Source: Perna viridis
Lineage: Eukaryota
NCBI GenBank assembly: GCA_037379345.1
Contig: CM074512.1
Span: 32,178,001-32,242,000 of the forward strand
Direction: 5' to 3'
DNA: 64,000 bases
In this document: positions 1-64,000 of the stretch, one piece after another
Position numbering within the stretch: position 1 is the stretch's first letter
How the letters are laid out: every line of letters begins with the position of its first letter
The notes under the pieces: generated by a model
Databases searched by the model: none
What the model saw: only the letters and a program-made list of their open reading frames with translations
Told to the model about the DNA's origin: nothing
Program-made: the position numbers and the translations under genes

Positions 1-245
1 ACTTTAACAAATGTAAACACACCTTACATTTAGCCCTGAAAGGCCCTGACAACAAAATTGATGACTTTATGGCTACGATGATGAAAAGTTCAAAATGATC
101 ATAAAAAGTTCTTTGACGTAAATTTTATAATAAAATAATTAAAAAGACTATGATTCTAAAACACATCGAAACTTAATATGTGAAACTGGCAATTTTAAAT
201 TACCCCATTTTGCTGATTCATGAGATAGTACAATTTCTATTTAAG

Positions 246-1636
246 AGAAGACGACTAACAGCATTGTGGAGACTTCAAGTAATAACTAGGTTATGTTTGC
301 GGCTATCATTGGTTCCATGGCTTTCTTCGTTCCGGTTGGACTTGCATCGGTAATAACTGTTCTTCTTAAACGAAGGACTATGACTCCACAAGGTAAATGG
401 TTAAAATACGTAATAACACTTACATCGATATTCCTTATAATTTAATTTTAGTATCAAAGTTTAAGGAATAAATCAGCAAAAAGGGTTGATGACGTCACAT
501 TCACATTACAAAATTTGGTCTATGAGACGAAGGGCATTTATTTATCCAATCAGAAAGTGTTACATCTGAAATTCAATTGTATTACGTTTTGAACTGATCC
601 TCTCATTAATCTTTCTTTTTCTGATCATGTATGTATATACGAATGTGCCTTAATCTCCTGGATTTGTAGCGAATATATCTTATAAATAAGTAAACTATGT
701 ATTATAAAGTAATCTAAAGAAAGATTTGTAATTTGAGATTCTTGCATGTTTGCATGTATCAAGTAGAAAAATTCTTATTTTATTTCAGAAACATACAACC
801 AGTTTCCTGACAGAACGTTTGTATATACTTGACTATTTTTTTATATAGCAACCATTGTTATTTGAAGATTTCATTAGCAAGCCAAATGGAAGAACACTGT
901 CATAAATATAAGAAAGCAAACGTGCATGTCCACCATGCATACTCATCCTGAGAGTCAGAATAATGACTGTGAGCAGAGTAACCAGCCTTTCGGATGGCTA
1001 CTTTTTCGGTCTAAAGACATAGATAAAAAAAAAGCCGCTTTGTTGGGCGGGGTGGGGGGCGGTACCAAACAGTGTATTTTCGATTGGTCAACGATTGCAT
1101 GAGACGTATCATTATAGTCAATTAATCATTCATGAGTTGATTCGAAAATAAACCAATCCATAAGAACTGACACAACAGCGATAAGAAAATCGGAATATGA
1201 CTTTTTAACATACGATATAGCCGATGTTTAGAGAAATATCGACTACGATTAGAATTTGTATGATGTGGTACAATAGTAGTATTCACGAAAATATTCAAGA
1301 TTAGCCATTATATATTATATTTTTCGACAATGACGTAATGACAAAATTTTATTTGCGGTATTGTGAAAATTCGATTAAAGGTTGTTGATGTGTGCTTTAC
1401 AGAAAAAAAATGTACTTACTCTCATCTTATCAAAACTTTTCTTCAACACGTTAGTAAGACCTAATTAGTCACAGTTGTAAGAGAAATTTCGTATCTAGTA
1501 GAAACTTGTATAAGTTACAGTTGTAACAATTGGTATATATTTTATTTCTTTTTTTAGGAATACTGATAATAATTATGACAGTATTCGCATGTCAGCAATG
1601 CCTCCATCCCAACCTGACAATATTCAAGCTTGTTGA
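246..1636 (+). pseudogene. 3' exons of a single-pass membrane protein gene (TM helix + cytoplasmic Tyr motif), possibly decayed
   Basis: 293-392 encodes MFAAIIGSMAFFVPVGLASVITVLLKRR (TM + basic stop-transfer) with donor AAG|GTAAAT. Terminal exon 1558-1636 encodes NTDNNYDSIRMSAMPPSQPDNIQAC* after ttttttag. There is an in-frame TAG at 287-289, and the middle exons (~789, ~878) do not join cleanly. Confidence 0.5.
461..590. repeat. Dispersed repeat fragment, inverted homolog of 38528-38610
   Basis: gatgacgtcaca..cattacaaaatttggtctatgaga..atccaatcagaaa..tgttac aligns to the reverse complement of 38528-38610. Confidence 0.65.
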
Positions 1637-1867
1637 ATAGGAATACATATAGTGTAACTTTGATAATTGCATATTCAATCATACATTCAGTACAAAAAAA
1701 ACATATTTATACGGGTATTATTACGTCAAAAGTATGATTCCCAACAAAAAAGAAAGATGATGAAATCATTTGGTATTACTGAATGTGTATTCAAATTGCT
1801 AGTGTAGCATAGAGGGGAGACTTATTCTTAACTTCTGTTGTCAATCATCGATGTACGTTTAGTAATG

Positions 1868-2377
1868 GCCCCGTGCAGGTCCGGGTGTTAAAAGAATAGG
1901 CCTGCAGCAGCGCTAAGCTTGTCGTAAAAGGCGACTAAATAGTGCTCAGAAACCTAGCCGGGGGCTAGGCGCTCTGCCCACAGAGCAACTGGGATGTGTG
2001 CCCCAGGTGGTGGAATGGGGTACCCCTGGCGTGTTACATGCTGGGGTTGTCAGGCTATAATACGGAAAACCTGACCGCAAACCATAGTGGTGCACCGTGT
2101 TGGGAAAGATGCCACGTTCCTCGCACGTTAAAGAACCCTGCTGTGGTATTCGATAGGAGTAGGAACCTTTGCGCTCCGCCACAGGAGGCTAAATTGCCCG
2201 ACCTTACCCATGCCCCTTTTTCCAGTGGCAATCAAAATTTGTCGACCCTATTATCCTTGTGACCCATCCTTTTTTTTTTCATTTCATGTTCATTTTATCA
2301 TCCATTTCATGTTCATTGTCTGAATATAGCTGAAATATTGCTGCTCGGACGTTAAACCCCAACAAACAAACAAACAA
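1868..2377 (+). mobile_element. Non-autonomous retroposon (SINE-like), 510 bp, structured non-tRNA 5' head, (AAAC)n tail
   Basis: Perfect 13-bp TSD ACGTTTAGTAATG at 1855-1867 and 2378-2390. GC-rich body with GCACGTTAAAGAACCC. Tail CTGAAATATTGCTGCTCGGACGTTAAACCCC followed by AAC(AAAC)n. Confidence 0.9.
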
Positions 2378-2635
2378 ACGTTTAGTAATGAAAAAAATTA
2401 TATTACTCAAAACCTGAATTTTCTTTTAATAAAACCTATTGAATTGAAAAGAGATTGTACATTATCGCTATTTTGTTTAAAATCCCTTTGATTTTGCTAT
2501 ATGATAGTTTCAATCTCACGCCAGTCTAGAGAGAATGAAAATTATCGTATAGCTGCACAACATCGCTTTTCCTCGAAAAATAGTCTCGAAAGGAAACTTT
2601 GCAGCGCTTACACTTCAGCAAAACAACGATAAACA

Positions 2636-2756
2636 GATTATTTAACATTTTTTCATCTCGCGGGAGTTTCTCATGCTCAGCTCTTCTCGCGGTGAAGCCG
2701 CTCGACGAGATAAGGATGAGAAACTCCCGCGAGATGAAAAAATGTAATAAATAATC
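2636..2756. repeat. Fold-back inverted repeat, probably part of a non-autonomous Crypton-like DNA element
   Basis: Perfect 30-bp arms 2645-2674 / 2716-2745; 41-nt spacer containing GCGGT-GAA-GCCGC mini-hairpin. Confidence 0.75.
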
Positions 2757-3718
2757 CAATAGTAGTGTACGTGTAAACGCTTGGAAAATAACCTCAGGAT
2801 ATTAGTACAAGATCAAGGCGTTTTCTACCCTTACCTGTCTCGAACACCTGGGGTTTAAGTAGACATGCGTCTAAAAGGCTTTCAAATGCTCTATAATTTC
2901 AAACCATATGCTTTATTTAAAGTTTACAGTGATACTAATGAAACAAGTTGGTGACTTTCAGATTATCTTTCTCTTTTCACTTAACAAAATGGCACTTTGA
3001 AATTCGCTTTTGAAATTTTTTTGTGAAAGAAATCTTCGAAGCTGGCTAGAATTTGAAAATACTTTCTACATGTATATAAATAATAATGACTGACTTACCA
3101 ACTGAATTGTAAAAACAAAATGAAATAAAGGCTAAGACATGTCTCAAGACAGGAATATATTATGTCCATCTGCATGCTCATCATATGTAGCATAAACAGT
3201 TTATTAGATGCATATGGTCGTTTATTCTACTCACAATTTCCTTTAATTTTTTTGTAGAATGGCACTATTTGTATACGCATTTTTTTGCATATATTCCACT
3301 ACAGGAAAATAACAGAAATATGTTATTTGGACAAGAAACTATTCAAATATTGTATAAGCATTCATATTACATAAATCTTAATAATTCGACAACAGTCGTC
3401 ATCACATGTAACGTAAACAGTTTAGTGTCGGAATAAACAAGATTTTTTATACGTCCATGTACAAGCACCAGTCCTGTTCTTGTCGTTTCTGAACAAATTC
3501 AATGTATACAGTATCTTACTTCCGTAATGTTGCAAGCTCGCACGCAGTAGTATTGTCGGAGACGAGCCGAAAAATGTTGAAAAACTCAAGATCAGTTTAA
3601 ATAAGACTGGGTTGGTAAACACATACGAGCAAGTTTTTTATTGTCATGACCTCTTGCAGTCATCCTAGCGCAATTCCAATCACTTAGTCATAGTAGTAAT
3701 CTAACGGTCGTATAAAAA

Positions 3719-3886
3719 CAGGGACGGATTCAGGATTTTAGATTATGGGGATTTAAACAGGGTCAAGGGACGAGCTAAGCAAGTCGGCAGAACTAGTGAA
3801 AAATCAAGGTTTCATGCAAGTTAATATATTTTTTCCCAACTTTAGTCGGGCGTACGCCGGGTCCCCACACTTCGGTTCCGCGTCTG
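3719..3886. mobile_element. MITE, CAGGGGCGGATCCAG-type TIR family (degenerate)
   Basis: cagggacggattcagg ... ggttccgcgtctg; same family as 42064 and 63460. Confidence 0.6.
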
Positions 3887-5004
3887 AAATATAGGATATA
3901 CCTTTTTAATACACAAGCACGGGAAATTTTGTAGATAAACTGATTTTGTTAACTTTCCATCTTAACCTGTTTAAATGGACTGATTCAACATGCCACTCCA
4001 ACGAAAGAAATCAAGATCACAAACCCATCCACGCTCATTCAAATTACATACAATTAAATTATTTCATTACTTCCATTCTTAAGAAAGTTAATATTTGTAT
4101 TTCTGAACGGTTAAGTGTCGATGAGAGCATTTAATGTACAAAACACTTATATTGTTGAATAGTTTATTCCTATGTAGTATACTACAATACTTCAGAGCGT
4201 GGCAAATATACATGTACATGTATACAAATCCATTTTTAATGAACTATCTAGACTAAGTATTTGTTTCTAGCTATTATAGCCTATCACTTTGACAGATTGT
4301 TCTTTCAATACGATTTTCATATTCTCGTTTCGTTTGTCTGAAAATAAAGCAATCCAAGACAAAACCTGTATTCTTCAAAAACTAAGATTTAAAATATCCC
4401 TATATAGAGCATTCTACGAAAGAGCAACCTGTATATAAAGACCATCTGTATTATGTTGCTATTATCCATTGAAAGGTCTTTATAACATGTTTGATTGAAC
4501 TCATTATAATTTGAGTATCGAACATGTACTCTTATCTGATGTATAGCTATCTAATTTCTTTTTCTAGAGTAGAAAATGTGTGGAAACTGTGGAGTACAGT
4601 AGCCGAGTGTATGTTTTCAGTTTCTGTTTGATAGGCATTTCATTGAATTGCAAAACAACATTTATTTTATCATTATACACGAGTACAATTACATTGATAA
4701 AAATATGTTGAAAACAAAATTTTGCATGCGCCAATCTGCTTGGCTTTCCACTGGACAGCCTCATAATATGTGAAATTTTTTTCCTTGAATCATAATGAAT
4801 ATCGTAAGTATACAAATCAGTACAAGTTGCCAGACTCTTGTCAGAATCGGTACTACATGAATTAAAGTTGCACACCATAGGTATTTTGTCATGGTTTAAA
4901 TCACCTGTTATGCTTACCAAGTATATTCTAAAACGTGTATATCAGAATCGGGATTCCGTCCCATTCAGTAAGGTAGATCCAGATTATATATACAATTGAC
5001 CCAT

Positions 5005-5212
5005 TATATAAAATCTTATAGTTGGACTCTTTGATAGATTAGTTTAATGTGCAAATATACAAGAGCTCCACTCTTGCGTGGTACACGGTGATTGTACATT
5101 TAATATGTACTGATTATACTATCGGAAAGGCATCTGTCATTTGGGAATTAAATTTCAAACACCATGGACAGTTAAAATGTAACCTTGTGGATTTTGAAGT
5201 TTATTTTTACAG
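5005..5212 (+). promoter_or_regulatory. Candidate core promoter and non-coding first exon of the TRIM gene
   Basis: TATATAAAA 5005-5013, Inr-like TTAGTT 5039-5044, strong donor CAG|GTAAGC at 5212/5213. Coding exon 1 has an acceptor 8 nt upstream of the ATG, so an upstream exon is expected. Confidence 0.4.
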
Positions 5213-8200
5213 GTAAGCGAGTAAAATTCTATATTTATCGAGAATAAACGCATTTTAAAAGTAAGCATTGTATGAAATGTTTACAAAGACATTTAACGTT
5301 TAACTTTCATATTTATGTCCTTTGATTAGGTACTATGTCCTTAAATATTGGTCCTCTAAGGCTACTTGAGCACCCTATATCGTACTTAACCTGGAGTATT
5401 GATTGCATTAGAGGTTATGAATATAGTTCAGATTTAAAATGATAATGTTATTATATTGTTTGTCAACGAAAGGATGCTAGCCCAGACATGCACAAAACAT
5501 CTTCCGTTTTACTTTGGGACGATTATTGACATACCTTCACACAGTAAGCTTTTGTATTTCAGTAACTTGTTTGCCATAAAAATGACAGACAAAAGACAAT
5601 ATTATTTATCAATCTACCAGGGGCAGCGTACTGAAACAAATACATACATAAAACAGAAAGTGTCTATTAACTAAAGGTTCTCTGTCGTTTCAGTCGATAG
5701 AACAACAGCTTTCCATCTGCTTGTCTGTCTCGAAGTCATTTTTATCAGGTTACACGAGGTTCCGTCAAGCGCAGCAATCTAGAACGCGGACATAAGAAAA
5801 GGGTTGACATATGCATTCAAACTAAAGTAAAACAACAGTCAAACTTTTTTTTAATCAAAGTTTTATTAAACAAATAAATACTTGAACCGTTGAAAGTTTT
5901 AATGGTAAATCGATGAAGCTTCTCGATAAGTCATCCATTTTATTTGCTAATACAATTAACACGAAACTGACAAAACTTAAAATCGTTGAAGTAAATTAAT
6001 ACCTGAAGTCAAACCTCTATATTTTAATCATTTGCTCGAAACTAGGTCTTTTTCCATGTATGAAATAATGACAACATGTATATAAATTCAATTATGCAAT
6101 AAATTAAAATAGGAAAATTGCAACAAGATGTGCTATTGCATTTTTAACAACATAATCTGAGGCGTAGTTTAAGTACGTTCCCAAAGAGTGGAAAAAAACT
6201 CACAAATTTTTCAATTTTAAATGCCTTTGTGACCGTGTGTCGCTCCTGTATTATTTCCTACGTCTTCTTGTGTCCTACAAACCTCTACCATTCATTAGAG
6301 GTAAACTGCGATTATTCAAATAAAATTTCGGTATTATTCCTCGATCGAAACGCAAAGTGAATGCTGTGTGAAAACTGCGAACATCAGTTCGTATTTGTCA
6401 AGTTGCAGAAAACTCTTAATTGGAGTATATAGTTATGAATGAAGCTTGCATTGTTCACGAAGTACCAAATGAAACTCTCATAAGCCACAAGTCGTTGCTT
6501 ACTGACTATAGGTATAGTTGAAAAATATCAATTTTTAAATTAATTTTAAATTGCCAGATTAAGATTTGATGCTGACATATTGTTTTGTTTTTGTTTTTGT
6601 TTTTGTTTCATTTTTTTTTGTAATCGGCAACGCTATATTTATTCACATGGTATAGTTAAGTTATATGAAAGCAAAATGTGTAACAAATAGTTCAATCCGT
6701 CATAATCGGTCAGGTACTACACAGGTATGCGATATATGCACCTATTGTAAGAATGCCAGACATTAAACTGGAACATATACAAGTTAGGTGCGTTCAAGGA
6801 GTCACCTTTTTCGATTCGAAAATTTTAATTCTCAATGTAAGAGAAACTGTAGAATTATAATAGAAAAACACTACTAGTCTACGAAGGCTCGCATAACCAA
6901 TAAATGATTATTCTTCTGTTCTAATAAATCACTGACTTCAAGTTATGTTAACCCTCATCAATTATATACCATTGTCCCATAGTCCATTCAAGGCCTTTAT
7001 ATTCAATACACAATTCTATAATGACAACAATCGCTATTGTATGAAATAATTAGTGCCGTCTTTGTTCAGCATATTCTTCCTTTTGATTCGTGTTACAAAG
7101 GCACACAAAAAGATAGCAGTCAGATCTATAACACGGGTTATGTCAATACTAATATACAAGGTACTGACAATGCTACACACTATCAGGGGTTCGGTCATTG
7201 GGCTAGGGTATGCCTGGTGACATACAATGTATTTACTTCATAAGGATAGTGGGGATATTCAGACAAGTGGTGCTAGACACTATTGTAGCCAGAGTTAAGG
7301 GCGTAACATGTGACAGAGGTTCAAATATTTGGCTTTCAATATACCCGTTGACAGTTTCTCTCATAAGACTCGGGCATAATGTTAGAATGATTCAACCAAA
7401 GGGGTATGCATATTTCAGCGATAATGATCCTGGCGTAATAGGCGACAAGGGTTCAACAAAAATTCCATAAGAATACCTCATGACATTATTCAGCAATAGA
7501 GCTCGGGGCGTAACATATGTCAGGGGTTGTTGCCGCATTTCAACTACAGGGGTTAAGTCATAACAAATAACAGTGATACATCCATTGGACTCTAGGTTAA
7601 GAGAACTAAAGCTCTGTATCAGTACGGTAGTTCTAAAACAGAGGCGAATACATTGAAGTTCTGTCGAGGATTTTCCGGTTAAAGAGTGGGTGTTAACCCG
7701 TGGTGTTCTATTATATATTCCTAATAATATACTTCGGTATTAACTAACATATGTTTGCTAGTTGGTCTTACACAACTTTTCGTCAACATCGTGTACTGTC
7801 ATGAAAGTCGGTTTTATCAAAATATTTTTCTACTTGTTCTCCCCACCAATATGGGTTTCCTCGAAATATGAGTTTGAATCAATCATAAGTAAAATGTCTA
7901 GGTGATTTAAACAAAACCTATGAAGTGGAAAACCATAAATTCTGGTGACTGTTGGTGCATGCGAACTGTATGATGCTGTACGTGATTGTTGGGAAGAGTT
8001 CGTGTTTCCGTTGGGTTTATTACATAAATTTTATATTAACATGTTGTGGAATAAACTTTAAGCTTCTTAGTCGACTTTCAATTAAGTTTCGTACATCGGA
8101 GATCATTCAAAATAAAAAAAAATATTCCAAACCAACCAGTCACAGACTTTGACATCTTGACCCATGGAATATGTAATATGTACATATATGGGATCAGTGG

Positions 8201-8364
8201 AATCACAATTAACGTCCATTCAATGTGTTAAGGTATTACCAATACCACAACTCGTAAGTAGCTTAGCAAGAGCTCATTGAATGAAAGGATTAAATATGAA
8301 AATAACTACTTACAATTTAATGACATTTAAGAATATTAGGTTTGAACAATACAATCAATTAAAG

Positions 8365-8607
8365 CACAGGCACTTGGGTTCAGGATTTTTTTTATATTTT
8401 AATTTTAACCATCCCCCGAAATTGATTAAAATGAGAAAAAAAAATCCCGGACCCAAGTGCCTGTGGTGTATATATGAATTTCGGGGGGGGGGGGGTCAAT
8501 ATTTCGAAAAATTGCCAAATTTTTGTCAGAACTTGCTGATAAATGATGATTTTTTTTATTGAAAAAAATGAAAATAAAAAAAAAAATCCAGGACCCAAGT
8601 GCCTGTG
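8365..8607. mobile_element. MITE with CACAGGCACTTGGGT terminal inverted repeats and an extra internal right end
   Basis: Left CACAGGCACTTGGGTTCAGGATTTTT at 8365; right ends AAAATCC.GGACCCAAGTGCCTGTG finishing at 8465 and 8607. Confidence 0.8.
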
Positions 8608-9554
8608 AATTAATGTACATGACTATTATACAGGCTTTGGTACAAGAAGGTAATTAATACTGTAAGATGCGCACACAAAAAAAAGTGCAGATTTATATAA
8701 GCATATAGATTGGTCGGTTGGATAATTATTGTTTAATATTCCTTGGCAGGTATTTCATGCATTCCATGTCGAAGCATTTTGATTTGAAAATGTTTTGAAT
8801 GCTCAAAACCCTGATATTTTACAAGCCGCACAACGTATGCCATGTGACGCCCATTAAACTTCGACTATTTTCTTTTCCCTTTTTACTCGTCTCAAGCAAA
8901 TTCGCCTATTTAAATAATTAAAACAATAAATCCAAGAACAAAAGTTCTAAAAACAGATGGAATCGCATTAGAACTATTCCATTACAAGAGTCATGCACAC
9001 ATGCAAAAGTAAATTCTTCCTTTACACGTCATTTCCATGATAAAATTGGTGCCAATTGCTATATATCATGACATGAAACAAATTTATCTATTAGCTAGTT
9101 GACCGACATGAGCCTAAATAACAAAGATACAAGGAACCAATGATGTTTACGAGTTACAACAAAGGTTCAATGAGCGCTTATCCGTTGCTGGGTCTTAAAG
9201 CTCATTAATTTTTCGATCATATGCTTTTCGATCAAATTTATGTAAACTGAGATTGCCGAATTCTAGTTTTGTAAATACAGAATGGAATGACTTGCGTAGT
9301 ATCAAGTTATAATTGCTTTGTATACGTTTTATCAGTTTGTACATATACAGCTGAATGCGTGCCAAATAGTTTTAAATATTTTAAAGACAAGTCATAATCA
9401 ACAATCAATATTGCACGGTATAGATAAATGTTAATATTTGGTGATATTCATTCAATTTTTGATACATACTGAATAATATCACCAAAAGACTATTTCGCTG
9501 TATCTGTGTATAATGTTTTGGGTCCAGCTGCAGCCAACCCTGAGTATTTCATCG

Positions 9555-9652
9555 TCGTTCATTGAAGACCCATGGGTGACCTTGAGCTGACATTTTACAT
9601 CCGTTGGTGTTGTTGTCTCTTTGACATATCTACGAGATCCATTCTATTTATA
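9555..9652 (+). repeat. Solo fragment homologous to the 3' end (37980-38080) of the Penelope-like element
   Basis: cattgaagacccat..ttgagctgacatttt..ttgtctctttgacatat..atccattct matches cattaaagatccat..ttgagttgacatattt..ttgtctttttgatata..atccattct. Confidence 0.55.
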
Positions 9653-10163
9653 TTGTATGCATTATATATGTAAAAGTGAAACATTTGTTAAATTTAGTAA
9701 ATAAAGTTATGTGATAGTTAGCATAAAAATGTGTTTGGGAGCCATAAATGGTTATTAATTTTTAACAAATGTCATTTTAAACGAGTTTTTCGAAATAATC
9801 GGATTTCATTTTCCAGATCCTATCAGTAATGATGGTTGTATCTTCAAAAGCAAAGAGTATGCATCCGCTTATCATACCAGAATATCTGTTGCACACTGCT
9901 CTCTGTATAAGTTCTTAAGGTTCTGTGTTTTTTGTTTGTTTGATTGATTGATTGATTGTTTTCTTCTTTAAGTTTCAAGTATCAACATGAATACAGTGAA
10001 CTCGAAACTTGAGCGGCCGATGCTATAGTTAACAGATTTCATTGCTGGTCGTTCCATCGCGTAAAAAGGTGGGGAATCGAACTCTCATTAAAAAAAAAAT
10101 AACATTCTCGGTTTACTTTTATTTTATTTATCTTACTAATGTATTTCTCTTACAGATTTCGCT

Positions 10164-11799
10164 ATGAATATAAATCAAAACGCATTTCTCCTTTGTCCCA
10201 TCTGTGAGAAGGAGTACGATGACAGACGAGGTGCTCCGAGGGTACTGCCATGCCTCCACACCTGTTGTTCAACATGTCTACAAGATCTCTTGAATGACAA
10301 CGAACTATGCTGCCAAGAGTGTCAAACTAGGTTTGCCAAAACAATTGATGGAATAGAAGCTTTTCCTATGGACACTGCCATTAGAAATTATTATGATTTC
10401 ATCCGGGTTCAACTTCGGCCACAGGAGGTCCCATGTACCGACTGCCCAGATGAAGCAAATGCACAGACATTTTGTAGAGATTGCTTCCTGTTCATGTGCA
10501 TAGAATGTACACGTGCTCATAAAAGAACCCATGTGACGAAAAAGCACATTCTTAATTCTATTGAGGATATGCGTGATTCAGATATCCGAGACTTCCATCG
10601 AAAAGACACATGTCAAACGAAAGGTCACGAGGACCAGATATTTACATTTTACTGTGATAAACGAGGCTGTGATGTCCCAATCTGTACACTTTGTGCTGTT
10701 TCTGGGCACAACCAACAGCAAGGACATATTATCAGAAATCTCAGCGAAGTATACGAGGATAGTAAATCAACCGTCCAAAATGTCCTCAGGGATATCAATA
10801 ACCGCGGAAATCCGATGTCTGATGCTGTATCTCAAATCGAGTCAGTTGTATATGACCTCACAGAGAAGGAGTCTGAAGTTAACAGTGAAATAGATACGAT
10901 TTTTGACAGATTTCATAGATTGTTAGAAGATCGCCGAGATAGGTTGCATAGAGAGGTTGAAAACTACTGCCAGTCGAGGAAACGCGACCTTCAAGAGAAA
11001 GTTACTGAATTGAAAAACTTTTCTACAAATGTTAAGACAGCTGTGGATTTTGCAAACAGAGTAACTTCTTATACTACAGCATCAGAGTTTCTTTTGTTAC
11101 GGGATATATTGCTCAAGAGAATATTGGAGCTTCAAAATCACAGAGTATCTATCCCAGCCAAAGATGACATGTATTTAAGATTCTACAGGGGTGCAAGTGA
11201 CGATTCTTTTGCAGATCTAGTAAATTCCATTGGCAACGTAGTAACCAAGGATGGTTCGAACTCTTCAAGAATGTCTGAAAGTCTCAATTCCAGTTTCCTA
11301 AGTGAAAGTTACAAAAACTCAAAACGAAGTAGCTTTAGTGACTTCCAAATAGATCTTCAGAACGGTTTAAATAACTTAAATGGAACAAACGACAACCAGG
11401 GTCAAAAATTCAACATAATAGGCGACTTTAGGAATTCCAAAACGGATTATCAATCGCCGAAATCGAGTGCACCTCAGCCATTAAAATCGGTCGAGCTAGA
11501 GGGAATTAAACCAAATTTACAAAAATCTTCGTATTTTATACCAAACCAACAACAGTCTGAATACCGTCTACTGGCAGAAAATGAAAGTGGTGTTGTGCAG
11601 CAAGAGAACTCTGTGGAAACTATAACACCCAAACAAAACCAGACATCAGAGCACGAATTCGAGACAGCTAGAAACGAACTTAGAGATGCAGCTAAAAGCA
11701 TGAAAGAATCAAAGTTCATGCCAGTTGTAAATGGTTCCATGGAATCACCATCTCCAATCCAGGATAAGCCGAGCTTTTTCAGCCAACGGTTGTCAAGTC
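10164..11799 (+). CDS. TRIM coding exon 1: RING-HC + B-box1 + B-box2 + coiled coil + Ser/Asn-rich linker
   Basis: RING C3HC4: CPIC..PRVLPCLHTCCSTC..CQEC. B-box1: CTDC..FCRDCFLFMCIECTRAH..TKKH. B-box2: C..H..FYCD..CDVPICTLC..H..H. Heptad-rich helix follows. Acceptor ttacag ends 10155; donor C|GTAAGT at 11799/11800. Confidence 0.96.
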
Positions 11800-14700
11800 G
11801 TAAGTGTTAAAGTGTTTTTTTATACTTAGAACTTTGCTGCTCCTTGAATACTACTTATTTGTGTGGTTCGGTACATACAACACATAAGCATATACTAATT
11901 ACTAGTAAATCATAGTAGAGTTTACTAAGATTAGTTAAGGAGCGTGTAATGTCTTTGTGTGTTCGTATTTTGGTATATCCTGTACAAATATGCATTATTT
12001 CTAATTCACAATATGTATTCGCTTTTTGTGATTTATCATTCACTCAGAGGTTTTCAAACCACAACGCATTCGCTTGATTATTTCAGAAACTTGTTACTAC
12101 ATGTATTTTTTTTTTCAAAATAGAATTATGTATTCGTTTTTCTCTGTTTACGCATGTTTTGATTGTTCATACCATCCATGTGTTTTGTCATGCATGCTTT
12201 TCATGTCAGAAAATTTCGATTTTTCTTTATTTCCACCCAATTTTCTACTTTCGTTGTTTTGTCAGTCTAGCATAATCACTTTATGTTTTTAACAAGCATG
12301 CTTCATACTAAAACAATTTCGTTTCATGCATTTTACATTAGCTTCCGAAAACTCGCATGACATTTTACCAGAAAGCGCAGAACGAGACTTTTCAGGAGAC
12401 GACACTCAGCGCGAGACTCTCGTACAGCAGGCGGGATTAAGTGACTGTCTTCGTAAGTATCAGCAATGCCGTGTGCAAGAGAGAAGGAATTAACTAAATA
12501 TAAGTTGCATGTGTGATTTGTTGACACAGAATAAATATTTCGGCAATTTCGGAGAATATACATTCTAGGCAAGCAAGTTGCAAAACTTTAAACTATATAG
12601 ATGTACTTTAGGTTTTAGACAACGTAGGCTCACTATATGCATAAATATTTCGAGATCAATCCATCAATTATGGCGCTCTGGGAAACTGCAATTGCATGCA
12701 CAAATAATCTTTATTTCTTGGTAAGCAACCGCTCTAGTTAACACATTACTATCCATATTTATTTTGAATAATATTTGTGTTCTATTCAGAAAGTCTTGAA
12801 AATAGTGGCGAATTACCGAAGTTAATATTTCCGGGTAGGTTCGACAAAAGCATAGTAAGATGCTTTCAAACACTTTGAAGACTGAAGTTGTTACAAAATT
12901 GACAAAAAGGTTGTGAGTTTTAAAGTTTTCAGTTGATATGCTCTTTGAAATAGTTCGGACTGGAAAACGGTTAAAGTCAAATTACCAGGATTGTAAGAAG
13001 TTTTAAACCGGGTCATGCTTCTATAAACAACTTGTCGTACGTTCTAAGAAGCATAAACTGTCTGAAACTTCGCATGTAGAGATTTATAACATTGTCTCAG
13101 CACCTGTTTTTTTTTATTATTATAAACAAATATATATACTTTGTTTTCGTCAAAAAGTGTTTGAAAGCAAAGCACTTAAGGGGGTAGACCTAGAATAAGG
13201 GACACAACCCTTAAAAATCATTAGAACGTTTGTACATTTATTCAGCATTTTACATCAATCTCATGTAGCACCAAAGGAACTTGGATTGATTTCATTCTGT
13301 TTACATGAAAGCTTGATAGGCTTTGGTGAAATGAATATGTTACAAACACGTCACTGATTTCTTGAGTTGTGTCCCCTACCCTAGGTCTACCTCCTTAATC
13401 ATAGTGATCGTAATATTAACATTTTGCCAGTAGTTTTTGTGTTAATCATTAATTTCATTCACTGTTTTTAGTTGCGTAGATTTGTTTTCTTGCAGTACAT
13501 CAAAAATTGAATTGTACAGTAACTCGCATCTCATTTTCTGGCTAGAAAAAAAAACAAATGTTTTTTGCTACTTAAATGAATGGAATTTGTTTTCACAAAC
13601 ATGTAGGTTAAGTTACATAATGTACACTGATGTTTTATCCTGATGCACAGGTACTTTTTTAATAGTTCTAGAATACAACGTAGTAGCTAAAATTCCATGT
13701 TATATGTTTTATGTACAGGCAAATAAATTGTATTATTTATTTTAGAATTATTTTTACCAAAATATAAACAATATTTTGTATAATAAGTTGCTATATGTAT
13801 TTACTTTTATGACTTCTTGTAATATTTAAATGCAAAAATCAAATTTAGCAATTAAGTAGAACATAACAATCTGACAACAAAAATTTTCTTGATTTCAAAT
13901 ACGTCAGTATTTTGTACCTTATTTAGAAGTCAATGAGCAATATTATTTCAAACTTAAGTACGAATTTGATAAATTATTTTTTTTCTGAACAAATCTTTTA
14001 TGTTAATCACAGAAATTGAAAATGAAACACTTGAAGCCCTTAGAAGAAGGAGACGTTGTCGAGACAAAAGATCAAATTCTTGCCCTATACCTCCAAGCTC
14101 GAGTAGAAATATCTTAACTATGCTTAAAACGTGGAAACAATACCTTAAATTCAAGACGGGTATGATGTTTGAAACCCGTGTTAAAAGAGTCTCCTAGAAG
14201 CTTGTAACAGTCTTGAGTGGATTAAATAAACAGGAGCTTCGTGTCATTTTCTTACCTTTCCTTTCCAAACAAAACCTCAGTTTCCTCCATTTCCTATACA
14301 GTACAGCAAGTTCGTTCTACTTTTGCTTTGCATGTTGAAATCTGTTTATATTTAAGTGAAAGTAGAATGGAATTGATATGTCATTAAAGCATCGATGATA
14401 ACCTTTTACAACTACTCAATATTTTTAACTATTTCCTGCCTCTTTGACCCGATTTCTTCTATTATATGCTTAAACGGAATTTAGACCATGATTTCACTCT
14501 AAGCATTATTTTATGAAATGTCGTTTAATACAGATTTGTACAAAAATGAACTTAATGATAACTTAAACATATGATATTATATAACCAAATTGTATATCCT
14601 ACAATTAATTTTGTATTGCGTGTTGAATTTCCTTACTCCTATTTTGCCTGTCTTTTAATTGCCTAACATATTGCATGCTTCTATGATCTATATATTTACC

Positions 14701-17700
14701 AACCCTACAGAACATTGTAAAAAAATTATAATCATCAAAACGTTCAAACTTTCTCTTATAATATTAAGTTAAACAATTCAAGAATAAACTGCGAAAAAAT
14801 ATATTGTAAAAATAAATCATACCTTAAAACAATCGTATGTAGTAGGATTTTCTGTTTATTGATTACTTTGTTGTACAGAACGAAGCCAGAATGCTAGACT
14901 TAAATCAGAGCCTTCTCCAGCTGTAGAAGAGAGATCCCCTTCTCCAGAACCAGAGACAGCATTTATGCCTGTTGTATCTCCACGTGCCAATGTACCAGCT
15001 TCTCGTATGTTTTATTATAATAACCAAATGTTGCTATGTATTGATGAGTTTCACCATGTCTAATTGATGGAATTGTAGTTAAGTCAACCACTAAAATTTT
15101 CTGTTCTTCTGTAAAAGGAGTATATTCATTTCTTCTTTTGTACTAACAACACAATAAGGATGCAAATAATTTGTTTTAGTGAAAAGTGGGGATCATTACA
15201 GAGGATTTCCTATGTGCAGGGTTCACATGTGAAAAATGTCCAATTCCTATTTGCATGAAAGTTTTTATTTGATCCCTATAAGCTGTGTTCACACGATTTT
15301 TTAATGAAAACGCCAGTGCGAATATGCATGATAAAATGTCATTGCGAATTCAATTTTGAGGGCAATATATTACAGATTTGACATTTTATGAATGTATGAA
15401 CGAGGCTATTTACCTCAAAACGATATATCTTACTTTTTATAGAGGACACATTTGAGGAAAGTGAAGGTATTTATTGCACGTAAATCCATATCTAGCACAC
15501 TGCATTGCTCTCTGTATTTATTATGTGTGTAATACCACAACACTCGAAGTCCATGCAAGGTCTCCTACCGTTTTGTTGGAACTCCTAGTGTTGATTCGTC
15601 AATTTCTAATGATATTTTGAATTAAAAGACAGTTTTCGTGTCTTTTTTTTTGTGTATATATAAAGTAGCCAGTTGTTTTGACCAAAAATTCAAACTTTTT
15701 AATCTAGAACACCTATCAGGAGAAATATTTGTTTTTAAGGCCGCTTTGAAAACGGTGTTCGTGGCAATTTGTTTTTAAATTTACAAAAATGCCTTCTGTA
15801 TAAAATTTCAAAGCCCCTGTTTTCATATTATTTTGCGGAAGTGTGAAATTATTACTTTCTTACCGTTAACCTTGTTATGATTTTGCTATTGTTATATATA
15901 TAGTATGTGTGCTTCCATATCCACCTTTCCTATAACTATCCTTAGATTCAGCTTAATCAGTCTGATATAATTGAAAAAAAAATAGTAAAAAAAACTCGTC
16001 ATCTTGATTATCATTTTATATATATTTCATATAGTTTTTAATTCACTTTAGAAATTCAAACACTGAAAAGCCGGTATTAACATTTTACTAATGAAAGATA
16101 CCGCTAGAATAAGAAAAATATTTTTGTTTTGATGTAAATATGCTTTATTAGTGTGTAGTGCTACTCCAAATTTTCATCTCTAACTTCCAACGTTTATTTG
16201 TAATTATATATTCGAAAACATTTTATTTGACATCAGAAAGACAAAATTTGTTTAGAACTATGACTATGTCAAACATGAAAAAGAATAAGGGGAAATGTTA
16301 ATTTTCCTTTTTTCTCTTTTTTTAATTGAAAAATGTAACTGTATAGTGATTTATTTCAGTACTTCGAAGGAATGGACAGGTTAACGGCGAGCCAAGAACT
16401 GGTCCTGCAATTTTTAATGATGTAACATGTAAGTCGAAAGGATAAAATGCACAATGATTATATTATTACCTGGTTAAATATATTACTAATTGTATATGAT
16501 ATTCTTAAATTCTTTTTAAATGTTGTTGCATTTGAAAACTAGTACTATGTATATGTGACATATTCTCAATATGTTATAATCGGAGTACTCACGGGGTAAA
16601 ATTATCAGGATGTATAACCATATAAATAAGCATGTTCTCGATATGATTTTGATTTACATTAAGCTGTTTTGTGTCTTACAATAGGTCCAGACTTTTCATT
16701 CGATGTCCTTACCGTTCACGACGAGAGGGAAGTTTCTATTGATGGCAAAATTCTAAGAAACAGAAAAACTGGAAATCCAAATAGCAGCTCAGTATCAAGC
16801 CCAAAACAGTTGAAACAGTACAAGGGTATCATAGGGAACTATTCCTTCCAACAAGAAGGTAAATTCTACTATGAAGTTGATGTTACGTTCAATATCATCC
16901 AGCCCCTCGAGCAGACCTGGTTAGTGTTTGAGCTCGGCCTTTGTAGAAAGGATGAGATAGACAAGCACCACACCGTGGAGCGACATGAATTTGCGAGGTC
17001 ATTTTACGTTGCCAGATACCCAGAAGATGGCAAGCTTGCTCAGGAGTTTTGGCATAATCGGGACCTTAAAGCCCTGGTTCCTTTATGCGACAACAGCCCT
17101 GGTCTAACTGTGGATGTGACGTATGGGGTCTACATCAATACAAGCACAAGAAAAGTAACCGTTGCCGACGTCAAACGAGAGAAAAAGCTTCATACATTTA
17201 CTGATGTTGACTTTTCTAAACCAATGTGGCCGGTATTTGGAACATATAACTCTGATCTGGTCAATGTCATTCTTAGGCTTAGAACTGGAGCTTCTCTTGC
17301 ACAGTTTCCACCATTCCTGAAAGGTATTATATTTTGCCAGTCTACCCCTTATAACTATTGTGAAGGAAAAAACACAAATAAAAGAACACTGATGATTTGC
17401 ATGGTGATCTATGAAAAAAACTGCTGTCTAAGTTTCACTTTCGAGAAACATTGGAATGAATTTTAAAAAGTGATTATCTGCGTTTTTTACTTCAGGTTCT
17501 TGAATTACCAAATATATTTACCATACTTCATTGAATTAATAGTTCGATATCGTTTCATTATCAAAACACGCTTACAATTGCAGAAAGATGTCACAAAAGT
17601 ACATTTGTATCAATTATCATTTAAGTACTAATACATATACAATTCAGACACTGCCAGTGGAAGAGCTAATTCAAGGTACAGAAAAAAACCACCGAACAAT

Positions 17701-20700
17701 GTTTTTTTTTCTTCTACATGATGATACGTATGGGCAGAAAAAGGATCAATAGTCGGTTTAATTGATGACCACACCAGTCTAAGATATAAAACTAGCTTCG
17801 ATGATTAAATACAGAATAAGGGTCATCAAATGGTCAACACATGGCACCCGAATGTTTACAAAATTGACGTAAAAACCTTATCAATACTTGAAAATTCGAC
17901 TCAGAGACATTTCGGACCATGACAACCCACTCTTCCTTACCAAAGCTGGACATTTCGGCCCATACATATTTCAGACCATGACAATAGGAGAATGCATGAG
18001 GACAATACAAAATCATATATCAAGTCAATTTTACCAATTTGGATGATACTAATTACAGGGCTGAGAAAAATTATAAAAGGACTTCGGTGCTTGAATTCAT
18101 GATTCCTCGAGATCGTTTATGAGTAATCAAGGGAACCAAGGTTATAGCGGTAACCAAAATAATGTAATCCAGAGACAAAGACCAGACATGGAAAACAGAC
18201 ATACACAACAAAGAACATAAAGGAACTAAAATCATACATACAAATTAACAAAAGCAAATGATTAACTCGGACTCCACTATAAACTGGGAGCATGGACCAG
18301 GTGCACCGGTAGGGTAAGCGTCCTCTGTTTTTTTTAGAAACACCCGCCGAGTTGCTCATAAAAAGTCAAGTCCGGGGTAGACAAACGAGGAAAGGAAAAC
18401 CGTGACCCGTTGAATAAATCAGTTTTCATGTCGCAGATGGATACACCATAACGATCCACGAGTTTTAAGGTTTTAAGGTTTCGCCTTCTTCATATTTGTC
18501 ATTTTATATGATTTTTTCTTATCTATAAGGACATGAAGCATTCACAACTCCAGGAAAACAGGACATGCTTGAACCTGACAAGAGACTACAAGCAGAGAAT
18601 GAAAGAGGCATGATTCAACGTCAGATAAGTATGCCAACACGAATGCCTGGTGGTCAACCAAATCTGCTTTCACTTTCTCCAAGACAAAACTTGTCTAGAA
18701 GTTCAGAAAATATCAACGAAACTCCATTCGACAGTGCAAAGAGTGGTCTAAGAAATACAACGGTTAAACCATCCAAGTCTAAGTTTGTTCATGTAACCAA
18801 TGGTAACTGCTCACCCCGAGATAGACCAAAAGCCAATTTTAACAGAGCGAGAAGTCGTAAGTATTTTTTAATGTTATCTACTAGAAACTTATTTTTTTTA
18901 CAAAAAAGAACGGTCGCTTCAAATTATTAGTGATATTCATTCCTTTTTCGTAGAGTCATTCAGTTCATATAGTACGCTTTTGCATTTTACTATAATTCAA
19001 AAGAATCCATCCTGCTCAATCAGTAAATACGCTTATATGTTTTCACTTCAAATACATTACAATTGTTTACTTGTATCGTTGACTTGTGAGATGGACAACT
19101 GCTTAACAACTTTAATATTTCTTAATAATGTAGTTTATTTTAGCATTAATTTTGATTTGGTGATGGTGTATAACTTCGCAACATTTTTTTTCTCATAAGT
19201 ATCCAGATAACAATAACATAATGCTCCAAAAAGGAGGTCATGCTGCAAATGGGCGTATACAAAAAAAAAGTGCATGTTTATTTCTGTTTTTTTTTTTTTT
19301 TTTGGTTTTTTTTTTGACAAAACAAAACGTTATCGTTCTTTGTCAAATTGAAAACGCACATTTGTATTAAGATATGCAGTTCTTTTATGACATAGATTAC
19401 GCAATTTCAAATTGTAAAAATGGTGCAATATTTATTTCCTCCCTCTAAAAGACAAAATTGTATGAACAATACACTAGCAATAATTATGCGTAAACACTCG
19501 AAATTGGAAATTTGTAGAAGTGATTATCATATAACTTTTGTTAGGTTAAAGCAAGAACAGTATTCAGAAAGGAATATATTTTAATAAATACACATGCAGC
19601 TTCTTTATAAAGTTTTGTATTATTCAAACGAAATCAAAATGTATTTACATTATTTTGAGGGGAAAAGACTCCACACCGTTTGTATATGTATTCGCCACGA
19701 AACTTCTGTCCTAAAGCATGACTTACCTTTCTATCTAACCATATACTAATACTTCATAACCAAGTACCATTTACCATAGCACCAGTTACCAAGACTCAAC
19801 CTGTACCTGGGAAACTCCGAGCCTCAGCGTCTACCTCGCAGTTAGATACCCTCTCCTCTCGACCAATGGGATTGGGAGATTTTATGAGTAAGTTGTACTA
19901 GTTGTGTGACTAATTGCATGCCAGCATGACACGTACGATCTGAAAGTTAACATTTTTCATGACAAATTTCATGATCAAAAATCGAGTTGAACTTTAATTT
20001 TTATTTGTCAGAGATATAAATGTTTATTTTTATTTGTTTTATAATCTCGGTATGGAAAGATCCCTAATTGTTAATAAAATCTTTTGGGTTGTATACATAA
20101 ATAAAGAGCCCTTTCAGTTTGATTGAATTCCGAAAGACTTTTTTAAGTGACTAGCATATTACGTCATTAGAATTCAAAACTAATTGAAGAATTTTATGAG
20201 CATGGAAAATAAGATACGCATGACATATCTTACTGAGTGTATCATTACTGATAAATCATGTATGTAGACGTTGAATAGTTCCCATGGAAATTACAAATGA
20301 TTGAAATTTTTCATACGTTGATTACACACGTGTGAATTTTATCTTTTGATTTTTTTTTAAATAATTCAGAAGAGCTAGAAAAGAAAGGACAACTACCAAA
20401 CGTTGTACAGCCTGGTATGGCAGATGTTTCCACAAAGCACTCTTTTATAATCACTCATGTAGCATTGCCATTATACAAATTATATAATCATGCATATATG
20501 TGTGTATCCTCAACCAGTGATCGACCATTTGAAATTTGATTTGGGTGAATAATCTTTCTGCTATCTTTTTCAAAGATGACTTTATTTTGTATATATTAGG
20601 TCGTTAGGAAGTCTGAATTTGAATTTACAAATGTAATTACAACACCACCTTCAAATTAGAATGGTCGTGTCACTCAGGAATCATGTACAGAATGTATAAA

Positions 20701-23700
20701 AATATATATCTTTTGAAATATGAGTCAAAAGTGTATAGTTAGCGTTCCTTATGACCCGCTACTGGTGTTCTTCATCATTTATGTTTCAACAAGATAATTT
20801 GAGGTTTAATTTGTATATTTTGTATATATATTTCACCGGCATGAATTCTAATGCAAGAATGGTAATGTTTTAGACTTCTTTTTTAGTATCTAACCAGATT
20901 TTAGTTAGACGTTAAACATTAGATTTTTCTGAAATTTTTAGCAGTAGATGTATATATATATTCGAGTAGGGTTTTACCCACGCTTAAAATTGCACATTAT
21001 ATTATTCACAGAGAGAAGTTTGAGTCAGACTGGAGAAAAATCCTTTCAACCAACGTCAGAACGTTCCTTTAAACCCATAACCTCTCCTCTCAACCAACGA
21101 AATTCTTGTAAGTACTTAAAAAAAAGAAGCAAATCATTTCAGTACATTTCGTCTTTAGATTTAAGAGTTATTTCTCTTTGCACTATACAATATTATTAAA
21201 GCCTTCTTTTTTCATGGCCATCACTTTACTTTTTTTAGACGACGCCGACGATGATGACGACGAAGGTAAATGTAGGCCAATATGTGGTCGTTGATGCATT
21301 CATTCATACACCATGTTTAATTAACATAAGCATGCAATAATTTATTTATGGTCTCAATTGTAACTTAATGTTTATCTCCTACCGTTTATCCTTAAATAGC
21401 TTTTCACTGTTATCTCATCTCTCTCTTTTGACATACACAATTACTGTACTTAATTCGTTTATCTTAACTTAGTCTTTTTACTCGATATCTGATCCAAGGA
21501 TTTCACATACATTGTTGTATGTATATGTTTAACTAACAATATTTAAGCATCACAATATTGAACATTGAATTTAATGTTATCATTTCTCAGAATATTTCCT
21601 AACCCGATTCAAGTCGTTCACTTATTTATATCCCTTAAATGTTGGAATGATCTTTCTTTCACTTGATTTAATCATTTTTCAAAATATTGCACCATCTTTT
21701 CAATTTCAATGCATTTTGCTTTTGCTGTAAAAGCATACCATTTTGTTAGATTCTAGGGATGACGCTTTGCTTGCGGCTAAACTAGATACATTGCCTGTAT
21801 ATAAATAGAAAGTTCTTACATACATCTCTTATTACATCAAATTATTGTATTTATTTTTTCACAAATATTAACATTATTTGCTTTTCAACGAACAAGGTAA
21901 GTTTTACACCCCCATTTTACATACACGATAAGATTATATAGCTATTCAACACATTTTACATAGAGAAAACTTAAGCGATTTGTTTAACCATGTTATGTCT
22001 TTTACAGCCATATTGTTCATATCCTATACTTATTTTCTATTGCCATTTTAGATATTTGTTGTGTGTTCGAAACTATTTTTTTTCTCTTTCCGAATCCGTG
22101 TGCAGTGTAACAGTTTTGTATGTTTTGTTTTATGTCCCGTCAGCAGGATAGGAGATTGTAGGCCTGGCTTTTAAAATGTCTGGTTTCGATATGTTTTTAA
22201 GCTTTTACTCCCATTGTAGAATGTTTCACGGCATATTTGTGCTTATCCGTTTAATATAAAATCAGAGAAATAACACACATTTACTCAGGCCTTAGATACA
22301 TGTATTCTTCTACAATAAATAATGGCGGTTATTTTACTAATCTGATCAGAAAGTGTCGCGTATTTAAGGCCTCATATTCTTCGTTTTAACACTTTTTTGG
22401 TATTTTATACGTATTTAGTTCCTTTTTACCTTCTTAATGTGACTTCGTTTTACTTATTTATTATTCATGATAAAGAAATGTTCCCTATAATTCAGTTGTA
22501 AAATTTCTGAAGGAATCCATCAAAAATTGAGATTGGCCTTATTTTGGACGATATACGAAGGTGCATTTTTGGAGTTTCACCATATCTGTTCACGTTTCTA
22601 TCTTTTTCAAAACGTCAATAAGATTTAGATTTTTGAAATCAGTTTACATGACGTCACAACACTTAACTAGGGGATATAAAATTATCCTAATTTGCCAAAG
22701 AGAACCCGCAATAAGAAGACTTGTACAAATCAAATTAAATCATGCAGAAAATGTCAAGTCGACGCTTTTGCAAAAGACATGCTTTCAAAACAAACACATC
22801 TCATATTATTTCCCCTTTTTATCTATTTGTTAGTATTTATGAAGAGTACAAGCTCTGAGGAGAGTAAACCAAGACCACCACCTCAAGGTGAAATACAATG
22901 TAAGTATTTAATATCTGTTATTTGTGTGTAGAAATGGGAGTGTTAATTTGAATAAAATGAACCACAACATACACTTTATGATTGTTAGTATATTTTTAAA
23001 TGAGATCGTTTACCTTTTCACTTTGGTACAAGTTTATAAAATAAAGATATTTTAACCAAAGATTTAAATGAGCACTTAAAATAAGCTGAGATTGTCACCA
23101 TGACCTGATCTTCGGTTGTGGAGTATCCGTTTACAATGTGACGAACGACAACCATCTTTATCGATGTCATTCCACTTTCACAGGACCGACCACCTTCTTT
23201 CTCGATGTCTTTCCTCTTTCACCGGTCCGATCACCAGCTTTATAGATGTATCATTTCTTTCATCAAACCAACAACTACCCTAATATATGTCTTTCCTTGT
23301 TCATCGAATCGAACGACCACTTCTTTTATTGATGTCTTTCCTCTTTCCCTGAACCGCCCACCACCTTAAGAGTTGTCATTTCTTTCACCGAACCGACCAC
23401 CACCTTTAAAGATATCTTTCCTCTTCCATTGAACCGACCACCACCTTTATAGATGTCATTCCTCTTTCACCGATCAGACCACTGCCATTTTACATGTCTT
23501 TCTTTTTTTCACCGAACTGACTGCTACCTTTACAGATGTCTTTCGTCTTTCACCGAACCGACCACTGCCATTTTAGATTTCTTTTCTCTTTCACTGCATC
23601 GACCACCACCTTGCACAGATGTCATTTCTTACACCGAACTTACCACCACATTTATTGATGTCTTTCCTCTTTCATTGAACCGACCATCACTTTTGTAGAT

Positions 23701-25246
23701 ATCTTTCGTCTTTCACTGCACTGACCACCGCCTTTATAGATATCTTTACTCTTTCACTGCACCGACCACTGCCATTTTAGATTTCTTTCCACTTTCACTG
23801 CATCGACCATCACCTTGTATAGATGTCATTTCTTTCACCGAACTTACCACCACTTCCTTTATAGATAACTTTCGTCTTTCCCCGGGCCTGACATCTCCGA
23901 CAAATCGGATTGGTGTGTTGCAAACTGTAGGAATTGCTCACCATCAAATGCGCATTTAGTGGGACTCGAGCTGTTCGTTTTGATTTTTGTGTGTGAATTT
24001 CTGGTATACGATGTGTTTTCGTCTGTTATTTTTTTTTACTTTGAATTCCAACGTTGCTTCGTCCTTTGGTTTTCCTTTATTTTATACCGTTGATTTCTCT
24101 CTGTAATGAGGAAAGAGGTGATGACAGAGAACATGGTAGGAAGTCACAAATGACAACACATTGTACATACCATTTGTATGTAAAATTTACATTAGATGAC
24201 AAACTGTAGCTAAAGTATCGTAGGTGGTCTATTTCTAACATCTTTAGTACATATTGAGGCTTATTTGAACTGTGTCATTCAGTGAAAGAAATGTACTGTA
24301 GTGGTTTTGAGACAATCTAAATTTACAATGTACTTTGTAATGTGGTGTTTTTTTCAGACTTGTTATTGTGATTTGTGGTGGAGTCGATCAGCAAAATTAT
24401 GTAGTATTTTAAAATACCAGCCAAGAAAAAAACAAATAATCACTTTGTTTTCGAAATTGCAAAAAACTGGGACTATTATCTCTTTACTCTGAACATCTAT
24501 ATTTAATGTACTAGAACTTGAAAAAGCTGTCCAACATGCCTCGCTGTCGTTTTGAGTTTTCTTAACTTTACCTAGGCAAAAAGAAAACAATTTTTCTCTT
24601 CGCAGGTCCTGACTTTTTATTTGATGTCGATACATGTCATGAAGACAGAGAGGTGTCGTCTGATGGTAAAATGCTGAAAAATCGAAAGACCGGGAAACCG
24701 TCTTCAAAGAACCCAAAGAAGCAACTAAAACAATACAAGGGCATACTCGGCGGACTTTCCTTCAAAGATGGTGGTAAATACTACTACGAAGTTGTTGTAA
24801 CCTTCAACATTATTCAACCTCTAGAGCAGACGTGGTTGATATTCGAAATTGGCCTTTGCAGACGAGAGGATGTTGATAAGCATCACACTGTAGAGCGCCA
24901 TGAGCATGCGCGGTCTTTTTATGTAGCTAGGTACCCGGAAGATGGCAAGTTAGCCCAGGAATTTTGGCACAATCGCGATCTTTTGGCCTACGTGCCTCTG
25001 AGCGAGAACAAAGCTGGTCTTACTGTTGAGGTCACTTACGGTTTTGTAGTAGATACAAAAAGAAAGAAATGGGTAATAGCGGATGTAAAGAAACAGAAGA
25101 AACTTCACACATTTTCTGGTGTCGATTTCTCAAAACCAATGTTGCCTGTATTTGGTACATACAACCCTGACCTAATAAATGTTGAAATGAAACTAAAAAC
25201 TGGGAAACAAATTGCGTCTTTCCCATCATTTCTCAAAGGACTATAA
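10164..25246 (+). CDS. Spliced TRIM (RBCC) E3 ubiquitin ligase-like gene with two tandem PRY/SPRY(B30.2)-like domains; join(10164-11799,12342-12452,14013-14159,14879-15004,15443-15466,16360-16428,16685-17323,18530-18856,19780-19887,20370-20414,21012-21107,21239-21265,22834-22899,24606-25246), 1353 aa if all exons are used
   Basis: All 13 introns are GT-AG and phase 1. All internal exons are multiples of 3 and stop-free in frame. The summed length of 4062 nt runs from ATG 10164 to TAA 25244-25246. Domain motifs were read directly from the translation. Confidence 0.85.
12342..12452 (+). CDS. TRIM linker exon (SENSHDILPESAERDFSGDDTQRETLVQQAGLSDCL)
   Basis: ttttacattag acceptor, C|GTAAGT donor, 111 nt, phase 1-1, open in frame. 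Confidence 0.75.
13180..13394. mobile_element. 215-bp MITE with TTAA target-site duplication (Kolobok-like ends) in a TRIM intron
   Basis: TTAA|GGGGGTAGACCTAGAATAAGGGACACAAC ... GTTGTGTCCCCTACCCTAGGTCTACCTCC|TTAA. Confidence 0.85.
14013..14159 (+). CDS. TRIM linker exon with basic cluster (IENETLEALRRRRRCRDKRSNSCPIPPSSSRNILTMLKTWKQYLKFKT)
   Basis: aatcacag acceptor, G|GTATGA donor, 147 nt, phase 1-1, open in frame; may be a cassette exon. Confidence 0.7.
14879..15004 (+). CDS. TRIM linker exon (ERSQNARLKSEPSPAVEERSPSPEPETAFMPVVSPRANVPAS)
   Basis: ttgtacag acceptor, C|GTATGT donor, 126 nt, phase 1-1; paralogous to exon 21012-21107. Confidence 0.85.
15443..15466 (+). CDS. TRIM acidic micro-exon (DTFEESE)
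   Basis: tactttttatag acceptor, GAAG|GTATTT donor, 24 nt; positional and compositional paralog of 21239-21265. Confidence 0.75.
16360..16428 (+). CDS. TRIM pre-SPRY exon (VLRRNGQVNGEPRTGPAIFNDVT)
   Basis: ttatttcag acceptor, T|GTAAGT donor, 69 nt; splicing creates the Cys of CPDF; paralog of 22834-22899. Confidence 0.85.
16685..17323 (+). CDS. PRY/SPRY(B30.2)-like domain, copy 1
   Basis: FDVLTVHDEREVSIDGK (PRY-like), GKFYYEVDV, FELGLC and MWPVFG (SPRY-like); acceptor ttacaatag, donor AAG|GTATTA; 639 nt; roughly two-thirds identical to copy 2. Confidence 0.92.
17496..17503 (+). CDS. Putative alternative terminal micro-exon (…LKG-S-stop) giving a single-SPRY isoform of 919 aa
   Basis: Strong acceptor cgttttttacttcag| followed by GT TCT TGA; produces FLKGS*, mirroring FLKGL* at the end of copy 2. 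Confidence 0.6.
18121..18362 (-). mobile_element. Dispersed ~240-bp repeat family, copy A (probable non-autonomous retroelement 3' end)
   Basis: Reverse complement of copies at 26626 and 59682 (GAGGACGCTTACCCTACCGGTGCACCTGGTCCATGCTCCCAG...CCCTTGATTACTC). Confidence 0.85.
18530..18856 (+). CDS. TRIM exon starting the duplicated module; paralogous to the 3' end of coding exon 1
   Basis: RLQAENERGMIQ~RLLAENESGVVQ, FDSAKSGLR~FETARNELR, SKFVHVTNG~SKFMPVVNG; same AGTC|GTAAGT donor; acceptor ttcttatctataag; 327 nt. Confidence 0.88.
19780..19887 (+). CDS. TRIM linker exon (PVTKTQPVPGKLRASASTSQLDTLSSRPMGLGDFM)
   Basis: ttaccatag acceptor, A|GTAAGT donor, 108 nt, phase 1-1. Confidence 0.78.
20370..20414 (+). 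CDS. TRIM linker exon (KELEKKGQLPNVVQP)
   Basis: Poly-T tract plus aattcag acceptor, G|GTATGG donor, 45 nt, phase 1-1. Confidence 0.7.
21012..21107 (+). CDS. TRIM linker exon (ERSLSQTGEKSFQPTSERSFKPITSPLNQRNS)
   Basis: ttcacag acceptor, T|GTAAGT donor, 96 nt; begins ERS and contains F-x-P-x-x-SP like 14879-15004. Confidence 0.85.
21239..21265 (+). CDS. TRIM acidic micro-exon (YDADDDDDE)
   Basis: tactttttttag acceptor, GAAG|GTAAAT donor, 27 nt. Confidence 0.8.
22834..22899 (+). CDS. TRIM pre-SPRY exon (VFMKSTSSEESKPRPPPQGEIQ)
   Basis: tttgttag acceptor, T|GTAAGT donor, 66 nt; splicing creates the Cys of CPDF. Confidence 0.85.
23140..23882 (+). repeat. Degenerate minisatellite, ~40-41-bp unit, ~18 copies, in the last TRIM intron
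   Basis: Consensus ~CACCGAACCGACCACCACCTTTATAGATGTCTTTCCTCTTT repeated head-to-tail. Confidence 0.9.
24606..25246 (+). CDS. PRY/SPRY(B30.2)-like domain, copy 2 (terminal coding exon)
   Basis: tttttctcttcgcag acceptor; CPDFLFDVDTCHEDREVSSDGK, GKYYYEVVV, FEIGLC, MLPVFG; TAA 25244-25246. Confidence 0.93.
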
Positions 25247-25570
25247 GCGAAAGTCGTTCTTCACGGAAGGCTTGCCAAACATAGTGCCATTATTTTTCTA
25301 GTTTACATATAACAAATTTATCATAGTATTTTATGACTGTCATTATTTGTATTTGCTTTATGAATGATTTTGAAAGATTAAGAAGAATAATAGTATTTTC
25401 TCTGTTGTGAGAAAATACATTTGCACTTGTGTGTCTAAATTGTGAGGTTCATCTTAGCGCTATGATACAGATGATACTGCTCTGATTAATTATTATTGTA
25501 GATCAGCAGTAAGAAATAGGAAAAGGAAACACCTCTACTAAGGTTTCAGAAGTATTTATATTTTATACTG

Positions 25571-25576
25571 AATAAA
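25571..25576 (+). terminator. Candidate polyadenylation signal of the long TRIM isoform
   Basis: AATAAA ~325 nt after the stop, followed by T/GT-rich sequence; another AATAAA lies near 26119. Confidence 0.4.
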
Positions 25577-26625
25577 ATAGAGGACATTTATATGTGTATT
25601 TACCCTTGTAGATGCATTTGTTCTAAATTGTGCTTGTTAATTTGCATTTAGTTATTTTTTTTAATTATATATTTACTGTATACAACTTTTATGTATTTTT
25701 CTTATTTACTTTATCCGTCCAATTAATTAATTGTTTTGTTATTGGAATATTGTACGTTTTTCTAAAGTTGATTTTTGTGCTTTAAAATTTTTTATTCGTT
25801 TATAGTATTTCCAGCCTATTTTTCGTCGCTAGTTTGATATATGAATTATGCAAGTAAAAAGCATTATGTTGTAACTTCTTTATTTCTTAGACATTTATTT
25901 ATAACATAGATAATAATGTTTTCAAAGATCAAATAGTTAATACACTCCAGTTGCATAAATATTGCGAAACAGCAAATGTATTAGGGGTAAAATGTATCTC
26001 TTATGCACTTGATCTGCTGTGATTGAAATATCACATAACTTTTGAATTATCTGCTATAGCTTCTAATTTTTTTGACATTTTCCATTCTGACTTAGTATCT
26101 ACTCTACAATCACTGACAAATAAAATATATTTGTCGGTTTCTAAGATGAGATCTTTCTCTGATTGATTTAATTAGTTCTGGCGTGATTTTAGAGGTTCTT
26201 GAAGTATGATGGTTACTTAAGAATCAAAGGCGCTGTTGGTATGAATAGTTGCTTCTACCATTCTTATTTTCTCCACAAATAGTAATTTTCTTCAATCATG
26301 ACTGTCTTATTTATGTTCACTCTGTGTGCGAAAAATACTATTGCGATAGGTGTTTTCGGTATTCATTTAAACAAGTTCACTTTAAATTTAATTTTTGATT
26401 TCTCAATTTTACCGCTGTGTACTTTTTTGGTCGCGAAAATCAACAGTGTCTTCTGTTTCTGTGTCAATGACACTGATGGTCCTATTATTGATTTTCAATA
26501 CGTAAAGTGGGAGGTTCTATACCTATATTTTTTTTAGCATACCTGATTACGAATGTAGCCATGTAAAAGAATTACTGTGACAAAAAGTTTTTTTTTAGAT
26601 TATATTGATTTGAAAAATAATTTTG

Positions 26626-26845
26626 AGAAAAAGCAGAGGACGCTTACCCTACCGGTGCACCTGGTCCATGCTTCCAGATTTTAGTGGAGTCCGAGTTGCT
26701 CATTTACTTTTGTTACTTTGTATGTATGATTTTAGTTACTTTATGTTCTTTGTTGTGTATGTCTGTTTTCCATGTCTGGTCTTTGTCCCTGAATTACATT
26801 CTTTTGATTACCGCTATAATCTTGATTCCCTTGATTACTCTTTGA
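26626..26845 (+). mobile_element. Dispersed repeat family, copy B
   Basis: Near-identical to copies A and C. Confidence 0.85.
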
Positions 26846-29800
26846 AATCTGTGATATAATACTAAATTGTGATAGCTAATTATAAACAAGTATTATTCAT
26901 TTAAGATTTTTTAGTTATTTAATGAATTTGTAGTGTTTATTTTATCTATTTGTTAGTGTGTTATATTTATTAATTTTTATAATAAATTTTTTTGAGTTTC
27001 AATTATGATTCAATTTGAATTTTACAATATATAACATGTCCTTGGTTTCCGAAAACAACGTAGAGGTGAGATATTTAGATAAAGATTTGAATCAATTTTA
27101 CAACTGCTGAAAATGTGAAACGAATGTCAGATTCCTTGCCATCTCTTCGTAAAACCAAAAATAGTAAAACTAACATTGGCAATAGGCTATATTTTACACA
27201 CAATTTAAGATCAAATTTTGCTTAAACATCCACCACATAAAGAAAACATCATAATTTTAAGAAATACAGCATCTCAAGTCGAATTCGTGCGATAATAGCG
27301 ACATAAACCATTTTTCTCCCCAAGGAATACACCATGTTTCTTATAGGGAATCCAAATACGAATTCAAAATAAACTGGTTGGACAAAATTACAGTAATAAA
27401 AGTTCAGGACGAGCAAATTAGATCACTATCAAATCACATAAGGTTGAAGTTTAAAATTAAATATAAGATATACGGATATAACCTCGAATTTTCTCCTTTG
27501 ATAGATATCGAATAGTAGTTGCCTAAATATCACTTAAATAAATCAGGTTTTCCTTCCATCCATTGACACTCCCACAATATCACAAAAGAAAAGTAACAAT
27601 TTGATGATAAAAGTTTTGTCACCATTTTTAAGACCACTGCAGCAGGTGATTTCAATTTAAAAACCCAACAATCAATTTGTTTATTTATTTCCATTTCCAC
27701 ACCCCTTTGTCTGCAAACAAAGATTTAATACTTTTTTATTTTTCGCGAAAACAGCAATAAAGTGGAGATTGGGTGAAATTTCACACACAATAAAATATTT
27801 TGGGAGTAAATTGGACGTTTTATACCTCTATAATCACAGGATTTGTTTAGAAAGCTGAGATTTGATTACACCCTATCGAGGACAACAGACGGTCTTAAAG
27901 GGAGCAAATTAGGACCTAGTGTTAAAAGTCTTATACAAGATCACTTTTGAGAATTTAATCGCACTAGGGTTTTAATGATATTGCCGAATTATTCAGGAAT
28001 TGTACCTTCTCTATGTCTAGATATTTGATGGTTCTCTGAAACATTAAACACCATTTTTCACCAATAGACCTGTGTTCACTTATGAGAATTTAATCGCACC
28101 TGGGTTTAACGACAATGTCTAATCATCTCAACTCGATGTTTAGTTCTGTGGAATTCGGTTTATAGTATGTGTTGGTAGCTTGACTTTTTTTCCTTTTCAC
28201 TTCGATCTTTAAATTTCTCGTTCAGGAGTCTATGGTATACATTGAATCGTATTAAGACGTCATTGCCACTTCAACACCATGACATTTGGTTCTGTGTCAT
28301 TTATAATAAGACCCATAACTCCAATAAAACAATAAAACCCAAATGATTCATAAAGTTTCACGCTGTTTCTTGCATGTAAAATCTTAATTAATTGTAAATT
28401 CAAGTTAAATATCCTGATCAGTGACAAAATATTAGAAAGCTAAATACAAATGCACATCATTTACCAAAGACAAAAAATGGCACATATTTTTGTTACTATA
28501 TGAACATGAAAAAAATATGTGAAAGACTTTTAGGGTATTAACTGCTGTTAAACAATAGGTTGAATATCATTCTTTTTCTGACAATAAAGTGCTCTTTATT
28601 CGAGGGTATGCGAGTACATACACATGCAAAGTCCAATTTACGACGTAATAGCGAACTCCCGCTTCGTATATTCCACTGTAGCGGTACTCTGTCTTAAACA
28701 AGTTGTTTTTGGTCGTCCCCACCAGACAAGATTTACTATTTTCCCCTTAAATCCACTTGACATTGTTAAGAAAGGGGACACGATTACATAACAAATACAT
28801 AAATCAATCTTGAAATTTTGCATAATCTATACCTACTTAAATCAAACATTTTTCTATCCATGTCCGCTCCCGTCACTAGCACACCCTATAGTTCTGGATA
28901 CATGAAGTCGTCCGATACACCTTACAAATCTTGATAGTCTCCGGTAGTGCGGGCTAATTATTGGCATGATTCAGCAGGGTTCGAGAAGGCGAAAAGCCAC
29001 AGCTTAAAAAGATATCAAAACATGGGTTTAAGTCATTTGAAGTTGATAAACTTGTGTAACCAAGATTGATTTTTCTCTTGATCCTTTGTAACTGGTTACA
29101 TGTAAATCAAAGGACATGGAAATTTACACAAACTACTCGAGAGTTTCCCCAGTAACTACATTGTTTTAGAATATGCAATCTAGAAATTTAAAGCATATTC
29201 ATAGCTCTTTTGTACCTGATTTAAGAGGATAAGTTTCCCCACCTGCAGAGATGAACAGTGTTTGTTAACAGGGAGGCCTTCTCTGAAGTTGCAAATTTTG
29301 TTTGACTTCACAGCTTTCTCTGACAAAATGTGCAACAATTAATTGTATGTCAACAAGGACCTTCAGAGGGAATTGGAGTCCAGGATAAGTAATTCGAATA
29401 TTGCAATTCTTTTGTATACATTCATAAAGATTACTACATAATGTACATAGTTTTTTGCTACAGGATGAGGAATCTCTTCCAAATACGAAGGGACAAATAT
29501 GTGTAACATTATCACTGAATGTGCACTGAAATACATATTTATTTATAAAAAAAAGTTATTTTGGCTATTACTTCAACCTTTTTTTCAATATTGATTTTTA
29601 TAATTCCTTTAAAAAGTTTTAACAAGGAGTCATAGAAGACAATAAAGCGTACAACCCAATTGGAGCCCCAGGCATTAGTAACTTTGATTAAAAACTATTA
29701 ATAAATACATGAGTTATATGAATGACGACGTTTCTCCGAGTAACAGCAACTTTACAAGATGCAATATATGCTTTTCTTTGTATATGAGGCCGCTTAACCA

Positions 29801-30397
29801 TCAGATTTTATCTAAAATAACATTGTTAAAGCCCGTCGTTAATCCGAGTAACAATATAAACGATTCGTTATGGCAAAGGATTTTGTGTAAAACTGTAATC
29901 TTCGACCCGAATTTTGCCAAAAATATTTCGCCGAGAATGTCAGGCTAGTCTTGTTTTGTCTGTGTTGTTGTACGTAAGTACGTAGTTAACATATCATCTG
30001 ATCAAAGTTGATGTCAAAGTACATTTACATATCCATATCTAGTATTGTACTTTAATTTAAGGCGGTGCATTTTTTTATTATTATAAACGATTATTAGAGC
30101 GCACTTTCGGTTAAAACCTGTAATAGACCTAGCAAAAAAAAATACGGGTTGCGCAATAGTTAACCTTCTCTCAGACTGGTTACATTCTTCATGCACATTC
30201 TCTGTTGATTTGAATCGGGTCCCAGTTAATTCACCTGATTTTATTATTATTCTGTGTGAAATTCAATATTAACCTAAGGGCATTCTTTTTTCATCCTACA
30301 TGTATTAGCTTTAATAATTGCAGAAACAAATTTGTCTTTTGTAGTTTGTTTTGTTTAGTTGTGTTTTACCGTAATGGTTGTTGTTGATGTCTTGATT

Positions 30398-30399
<2 letters not shown>

Positions 30400-30441
<42 letters not shown>
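30400..30441. repeat. (GT)21 microsatellite within a T/G-rich low-complexity tract (to ~30665)
   Basis: Direct reading. Confidence 0.95.
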
Positions 30442-30443
<2 letters not shown>

Positions 30444-31069
30444 GTGTGTGAGTGTGTAGGTGTTGTTTTAGGTTTTTTTATTGTTATTTTCATTATCAAT
30501 TCGATTGTTTGTTGGTTTTTTTTATTTGGTTTGTTTGTTGTTTGTTTTTGTTGTTTTGTGTTTGTCATGTTTTTTTATGTCTTTATTATGTTTTTGTTTG
30601 TTTTGTTTTTATTTCATTGGGAGAGGTTTCTGCTTTTGCTCTTTTTGAGGTCTTTTTTTATTGTCTGTTCACTTTAAAAATCTGATGCAAGCCACTTAAG
30701 TTTGCTTCACTGTATTGATAATTACAAGGCCCTTTTATATATTTATAACGTAGCATTAAAAAAAGTGCTAATTATTTTAACAATCGAGAAGAGGACTTAT
30801 CGCAACAAATCATTTCCACCCTTCGCACTTATCAAAAGATGCTTCATCTAATATGGTGCATTGAACGGAACGCACGAATAAGGGGCAACATCGTCAGGTC
30901 ATTGAACTCGGGTCTTCAGTGAGTTTCGCCATTATATATGAAATTACAAACGAGATATATTGTTAATTTGATCCTCTATCCTACATGAGCTATCCTGTAC
31001 TACCATACATCGTGTATTAAGTTACAGCCCTAGATTAATTCTAGCGAAAGCTATATTTTTATATAAACT

Positions 31070-31215
31070 AGCTGGTCGAGTGGTCAATGGCGCAGGACTT
31101 CGTGCAGGCAGTGTTGCCATAGATGTCACAGCGGTATAAGTTCGAGTCCCGTGGAGGGAACGACAAAAAGATTGCTTCGCAAATTTGACGGTTCTAACAT
31201 CTTTGGAAATTTTTC
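31070..31215 (+). mobile_element. tRNA-derived SINE head (degenerate)
   Basis: Pol III box A TGGTCGAGTGG 31073-31083 and box B GTTCGAGTCC 31140-31149; no intact cloverleaf. Confidence 0.65.
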
Positions 31216-34200
31216 AGACCCTTCTACGGTTAAGTTATCATCCTGTGTAAATTTGTTCCGATGGTGCATTGTAGTGAATATAGTCGTCACATTCTGAGAC
31301 GTTTATATATATTTTCAATGAACTATATTTAAAAAAAAAATGTATTATATTAATGAAATACACAAATTTGTATTCACATAGCTTCCCGTGGTTTTTGATG
31401 CATGATACTCTCCTTTCATTTCGTTTCTAACATTGCATACATTATGCAAAGCTCATTTCTCATTATAATGAAGGCGTCTCATACCGTTTGTGGGTAAACT
31501 AAAAAGGGCATGCCTTATTGGACTATTATTAACATCAAATCATTGTTCTACATAACTATATCTGGACGTTTGTAATATGCGCAATATTTATTTTCTACTT
31601 AGCATGAATAAGATATCGTGTTAATATCAATTGTCGCGCAACTACGAAGTCGTATCTTGTAGAACTACCTTGAATGATTAAATTTATATTCTAAAAATCT
31701 ATAATCTGAGAACATACATCCCTCCAAGGCGTATTTTCTTAAACTCATGAATTTTTTTTTTATTGCATTAACTTCGATTAGAACCTGTTTTTAATTTTGG
31801 TACATTAAGTCCATAGCAGTAAATACCCCAACCAATCGTGTAAAATAGTAAAGAATTCAAATGAATCAGTAATTTCAGTATTCCTGGCGACAAGCGAAAC
31901 ATAGGTACGTACCTTCTGTCTTTTATCATTTTAAGTTTTTAACACGTTGAATGTCTACGTAAGAAGTTGGCATTGGTTGTGTCGCTTTCGAAAAAATGGG
32001 TAAAATCTAAGCGGTACCCATGGAAGTCACCCCCTCCCCATTACGTAACATTTAAAAACTTATAAAGCATGAAGGTGCACAAAACAAATCAATTTTTATG
32101 GAAATATTCTTCCAGTTTACGAATTCCTCGTAGTAAGGGATTTTGACCAACATTAAAATACTTTTTTTACCTCGTTTCCCTACACCAATCCACGAACTAG
32201 TAATTGTACTATTTCGACAAACATCTAACACATGACTGTATTTTTCGATCGTAAAAAAAAAGCTGCGCCTAAGCTAATGGGGATTTTGGGGAAACCAGCG
32301 GTGGGAACTCATTTTTTTGTTGAATAATTTGTACAATAACAGAAGGTGGCTCCTCCCATTAAGAGAGAAATTGTACCAGATTTTTCCTTCTGTCAAAATG
32401 TAGACGGACTGACAGTCATAAGATGGGCATATAAAACTGCCTGTTTCTTAGGTACATCCATACTTTACAGGTGCTAAATATATGTAGCTAAGAAGCGCCT
32501 TCAGTCCTTTGATTACCACCCTAACTAGATATCTTGTGCATATTTTAATCACGATTGTATCAATTTGTTAATATTTATCACCCAATAAACTTAAAATATC
32601 AACTACAAATGCCAGCAAATGCAGGTAATCGGACTGTAATGTCTTACTTCCAGCTGGGCCTGACTTATCGCTAATGCACACACGCTAAGATTCTGTCAAT
32701 GGGCTGTAAAAATGCCATTTTGTAAAGCGATTCTTTGTAATATTTAGGCTTGCTGCATTCTTTCAACTTTTCAAAAGTCATAGATTAGCACATATACTGC
32801 TTGCCACTGTCGGCTTCGTATCTTGAACTTTTCTTAGAAACTGACGCGAAAAGAAGTTCACTAGCGATACTGTTTGACATTCGCTTCTGAAAATCCCAAA
32901 TATATACTTACATTTTTGTATGTGTACACTTAAACACGAAACAGGGCGAACTTTGTGCAACTTCCCATCACAGCTCGTAGTTAAAAAATATACATAGTAA
33001 TTATTGCTATTTCGTTTTTCAGTCGCTAAAACGAATCTGGAATGGGTGTTCAATTTCCCAACTTTACTGAAGGACTGCTGACTTTTTGTTCTCTCACCGA
33101 AGTTAGTTTACTTTTCTTTTGTACCTTTTATTCGATATCTTAATGAGCGAGATTATCTTTTGTTTTCCATTTCGAGATAGATTTACGTGTTTTATGCTGA
33201 GTTAAATGTAGTCAGGCTTAAGGTTTTCGTCTTTATGTTTGCAGTCTTCATCTGAAGTTTTCGGTTTAACCTCTTTTTCCAAGAGGACTTGTGTTCCTTT
33301 AGTACGATAAGTACATAATACAGCTAAGTATGACCTTCACAGTAGAGATAATTCGAAGGTCACGTTGTACGTGACCTCCAGTGTCATCAAACGAATATTT
33401 ACAGTCACAGGAATTCAACGAGCTTTGAACCCGATATTTTGTCATTTTAACAACCAAGATATTGTTTGTAAATGATCAACATTTTCTCGAATCAGAATAA
33501 TCCTTTTCAGTATAAAGGGCTTTTTTTATAATCTTTAGCGTTAGTCGACCTGTGTTAGTACGGTACATTGATGGGTCGCGACGTAGTCGATGCCTATACA
33601 TATATACCGGTTTCAGTTAATGATATTATATCTCAACGAGTCGAGTTCTGGGATTTGAGAATGCGACTTTCTTAGTAGGTTCTTCACATGCTCGTGAATG
33701 AAACAAAACCGATTCTTATTATTATCGATTTATCAACTTCAGAAATATGCAGTATCGATTTGGGTGGTCGTGGCATGCGTTGGCCCCATCTCGTGTCAAT
33801 AAAATAATCTTACAGTTGTCACCTTCGGTTTCATTGATGACTATTTTCTGCATGATTATTTTATGTTTTTTAAATAAATATTTTAAATACATTTTAATTG
33901 GTGTATTATCAGGTTGTATTTGCGATAACACCTGCAGTGAAAGCTAAAATTATTGTAATATTAGATCTTGAAATAACAAATATGATGAGAAATGATAAAA
34001 CGAGCGCAATGCTTAACAGTCTTAAACCTTAATATGCAATGATTTTGAGATGATCATAATTATTCTGATGGTTGTAACAGATAGGACAGACCGAATAGAA
34101 TATCTCAACATATGAAACGTGCTCGATAAGAATAGACCAACTTGAAGGAAGAACCGTCCGGGTAAGATCCAAAGATTTTAGAAAAAGAGAGCTCTTTACT

Positions 34201-35518
34201 AGTATTTGCAAAATCTTTCTACAAAAAAAGGTATTCCATTTTATTCCATGTATAGTCACATTTCCCGTTAATCCAATTTATTTTTTGTTTGTTTGTTTGT
34301 TTGTATTTTTTTTGGGGGGGATGCGTTTGGTTTTTTTTTTTTTTTGGTTAAAATTTAATGCAAAGCCATTATCATATTTCATGTATAGTAATTAAATATT
34401 AACTGTAATATTCTATTCTATACATAGACACTTGTTAATTCTGTGATAAGTTAAAGCACTACAAATTCGTAAAGATCACGTGAACATGGACTTGCATGCC
34501 ATTGGGCAGAAACAAAAAGAAAACAAATATCTACACATACAATGGTGGAAGGATGCGTTATGTTGCTTAAATAAAATTAGGTTTAACATGAAGGGAAATA
34601 ACAAAATTACTAAACTGATAAGCTCTATATAAAGAAAACAACAATTTCCGACGCAGAAATAGAAAAAAAGGACAGTAACTTAGGTATTCAAAATTAATCC
34701 TGAACTTTGTGGGGAAGACACGCCCAGCTCAAGATGAAAATTAAGAATTTAGTAAAAAGTACAAAATCAAAATACATCATTTGTAATCTTTTTGTCAGAA
34801 ATAAAGTATTTCTCAATGAGATCTGGATATCGGAAATAAAACTTTTAGGTAGCGTATATAACGTATTATTTTTATATTAACCTTGGTTGAATAAACGAAA
34901 TTTAAGATTATCTAAAAGATCTTTAGAAATTTTGAAAATCCACATTTTATGGTTAATACCACTACACGAGTAAAAAAGGTTGTACAACATTTCTGTTGTC
35001 CCACATACACTGCGGAAAATATCTTGGTCAGTCATACAAACAACTCAATTGTTGAGCAAGTAGATGATCCTTATATTTGCCTTTGGTTTTGTGGATTTTT
35101 TGTTGTGTGTAGTTTTGGAATTAAATATAATACGGTGGTCCTTAGCCTCAGATTTGTCATTTGAAGGAATATTCAACGAAGCCATGAAGGACTTGATGTT
35201 ACATGTAAATAGGATTTCATATTTGTCGGACGTATTGCACACATACCATAAGCGTATATTTGATTATTGTGTCAATAGTAAGATGTGTTTTTGAGCGCGT
35301 AATCGGTATGTTTTTTTTTATTATTATTTTGAAGTAATCGTCACTTGGATCAATTGTTGAAAGATTTTTTCTTTTGTTTTCGTCCAAAATTCAAACTCAT
35401 CGAAGTCTAGAAGTTTCTTCTAAACAGAACGGGCCGTTAAAGTGTGGTTTCCAAATTTAAAAATCACCTTATAAAATAGATTTATTTCCTCTTCAAGAAA
35501 CTGCTCAACAACCAAGTG

Positions 35519-35716
35519 TGGGGTGCTCGAAGCTTTCCTAAATATGTCCTAAGTCACGTTCTAAGACCAACTTTGGGATGGAGTTAGGATCATCTTATGA
35601 CAATGTTAGGATGCGTCTCGGAGCTATCTCAGACATGTCTCAAGATAAGACTTAGGACAGAGACGAATCCAAAGATAGTCTTATCCCTAAGATAGCTTCG
35701 AAAAAACCCACCCCAG
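35519..35716. mobile_element. Degenerate MITE with TGGGGTG..CGAAGCT / AGCTTCG..CACCCCA ends
   Basis: Imperfect terminal inverted repeats; internal CCTAAG/CTTAGG-type repeated motifs. Confidence 0.5.
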
Positions 35717-36221
35717 GCTTTCTATTTTACTTACTAGTGCGTTCGATACAATAAAAAATATTATTATAATTTTTTGGATTAAAACTTATGAAAATAGTGG
35801 AATTAACTATTTTTTGACTGTTTAAAAAACACTCGCTTGAAGTGCTCGATAAACTACATCCCCATATTGGATCTTTCGAATATGTCAAAAGTTTTAATCA
35901 TTTTACCTAAGACATGTACACTTCATTTCCACGTAATCTCATAAAACAATAATTCGCATATCTTGTCAAATGGTCCTTTGATATATCGGGATGTGAATTT
36001 GTTCGAATTCTTTTAGATCTCTTTTTGTTATGAAAAACATAAAAATTACGTTAAATGGACTTCTTTTGATATACTTACAACATTCGAATGCTTGTAATAC
36101 AACGTTTTCGTTCGTTGTGGCTATACCGTTTATCGTCGAGTTATTGGAATTCCCATGGAGTTGTGCACCACTCATTTATGGACCTCTTTCTGCATTGTTA
36201 TTGATCATAGTTTATGGCTAG

Positions 36222-38080
36222 AACAAATAAAGACCCGTCCAAACATTTGGTAGAAAAACACCTACAGATATTTGGACGACATTTTGGCTCTTAACAATGA
36301 TGACTTCAATACTTATTCTGAGCACAAGATGATTGTGTATGTGAAAGAAAAACATTCTTGAGATGGTCCCGAGTGATAGCTATCGGCCTTACGGGAATAC
36401 GTTCGGTAGTCAGCAGAAACAGTCTTAAAATCAAAGTTCCTCAGCAAGAAAATCAGAAAAGTTTTATTTAGGTTCCATGCAATATTCATGGAGAAGTTCG
36501 GGAAAGGTTGCATGCACCGTAAATTTTTCCGCTGTTCCACTTGCTGTTCAAGAACCTAACCCGCCTTAGAAAAATATACTCCTACAGTGTAAGTGGATGG
36601 AACTCCGTTCCTCCATACCCCAACCTCTAACTTCCGAGCACAATATTTCTAACCGCTCGTTCCAACTTTCTTTGAAATCGGCAGAATTATAGAAAAAAAA
36701 TAACTTATTTTACAATTTCTTTACCCTAACACTGGAGAAAGTGACTAAATTAAAAAAACAAATGACCTACCTGATGAGAAAATCCAGCAATCCTTGAAAT
36801 CCTTTGTTAAAGAAGTTTAAATGAAATACATATTTGGTTTTCAGTATTTTGTGTGGGTGCATCCGGTTAATAAAATTAATGCTCGCTTCTGTAGGCAATA
36901 TACATGCCTACATCATATTACTGAAGATATATATTCTGCAGAACTTTTTTTTTAATAAAGCAAATATTGACAGTAAAGAATGTCCGTTTCTTGATCTTAG
37001 TATTTATATTTATAACGGTAAGCTTAATACATGTACTAAAATGTACTATAATAATAATGATTGTTCATCCCTATTGTCAAATTTCCGTTTTTAGATGGTG
37101 ACGTCACATGTTACCGTCATATAGAGTTTACATATCACAATTGGTTCGATTTGCTCGTATTTGTAACAATGTTACGGATTTTAACGAAAGAAATCTTTAT
37201 TTAACCGAGAAATTACTACAACAAAGTTTTCGACGTCACAAGCTCGTAAAAACGTTCACAAAATGTTTCAACGGATATAAGGAACTCATTCTCAAATACA
37301 GATGTACTTGTAAACGATTAATACGTGCGGGTATCTCCGACCCTATATTTTATGGTAACAAAGTGAACGGAGAGGAAAGCTCGATGCTCCCCAAATGAGT
37401 TAACTAAACCGTTGAATAAGCTAATTCGTAAGGGATGTTGTTATGATATTTTTGTCAAATCGTTAAAGATAGCATATTTTTTTGTATCAACATTAATTCG
37501 CTTATAGGGTCTTTACATAGAAACTAACACACTGTAAAAGCAGTATTTGGCGTGGCACGGTTTACACTAATTATGTACCGTGTTTTTCAACCCTGCTTAG
37601 GAATAATTGGGATTGATATTGTATAGTTAGGGCATAACTTTTAGTAGGTTTAAGGTATGTCAGCTAACTACTAGTTGCCCTTTGTTTTTGCACTTGTGTA
37701 ACATAAAATCAGTTTCTTTATTAGACTAATCTTTAGGTGAGATTAATTGCATAATATCTTTCCACAGTGGCCAGATTTTATAGGGGAGGGTTGTGATTAC
37801 CCCGCCGCATTTTTTCGCCTGTTCAAAGTCAGGAATTTCTGGCCTCTGTATGTATTGATTCGTTTTCACTTTCAGTTTAACTTTATATTGCTGGAGTATA
37901 TAGTGGCAACGGTTTCACTTGTGTTTAACGTTGTTTTAGGGACAACTGTAGCCTGTCCTATTATGACAAGGTTTTCTCGTCATTCATTAAAGATCCATAA
38001 TTAGCATTGAGTTGACATATTTTCATCCTGGTAGGGTAGTTGTCTTTTTGATATACTCACCATATCCATTCTGGTTATAT
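36222..38080 (+). mobile_element. Decayed, 5'-truncated Penelope-like retroelement (RT catalytic and thumb region + 3' UTR), interrupted at ~36322-36920
   Basis: TYRYLDDILALNNDDF (YLDD at 36269-36280). Resumes as DIYSAEL..NKANIDSKECPFLDLSIYIYNGKLNT, then PIVxFPFLDGDV and PSYRVYISQLVRFARICNNVTDFNERNLYLTEKLLQQSFRRHKLVKTFTK. Contains frameshifts. Confidence 0.8.
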
Positions 38081-38519
38081 TTCATATCCGTTGTATATAT
38101 CTTTTCAAAGTATACTATGGGGTCATTGCATAAATATTCACCAATATTCATTCAATAACCCTTTTATTTTATAGTGATAAATTTTCTAGTGCTCCAGAAT
38201 GAAGTATTATTTTTTTAACTGAGGTGTGATTTTTACGTACACTGCTAATATTGCACTAAGTCAAATATAGTGATATTAGCACTAGTGAAATATGCCTGTA
38301 GTCTTCCTTTGGCAATGCTTGTTTCCCATTATTATGTATAGAAATTGTTTAATCATTTCATGTTATTCTTTTAACTGAAACATGAGCGTAAACCATCAGA
38401 TGAGTTGGTGGGCAAAATATTCCTCTATTTTGTCAGTCGTTTATAATCACTACATGGCTTGGACATTGATAGAACATTGAAATCTAAATTATATGTACAG
38501 TTATTCAATAACAGTTTAA

Positions 38520-38770
38520 TTTTAAAAGTAACATGGTTTCCGATTGGATCAAAAATTGTGTTTATCATCTCATATACCAAAGTTTGTAATGGCTGTTACG
38601 TCATCTAACTTTTTTTAATGATTTACTCGTTGAATTTTTGGTTAAATAAAATTATACGGAATGCCCTTGGTGCACACTTTAAAATAACATGCTACGCCGG
38701 TTATTTAGTGGGCACCAGTGATTGAGGTAATTTCTTCATAGACCGAAAAAATATAACAGTCATTCCTTAA
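38520..38770. mobile_element. Fold-back (Crypton-like) non-autonomous element fragment
   Basis: TGGTGCACAC..AATAAC-atGCTACGCcg-GTTATT..GTGGGCACCA hairpin 38668-38717; ends CATTCCTTAA; GATTGG motif; homolog at 461-590. Confidence 0.55.
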
Positions 38771-41700
38771 TGAATCTTTGTCCGAATAAGTCAGTCCAAG
38801 TTCGACGAAGTTCGATACCAGCCACTCTGCTCAAAAGATAGGGGTGTCCTGTTCTGCCATATTATTTTCCTTACAAAACGACCGGTGTGCCAAATGAAAA
38901 CTTATATTCGGAACGTATCCGTATATTGTTCTTTTAGTTTCTAATGAATTGAATAGGCCAAAATTTATTACTAAATAATAAACTATTATTTTTTTTTTAT
39001 CAGGACAACATATTTCGATCGAGTGATATATCCCTTCTCTTCGAAGGGCGAAAATTCTCATGTTGACAATTGACACGGTAACTATCACTCCTGTCCTTCT
39101 TGAGGCAATATGCAAAGTTTATTGACTTACCACTGAATTGGATTGGGAGGTCAGTGAACTTTCTGTTATAGCATCTTTCAATTAATTCTTCATAACTAGC
39201 TTGAGAAATTTGAATGCAATCCGTATTTTCAATGCTACAACTAGAAGACATTCTTCAACTCTTCGAAGCACGTTCATAAATTGCAAGGAAAATTATATTC
39301 GGTTGTAAACCATTAAAATTTCATTTTTTAGTAGTAATGCTTTATTATGGAAAAATCACTATCATTTTGAAGGCATTCTTAATGGGAAAATAAGTATATG
39401 ACATCCTAAGTTGGGGAAATATTCATGAGTATTATTATTGTTATATTAACATTAATAAAACATAATGTATATTTATGGATGGATTCACATAGTTAATTTT
39501 TAAATTTCCAATGACATCCTAGTAAAATTCATATTTAATAGAGTAATATGGGGCCCTATCTCCACTTTATCTTTGAACGATTATAAATGTTTTTTTTTCA
39601 CTTTGTATACACGAGGTAAAGATTGCATTGGCAGCATTTAATTTTTGACATAAAATTAATTGCATATTTATTTAAAATAGATTGTCAAAAAGGTAAACAA
39701 ACTTTGATGTCAAAAGATGTACCATTTATTATTGATAAAAATAAATTAGAAAAGTAAACTTCATTTTCAACGAGTCATTAAGTTTGAATTTTGAAGTTTA
39801 TCCTTTTCTGTCTTCCGTTCAATTACGATTGATTCGATCTAAAACATAAAGCGACAGAAAGTCCAAAAATGAAGTAAAAATAAACCAAAAACTGTTAAAT
39901 TAAAAGTGCATACTTAAAAAACGACTGCGTTCGATTTCAAGTAGACTATATTTAACTGGTAATACGTCTTCGATATTAAGGAAGGTCTAAAACAGTTTTT
40001 GAAATTTATGAGAATTAACGCAAATAAATGCCTAGATCGGCCATCATTTGTTGGCCAGATATACTAACGTGCATGTGTACCCGACTTTGAAGCCGATCCA
40101 ATAAGCTTCAAATTATACAAAGCCTTAAAAAACAGTGGACATACCGCCCAAAAACCTATACGACCAAAAGTCAGTCTCTCGACCTTCAAGAAAAACCAGT
40201 GGGATATAACATGCACACGGAGTTTGCCTTTAACTGGTCCCTTAATCGACATACACGCCGGTTCAACGAGTTTCGAAATTGCAATAGAGCGCCGCTCCTA
40301 AGAAAGTACTTAAAGTCGAAGCTCCAATACAGAACTGATGTCAGTACTATTTTTAAGTATACGCGGTAAATGGGGGAATCCGCCCCGCTTTTTGCAGAAG
40401 ATTTTCTTCAGTTATTACCTCTTCCCTATAGTTGCATCGCAAATTGTTGTACTTAATCTAAGTTTCTAACTTGTGAACGGTTCAAAACATTACAATAAAA
40501 TAGACAAACGGAATGCTATATTAACTTTGAAGCTCGAATGATATAGTTACTTCAATGTCAGTTTTGCAAAGTGCTTTAAAAGGAATCGAGCACTCCTCTA
40601 AACCTTGGGTTATAAATATCATATAATTGTTATAAACATCACTTTCACTCGGAGATTTACGTCTTGAAATTTGACAAAGACTACTCTTATGAAGAATTGC
40701 AATTAAGAAGAAGACATTTTATTATTCCCTGTCGAAAAAGAATATTCCTTTAATTTTTGCCGACCACAGTTTTAATAGCAAGGTATTGATTGCACCTGGA
40801 ATGCTGATTACATCGTATTATCATTTTTTACTATTTGAGGCCCAAACAGGGCCCGTCCAAAATCAGGAAATTGTATGCAGATTTGATTACATGTAGTTTT
40901 ATTTTAAGATACTTTTAAAAGAATCAAAATTTAAAGTGTAAAAATTTGAATACCAATATTTCTTCGAAAGAAACCAGAAAGGAAACTCGGGAACTGAAAA
41001 TGCCCTTCTTGTACCTCATTATTCGATAATTTCCAAAACATCCCAGAAAGATATATATTTTCCATTTAATAGTCCCGGTAGTTTTTGTTTTACTTTACAG
41101 AGGAGATACAGTTTACAATAATTCAGAAAAAATGCAAAACCTTAAACATTTTTATAATGCTTATTTGTTTTAGGGGAACATATTGCTCTTTTTACCAGCA
41201 ACAAAAAAGATTTATAACGGCATGCAATGTAATGAAAGTGCACAGCCTGAACTATCAATGTCAGCTTCAAAGGTAATCACTGCCAGACACTCATGACATT
41301 TGCGTCACCGTCGAAAGCTGCGAGACTAATTTTATGGACGTTGTCTTAATGTTACATAGCCTAACCAATTTCTATCCTGCACCTGTGCTTGCTCCATTGC
41401 ACGCACTTGATACTACGAAGCAATTGCGACTGATATTTTATATGAGATGTTTTGCATTGCTTATCATTGAAGAGCCTTACGTGAAATCTCCTGTTGCACA
41501 GTAACAAGCGCGACTGAATCTGATATCTGATGAGAAAGTTCATCATTTTCTTTAGTACAGCGAATTTTGTGATATCATTGAGCGAGAACAACATGTATCT
41601 GATTTATTATATGGAATGTTTATCATTGTTCTTCATTGTAAATGTCTATTTTGAAATTTATGGTACTATTTTCGTCCCAATCTTTACTAGTATAGCAGTT

Positions 41701-42063
41701 AGTAATTTTGTTTAACATTTATACAGAAGAAAATTAACATTGACTTAACTAAAGATTCTTTGGTTTATTAGTTTGAATTTTAACCATAAGGTCATGCAAA
41801 TCAAAATATCTTACGATTCAACAAATGCATGTAGATATTCTTGCGTTTCTTTGCGCTTTACCTGACATCATGTGCGACCGAGTGGAATTCCGTCAGATTT
41901 CTTAGTTTGCTTTATTCGATCGTACAGATCTTTATACGGTGTTTCTTGAAATAAGTTATCAGTCATCTTATTCATTATCGCCTGCTTTTTTTCATCATGC
42001 TTACTAAAATTAATCAAGGATTAAATTAAGGCCCCATCTCTTCCTTCGAAAAATAATCGAATA

Positions 42064-42235
42064 CAGGGACGGATCCAGACACTTTGAAAAGGGGGGGATG
42101 CCAGCCGGATTACTCAGAAAATGGGGGTGCTAGGACATTATTTGCACATTTTTGTAAATTTTACTGATGAAAATTACAAATTTTCCTATAGAAAGGGGGC
42201 GCCAACCCCCCGCACACCCTCTGGATCCGACAGTG
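42064..42235. mobile_element. MITE, CAGGGGCGGATCCAG-type TIR family
   Basis: CAGGGACGGATCCAGA ... TCTGGATCCGACAGTG; partial relatives near 37764, 49507, 54640 and 56640. Confidence 0.75.
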
Positions 42236-42344
42236 GAATAAAGAAACAAACATTATTACTGACCATAACCGCACTCCAATCCCAACTCAATTAATCACCA
42301 AGCGAAAAAATACAAAATAGCAGTGTTTTAAGTCTATTTCTTAA

Positions 42345-42770
42345 AGCACTTGTGACTTGACCATTGACCCACTGTTCCCTGGAAGTCCCCTAAAGCCTTC
42401 ACACGTATAGGTTTCATTTATATCCAGGATTGGCAACGAATTTTTATTTGAAAAATTATGTAATGAATTGTGGTTGACCCTGAGCTTTGACCTACTAACC
42501 ACAAAACCAGAAGGTATCCTCCTTGCCACTAAAACATTCACCACTATATGTTACAATTGCAAGTTTATCCATGCAGGGTTTATTGGTATTATTTATCGGA
42601 AACCGATTTTCACCTATCCATAAAGTGTATGAGACTTTGAATTTTGACCTACTGACCATTATATATATAGCCATTAGGGTCTTCTTTATATCTAATCCTC
42701 CATTTGTGTAAATTTCTTTGAATAACAAAAACTAAAAACTAAATCCTAGAAACTGAACCGACGGACGAAA
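42345..42770. mobile_element. Degenerate Helitron/Helentron-type non-autonomous element with ~2.5 internal repeats
   Basis: TGACxTTGAxxTTTGACCTACT motif recurring at ~42353, ~42475 and ~42633; ends with gaccgacggacg microsatellite-like motif. Confidence 0.5.
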
Positions 42771-44904
42771 AGAAATCTAAATAAACTCAAATCATCAATG
42801 ATTGTTTCAAATACAAATATTTTTTCTATTAGATTAGTGGAGGGAAGAAAATAGAGATGACGTAAACTTCATACGACTGTGCCAAGATTTAACCCTTCAC
42901 TTTTTGCCAATTGTTTAAATCAACATTTCGCCAATAAATATTGTTAACTAGACTTTCTCAAGATGTTCTATATTACCTTCAATTGAAGCAGGAATGCTTT
43001 TCTTGCAATAATAGTTTATAAGCGTCTTCAAACTCTCCAGTGATCCAGTAATTACTGCTATTACTTATTACATAAGAGCAACAATATGACTTCTACAAAC
43101 ATTTTCTTTATGATTATCTGTATGAGTAATAATTTTTACTTGTATTTTATACGTTTTTTATGGTCGCTCAGATATTCTCAATTTCATGCGCCATAAATTT
43201 GTTTTGATCACTTTCACCTCAGGAGAACAAGTCTTCACTGTACTTTTAATAATCCTAAAAGGGGCCTAGTTAATTTGCACTTAAAAGTGATAGCATTTGT
43301 GTATCAGATAAGATAGTATTTTATCCCGTTGGGTGTCTACATTTTAGTGATTTTGTCTCCTTATCTGGCAGACTAAAACAACTCGTATATACATGTACCA
43401 TGTTTAATTCTTTTGTTCATGCTTTTGCATGAACCTGGAATTAAATTTCAGTGTAATATTGGCGATAATAATCATACTTACAACTTGGTACCTGTTTCAG
43501 TAGCTGTTTTATTTGTTTGTACTTAGATCTTTTAAGATTCCCTTCGTCCTCATCTGTGTCAATAAATATAAAAGACATCAGCCACTGAGTTTGCACCGAA
43601 TAGGGAAAATATTTTCAAAATATTTCTAAATTAAAAGATTCTAGAAACCAAGTATATACATGTATGTGAGAATCACCTTTTGCGTCGGTCTAGTTCCGTC
43701 TCTCTATGAACTTTGTAAGCTCAACTTCTCCTAAACTGGCATTTCGAGGAAGCTTTATACAATGGTTTGACATAGTTTAAAGCATTGTAGTCGTCGTTAA
43801 TCCTTACATGTAAACCTTTCAGTATTTTAATGGGGGTTATCAGTCAGTAATGACATTTCAAAGCTCTAGCTTGATGGGATAGATGGTTGAACAGTTTAAA
43901 CAAATTATTTCAATTCTATCTGTAATTCTAATACACAATCCATGCAGTATCCTTGCAGACCTCATTAGTTGCGTTAGTTCTTCATCAAATGTAAGTCTAT
44001 ATAGACTAAATAATAAAAAAACGCTAGCTATAACAGAATATTAGAACGTTTTATGGAAGACTTGTCGTTGAATGTGCAGAAATTAGAGGATTAGTTGTAA
44101 ATTCTGTTTATGGCAAAATCTGTCATAATCAAGCGATGTCCTATGTCAAAATTAGCAATTATGTTGAAAAAAATGTAAAATTGCAACTATGGCAGTGTTT
44201 TGGATCTACGTATGTCGTATAGTTTTGAATCTCGTATCCGTTCCCCGTTTAGACGTTAAAAAGTACAGCATCGGCGCCTATTCAGGATATGGTTTTAGAC
44301 CGTGTTATATGACTCTTTTACCTTTCATATTTTACTTGCTTTTGCCAAGAATCTGTTTAGCTATAGCGCAGAAATTCATATTCTCCATAATTTCTCTGGC
44401 AAAAAAAGAGAGAAAAAGTTTTACAATTCATGCAAAAAGCTGTTAAAACTAAAGCTTTCAAGTAGGGCTCCTTGTGTCAATACCAATTAACATCACAAAC
44501 AACTAAGATTTTAACAGGCAAGCCCTAATATACTTGAAGACAATGTGTCTTATCTACTTACATTTTCAAAAACTTCACATAATGATTTAAACAGAGGGTA
44601 TGTCAACAAGTTAACAAGATAAGTGGAAATAAGTGGTAAATCAAAAACTTAGGAATTTCAGAAGCTTTGTCTGTTTCAAAAGTGGTAATTTTCACACTTT
44701 TTACGTAAATCCTGAATGCTGGGGCTATCTTATCATTGTATTGCGTAAAAATAATGAAATTAGTTATGATTTCTTACACTTATTTGAAATAATTGGTCAT
44801 AAAAAGATAATTTTAGTTCCTTTTTTATCTTGCCTGGATATTTTATTATCTATTATACATAATTTATAGGACACCCAAGGTTGTCTGTTTGGAGGTTTTT
44901 GTGG

Positions 44905-45086
44905 TACAGTAGAATCTGACTATTCTGACCCACTTTGTGAAACAGAAAATTTTTGTCACATAAGACAGGCTTGAGGCAGATGAAAAGACATCGAAATACA
45001 AAAAGCATTTCAGGACCATATTTACTTCAGCCAATACAGGATTGTCTAATTTGGCACGTGTTGCATTAGATTCGGTTCTACTATTA
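44905..45086. mobile_element. Degenerate Tc1/mariner-type MITE (TA|CAGTAGAA...TTCTACT)
   Basis: Imperfect TIRs tacagtagaatctg / cggttctacta; a similar class of element lies at ~59405-59548. Confidence 0.45.
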
Positions 45087-46408
45087 TATTGTGTTGAGTT
45101 TAAGAAGATATTTGCATTTGATAAACCTTATTGCTTTCTGTATAGTCACCTGTCAATCTATTTTTTTTAAGTTGTGAATGCCGTCATAGAAGCTGGAAAT
45201 TATCTACCGGTCTTTAAAGTTATTTTTTTAATAAGCCATTGTTGTGGCGTCAGAAAATTGTAAAAAAAATATGTTTTATGAACAACCGAATGAAAACATT
45301 AGACTTCAACTGTTGACAAGTTCCGTTCACCTTTCGTTCAACATCAATTCACATGCAATATATTAAAACATTTTATTTCAAAAGAATACAGACAAGCATG
45401 AATAAGTCCATGATACAAAATATGTAAATGGACCCATTTTTCAAGAAGCCGTCCAGGAGACATGTCCACTGTCACTTCGAAAATATGAAAGGCAAGAGTG
45501 TCTATGGTTATTGGTTCAATGATATAACACACAAAAACACAAGTAATTGGTAAAAAAACGGGCGCATAGAGCGAAAATCTTCCTTGTTTACATCTTTATT
45601 GACAGGCATAATGACACTAATACAAATATACCAAACAAATGTGTGAGCCTTCTTTCTACAGGGGTCTAGTCAGGTTGCCTATCGCAGCATATGAAAAAAA
45701 AAATTAGATTAGAAAAATGCAAATGTTTAGTAAACTTGTAATTTGCACAGCAAAACAAACACCTCGACTCTTCAACGAAGCAACTTATTGTTTAGAATGT
45801 TTAATGAATTCATAAAAAGTAAAGATCAGTTGGTGATATTTTCTACGCAGATTCCTCATAGAACCCAAATGGCAGTGACCAGAGGTTGATATATATAGGT
45901 CTCCATATATACTCTTGCTATTCAAACTAACTGTGAGTGTGTATATTTCAACGACTGATATTAGCAATAAATTAAGTATGATGTAACATATAGATATGTA
46001 TATCTTTTACTTTCATATAATTATTAGACGTTTGACCGATAAAATGGTACTTTCTACAAAAGATTTTGGCTGAACTCCTGAAAAATGTATCTTACTTCTG
46101 ATTGGAGCCTGCATAAATCATATAAAATCGATGTGCTAATCGTCAGCGACCCGATTAACTCGTTCGTTAAAGTACTATTTTATGGAAGCTAACATTGTAT
46201 TCGTATATAGTTTAGAAGAAGACTGGAATCAGGTTTTACATAAAAGGCAAGACCAGAATTCACGATGAAATAAACACTGGAAAAAATCCAGACTAATGTA
46301 TTAATTTAAAAAAAGTTTAAAAGGTTCCTTCTTTAAAGTTACTATTTTTGACAATTTTCTCCTTAAGTTCCGTCATCTAATCAATTACTTCTTGCTATTT
46401 TTTTCCTA

Positions 46409-46894
46409 TAGGCCCGTCCTTCAGCCAGTTACCTCTGGCTATTTCCTCATGTAGGCCCGTCCTTCAGCCAGTTACCTCTGGCTATTTCCTCATGTAGACC
46501 CGTCCTTCAGCCAGTTACCTCTGGCTATTTCCTCATGTAGGCCCGTCCTTCAGCCAGTTACCTCTGGCTATTTCCTCATGTAGGCCCGTCCTTCAGCCAG
46601 TTACCTCTGGCTATCCTCATGTAGGCCCGTCCTTCAGCCAGTTACCTCTGGCTATCCTCATGTAGGCCCGTCCTTCAGCCAGTTACCTCTGGCTATTTCC
46701 TCATGTAGGCCCGTCCTTCAGCCAGTTACCTCTGGCTATTTCCTCATGTAGGCCCGTCCTTCAGCCAGTTACCTCTGGCTATCCTCATGTAGGCCCGTCC
46801 TTCAGCCAGTTACCTCTGGCTATTTCCTCATGTAGGCCCGTCCTTCAGCCAGTTACCTCTGGCTATTTCCTCATGTAGGCCCATCCTCCAGTCA
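46409..46894. repeat. Homogeneous 43/41-bp tandem array, ~11.5 copies
   Basis: Unit GTAGGCCCGTCCTTCAGCCAGTTACCTCTGGCTA(TT)TCCTCAT; one substitution (copy 3) and a 2-bp deletion variant in three copies. Confidence 0.97.
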
Positions 46895-46898
46895 CTTG

Positions 46899-47091
46899 TC
46901 AAAGAGTAATCAAGGGAACCAAGAATATAGGGTAATCAAAAGAATTCAATCCAGGGACAAAGACCAAACATGGAAAACAGACATACACAACAAAGAACAT
47001 AAAGTAACTAAAATCATACATACAAAGTAACAAAAGCAAATGAGCAACTCGGACTCCACTAAAAACTGGGAGCATGGACCAGGTGCACCGG
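46899..47091 (-). mobile_element. Dispersed repeat family, copy C (5'-truncated)
   Basis: Reverse complement of copy B from CCGGTGCACCTGG to GATTACTCTTTGA. Confidence 0.85.
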
Positions 47092-47905
47092 AAGAAATCC
47101 TCTAAAAGCTTACTTAGTATGATTTTATCGTAGCTTCTCATGATATGACGACCTTTCTTCTTTTTCCTTCACCGTAAGTATAAAAGAATGTCTTTTAACC
47201 TGAAGTCAGTAAGTGTAGACTGATGGACACGACAAAGGAGTTCTGCAAGATTAGTGTCTATGCTTGGTGATTTCTAAGTAATGAATTTGGACTGGTTTTG
47301 GTCTCGTGGTAACAAACATTTTGTTGTGATTGCCAAAACATAGTCCTGATGCCTTCCCTGTTAGCATCAATCAAGTTAAATACATGTAGCTATACTGTAG
47401 GTGTTTAGAGCCCTTTTTAAGTTGAAGGAACCACACTCAAATTGTGTGATCCCAACTAATTCACTAAATAAGAGTAACAACAAAATTATCGAACACTAAT
47501 CCGATTCATAATCAAGTCAAGACCAAAATAAATCTGGCAAAACGGATATTACACCACCGAAACAGCTGGTACCGCAATGGTCCTGACTTGGTACAGGCAC
47601 TTCAGTTCAATCTAGGTTTTACAGCGCGCTAAACCTCCATTGCGGCCTGACTATACCAGTAGTGACATTAACACAAACTTGAGGTGTAGTAGTTATTGAG
47701 CTATTTTAAATTCAGTTTTTTTTTAACGTTTATTACGAGAGTAATCTGAAAAGGGTGATTTTATACACACAAAATTATTCAATATGCATCTATCTGATGG
47801 TTCAGAAAGACGGGTTTGCGTAATTGAAACACTAAAAAAAAAAGGAACGAGAAAAGCTGGGTGGCCGAATTGAAATTAAACGATTTATTACCAGAAACTG
47901 AACAG

Positions 47906-48048
47906 TTTCGGGTAATGCGTTTTAAGTTTTTTTTTCACACATGATAATTCTATGAAACCAGTCAATGAGCTACTAATTTCGGGTAATGCGTTTTAAGTTT
48001 TTTTTTCACACATGATAATTCTATGAAACCAGTCAATGGGCTACTAAT
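47906..48048. repeat. 71-bp direct tandem duplication
   Basis: TTTCGGGTAATGCG...GCTACTAA twice, one mismatch. Confidence 0.95.
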
Positions 48049-49408
48049 ATAAAGAAAACACTTTTAGAACTTTTTGTCTTACAAATTTGAAATTTCTTTG
48101 AATTAAAAAATAGACGTTTATTTACAATTGTGAGGGTCGCTGATACAATCGTTAACTTTGATGTTATCCACTCTTGAAGTACTTTATATTCCAAATTCGT
48201 TTGTTTTTGATGTTTTTGATTAAACCTATTAAATTATAATTTTTCAACTCCGCTTTTATTCTGTAAAGATGAGTATCATTTTGTGTAATGAATATGGAAA
48301 TCAAGAAAAGTGCAAGCTCCTTTGAAGCAATGACCTTAATACCAACTTGTTAACCAAGAGGACCGAGTGTAGTTCAGATTGGTTTGGGTTGAAGCTTATT
48401 CTACGTGATCTGTATTAACTGCAAGACTGTGTTTTTGTTGAAATAAGCAGAGACTAATCACAAACTATCATGAAAGATCATTCCTATTTTTAAGTCTGAA
48501 AATAGTCTTAAGTTCCACGGTAAAACTCCAATCAGAATCTTTATATTTTTGTTTGTTTCACAAATAGTAAAAAAATGTATTTTGAGACTTAAATCATTTT
48601 TTTTCAAGTTTTGTGGCGCCAGGAATTGGTGAAAAAAAAGCAACGAAGCGCATGCACAGTTTTCTGCGTATATATCTCATTTATATTAACTCCGATAAAG
48701 CGATAAATAAGACATTTTTTCTGTCAATACTAAATAGCTTTAAAAAAAAGTATGGTCAAAAAATCAATAGTAGCACTTGGAATAGATCCATATTTGAGAT
48801 ATTTGATAATTTTCTTGTAGTGGAGATATCCCTATTTTCGATGCTTTTTCTTGTACTTAAGAACACACGTGTTGAAAAATTTAAGTGTTCATAATGCGTC
48901 ACATTTACACGATGGATTCATATGAAATAGTTTTCAAATTCCCTGAAATGAGAAAATTTAGAAATTCCACAAATTAGGGGAGCCGCTTATAAATGTAATT
49001 ATTACTTGTCGTAAATTAAAAAAAAAACCACTGTATCACTTTTAACATTACATACCAATAGCACCAAATTGAATTTCATTTTTTAAAGGTCTGATTGGCT
49101 TCTTCATTTGTTGGTGTGGGTGTGCATTTTTTGTTTGTTTCTTAAAATACAAAATGTATCAATCACTCATTATTATGCGATGTCGTCTTTTCAAACATTT
49201 ATTCCATTGAATATGATGATGATCTAGATTTTCTTTCCCCCCCAAAAAATTCGTAAATTATAGAAATAGGAGAACACTACAGACAATTATTGTATAAAAA
49301 TTTTTGTGGATTTCATCAAAGTATCTAAATTTTATGTTTTTTTTGGAATTATATTTTTTTTACCGAACCCCCAAAACTACGAATATTTTGCTCCAATCGA
49401 ACAAAAGA

Positions 49409-49657
49409 TCCTCCATGTTATGGATAGCTTGTAATATAATTTTATACACATCTATTCCTATCCAAAGTTTGAATAAAACATTATTTTTTTTAAATTTTGA
49501 CAAGGTAGGGGTGGATCTAGGATTTATTGGGTTCCTCCATGTTATGGATAGCTTGTAATATAATTTTATACACATCTATTCCTATCCAAAGTTTGAATAA
49601 AACATTATTTTTTTTAAATTTTGACAAGGTAGGGGTGGATCTAGGATTTCTTGGGTT
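49409..49657. repeat. ~124-bp direct tandem duplication
   Basis: TCCTCCATGTTATGG...GGATTT(A/C)TTGGGT twice, near-identical. Confidence 0.95.
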
Positions 49658-52600
49658 AGGTTGTCGATAATGTTTTTCCATGCCAAAAGATATTCGACTC
49701 TGTACATATGTCTTAAGAAGAAATTCTAAGACTCAGATTCAGATTTAATGATATACACTCGGACACGGAAGTCTGTTTTCGTTAAGGGCTTGGCGACCTA
49801 AGACCTTCTATAGACGATCTTTACTGTTTCAAAGATTTCAATATACTAATTACAAGTAATCGACAGTGTACTATGACAAAAATCTCGCTTCAACCGATGT
49901 GTATCCAAAATACGAAACGAAATACCCATTGCTACTACGGTCTACTAATTCAAACTTCTTGTGTTCTTTTTAAGAAATTATCTACAAAATAGTTTGAATT
50001 ATTTAGAAAAAAAAAGAATACACAAAAGCCTTTTTTTTCAATTTCATGGTCAATTAGAATTTAATTCAAATTTCTATGGTGATTTTTATACTAGTATTAT
50101 ACACCAAACCGACACTTAAATTAATGTCAGATTCAAAGTTAAAATGTTGATCTAAGGTCAACTAGAAAGGCATAGATGAAACAGAATAGACACAACTCTT
50201 GAAATCTTTACAAATGTATTCGAAAATAGTGTTCGGATTCCACCATCCTCAGAGAGATAGGAGCAAATCAAGATCTATGATTTAAACATGCCATCAATTC
50301 ATATACATCGTGTTACAAAACATTTTTTAAAGTTCAGTATTTTTCTCTATACTTCTAATTTATTCAATCTTTCATAAACTTCAGTCAAGTCTCTAAACAT
50401 TGAGGATCGAAAGTAGATTTTCCTTTCACAAAAAATTTAAATTCGAAACGCAACACAGTGGTGACATTGGCTGTAAATTATCATTTGTTTGTTAGTTTGT
50501 TTGGTTTTTTTTTTTCATATCAACAGTTAAAAAAATAAGTCTCATTTTTCTTTAGTTTTATGTAAAAAAAATAATCGCCTCGATTCAGATATAGCTGACC
50601 TTGTCGTATACAAATGCCCACGAAGATACAGGTAATAGTACACCGGACAAGATATGCAAATTATTTAATACTTTGAGAGAAAAAAGAAGCGTGTAATCTA
50701 ATTTGACAGGTTAGGGGTATCATGTAGATAATTTTTACACTATGATATTATTTGTTTTCATTTGGAATGTCAAATTTCATTGCGGTTACATATTTAACTC
50801 GTAATCTTGAATTACCTGACAGTAATTGTATTTTAGGTGACAATCAAATTTGCACAAATTTACTAATTTATTTAGCCACAGGGAGTGTTTAAATCATTTG
50901 GGGTTAAAAAGACGATAATTCTTCTATTTTGTTCAGCATTGTTGACTCGTTAATGTTCTGGTAATGGATTCTTCTCGTAATTAAACTGTTACTAATAACT
51001 TAAAGGCATTTATACCTTTATTACTCCTAAGTTTTTCTCTTCAGCTCTGTTTATCTAACATCTGCGGAAGATGAAGCAAGAATCGTATGGTCAGTGATTC
51101 TATTATTATTAGTTATTCATAATTGGTATAAGCAATTTTATCATATGTAAGTTTATTCTTTTTTTTTTAATTTTTTTTGTTTATTTCAATTTCATGTATA
51201 TTTAAAAAAAAACTTAAAATTTTTACACCATAAAACGATTGACTCAGATAATATTGGTTTATAATATTTTCCTTTTTGTGTTAAACAAATATTGTTTTTT
51301 TTTCATCAGAAAGAAGTTTCATTGTGAAGTATTCAATAAACTAGCTATCGTTTTTAAAATGTTTTGGTGTTAAATTTTTGTTGTTGATTGTCTTCAAGTT
51401 TAACCCCTCCCCCCTCCCTGCAACATTATAATGTTAATTATGCATTCACTAATACATTTGCTGTGAGAGAATTTTTAAATGAAAGCTTTGATATAAGCGT
51501 ACTTACATACTAGAAATTCACTTAATTCAATAACTAAAACAAAACCCATTAATTTGATCAATTTAATTCCAAAAATTTATCTTCGTTTCAACATCCGACA
51601 TCGTCCTTTAAATATCGAACAAAACGCAGACGTGAAGCAGAAGATGAATGTTGATCGTCTGCCTACAATTCACGGGGTCATATTACTTTTCACTTTCTTA
51701 TTTTTCTAGTTATTAAAACATTATATGCCTCTCGCGTTATTCATTGACTAAGCATACATTACATTAACCCGTAACATACCACATAATTCATAAAAAGTTT
51801 GCAAGATATAATTGTATCTTCTCTTTATATAATAATGCGCCAGCAAACGGGAACAAATTTGTCCATAAATCATTTAACTCGTAAGAATAATGGCCAAATT
51901 TATTTGATAAATTGCACTCGAATCATCGAGTTTCAGAATTAAACTCACCTTTGCCAAATCAGATTCATTTGCTGAAGAAAGAGAAATAAGCGCTTGGAGG
52001 ATTTTAACAAAAAGAAAATTAGTAGTTTTGAAGAACTTCGAGAGAATCAGGGAGCTTTTTATTTTATCTCTTTAACTACGATTTGATGAACTACTAATTT
52101 AACCAAGACGGTAAGTTGTGATTGTAAATCTTAAGTGGGCAGGTTTAAAAAGGTTTAATTCGGAACAAAGTACACATGAAAAATTTCAGTTGTTAAGACT
52201 AGATTGACTAACGCCTGCACAACGCAGAGTTCCGAGTTTTAAACCGTCCCTGAATTAGTTAACAGTCTCCGAATGACAACATGACGGTGAGGTGTTACCA
52301 TAAGACATTTTAGCACCTAGGAAGATTTCTGATTTGTGAGCGTTGGTTTATATAACTGTGGTTTATTGCCGTGCTAGTATGAATAGAATAGCATACGGAG
52401 CTATTTGATTGGTCGATTCGTGACAAAGTTATGTTTATGCTTTTTCTTGTTTTAGTTTGTAAGATCGATAGGAGTCGTTCGAAAATTCAACGTGGAGAAT
52501 AATTTGCAAAGAAATCAAAGGGATTTACCAATGGTCTGATCCAAGAGCAAAGATGGCCTAAAAATTCCCAGTATTTAACATCTGAAAGTTATGTGACGAA

Positions 52601-55600
52601 ATTTAAAGCTTCAAAAAACTTATACGAAGATGTTCCAACTATCGAACGTCACTTGATAGAAATGAATGTATTAAAAACCAAATTTATTAAATGGATTTAT
52701 AATAACAGATGATAGTATTCATTGTTTATTTTCTGTTCGAAATATTTTGTGGATTATTTATGCGTTAGTAACGTTACTAAGTAAGATTTCGCCAAGGATG
52801 AGGAATAGTGATGGAGTTTTCCGGACGGGAATTATTGTCATTCCGACTCTCATTATTTTATTAATCCAGACGGACAACTCCGCCGGAGTGAAGTGGTTGT
52901 AAGTACTTTTTGAATTACTTGTCTCCCATTACGAAATTAGTATCCCCTTCTCCAGCATTTCAAAATCATGATTTTCTTAAAAAATACTATAAATAAATAA
53001 GAAGTTAACATTTAGTGATTCTTTGGTGGAATACCAAAAGTTGAAAACAATTTTACAATGCTTAAACCAAATGATATTTTAAAAAGTATTTTAGAGACAT
53101 ATCTGTAGACAAAGTTATTCTACAAAGTATATCAAGTTGCTTAAGTTTTAATTGTAGATTGTCTATTCATTTGTAAATATTTCATCAATCGTAAATAATA
53201 TTATAATCTAATCTTAATGGGTCTTTAATGATGATTTAAAGGTCACAGTTCACAGTTAATTTTCAATATTTCATTCAATCCAAGAAATAATAAGGCATAT
53301 TTATTTGTCGTTTTATTCTGTATCATGAGACCGTAGCTATGTGCACCTAAGCAGAGAAGTTAAACATTTTATTTAGACAAACTTCAGTCTAGTTCCGAAA
53401 ATGTTATCACTTGTTTAAACTAGTTACTAATCATCTTATCTTTGTTTTCCAAAGATTTCCTTAATGATAATCACACCAATACTAAACAATTATGAATAAA
53501 CAAGAATTTAAAACCAGCGCTGCACACGACTTGAGATCATCTAATGAGGCAAAACGGGTTAACTCCCTGAAATCTAAAAAAAATATTAAATAAGCATCAA
53601 CTGTGCATGCTGAAAAAAAATTACACAAAATTCGCTTTAGTGTCCATGCAAAACAAATTAAACAAGGAGTGCATTGAACATAAAAATCTCTATTATTAAA
53701 AAAATGGAGAAGCGCTCAGACATGTGTGAGTAATTCACTGTGAATACAAACCATTTAAAATATTTACAAACATGTTTGTTAGAATATTAAGTGTTCAGAA
53801 GACTGTTCCTCGGTATATACATAACTTCAGTGGAGGAATTTCATCCAAAGCAAGTAAATACGTGATTCTTTTCTCTAGAGAACACCTAATACTTGTGAAA
53901 AGAGCAACAAATTCAAATGTAATATAAAAAAATGATTTCCTCCTTAAGCTATGGTTGACAGGCAATAAATAAACCTAGATATGTGCTTAGGCGTCTTTCC
54001 AATGCTGTAAGATCACTTTAGATAGAAATGATACAGTATAAAAAGAATATACCACCAAAGTAAAGTTATATTATAAGTAAATGAACAACGGTACAATTTA
54101 CAAGATGTGAATTAACAGGCATGTAATGATAGGCTCTCACTCCGCTCTATACCAAAAAGCCAAACGCTCCTTTAATTTATAAAGTTCTTAATTGGAAAAA
54201 TAATTGTGTTCCAAATTTTGTGGTACTTGTTTCACTGATTACTGGACCCTACAACAAGGATAAAGTTGAAATTGTAATGTTCGTATTTTTGATTTTTCAA
54301 GTTTTTAAGCGCTTATGACTAATTTTGGAACAGATTTACGTTTATATTTGTATGCTCTCGTTTTTTCAACGTCTGTATTCACACTGCCCCTTTATAACTT
54401 TAAAAGTCTCGTATATTTCAAATATCAGTGTTATTGATGATGGTTAAACGAAAATATTCTATGTTACGCTCTGTAAGTCAGTGTGTATTCTTCGTACAGC
54501 TGTTAGAAAGGTTTGCAGTCTTTTTTGAAATTTATTGATGTCTTTTCTGACTAAATATTTTTGTTAAACCACTGGCTCTCTTCGGTTAAATCTTGTACAT
54601 TGTACACGTATATGTACATGGACAGTAAACAAATCCTCGGAGGCGGATCCAGAATTGTTTAAAAGTGGGAGAGTTCCATCATTTCATTTGCCCATTTATC
54701 ACCCCTTTCTTTTTAAACAAATTTTACTATTTTTTTTTCTAACAGAGGGTGTTCCAATCCAACTGAACCATCGTGTATAGTCAGGGTTCTCTTGTATAGA
54801 AAAAATTACAATATATTTTACTGGAACATTTACAATGTCTGAAGGAGTAACGTGATTTCGTTCTGTATTATTATCAAATATTTTGCGGTTTTAATGTTTT
54901 CAATTCTTTTGACATGTACATTCCTACTAGGGAGATAATACTAATTATACTCCATTCCGATGACCTTAAAAGGGTGTTTAATCAAACGTCGAAAAGATTG
55001 AAAATGTTGGGTTGCCGTGAATTTAAAAATGCCCAAATATTCTCAAAACAAAATATTGCAGTAATTTATAATAAAAATCGATAAAGTATAATATTTGTGA
55101 CAAGTTATGGCATTGTCAAAGTTTGAAATCGTACTAAATGTTAATGCTCTAAGTCACTGTTATCTTGTCACGGGTCTTAAATGCATGTTTTTTCTCGATT
55201 TTGGAAAGAACTTTACAATTGAAAGGTCACCAACCGGTAAATTAAACATTAAAATTAGGTTTTTGTTTACAATAGGGTTTTGATAGATATTCTACACGAA
55301 TGCATGGCATGTTTATATTTTCATTACATTTATACTATATTGGTTTTATTTAATGCATTATATATTAAAAAAGTTGTAATATTATGTTGAAAGCTGATAT
55401 CGCTTTTTTTTTGTGTGTTATGCTTCTATTTGTTGTTCCTAGTTTATTCCTCTGAAGGTTTCATCTCCGAGGTTGAATCGATCTGTTTATTTCATGACCG
55501 ATTGCTAATAGGGCGGTGGTAAAGATGTATCTTGATTTTAAAGGCGTACATAAAGGTTTTTTTAATATCTGGAATGATCTAGATTGCGTAAAGAGTTCAT

Positions 55601-58600
55601 TTCAGGACAGTTTCTGTTTCATTGGCAACACTTGCTTAAAACTATTCAAAGCAATTCGCTGTTGTCGAGAGCAATCGCGGATACTATGAAAATGGTTTAT
55701 ATTTTACGTTTGTGGGAGCATTCAACGGATGTTTTGTTTTACAAAATTCCAAAAACGTACCCACTGATCAAGGTATTCATAAAGAATGACACCGATAAAT
55801 TATTCATATCATAAATATGCAGTTTCACTATTATATCTGGGCCCATTACGAGCTCTCACTGATGATCGAGTCTTTGATCTTTTGTTAAAGTTAATTTGTT
55901 CGGCTTTCAGAATAATTCACGGTACATTTAATCAAAGGAAGGAAGAAACGAAAAATTAGGGGATGCGAATCAATAGCTAACAACGAGATAGGCGTGGTTC
56001 ACAAGAAAGAGAAACTAACATCAAAACCTTAACGGAGAGAATAATGAGCGAACATTGGGACAAATTGAAGCACTTAAGCATATTTAATTATACCACTGCA
56101 TATTTGATCGAAAAGATTTAAAACACTCGTCCTACTACTCGAAGAAAAAAAGTAGTTTGTTTGCTTAAGTAATTAAGTTCAACTAGAGGTCCATGTTTAA
56201 CTTGAAACTTGTCGGGGGCTCTGTCAATAGTAGATAGTTTCGGGAAGAATTCACTTCATTCTGAGTCTATTTTGATAGCTAATAATTTCAGTGCGTAACA
56301 ATGAACTGTGATCGTTTCCTTATTATACCAATCATATTGTTGTCCCTACTTAGAAATTCATTTTAAAGTATAAAAATTGCGTCATTTGCTCATTGTAAAG
56401 GAGCGGAATGCCAATTTTGTGTCGTTGAAGAGTACAAGGGTACTCTCTTTTACTTTTAATTATCTATTGAATATAAAAAAGGTAATACAGATACTCCGAT
56501 TTTTTCTGTAAAATGAATTTTAGCATTTTGAGAACCTCAGAACGACGTGGCATTGGATTTTTAATGACAGCGAAAATGACCAAGTGGTCTGTTAATATAC
56601 ACCGCACTTAGTGAGATATATTGTCAACCCGATCATGATCGGATCCAGAATGGATTTCTGGGATGGATAGAATTTCCCTATTTGAGATACTTGTGTAAAT
56701 GTCGTGCAAAATGAGCATCGGCAAAAACTCCTTGAACCCCACTTTCAAAATTTATGGACCCACCCCTGGAGAATAATTCATTGACCTACTCCTAGAGGAT
56801 AATTTACGGACCCACTCCTGGAGGATAATTTATCTAACCTTGACATTCGACCGTTCGTTCAAAATTAACAGGGCTTCTGGATCTGTCAGGTATGGTCGGC
56901 TTTGCTGATATGGAGTTGTTGTCCTGGGGTAATTTTGGAAGGATCAAAAATAGATTCGCTGAAAGTCCAATTATTGTCAAAAATTCTATCTAAATAAAAG
57001 CCCAATAATTTATGGACACAATTTGGACACCAACAATTTGATAGCTGCAAATTAGTACCAGGCCGCTCGCAGAATATAAAGACCATATTAATGCCCCTCG
57101 GGGTAAACTCGTTTACCATAAATCTGATTTCAATCAGGAGGATTTTATGTCTAGATTAAAGATAGCCAAACATTGTAAAGGGTGTAAATTGCCATTCAAT
57201 AAAATCAGACATTAAAAATGACAATAACTCCATACAAACAATTATACGGCAATTAACCAAGCCGCGGTTATTTCTATTCAAACGTCAAAAAGTTCAAGTA
57301 GAGACTGAAGGAGCTAAAAGCATTTAGCAGTCTTCAGCCATTCCTAGTAACGACGAGGGGGACTACTTTTTTGGATGGTTTTATTTATTGTGAGAGATTA
57401 AGTTTAATTATCGTTGCAGGGATGCAATTAAGTGGAAATAACATAAACAAAAACAGCAGGGGCGAAAACAAACAGAAAACCTACCTCTAACATGACGTCC
57501 GTGAATACCATTGCAAAGTTTTTATGCCGTTTCGAGAGCTCGCACAGAACGAAACACATAAAGCAAAATAAACAAATATGGAATCCGAGTGGGTACATAG
57601 TCTTCATTTTTTAACCTTGAGCACCGTAACGCTTTTAAATTTGAGCTTGTTTTCAGATATGGAAAGACTTTTGACATTTTTCTACAGTTTGAATAGGCGC
57701 AGGTACACCAGTTAAAAATTAATTTCACCTGCTCGTAGATAGACGATCCCTGTGCAAAACAGATGTTTTCTGTATTAACCGTTTTATGTTAGCAAAATAA
57801 CAGTGATATATGTTTCTAAAAAGTTCATCCAGAGTTTTTCTTCACAGTGCGAGCCAGCTGCTTGTCTTTGAAACTTATCAAGCTTAAGGTATAAATTGTA
57901 GTGATATGTAGGTAATTTCAGTTAGTTTATCAAAGTTCCTGCTGCCGAGTGACAATTTAAATGATCAAGTAATGGGTAACCTCCGTTACCAACCTCCGTT
58001 ACCAACCTGCATTAAAAGAATGAAAACTAACGAAGTACAGAATTAAATTTTCTTAAATTAGAAAATCAATAACGTTTCTAGACTTAACATCAAAAGATGC
58101 AATTCTAAGGCCTTATTTCGGATATTCATGTATCTAAATGCTGATGCATTAGTATTTGTTCTTTTGGTCCTTTAAAATAAAATGACAAAATTGTTACCAA
58201 TGTTTAAAGGGAGATCACAGGGAAGCACATTTTAATCAGTATCGAAAACTATTTTTGCCGGGTACCTTATCTGAAATATTTTTATTTGATTTTGAAAAAA
58301 AGCATCTCAGTACATATAGTCTAATTTGCCTGCCTTTCAATTAGTTACTTAAAAAATGTCATAAACAATGTTCAACTGATATAAAAATAAGTATTAGGGA
58401 TTCGTTCATTTAATGAATAAAGTTAAACGAGTTTTGTTAGAAAATAAAATCTGCAACTATCCAATTATCTTAGACAAAATATAAGTTATTTTATTGACAA
58501 AGGAAGCATGACAAAGGATAAGACAAAAGTTACAGAAACTTTAAATTGAAATGTCATGCTATCATACACGTACGCGGTTTTAAGGTATATGTAGTAGTCT

Positions 58601-59681
58601 TTGGATATCACTAATCCAAAACAGAATTGTTATACTCAACTCAAAATAGCCCATTGAAAATATATTGAATGAAGTTGTCGTTTAATAATTTCTTTACCTT
58701 TGCCATTTTATTCGCGCGCACGCTTGTGCGTGTTTGTTTTTGTTGTTTTATTTATTTTTTTTTTTTTTTTTGGGGGGGGGTTGTGTTTTTTGTTTGTTTG
58801 TTTTGTTTTTGCATTGTCAGATGGAGCATCCAGTATTACTACGTCTTCTTTAACATCCATATGCATGTAATCGTACACGTATAACAAAATGTAACCTGTT
58901 AATACATCCAAAATAATGCAATACCTGAATTCTCATTGCCACTGTTAGAAACAATATACAATTGATATAGACTACAAGTTTTTCATCGAATCTGAAGATG
59001 AAGAATTGTTAACAATTTATCAATTCTCTACAAGCACCTGAGCCAGATTGTTTGTTTATGAGGAACCTATTGCCAAATCCATTCATTTTAAATGCCATTG
59101 GATCCAGCAAGGAAAAAAAACTGTCTAACTCTGCATTTCTTCAAATTGTGTAATTACAACATTAAATCTATCAAGAAAAAAAAACATAGCGCTGCATAAA
59201 TCCATGCAGGGAAGTGTAATTTCGATGTTATTTTTTGCGTGTATCATGTTTGTTTTTTTTATGGGATATTCTACTCGGCTTTGGACTCTGGGGAATGCAT
59301 GATGCTGTTTATGCTTTATAACATGTAACCGAGTTTTTTTCTTGTTCAGTAAGTCAGTCTTCACTTTTATCACACAGACTGAGCAGTGTACTATCGTGTA
59401 TAAAGAAACCTGTCTAACCCAAATCCTGAATAAAGGGGTTGCCTATCCAAAGCAGATTTCTTTTTACATTTTAAACCCGTATAAACCGAACACCTTCCTA
59501 AACCAAACAATTCATTCAGTCCCAAAAAAGTTTGGTTTAGACACTGTACTAAATATCCTTTGTTCCTTATTCTCATCATGAACTCGTGGATCGATACAGT
59601 ATATCCATCTGCACCATGAAAACTGATTTGTTCAACATGTCATAGTTTTCCTTTCCTCTTTCATCTACCATGGACTAGATT

Positions 59682-59926
59682 TTTTTATGAACAACTCGGC
59701 GGGTTATTCTAGAAAAGCAGAGGCTGCGTACCCTTCCGGTGCACCTGGTCCATGGTCCCAGTTTTTAGTGGAGTCCGAGTTGCTCATTTGTTTTTGTTGC
59801 TTTGTATGTGTAATTTTGGTTGCCTTGTGTTCTTTGTTGTGTTTGTCTGTTTTCCATTTCTGGTCTTTGTCCCTGGATTACATTCTTTTGATTTCCACTA
59901 GAATCTTGGTTCCCTTGTTTTCTCTC
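59682..59926 (+). mobile_element. Dispersed repeat family, copy D (more diverged)
   Basis: atgaacaactcggcgggt..tctagaaaagcagaggctgcgtacccttccggtgcacctggtccat... colinear with copy A. Confidence 0.85.
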
Positions 59927-62900
59927 TCAATAAAGTACACGAATTAATGATTTATATGTTTCTATAACCTAGTATTAATCCAAATGTTAACGCCTTGTTT
60001 TGATACTTGAATCTGCCTTTCCCAACTTCATTGTGCGATGCATTGTTGAAGCCAATATTATCATCATCTCAGATGGTGCAAATTATGTCTTCCACTTTTA
60101 AGAGGACACGTGTTGGTTATTGTCTTGTCCGTCAGTCTGTGCACTAATTAAAATTTCATATTAATCAAGTATATCGAAAAGAAACATAATAGCACAGTTA
60201 TTCAGTTCTGTACATTTAGAGTTTTCATCAATTTTCTACAGCAAAAACAAACTGTTCTCTATTATTTTTAGTATTAACAAAACCGTTAGAAGAGAAAAAA
60301 AACCAGATAAATGGGATTGAAATAAATTGTGATGTAATTTTTCCTGTATGCAAGTTGGATAAAATATAGGAAGACAAAATGACTACTGAACAAATGTAAG
60401 GCGTTCAAATTAAATTAACGTCCGCTTAAAGTTCAAGTAAACCAATAACTTCTTTTGAACCCTAAATGTTTAAAGTTAGGGTTGTCACAAATAGTTTGTC
60501 TAGAGCACTTTAAGCATAGTTTGAAAAAGAAAAAAAAACATGTTTCATCTCTTAACAAACTTAAATTAAATTACGACAAAGAACACCGTCGAAAGACGGA
60601 CTTGATTTATAATGAGAAGATTGTTAGAAGTTGATAAGATGTGCATACAAATGCATTACGCTACATTTGGCTGCATTGTCGAGGTGCAGTGGTTCCTTTG
60701 ATGATCCGTGCACAGATCCTCTGAAAGAAATTACCCCCATTATTTTCAAATTCAGCGTTAAATCAAATATTGTTGGCTGTAGTTAGCGAAGTCTTCCCCC
60801 TCGTGTTTCCAATTGAAAATAATTCGAAACATTCCCGCTAATGTCTTTTGTATAGACTGAAAATCCTTTACTTAGAAGTGCTGTAATTACAAATATATTT
60901 CTTTAAAAGAATAATCGCGATGAAAGGCTGCTTTCTCACACATGTTTGAACAGTGCAGATTCGTTTGACATATAGGGAAGGCGTTGTATTTTCCAGATAA
61001 TATACGTTTATCAGAGTGTATTTTGTTCTAGTTTTTCAAGGTATATGAGGATGTCAATTTTCTATATAGTTTAATAACAGAAGTAATTAGATATGTTACC
61101 TCCCTTTTCGAGCTCTTTTTTGACAGAGTTAATTTCAATGTTGAACTGTAGGAAAATCAAAATGTCAAATTTATGAAAATCTGAAATTTTTCATATAATG
61201 AATTTTTAAAGTAGGATTGCATTAAATGAAGATAGAAAAAAACAGAAGATGGCGTTTTCACCTATATCGAGAAACCTTTGGTAGACACTTACTACTACTA
61301 AAAGACTGAATTATTTTGAACAACAGGTCACATAACTCTTTGTTGATCTAGGAAGAACACTAATGCAAGATGATATCAATTATTTTATTAATAGTTCACC
61401 TGGTTGCTTTGAAGGTCTTTGAAGTACGAAACGAAACAAGCTTTTTGACGTTTACCTGTCCATTTCTCCATACCAGTTCTTGATGTGTTGCGATAACTTT
61501 CATCAAGCAGCCAGTTCCCTATCTAGCTTTCTGAGGTCAGAATTCCCACCACTGACCCAAACAATTAGAGAAATACTAATTGTATCTGATTTTCATTGAG
61601 AAAATGAGGGATAAATTGCAAACCCCCATTTCTTCAAACACGTGCTCTTTTAATATAAAAGTCTGTATGGATAAAAGAAAATACTAGAATGATTTGCGAA
61701 CTTGGCATTCTTGGTAAAAATGTTACTGCATGATGGCAAATCTTGTTAGCAATAATTGCTTGTAGCAATTTTATCATTATACACCTAAACATCATAAAAA
61801 TATAACATGGTGATATAAGTTGGCGATAAAATATCGTCTTTTATACGGAAACAACTATCTAGCCTGGAATTTCAAATTAACCATACTGAGTGGATGAGGT
61901 TGTTTCTGCGCAGGGGTTTGCATTAATGAACTTTTCAAAGGATTTTTATTTCATTAGTTCAAGTATATTAGCTATTTTGTCTTAAATATTTGATGTCTTT
62001 TAAATTAAGTTTATGAGATCTGAAAACAATAATTATTTGCTAATAGAAATTTAATGGCTACGGAATTCGCGGTTATCAGTCTTCATCAACGGTAATTTGA
62101 TTTAAACAATCGACTTGTTTTATATCTCCATTTAGTTACTAATATCATTTAATCAATTTTCTGATAATGACTTATAAATTATGAAACATGTAGATAATTA
62201 GACAAAAATGATACTCATCGACACTCTGTTGCTGAACTCCACATTAAAAATAGTCTCAGGACTGTTAAAGTAGTGTAGGTATTCGACTGAATCAGGAAAA
62301 AATCGTGGACTTGATGAAGTCGATTACTTTTTGTAGTCACTTTATAAAAAAAATGCGTACGAGTTTTGAACTTGGGAAAACCAACAACTTCTTAAAATTA
62401 AAAAAAAATATCACCTGTTGGGAAAACATTCTTGTTCCCAGTCTTTTACGTGGAATAATTTATTTACTTCCATGTTTCAGTGTATGAATTCAACAAAATT
62501 GGACCGAATAACATTAAATGTATCTAAGTTAAACGAACTTTATCTTAACATTTGACTAAGGATAACGTTGCAGGCAAAAAAAAACAAGGTCCTCTAAAAT
62601 TAATTTTTACACTCATCAAAGCTTTAGTCACTTTCTCAAAAAGGTACATAAAAATACAATTAACCAACATTTAACTTTTTGTACCGCATTTTTTATGTCT
62701 GTTTTCGAGTGATAATTCTTTCTTTTTTTTAAATCACTGAGTACATAAAACAATATGTTAAAGTAAAAAAAAAACACGAAATAATAAGAATGAAAACCTA
62801 TCCTATTTTTATCTTGACAGACAAAATTAGACGAGAATGCCAAAAACCCACCGTTACAAAATGACATTTATCATAAATCTTCTATAAAACTCATCACACT

Positions 62901-63459
62901 AAATTGTATACAGTATTATTACCTAAGAAACTAAGAAATTACGAGAAAAAACAATATGCAAGTTCTTTGATATGCATCAAATAAACACGAGCATGTTGAA
63001 CGAAATATGTAGGCAATATACGAATAACTGTAAACATTGTATCAGGCCTGGAAAATTGCAGGGGAGAATTTAAATTTATCTTCATCTTTATTCTTTGAAC
63101 GTGAAGTGCATATGCAAGTTAGATTAAATTAATGATCTTTCTTCGAAAAATATCGATTTGTCTACATGTTGAAGAGCGTTTTCAAGAACCGAATTTCAAG
63201 GGTTGAAACAATATCCGTTGTAATAAAATGTTTAATCAAATACAAAGAAAAGACGAGAATGTATTATTTGACCTAATGTCTGAAACACGAATATAACAAC
63301 GTTTAAGGAATTGTGATATAACCAACTTCTAGACAGTTTACACTATAAGAACCGCGAAGCAGTTTATGCTCACGTGCAAGTGGTGAAAACACGAGATTTT
63401 TAAACAACATCGACCGTCACAATGCCGTGATTGAATGCATTTGAAATCTGTGATGACAT

Positions 63460-63600
63460 CGTGGGCGGATCCAGAAATTTTGTAAAGGGGTGGGGATTAC
63501 CAGGGTACAATTTGCCTATATTTGCTCATATGTACTAGATAAAGAAAATCTAAAAAAAAAAGTAAATTTCCAGCCTCCATTTCCTCTTGATCCGTCACTG
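63460..63600. mobile_element. MITE, CAGGGGCGGATCCAG-type TIR family
   Basis: cgtgggcggatccaga ... tcttgatccgtcactg. Confidence 0.65.
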
Positions 63601-64000
63601 GACGTAATCAAAGTGCATTTGAAAGCATGACGCTATAGATAGAAAACCACAAATCTATCGTTAGCTTAACGATATTAAGAACTTCAGACGAATGAGGAAG
63701 TGAATAAGCTAAAAGCATGGTTGTTAACGGCTTTGCTTATGATAAAAGCAGATTAGAAAAGGACAAGATTGCGAACTGCAAAACTATGCTGGGATGAAAG
63801 CATGCGTCTTACGATGTTATCATTAAAGAATGAAAACAAACTAAATAAACTTAGGTAAATTTAGAGTTGTTGAAAGCTAAATAGGGCCATAAAGGTGACA
63901 AGTTTTCCAGTCTAGAATTACAAATTAAACATTGGCTGAAGAGCTTAATCGTCTTTTTGAACTCTTTGAAGTTTAAGTCGCCTTTTCCATTCAGAAATTT

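Follow-up and report, generated by a model that had tools for sequence, protein, structure and literature searches.

We analysed a window of 64,000 nt (the whole stretch) of the Perna viridis genome (assembly GCA_037379345.1, contig CM074512.1, positions 32,178,001-32,242,000 of the forward strand), which carries a 510-bp retroposon at 1868-2377, without an ORF of note, between identical 13-bp target-site duplications (TSDs). The coordinates and letters given in the original prediction for the TSD, for pseudoknot stems S1 and S2, for the stem that follows them and for the hairpins at 1921-1935, 1953-1969 and 1971-1986 were all correct. The features, in window coordinates, are as follows.

1855..1867, plus strand: 5' TSD, 13 bp, identical to 2378-2390
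1868..2377, plus strand: LP-SINE copy (non-autonomous non-LTR retroposon), 510 bp
1870-1873 with 1882-1885, plus strand: pseudoknot stem S1, enclosing U1874 and the S2 5' strand (1875-1881)
1886..1898, plus strand: loop 3, a linker of variable length with the conserved AGAATA (1893-1898) at its end
1899..1906, plus strand: S2 3' strand, 7 bp with 1875-1881; 1906 can lengthen S2
1909-1915 with 1940-1946, plus strand: stem P3, differing in sequence among families and holding an internal loop and a hairpin
1921-1938, plus strand: sequence-fixed hairpin GTCGTAAAAGGCGAC plus TAA, inside P3 (1909..1946)
1953-1969 and 1971-1986, plus strand: two family-specific hairpins, outside the conserved head
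1987..2290, plus strand: body of unassigned origin
2291..2379, plus strand: I/Nimb-type LINE-like 3' tail, including (AAAC)n repeats at 2361-2379
2378..2390, plus strand: 3' TSD, the first two letters of which also fit the AAAC tail

The element had been taken for a tRNA-less, SINE-like retroposon without A or B boxes. No tRNA gene was called within the window and the element contains no B-box, in agreement with this; the A-box part is less clean, as there is one loose match at 2008. The near-complete pairing of the head, which had been offered as evidence, did not stand up: the nested fold of 1860-2000 was no more stable than shuffled sequences (z -1.27; 19 of 200 shuffles as good). Because the stability of the nested fold is ordinary, the case for structure depends on comparison. 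The hairpins at 1953-1969 and 1971-1986 were found in none of the other families compared. Positions 1954-2101 were marginally like the 5' UTR of the I-group LINE from the same genome (score 49, with 4 of 200 shuffles as high), and the tail aligned to the 3' end of the LINE L230/L310 with a score of 43 against a maximum of 37 in 500 shuffles.

The LP-SINE class and its copies in Perna viridis

LP-SINEs were named by Matetovici et al. in 2016 in oysters, abalone, Littorina, scallops and medfly, and their first ~70 bp are reported to match the 5' ends of Nimb-17_LMi, I-3_DR and RTE-9_CPB (PMC4758252). The published elements resemble ours in being tRNA-less, with a ~70-bp LINE-derived head, variable TSDs and a tandem-repeat tail (PMC4758252). 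In our copy the head is homologous to Nimb-17-type LINEs (59.9 bits to the 5' end of LINE L230), the TSDs flank the element directly, the 3' end is (AAAC)n, and there is no tRNA head; the suspected kinship of the head with LINE 5' ends is thereby supported. Scallop heads in supplementary figure S2 of the 2016 paper, compared by eye, carry the same motif (PMC4758252). The oyster LP-SINEs are 256 bp long (PMC4758252), whereas the element here is 510 bp and its body has no match. We conclude that it is a new family of LP-SINE. The element class and the head sequence were already described in 2016 (PMC4758252), and novelty of the sequence is therefore not supported.

The 2016 paper was the sole relevant one in the LP-SINE literature searched, and the motif strings were absent from the literature searched. 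It put the head forward as a promoter, called for experimental work and pointed to Pr77, a promoter and ribozyme in one, as an analogy (PMC4758252). Neither "pseudoknot" nor "exonuclease" occurs in its text or searched supplements, where no fold is described and viral copies of the head are not reported (PMC4758252). Nor did Rfam or the open-access literature searched contain a description of the fold, the viral copies or the head swap presented below. The bipartite LINE derivatives of Kojima (2018) likewise join a LINE 5' end to a LINE 3' end and have no ORFs (PMC5786205). They differ in deriving from RTE, Ingi, Vingi and R2 (PMC5786205), whereas the ends here are of I/Nimb type and the middle may have another source.

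A search of the Perna viridis genome (723 Mb, AT-rich) yielded 1056 candidate copies, and the 40 that were scored were 98-100% identical. This agrees with the description of the element as young; the family also has an older part, however, with copies of 74-95% identity flanking LINE loci. The start of the element lay at position 1 or 2 in 30 of the 30 best copies fetched, which were picked for full length, and TSDs of 10-15 bp were found in 26 of these 30. In a further set of 60 copies taken by the hairpin alone (30 of 134 plus 30 of 304), 55 started at positions 1-4. The 5' ends thus cluster at 1868, as predicted. A 19-mer from the head occurred 10,551 times and one from the tail 15,769 times, with no occurrence of the reversed controls; the excess of the tail indicates that truncated copies exist, yet full-length ones are common.

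Whole SINE units are also arranged in head-to-tail arrays with a 504-bp period and at least four units (L064-L067, G000:C1:9835982-9837515, and L272:1-900), and in the first of these two changes in the S2 3' strand break pairs. Two copies (L008, L014) each lie in reverse orientation within the tail of a further family member.

Fold and conservation of the head

The ~80-nt head is predicted to form an H-type pseudoknot, followed by the invariant AGAAUA and the sequence-fixed hairpin. The hairpin string, fixed by the construction of the search, retrieved at least 122 metagenome, 9 viral and 13 prokaryote-assembly stretches. Among instances selected by the hairpin, AGAATA was present upstream exactly in 97 of 146 and with at most one mismatch in 125 of 146, and AGAAT was invariant in all 21 aligned sequences. 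Across these 21 diverse sequences ~22 bases were invariant, the hairpin part of them being fixed by the search. Other parts of the head are free to change: the linker before AGAAUA ranges from 0 to ~60 nt, the P3 sequence varies freely, and S1 is 3-5 bp long, with its loop almost wholly paired. The scallop copies printed in the supplement of the 2016 paper alter the outer pair of the hairpin.

We measured the pairing of S2 in 20 family representatives, in which S1 had been located blind to the partner strand. Paired cells numbered 123 of 140, against 84.5±5.1 when partners were swapped (maximum 107; 0 of 20,000), a count that is inflated because the representatives came mostly from instances already parsed as paired, misparsed rows (L221, L173 and the second L123 copy) having been dropped before the test. 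Slid registers gave 42-59 paired cells, and most positions showed three or more types of pair. The viral records were chosen by the hairpin only and so avoid the selection that inflates the larger count; when five of them were parsed alone, S2 was paired in 34 of 35 cells, the best of 120 pairings. Among copies within the Perna viridis genome we counted 5 double changes, 24 tolerated changes and 36 broken pairs. The comparison thus supports the predicted pseudoknot by covariation across unrelated families, and supports it weakly within the genome itself.

Stretches with the hairpin and no pseudoknot (L215/L219, L220, L221, L228, L232, L312, L314) were set aside as chance matches. Four relaxed-pattern scans of viral contigs gave no hairpin variant with a pseudoknot and no further viral member.

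Carriers of the head in LINEs and viruses

Two of the retrieved records, L230 and L225, are 5' ends of LINEs that have two ORFs and encode APE and RT; L230/L310 also has RNase H. By their domains and ORFs, L230/L310 and L270 were assigned to the I group (putatively of Nimb type), having two ORFs with APE, RT and RNase H in ORF2; the match to an ORF1 zinc knuckle was below the cut-off. A Vingi origin was rejected, as the carriers found are two-ORF LINEs with RNase H. Although L230 and L225 lie inside prokaryotic assemblies, they are likely host-derived, and several other LP-head records within prokaryotic metagenome-assembled genomes are likely eukaryotic contamination. L230/L310 (G001:C4:518905-525050) is a complete-looking animal-type LINE with intact ORFs that adjoins bacterial genes in a symbiont scaffold, where no TSD was found for it. 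It is likely an assembly chimera with host DNA, and may be an insertion into the symbiont.

The closest LINE family of the Perna viridis genome has an RT 63-72% identical to that of L230 (best 147 of 4919 candidates scored), and 12 of 12 fetched loci share their start point. Its 5' UTR aligns with the L230 5' UTR from about position 180 onwards (133 against a maximum of 53 in 200 shuffles) and with the L225 5' UTR (122 against a shuffle maximum of 56). The head of this family is an HDV-like double pseudoknot with a P1 of 7, a P2 of 7 and a P3 of 4 bp, and the strict descriptor it fits was matched by 0 of 300 dinucleotide shuffles; a loose descriptor was matched by 27 of 60. The SINE head passes neither descriptor, and L230 passes the loose one only. 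In sequence, then, the LP head occupies the place of a predicted HDV-like ribozyme in a sister LINE. The HDV-like ribozymes of R2, L1Tc/ingi (Pr77) and RTE are likewise pseudoknotted modules at the exact 5' end and are reported to be swapped between otherwise related LINEs (PMC6765202, PMC5786205). They differ from the LP head, which has neither a P3/L3 between the P2 5' and P1 3' strands nor a C-containing J4/2.

The members of this LINE family (L268-L279; for example G000:C5:41396948-41404948, element from ~900) are young, intact two-ORF I-group LINEs; all 12 copies fetched are full length, share their start and end in (AATC)n, and their HDV-like fold is missed by Rfam. No HDV-like ribozyme in I-group LINEs appeared in the literature examined. 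At ~1065-1105 of L270, 3' of the HDV-like head and immediately 5' of the part of the UTR in common with L230, there is a short stem-loop able to pair over an A-rich linker with a strand further on; by eye, and without statistical significance, it resembles a degenerate LP pseudoknot.

The exact partner LINE, with the tail of the SINE, was not found in the Perna viridis genome, and the tail of the 12 fetched full-length LINEs differs from it (score 38 against a shuffle maximum of 37). Matches to the tail with other letters upstream were considered as partner LINEs and rejected, 30 of 31 being truncated or variant SINE copies. The element is likely mobilised by an I/Nimb-type LINE.

In other records the head is joined, by eye, to tRNA-like, RTE-like or minimal bodies. 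In L106, L147, L155, L167 and L172 it stands directly upstream of a tRNA-like head, which parallels the MESC SINEs of scallops; with this order an internal Pol III start would leave the LP head out. In L224, L231, L102, L226, L229 and L223 it is followed by a body that is very short (~190 nt) or by bodies and tails of other kinds.

The whole motif was present in 7 of the 9 viral records that hold the hairpin. In six viral records it lay beyond the last long ORF and no more than 140 nt from where the contig ends. RdRp domains were found in L214, L216 and L218 and a tetravirus-type capsid in L212 and L217, which represent the same virus and in which S1 starts ~10 nt past the stop codon. L211, with RdRp look-alikes that serve as a lead, holds two tandem copies of the motif. 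Viral contigs could be chimeric, yet L212 is in agreement with L217, and no SINE family seen resembles the viral copies. In a 212-kb DNA-virus contig (L213) the motif lies 141 nt before a 1056-aa ORF; the intergenic region (L213:4950-5140) has an NAD-dependent DNA ligase gene on one side and this ORF, which has a phosphodiester glycosidase domain, on the other.

Candidate functions of the head

No run catalogued as RNA was listed as containing the element, and expression was therefore read from one raw RNA run, X21 (19% read). Positions 1600-2600 collected 5149 reads, almost wholly inside the element; among first mates the minus strand was favoured ~2:1. Read starts did not pile up anywhere, and on neither strand did depth fall before the boundary, the strand ratio staying similar to that inside. 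Reads running into unrelated host flank numbered 250 at 1868 and 64 at 1869 (at least 314 in total). Most element RNA in X21 thus sits in host transcripts, uncut. These counts are a mild argument against both efficient self-cleavage and plentiful trimmed RNAs; the library may be of either direction, and most reads stem from diverged copies, only 632 being 99% alike.

Because the pseudoknot covaries and the head has copies in RNA viruses, which have no DNA stage, the head likely works as RNA. Compensatory changes in a pseudoknot and residence in such viruses are what the 2016 proposal, an internal RNA polymerase II promoter acting as DNA with the fold secondary, cannot account for, and read starts do not pile up at +1 in X21. 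The position of the head at +1 of both LINEs and SINEs, its replacing or preceding tRNA heads (PMC4758252; L147/L155/L167), its upstream location in the DNA virus L213 and the ~2:1 strand ratio of X21 first mates would all suit a promoter, and a dual role as in Pr77 is conceivable, but as the main function we consider it very unlikely.

Two functions had been offered originally, a self-cleaving ribozyme of unclassified type and a structure protecting the 5' end, along with the statement that the head matches no HDV, hammerhead, twister or pistol fold. Descriptors, core motifs and Rfam all bore out that statement. In Rfam the element had no match at E≤10 and 12 relatives had none at E≤0.1, although this silence is weak evidence because Rfam also missed the HDV-like head of the sister LINE. 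The nested double pseudoknot of HDV-like ribozymes (P1-P2-P3-L3-P1'-P4-J4/2-P2') gave 0 matches in the SINE head with either the loose or the strict descriptor. The core of the hammerhead ribozyme is CUGANGA with GAAA, and CUGANGA is absent on either strand. Core motifs of the pistol, twister, twister-sister, hatchet and hairpin ribozymes were likewise absent save for a loose pistol-like match at 1936; this register, which starts at the hairpin, has a 3-bp knot that is not kept in other families and was discarded.

A ribozyme in the head would have to belong to an undescribed class, cutting just before S1 and freeing the element from host transcripts. Such a cut would suit a head that starts at the exact 5' boundary, holds many invariant bases and shares its position with the HDV-like fold of a sister LINE, and UTRs of toti- and tombus-like viruses are reported to hold ribozymes, at times as tandem pairs (PMC13725137). 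Cleavage at the start of a viral 3' UTR would, however, presumably detach the 3'-terminal replication signals. A known catalytic core was not found in the head, and X21 depth shows no drop up to the boundary, the strand ratio equals that inside and starts do not pile up, a weak objection, since the library may be of either direction and most reads come from diverged copies. We regard self-cleavage as unlikely, and of the two functions offered a 5'-protecting structure would fit the viral 3'-UTR copies better.

Viral RNAs that resist 5'-3' exonucleases (xrRNAs) are the known parallel for such protection: compact, partly sequence-fixed 3'-UTR modules of diverse RNA viruses, sometimes repeated, as the LP head is (PMC10520033, PMC11702639). 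Location in a 3' UTR and tandem copies are given as xrRNA traits (PMC10520033, PMC13556198). The coremin class has a 4-bp hp1 with a YGAD or YGNNAD loop, a conserved spacer and hp2, and stalls Xrn1 at the base preceding the first hairpin (PMC10520033). Neither that loop nor the spacer is present in the LP head, where the hairpin loop opens with UA. Class 3 xrRNA (ST9a) has a P1/P2 stem-loop, a J1/2 bulge, an L2B plus AGY motif and a loop-to-3' pseudoknot (PMC11702639); the LP head shares the loop-to-3' pseudoknot only and contains no J1/2 bulge or L2B motif. No xrRNA in retroelements was reported in the literature searched.

Our leading reading, which we hold tentatively and on comparative grounds, is that the head is a roadblock to 5'-3' exonucleases that would fix and protect the RNA 5' end. 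A copy would be transcribed within a host transcript, 5'-3' decay would trim the host part and stall one or two bases before stem S1, and the protected RNA with its LINE-like tail would be reverse-transcribed by the protein of a partner LINE at a new site, giving insertions that start at the head. For RNA viruses the expected product of the module would be a non-coding 3' fragment protected from decay, as with known xrRNAs. With this one activity the sharp start, the viral 3'-UTR position, the tandem copy and the exchange with an HDV-like fold could all be explained, and HDV-like folds appear to protect the 5' ends of R2 templates (PMC11331408). Since simple pseudoknots do not stall Xrn1, as described for plain frameshift pseudoknots (PMC10321173), any block would have to come from the extra hairpin. 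Further points against an exonuclease block are that by sequence the head belongs to no defined xrRNA class, protected RNAs starting at +1 are at most a minority in X21, and the swap with an HDV-like fold suits a ribozyme equally well.

The ~22 invariant bases also suggest sequence-specific recognition, and the head might instead be a translation or protein-recruiting element, either of the cap-independent enhancer type or a site for a host factor or LINE protein, with 5' ends set otherwise, for example by the transcription start. Its sites suit translation elements (LINE 5' UTRs, virus 3' UTRs and the stretch 141 nt before the L213 ORF), the flat X21 coverage fits, and IRES and protein-binding roles have been credited to HDV-like heads (PMC6765202). 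Left unexplained would be the insertions that start at S1 in several unrelated families and the repeated retention of the head by non-coding SINEs; a LINE protein, moreover, is not encoded by viruses. We consider recruitment of this kind fairly unlikely.

Taking exonuclease block and new ribozyme together, we lean towards the view that the LP head represents an undescribed functional RNA class. As a module it would be exchanged among LINEs, the SINEs of several animal groups, at least three lineages of RNA virus and one large DNA virus, and it could replace an HDV-like ribozyme at a retrotransposon 5' end. It would then count either as a new class of ribozyme or as the first element of xrRNA type in cellular genomes. 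It bears on the means by which retroposons that lack a promoter or a tRNA acquire exact 5' ends, and it recasts the putative promoter of 2016 as a directly testable RNA device. Either outcome would have a bearing on the exchange of RNA modules between viruses and transposons and on 5' modules for retrotransposon gene-writing templates.

The window holds other repeats besides the LP-SINE. A long inverted repeat at 2645-2745, with 48-nt arms 88% alike and a miRNA model match below the cut-off on both strands, is probably a palindromic MITE-like repeat, and 2450-2550 is likewise repetitive by read depth. Tandem arrays with periods of ~41 bp and ~43 bp occupy 23148-23913 and 46358-46949. Another dispersed repeat is present in four copies, 86-95% alike and in both orientations, at 18121-18340, 26621-26846, 46899-47094 and 59581-59930.

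What the first reader, a model, noticed from the sequence alone, without database searches (positions are those of the whole stretch)
10164..25246. TRIM with an internally duplicated multi-exon 'linker + SPRY' module: tandem double-B30.2 architecture
Seen: the region from the 3' end of coding exon 1 through SPRY-1 (~11560-17323) is repeated at 18530-25246 with matching exon order. Both copies run AENE/SKF..V.NG exon, two short exons, ERS..FxP..SP exon, acidic micro-exon ending GAAG|GT, V..PR exon, and CPDF..FLKG SPRY exon. I see no similarity between the introns, so the event is old and both copies are maintained. The duplicate had to recruit a new acceptor (18530) inside former exon-1 sequence. 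Established: class C-IV TRIMs carry one PRY/SPRY directly after the coiled coil, and this N-terminus resembles TRIM45/56/71-type RBCCs that normally end in filamin/NHL domains. Inference: a dimer would display four SPRY-like heads on linkers of ~350 and ~220 residues, an avidity or dual-target sensor architecture I do not recognise as described.
Basis: partly seen in the sequence, partly recalled or inferred. Interest (0 to 1): 0.75.

Follow-up and report, generated by a model that had tools for sequence, protein, structure and literature searches.

The report
Mussel TRIM gene with two SPRY heads
This is one mussel gene for a ubiquitin-ligase-type TRIM protein in which the "flexible linker plus target-binding SPRY domain" unit was copied in tandem long ago, so each protein chain carries two binding heads instead of the usual one.

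Summary

**Gene structure.** Window 10164-25246 (+) is one 14-coding-exon gene of 3960 nt, giving 1319 aa if every exon is used. All 13 introns are GT..AG and phase 1.

**Single transcript.** Spliced contigs from 4 of 4 runs, from 4 studies, join 17323 to 18530. One 3732-nt contig runs from exon 4 through SPRY-1 into module 2.

**Fold.** The SPRY-2 exon models at pLDDT 97. Its best PDB matches are the PRYSPRY domains of TRIM65, TRIM25, TRIM21, MID1 and butyrophilins.

**Age and selection.** The two heads share 149 of 210 residues. Synonymous sites are saturated and dN is 0.22. Each head is closest to its own counterpart in Mytilus, so the duplication is old and both copies are kept.

**Distribution.** Single-head orthologues turned up in 12 other bivalve species. 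The two-head form was seen only in mytilids: 18 of 18 Mytilus models and one unnamed transcript-derived protein. RefSeq lists it as "uncharacterized protein".

**Literature.** Four paper searches found no description.

**Verdict.** This is a real, conserved new variant of a class-IV-like TRIM. What the two heads bind was not tested.

The scan noted this same stretch once more (s1-766601).

The parts
10164..11799 (+). Coding exon 1 (1636 nt): start codon, RING, two B-boxes, coiled coil and the first ~180 residues of disordered linker 1. An acceptor about 8 nt upstream of the ATG implies a 5'UTR exon further upstream.
   Evidence: Open frame. Pfam zf-C3HC4 scores 23.8 bits (cut-off 21) and zf-B_box 24.6 bits (cut-off 24.1, 2 stretches). 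423 of 545 residues are identical to M. galloprovincialis P0154. The donor GT at 11800 is seen. The upstream acceptor is seen. The junction to exon 2 has no RNA check.
12342..12452 (+). Exon 2 (111 nt, phase 1-1), a linker-1 cassette and paralogue of exon 9.
   Evidence: AG/GT ends and 22 of 36 residues identical to P0154. It is present in only 3 of 18 Mytilus models. No RNA check here.
12790..12834 (+). Exon 3 (45 nt, phase 1-1), a linker-1 cassette and paralogue of exon 10.
   Evidence: AG/GT ends and 12 of 14 residues identical to P0154. Against E10, 1 of 2000 shuffles reached the score. Present in 6 of 18 Mytilus models. No RNA check here.
14879..15004 (+). Exon 4 (126 nt, phase 1-1), the 'ERS' linker exon and paralogue of exon 11.
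   Evidence: Contig pieces cover 14879-15004 in X3, X9 and X12. Joints 15004->15443 and 15004->16360 are. Against E11, 3 of 2000 shuffles reached the score.
15443..15466 (+). Exon 5 (24 nt), an acidic micro-exon that is alternatively included.
   Evidence: Joints 15004->15443 and 15464(+2)->16358 occur in X3, X9 and X12. The skipping joint 15004->16360 occurs in X1 and X9. Present in 13 of 18 Mytilus models.
16360..16428 (+). Exon 6 (69 nt). It ends with the first PRY strand of head 1.
   Evidence: Joints into 16358/16360 and 16428->16685 occur in 4 of 4 runs. 15 of 22 residues are identical to P0154.
16685..17323 (+). Exon 7 (639 nt): PRY/SPRY (B30.2) head 1. It ends in a phase-1 donor (AAAG|GTATTA) instead of a stop codon.
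   Evidence: Contigs cover 16685-17320 in 4 of 4 runs. 180 of 212 residues are identical to SPRY-1 of P0154. Pfam SPRY scores only 16.3 bits, E 0.01. The orthologous segment 604-826 of P0163 models as a beta-sandwich at pLDDT 85-96.
17324..18529 (+). The inter-module intron (1206 nt), GT..AG, removed in the transcript.
   Evidence: The joint 17320->18527, read as GT..AG with the cut 3 places right (17323->18530), appears in one contig each of X1, X3, X9 and X12, with 255 letters on the shorter side.
18530..18856 (+). Exon 8 (327 nt): first exon of module 2 and paralogue of the exon-1 tail. Its acceptor lies in what is exon-1 interior in module 1.
   Evidence: Contigs cover 18527-18856 in 4 of 4 runs. 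tblastn to 11529-11801 gives E 8.5e-7. 0 of 2000 shuffles reached the score. 75 of 108 residues are identical to P0154.
19780..19887 (+). Exon 9 (108 nt), a linker-2 cassette holding the conserved GLGDF motif.
   Evidence: The joint 18856->19780 occurs in 4 of 4 runs, with 108 letters on the shorter side in X12. 30 of 35 residues are identical to P0154. Present in 9 of 18 Mytilus models.
20370..20414 (+). Exon 10 (45 nt), a linker-2 cassette.
   Evidence: AG/GT ends and 10 of 14 residues identical to P0154. No joint was listed although the exon lies inside the laid stretch. Present in 5 of 18 Mytilus models.
21012..21107 (+). Exon 11 (96 nt), the 'ERS' linker exon of module 2 and the most conserved piece of the protein between genera.
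   Evidence: 30 of 31 residues are identical to P0154. AG/GT ends. Outside the laid stretch.
21239..21265 (+). Exon 12 (27 nt), the acidic micro-exon of module 2.
   Evidence: AG/GT ends and 6 of 8 residues identical to P0154. Present in 3 of 18 Mytilus models. Outside the laid stretch.
22834..22899 (+). Exon 13 (66 nt). It would supply the first PRY strand of head 2, but that strand has diverged in this species.
   Evidence: AG/GT ends and only 10 of 21 residues identical to P0154. Outside the laid stretch.
24606..25246 (+). Exon 14 coding part (641 nt): PRY/SPRY (B30.2) head 2, with stop codon TAA at 25244-25246. The 3'UTR follows.
   Evidence: AlphaFold2 pLDDT 97.0 and pTM 0.93. Foldseek top hits are TRIM65, TRIM25, MID1, TRIM21 and BTN PRYSPRY at probability 1.00. 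A profile against PDB sequences gives MID1 at 1.6e-12. 182 of 212 residues are identical to SPRY-2 of P0154.
17497..17504 (+). Candidate alternative terminal coding piece. An acceptor-like CAG at 17494-17496 is followed by 8 coding nt that would close the frame just after head 1. Unproven.
Evidence: No joint 17323->17497 is among the 15 joints listed (3 more were not shown). Contigs at 17460-17843 (X1) and 17479-17744 (X3), depth about 4, start upstream of that acceptor.

Best explanation
One gene of a mytilid mussel encodes a TRIM-type RING E3 ligase. Its N-terminus has a RING, two B-boxes and a coiled coil. An ancient tandem duplication inside the gene copied the unit 'disordered linker with conserved short motifs + PRY/SPRY (B30.2) domain'.

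Shown here:
- The first SPRY exon lost its stop codon and ends in a phase-1 donor. This donor is spliced to a phase-1 acceptor in the copy of the exon-1 tail, so a single reading frame runs through both modules.
- Every intron is phase 1, so the short linker exons can be included or skipped without breaking the frame.
- Both heads are B30.2-type sandwiches kept under purifying selection.
- Head 2 and its linker stay close to the single-head ancestor, while head 1 carries more derived changes.

Inferred, not shown:
- The protein dimerises through its coiled coil like other TRIMs and so presents four B30.2 heads on flexible tethers of about 300 and 214 residues.
- The RING ubiquitinates whatever the heads capture.
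- The two heads have partly different ligand preferences. Head 2 would keep the ancestral ligand and head 1 would bind a modified or second one, with splice-tunable spacing between them.

The confidence given (0.8) is for the architecture and the single two-head product. For the diverged-ligand part alone I would say about 0.4.
For: Single transcript:
- The joint 17323->18530 (GT..AG) occurs in 4 of 4 runs from 4 studies.
- X12 contig 8 (3732 nt) covers 14879-15004, 16358-16428, 16685-17320, 18527-18856 and 19780-19887, and runs on at both ends.

Frame: 13 of 13 introns are GT..AG and phase 1. The coding sum is 3960 nt.

Orthologues:
- 19 of 35 hits cover the whole two-module region. They comprise 17 M. 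edulis models, one M. galloprovincialis cluster of 54 members, and the unnamed 1297-aa protein P0170 from a 4727-nt Logan contig.
- 18 of 18 Mytilus models hold both SPRY markers.
- No mytilid RBCC-plus-one-SPRY protein is among the 20 hits or the 35.

Fold.

TRIM N-terminus: (helix 193-303 plus 306-324 in P0163).

Selection and age:
- dN is 0.217 against a saturated pS of 0.82.
- The SPRY-1 clade has support 100/99 and the SPRY-2 clade 94/92, each spanning the window species, Mytilus and P0170.
- Only these two close copies exist in the 723-Mb genome. The next paralogue is 41% identical.

Divergence of the heads: of 25 columns fixed differently in the two clades, head 2 keeps the state of the single-head orthologues at 11, head 1 at 3, and 11 are unclear.

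Disordered linkers: pLDDT is about 22-29 over residues 363-603 and 827-976 of P0163.
Against: - Only contigs were laid, not raw reads. Isoform proportions and rare single-head products therefore cannot be judged.
- Three joints were not shown.
- Junctions E1-E2-E3-E4 and E9 through E14 of the window gene rest on homology and splice consensus alone.
- Exon 10 lies inside the laid stretch but no joint to it was listed.
- E3 activity, dimerisation and ligand binding were not tested by any tool.
- The fixed differences between the heads were not mapped onto the known B30.2 binding loops, so 'different ligands' is a guess.
- Pfam does not call SPRY above threshold on either window exon (16.3 bits against a cut-off of 26.3, and no hit).
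- In this species the first PRY strand of head 2 (exon 13) has diverged, with 10 of 21 residues identical to Mytilus.
- The tree leaves SPRY-1, SPRY-2 and scallop+oyster as an unresolved three-way fork.
Confidence: 0.8

Rival explanations
1. Avidity only. Both heads bind the same ligand, and the duplication simply doubles valency to four heads per dimer, with no new specificity. This rival concerns only the inferred ligand part and shares the architecture of the best explanation.
For: 115 of 140 columns fixed within both clades are identical between head 1 and head 2. The heads share 149 of 210 residues. Both are equally conserved against Mytilus, at 180 and 182 of 212 residues.
Against: 25 columns are fixed differently. 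At several positions that are invariant in all 12 single-head orthologues used, head 1 alone changed: positions 126, 132, 149, 187, 193 and 202 of the head-2 numbering. The SPRY-1 stem branch is longer, 0.22 against 0.12.
Confidence: 0.3
2. Mostly single-head products. Because every intron is phase 1, splicing or early termination could give chiefly one-head proteins, and the two-head transcript would be a minor form. The routes would be a stop after head 1 through the candidate piece at 17497 or intron retention, or skipping of module 1.
For: All-phase-1 design. Low-depth contigs lie at 17460-17843 in 2 of 4 runs. Linker cassette exons are used variably.
Against: In 4 of 4 runs the contig holding head 1 passes straight through 17323->18530 without a break. 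No joint to 17497 and no joint skipping exon 7 is among the 15 listed. 18 of 18 Mytilus models carry both heads. No mytilid one-head protein appears.
Confidence: 0.07
3. Two adjacent genes joined only by read-through, or module 2 as a separate gene with its own promoter in 17324-18529.
For: An ATG at 18565 opens a 121-codon frame inside exon 8. The intron holds a repeat with very high RNA-contig depth.
Against: Module 2 has no RING, B-box or coiled-coil exon of its own. The junction uses canonical GT..AG sites in frame in 4 of 4 runs. The same junction is in Mytilus models and in the contiguous 1297-aa frame of P0170. The high depth belongs to an interspersed repeat with at least 3637 candidate copies in the genome.
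Confidence: 0.03
4. Head 1 is no longer a ligand-binding head. It would be a structural or regulatory insert, for example an internal spacer or a decoy that occupies the conserved linker motifs, while head 2 alone recognises the substrate. This rival also shares the architecture of the best explanation.
For: Head 1 is the more derived copy: it keeps the ancestral state at 3 columns against 11 for head 2, and its stem branch is longer. The linker-1 paralogues are less conserved than those of linker 2, at 20 of 41 residues for E4 against 30 of 31 for E11.
Against: Head 1 is as conserved between genera as head 2, at 180 of 212 residues. It models as a complete sandwich at pLDDT 85-96.
Confidence: 0.15

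Closest known systems
Class IV (C-IV) TRIM E3 ligases with one C-terminal PRY/SPRY, such as TRIM21, TRIM25, TRIM65 and MID1
   Same: The domain order is RING, B-box, coiled coil, then a B30.2 domain. The head 2 model matches their solved PRYSPRY domains (Foldseek probability 1.00, TM 0.6-0.77). A sequence profile hits MID1 at 1.6e-12.
   Different: There are two B30.2 domains per chain instead of one. The predicted disordered tethers of about 300 and 214 residues replace a short helical linker. Sequence identity to solved PRYSPRY domains is only 15-20%. By sequence the RBCC is nearer to TRIM3, TRIM2, TRIM28 and TRIM56.
Single-head bivalve orthologues, auto-named 'TIF1-alpha-like', 'TRIM33-like' or 'TRIM56-like' in oysters, scallops, unionids and clams (e.g. 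P0003, P0004, P0005, P0006)
   Same: They share the same RBCC, the same long linker with the GLGDF and ERSF-type motifs, and the same SPRY subfamily at 58-70% identity to head 2.
   Different: They are 749-966 aa long with one head. The 16 hits from 12 non-mytilid species cover only 33-69% of the two-module query.
Mytilus edulis and M. galloprovincialis automatic gene models (XP_071163921.1; LOC143068104 isoforms), named 'uncharacterized protein' or 'TIF1-alpha-like'
   Same: These are the orthologous gene with the same two-module architecture and the same head1-to-module2 junction. Exon 1 is 78% identical and the heads 85-86% identical to the window.
   Different: They come from a different genus or species. 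They are predictions only, and I found no paper describing them.
Other proteins with tandem PRY/SPRY domains in public predictions: fish PYRIN + 3 or 8 PRY/SPRY (P0094, P0029), paddlefish butyrophilin-like + 3 PRY/SPRY (P0117), and bivalve proteins of 400-465 aa made of two copies of this SPRY subfamily with no RBCC (P0021 = C. virginica LOC111133924; P0024 and P0041 = Pinctada; P0075 = Saccostrea)
   Same: There is more than one B30.2-type domain in one predicted chain.
   Different: None has a RING/B-box/coiled-coil N-terminus. Their domains sit back to back without long linkers. Identity to head 2 is 24-34%. I did not check them against RNA, so some may be merged tandem genes.

Membership tests
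TRIM / RBCC family | N-terminal RING finger | tested here: met
   Pfam zf-C3HC4 scores 23.8 bits against a cut-off of 21, over residues 11-53 of exon 1. The Cys/His columns are invariant across 25 homologues.
TRIM / RBCC family | One or two B-box zinc fingers after the RING | tested here: met
   Pfam zf-B_box scores 24.6 bits against a cut-off of 24.1, in 2 stretches. Invariant Cys/His columns run from C91 to H188.
TRIM / RBCC family | Coiled coil directly after the B-boxes | tested here: met
   The AlphaFold2 model of orthologue P0163 has a continuous helix at 193-303 plus 306-324, with pLDDT 79-92. The window sequence is aligned without gaps over that part. Dimerisation itself was not tested.
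Class IV (C-IV) TRIM | C-terminal PRY/SPRY (B30.2) fold | tested here: met
   Head 2 has pLDDT 97. The top 50 Foldseek PDB hits are PRYSPRY/B30.2 domains. A profile against PDB sequences gives MID1 at 1.6e-12, BTN3A1 and TRIM21.
Class IV (C-IV) TRIM | A single B30.2 placed right after the coiled coil | tested here: not met
   There are two B30.2 domains per chain. The tethers are about 300 and 214 residues by exon sums. They are predicted disordered in the orthologue.
Pfam SPRY (PF00622) / PRY (PF13765) | Score at or above Pfam's gathering cut-off | tested here: not met
   The window head 1 exon scores 16.3 bits against a cut-off of 26.3, and the head 2 exon has no hit at E <= 1. The whole M. 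edulis protein reaches 33.2 bits, for head 1 only. PRY was never reached. The domain is therefore a divergent B30.2 recognised by fold and profile, not by Pfam.
Class VII TRIM (TRIM2/3/32/71 type) | C-terminal filamin and/or NHL repeats | tested here: not met
   There is no Filamin or NHL hit in exon 1, in the SPRY exons or in P0001. The more distant relative P0010 has Filamin plus this SPRY.
RING E3 ubiquitin ligase | Ubiquitin transfer with an E2 | not testable with these tools
   This is inferred from the RING motif only.

The most novel reading that the evidence does not exclude
A splice-programmable, two-specificity TRIM sensor. The two paralogous B30.2 heads would recognise different ligands, or two sites on one large target. 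The all-phase-1 cassette exons in both tethers would let the cell tune the reach and spacing of the four heads of a dimer. That would give a coincidence or avidity detector not described for any TRIM.
Probability: 0.2. Interest if true: 0.65.

Novelty: new variant of a known kind. Interest (0 to 1): 0.42.

Why it matters
TRIM ligases are usually described as one recognition domain per chain and two per dimer, and weak binding is compensated by lattice-level avidity.

This gene is a natural TRIM that has kept two B30.2 heads per chain on long flexible tethers across at least three mytilid lineages. It is therefore a ready-made test of how valency and tether length affect target capture.

It is also a clean example of exon-phase-compatible internal duplication: a terminal exon was turned into an internal one by loss of its stop codon and use of a phase-1 donor.

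Bivalves have very large TRIM repertoires and no adaptive immunity, so an unusual recognition architecture there may bear on innate sensing. No immune role was tested here.

Tried and rejected
**Intron homology.** blastn between 11001-18000 and 18001-25600 at word size 7 found only the SPRY exons. The duplication breakpoints could therefore not be mapped.

**Further copies in the window.** There are none.

**Synteny with the CDC20-like piece fused to one M. edulis model (P0159).** Residues 1-88 found nothing in the window at E <= 1e-3. I dropped this line.

**Rfam on 9000-28000.** 0 matches.

**The inverted 220-nt repeats at 18121-18340 and 26621-26840 as a cause of the duplication.** Rejected. 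They belong to a young interspersed repeat with at least 3637 candidate copies at about 95% identity, whereas the duplication has saturated synonymous sites.

**Contig behind P0170.** That P0170 comes from spliced RNA is inferred only from its unbroken 1297-codon frame in a 4727-nt contig.

**Literature.**
- Four searches, read as listings and abstract starts, gave no paper on a TRIM with two B30.2 domains in one chain. Hits for 'two SPRY domains' and 'two PRYSPRY' were TRIM5, TRIM21, TRIM25 and TRIM72 papers by title. I did not open them, and take the phrase to mean the two heads of a dimer.
- In PMC3137616 I read the five passages returned for 'multiple B30.2' and 'tandem'. None describes such a protein.
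- Supplements were closed and not consulted, so a TRIM catalogue in a supplement could list this architecture.

**Not done.**
- The head-specific residues were not mapped onto the B30.2 binding loops, because no coordinates are returned.
Runs and organism are coded, and the genome is 723 Mb in 46 pieces.

**Rows chosen for the tree.**
- I picked 19 proteins by hand.
- I left out further isoforms and the duplicate-species rows P0175, P0176, P0181 and P0182.
- I left out all domain-only fragments.

**Marker count.** It uses exact marker matching. The 18 Mytilus models come from more than one annotation of M. edulis (17 models) plus one M. galloprovincialis cluster representative, so they are not 18 independent observations.

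Full report
**What is in the sequence**

The window's + strand from 10164 to 25246 holds one long open first coding exon and a series of short exons. Two large, similar terminal-type exons lie at 16685-17323 and 24606-25246.
- The two large exons match at 70% nucleotide identity over 591 nt (E 2e-70).
- At protein level 149 of 210 aligned residues are identical.
- The last ~90 codons of the first exon match the exon at 18530-18856 at about 30% identity (E 8.5e-7 within the window; 0 of 2000 shuffles reach the score).
- No third copy exists in the window.
- In the whole 723-Mb genome these two are the only close copies. The next paralogue is 41% identical.
- The introns share nothing detectable.

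**Exon model**

I placed every exon by aligning three returned proteins to the window, then fixing the ends on AG/GT sites. The proteins were M. edulis P0001, M. galloprovincialis P0154, and the unnamed 1297-aa P0170.

There are 14 coding exons:
- E1 10164-11799
- E2 12342-12452
- E3 12790-12834
- E4 14879-15004
- E5 15443-15466
- E6 16360-16428
- E7 16685-17323
- E8 18530-18856
- E9 19780-19887
- E10 20370-20414
- E11 21012-21107
- E12 21239-21265
- E13 22834-22899
- E14 24606-25246

All 13 introns are GT..AG and all are phase 1. The coding sum is 3960 nt, or 1319 codons plus stop.

Module 1 is the E1 tail plus E2-E7. Module 2 is E8-E14. They have the same exon order and near-equal exon lengths: 111/108, 45/45, 126/96, 24/27, 69/66 and 639/641 nt.

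Of the seven paralogous pairs, four are individually above chance and three are not. The three rest on order, length, phase and the clearer similarity of the Mytilus sequences.

Exons were handled one by one.

**Is it one transcript?**

The look-up of sequencing runs listed 20 runs holding part of 16600-19000. I laid the contigs of four of them, from four studies, on 14800-20799.
- In 4 of 4 runs a contig joins 17320 to 18527. This reads as GT..AG with the cut three places to the right, that is 17323 to 18530.
- That joint has 255 letters on the shorter side.
- The runs are only guessed to be RNA, but contigs that skip canonical GT..AG introns are spliced RNA.
- One X12 contig of 3732 nt covers E4, E6, E7, E8 and E9. 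A 22-letter gap in its record between E4 and E6 fits E5. It continues 227 nt upstream and 2212 nt downstream of the laid pieces.
- Joints E4-E5, E5-E6, E6-E7, E7-E8 and E8-E9 were seen. So was the skip E4-E6, in X1 and X9, which makes E5 an alternative micro-exon.

Limits of this evidence:
- Junctions E1-E4 and E9-E14 were not covered or not listed.
- Three joints were not shown.
- Contigs cannot give isoform proportions.

**Relatives**

A full HMMER scan with the head 2 exon found 139 proteins at E <= 0.001.
- The best, P0001 (1258 aa), has two full matches. It is XP_071163921.1, 'uncharacterized protein isoform X14' of Mytilus edulis.

A word-based search with its two-module part gave 35 hits.
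- 19 cover 100% of the query: 17 M. edulis models, one M. galloprovincialis cluster, and P0170 from a Logan contig.
- 16 cover 33-69%. These are one-head proteins of 749-966 aa from 12 other bivalve species (oysters, scallops, unionids, clams).

Other counts:
- All 18 Mytilus models carry both heads and E4, E6, E8 and E13. E2, E3, E5, E9, E10, E11 and E12 vary.
- A search with exon 1, which admits proteins of 300-954 aa, found no mytilid protein with RBCC plus one head. The mytilid-like hits are four exon-1-length frames of 548-616 aa.

**Age and selection**

The window's head 1 is closest to Mytilus head 1 (180 of 212 residues identical). Head 2 is closest to Mytilus head 2 (182 of 212).

In a 24-row tree the four head-1 sequences form a clade (100/99) and the four head-2 sequences another (94/92). 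Both sit with scallop+oyster in an unresolved three-way fork inside a pteriomorph group.
- The duplication therefore predates the split of the window species, P0170's species and Mytilus.
- By parsimony it happened on the mytilid stem. An older origin with loss elsewhere is not excluded.

Between the two copies, pS is 0.82 (saturated) and dN is 0.217. Both have therefore been under purifying selection for a long time.

Of 25 alignment columns fixed differently in the two clades, head 2 keeps the state of the single-head orthologues at 11, head 1 at 3, and 11 are unclear. The linker exons of module 2 are also better conserved: E11 has 30 of 31 residues identical to Mytilus, against 20 of 41 for E4.

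**What the parts are**

Exon 1:
- It scores above Pfam cut-offs for a C3HC4 RING and for B-box, the latter in two stretches.
- Its nearest solved relatives by sequence are TRIM3 (6.5e-20), TRIM28, PML, TRIM56, TRIM2, TRIM32 and TRIM45.

The heads:
- The window head 1 exon has only a sub-threshold SPRY hit (16.3 bits) and the head 2 exon has none.
- With a 40-sequence alignment, head 2 models at pLDDT 97.0 and pTM 0.93.
- Its Foldseek matches are PRYSPRY/B30.2 domains of TRIM65, TRIM25, MID1/2, TRIM21, TRIM7, pyrin and butyrophilins, at probability 1.00, TM 0.6-0.77 and 15-20% identity.
- The alignment's profile finds MID1 (1.6e-12), BTN3A1 and TRIM21 by sequence.

The full-length model of the M. 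edulis isoform P0163 (1200 aa) shows:
- an ordered RBCC at 5-362, with a long helix at 193-324;
- a disordered stretch at 363-603;
- sandwich 1 at 604-826;
- a disordered stretch at 827-976;
- sandwich 2 at 977-1200.

That isoform lacks several cassette exons. By exon sums the window's tethers are about 300 and 214 residues when all exons are used.

**How it most likely works**

Shown: there is one reading frame through two B30.2 heads, made possible because the first SPRY exon ends in a phase-1 donor instead of a stop codon. All exons are phase-compatible, both heads are conserved, and the tethers are predicted to be disordered.

Inferred from what is established for TRIM proteins (recalled, not tested here):
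- The coiled coil forms an antiparallel dimer.
- The RING recruits an E2.
- The B30.2 domains bind the target.

A dimer would thus carry four heads. My preferred reading is that head 2, with its strongly conserved linker motifs, keeps the ancestral ligand, and that head 1 has shifted. A pure gain in valency is the main rival.

Two-gene and mainly-single-head readings are unlikely, but only long-read cDNA can close them. The earlier scan note s1-766601 pointed to the all-phase-1 design and to an 8-nt closing piece after head 1. I confirmed the phases and found the site at 17497, but saw no joint using it.

**Comparison and novelty**

It works like a class IV TRIM, but it fails the class's 'one B30.2 right after the coiled coil' criterion.

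Tandem B30.2 domains do occur in other predicted proteins, none of which has an RBCC:
- fish PYRIN-(PRY/SPRY)n;
- a paddlefish butyrophilin-like protein;
- bivalve proteins made of two copies of this SPRY subfamily.

The two-head gene is already in automatic Mytilus annotations under uninformative names. Four literature searches found no description (passages of PMC3137616 read). Supplements were closed.

I rate it a new variant of a known kind, of moderate interest.

Noticed in passing
window 18121-18340 and 26621-26840: These are two inverted copies, 92% complementary, of a 220-nt interspersed repeat. The genome has at least 3637 candidate copies, and the best 40 are 94-96% identical. RNA contigs pile up on it at summed depths of about 30,000-150,000. 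It looks like a young, transcribed SINE- or MITE-like element. Rfam has no match for it.
   Followed up: partly
window 23142-23880: A tandem array with a 41-nt unit of about 18 copies at 71% matches, with higher-order periods of 122, 163 and 204. It lies in the intron just before the head 2 exon.
   Followed up: no
window 21012-21107 (exon 11): This 31-residue linker exon is predicted disordered in the orthologue, yet 30 of its 31 residues are identical between this species and M. galloprovincialis. That makes it more conserved than the RING/B-box exon (423 of 545) or either SPRY head. It is probably a docking or phosphorylation motif.
   Followed up: partly
window 22834-22899 (exon 13): In this species the stretch that should form the first PRY strand of head 2 has diverged from the motif kept in Mytilus, in P0170 and in the single-head orthologues. 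Only 10 of 21 residues are identical to P0154. Head 1's equivalent (exon 6) keeps the motif.
   Followed up: partly
window 18864-20799: Contigs cover most of the introns between exons 8 and 10 at depths of 5-12, against 9-29 on the exons, in 3 of the 4 runs. This could be unspliced precursor, retained introns or DNA carry-over. I did not resolve it.
   Followed up: no
own genome G000:C8:18811411-18836171 (L006, L007, L010): Three paralogous SPRY-type exons, 26-39% identical to head 2, lie within 25 kb on another chromosome-scale piece. This looks like a local cluster of related genes.
   Followed up: no
proteins P0021, P0024, P0041, P0075 (C. virginica LOC111133924, Pinctada imbricata, Saccostrea echinata): Oysters and pearl oysters have predicted proteins of 400-465 aa made of two back-to-back copies of this same divergent SPRY subfamily, with no RING, B-box or coiled coil. 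This is a second, independent kind of tandem duplication of the domain.
   Followed up: partly
window 10148-10163: A polypyrimidine tract and an AG acceptor lie about 8 nt before the start codon. The first coding exon is therefore not the first exon, and the promoter and 5'UTR exon lie upstream of 10150. I did not locate them.
   Followed up: no
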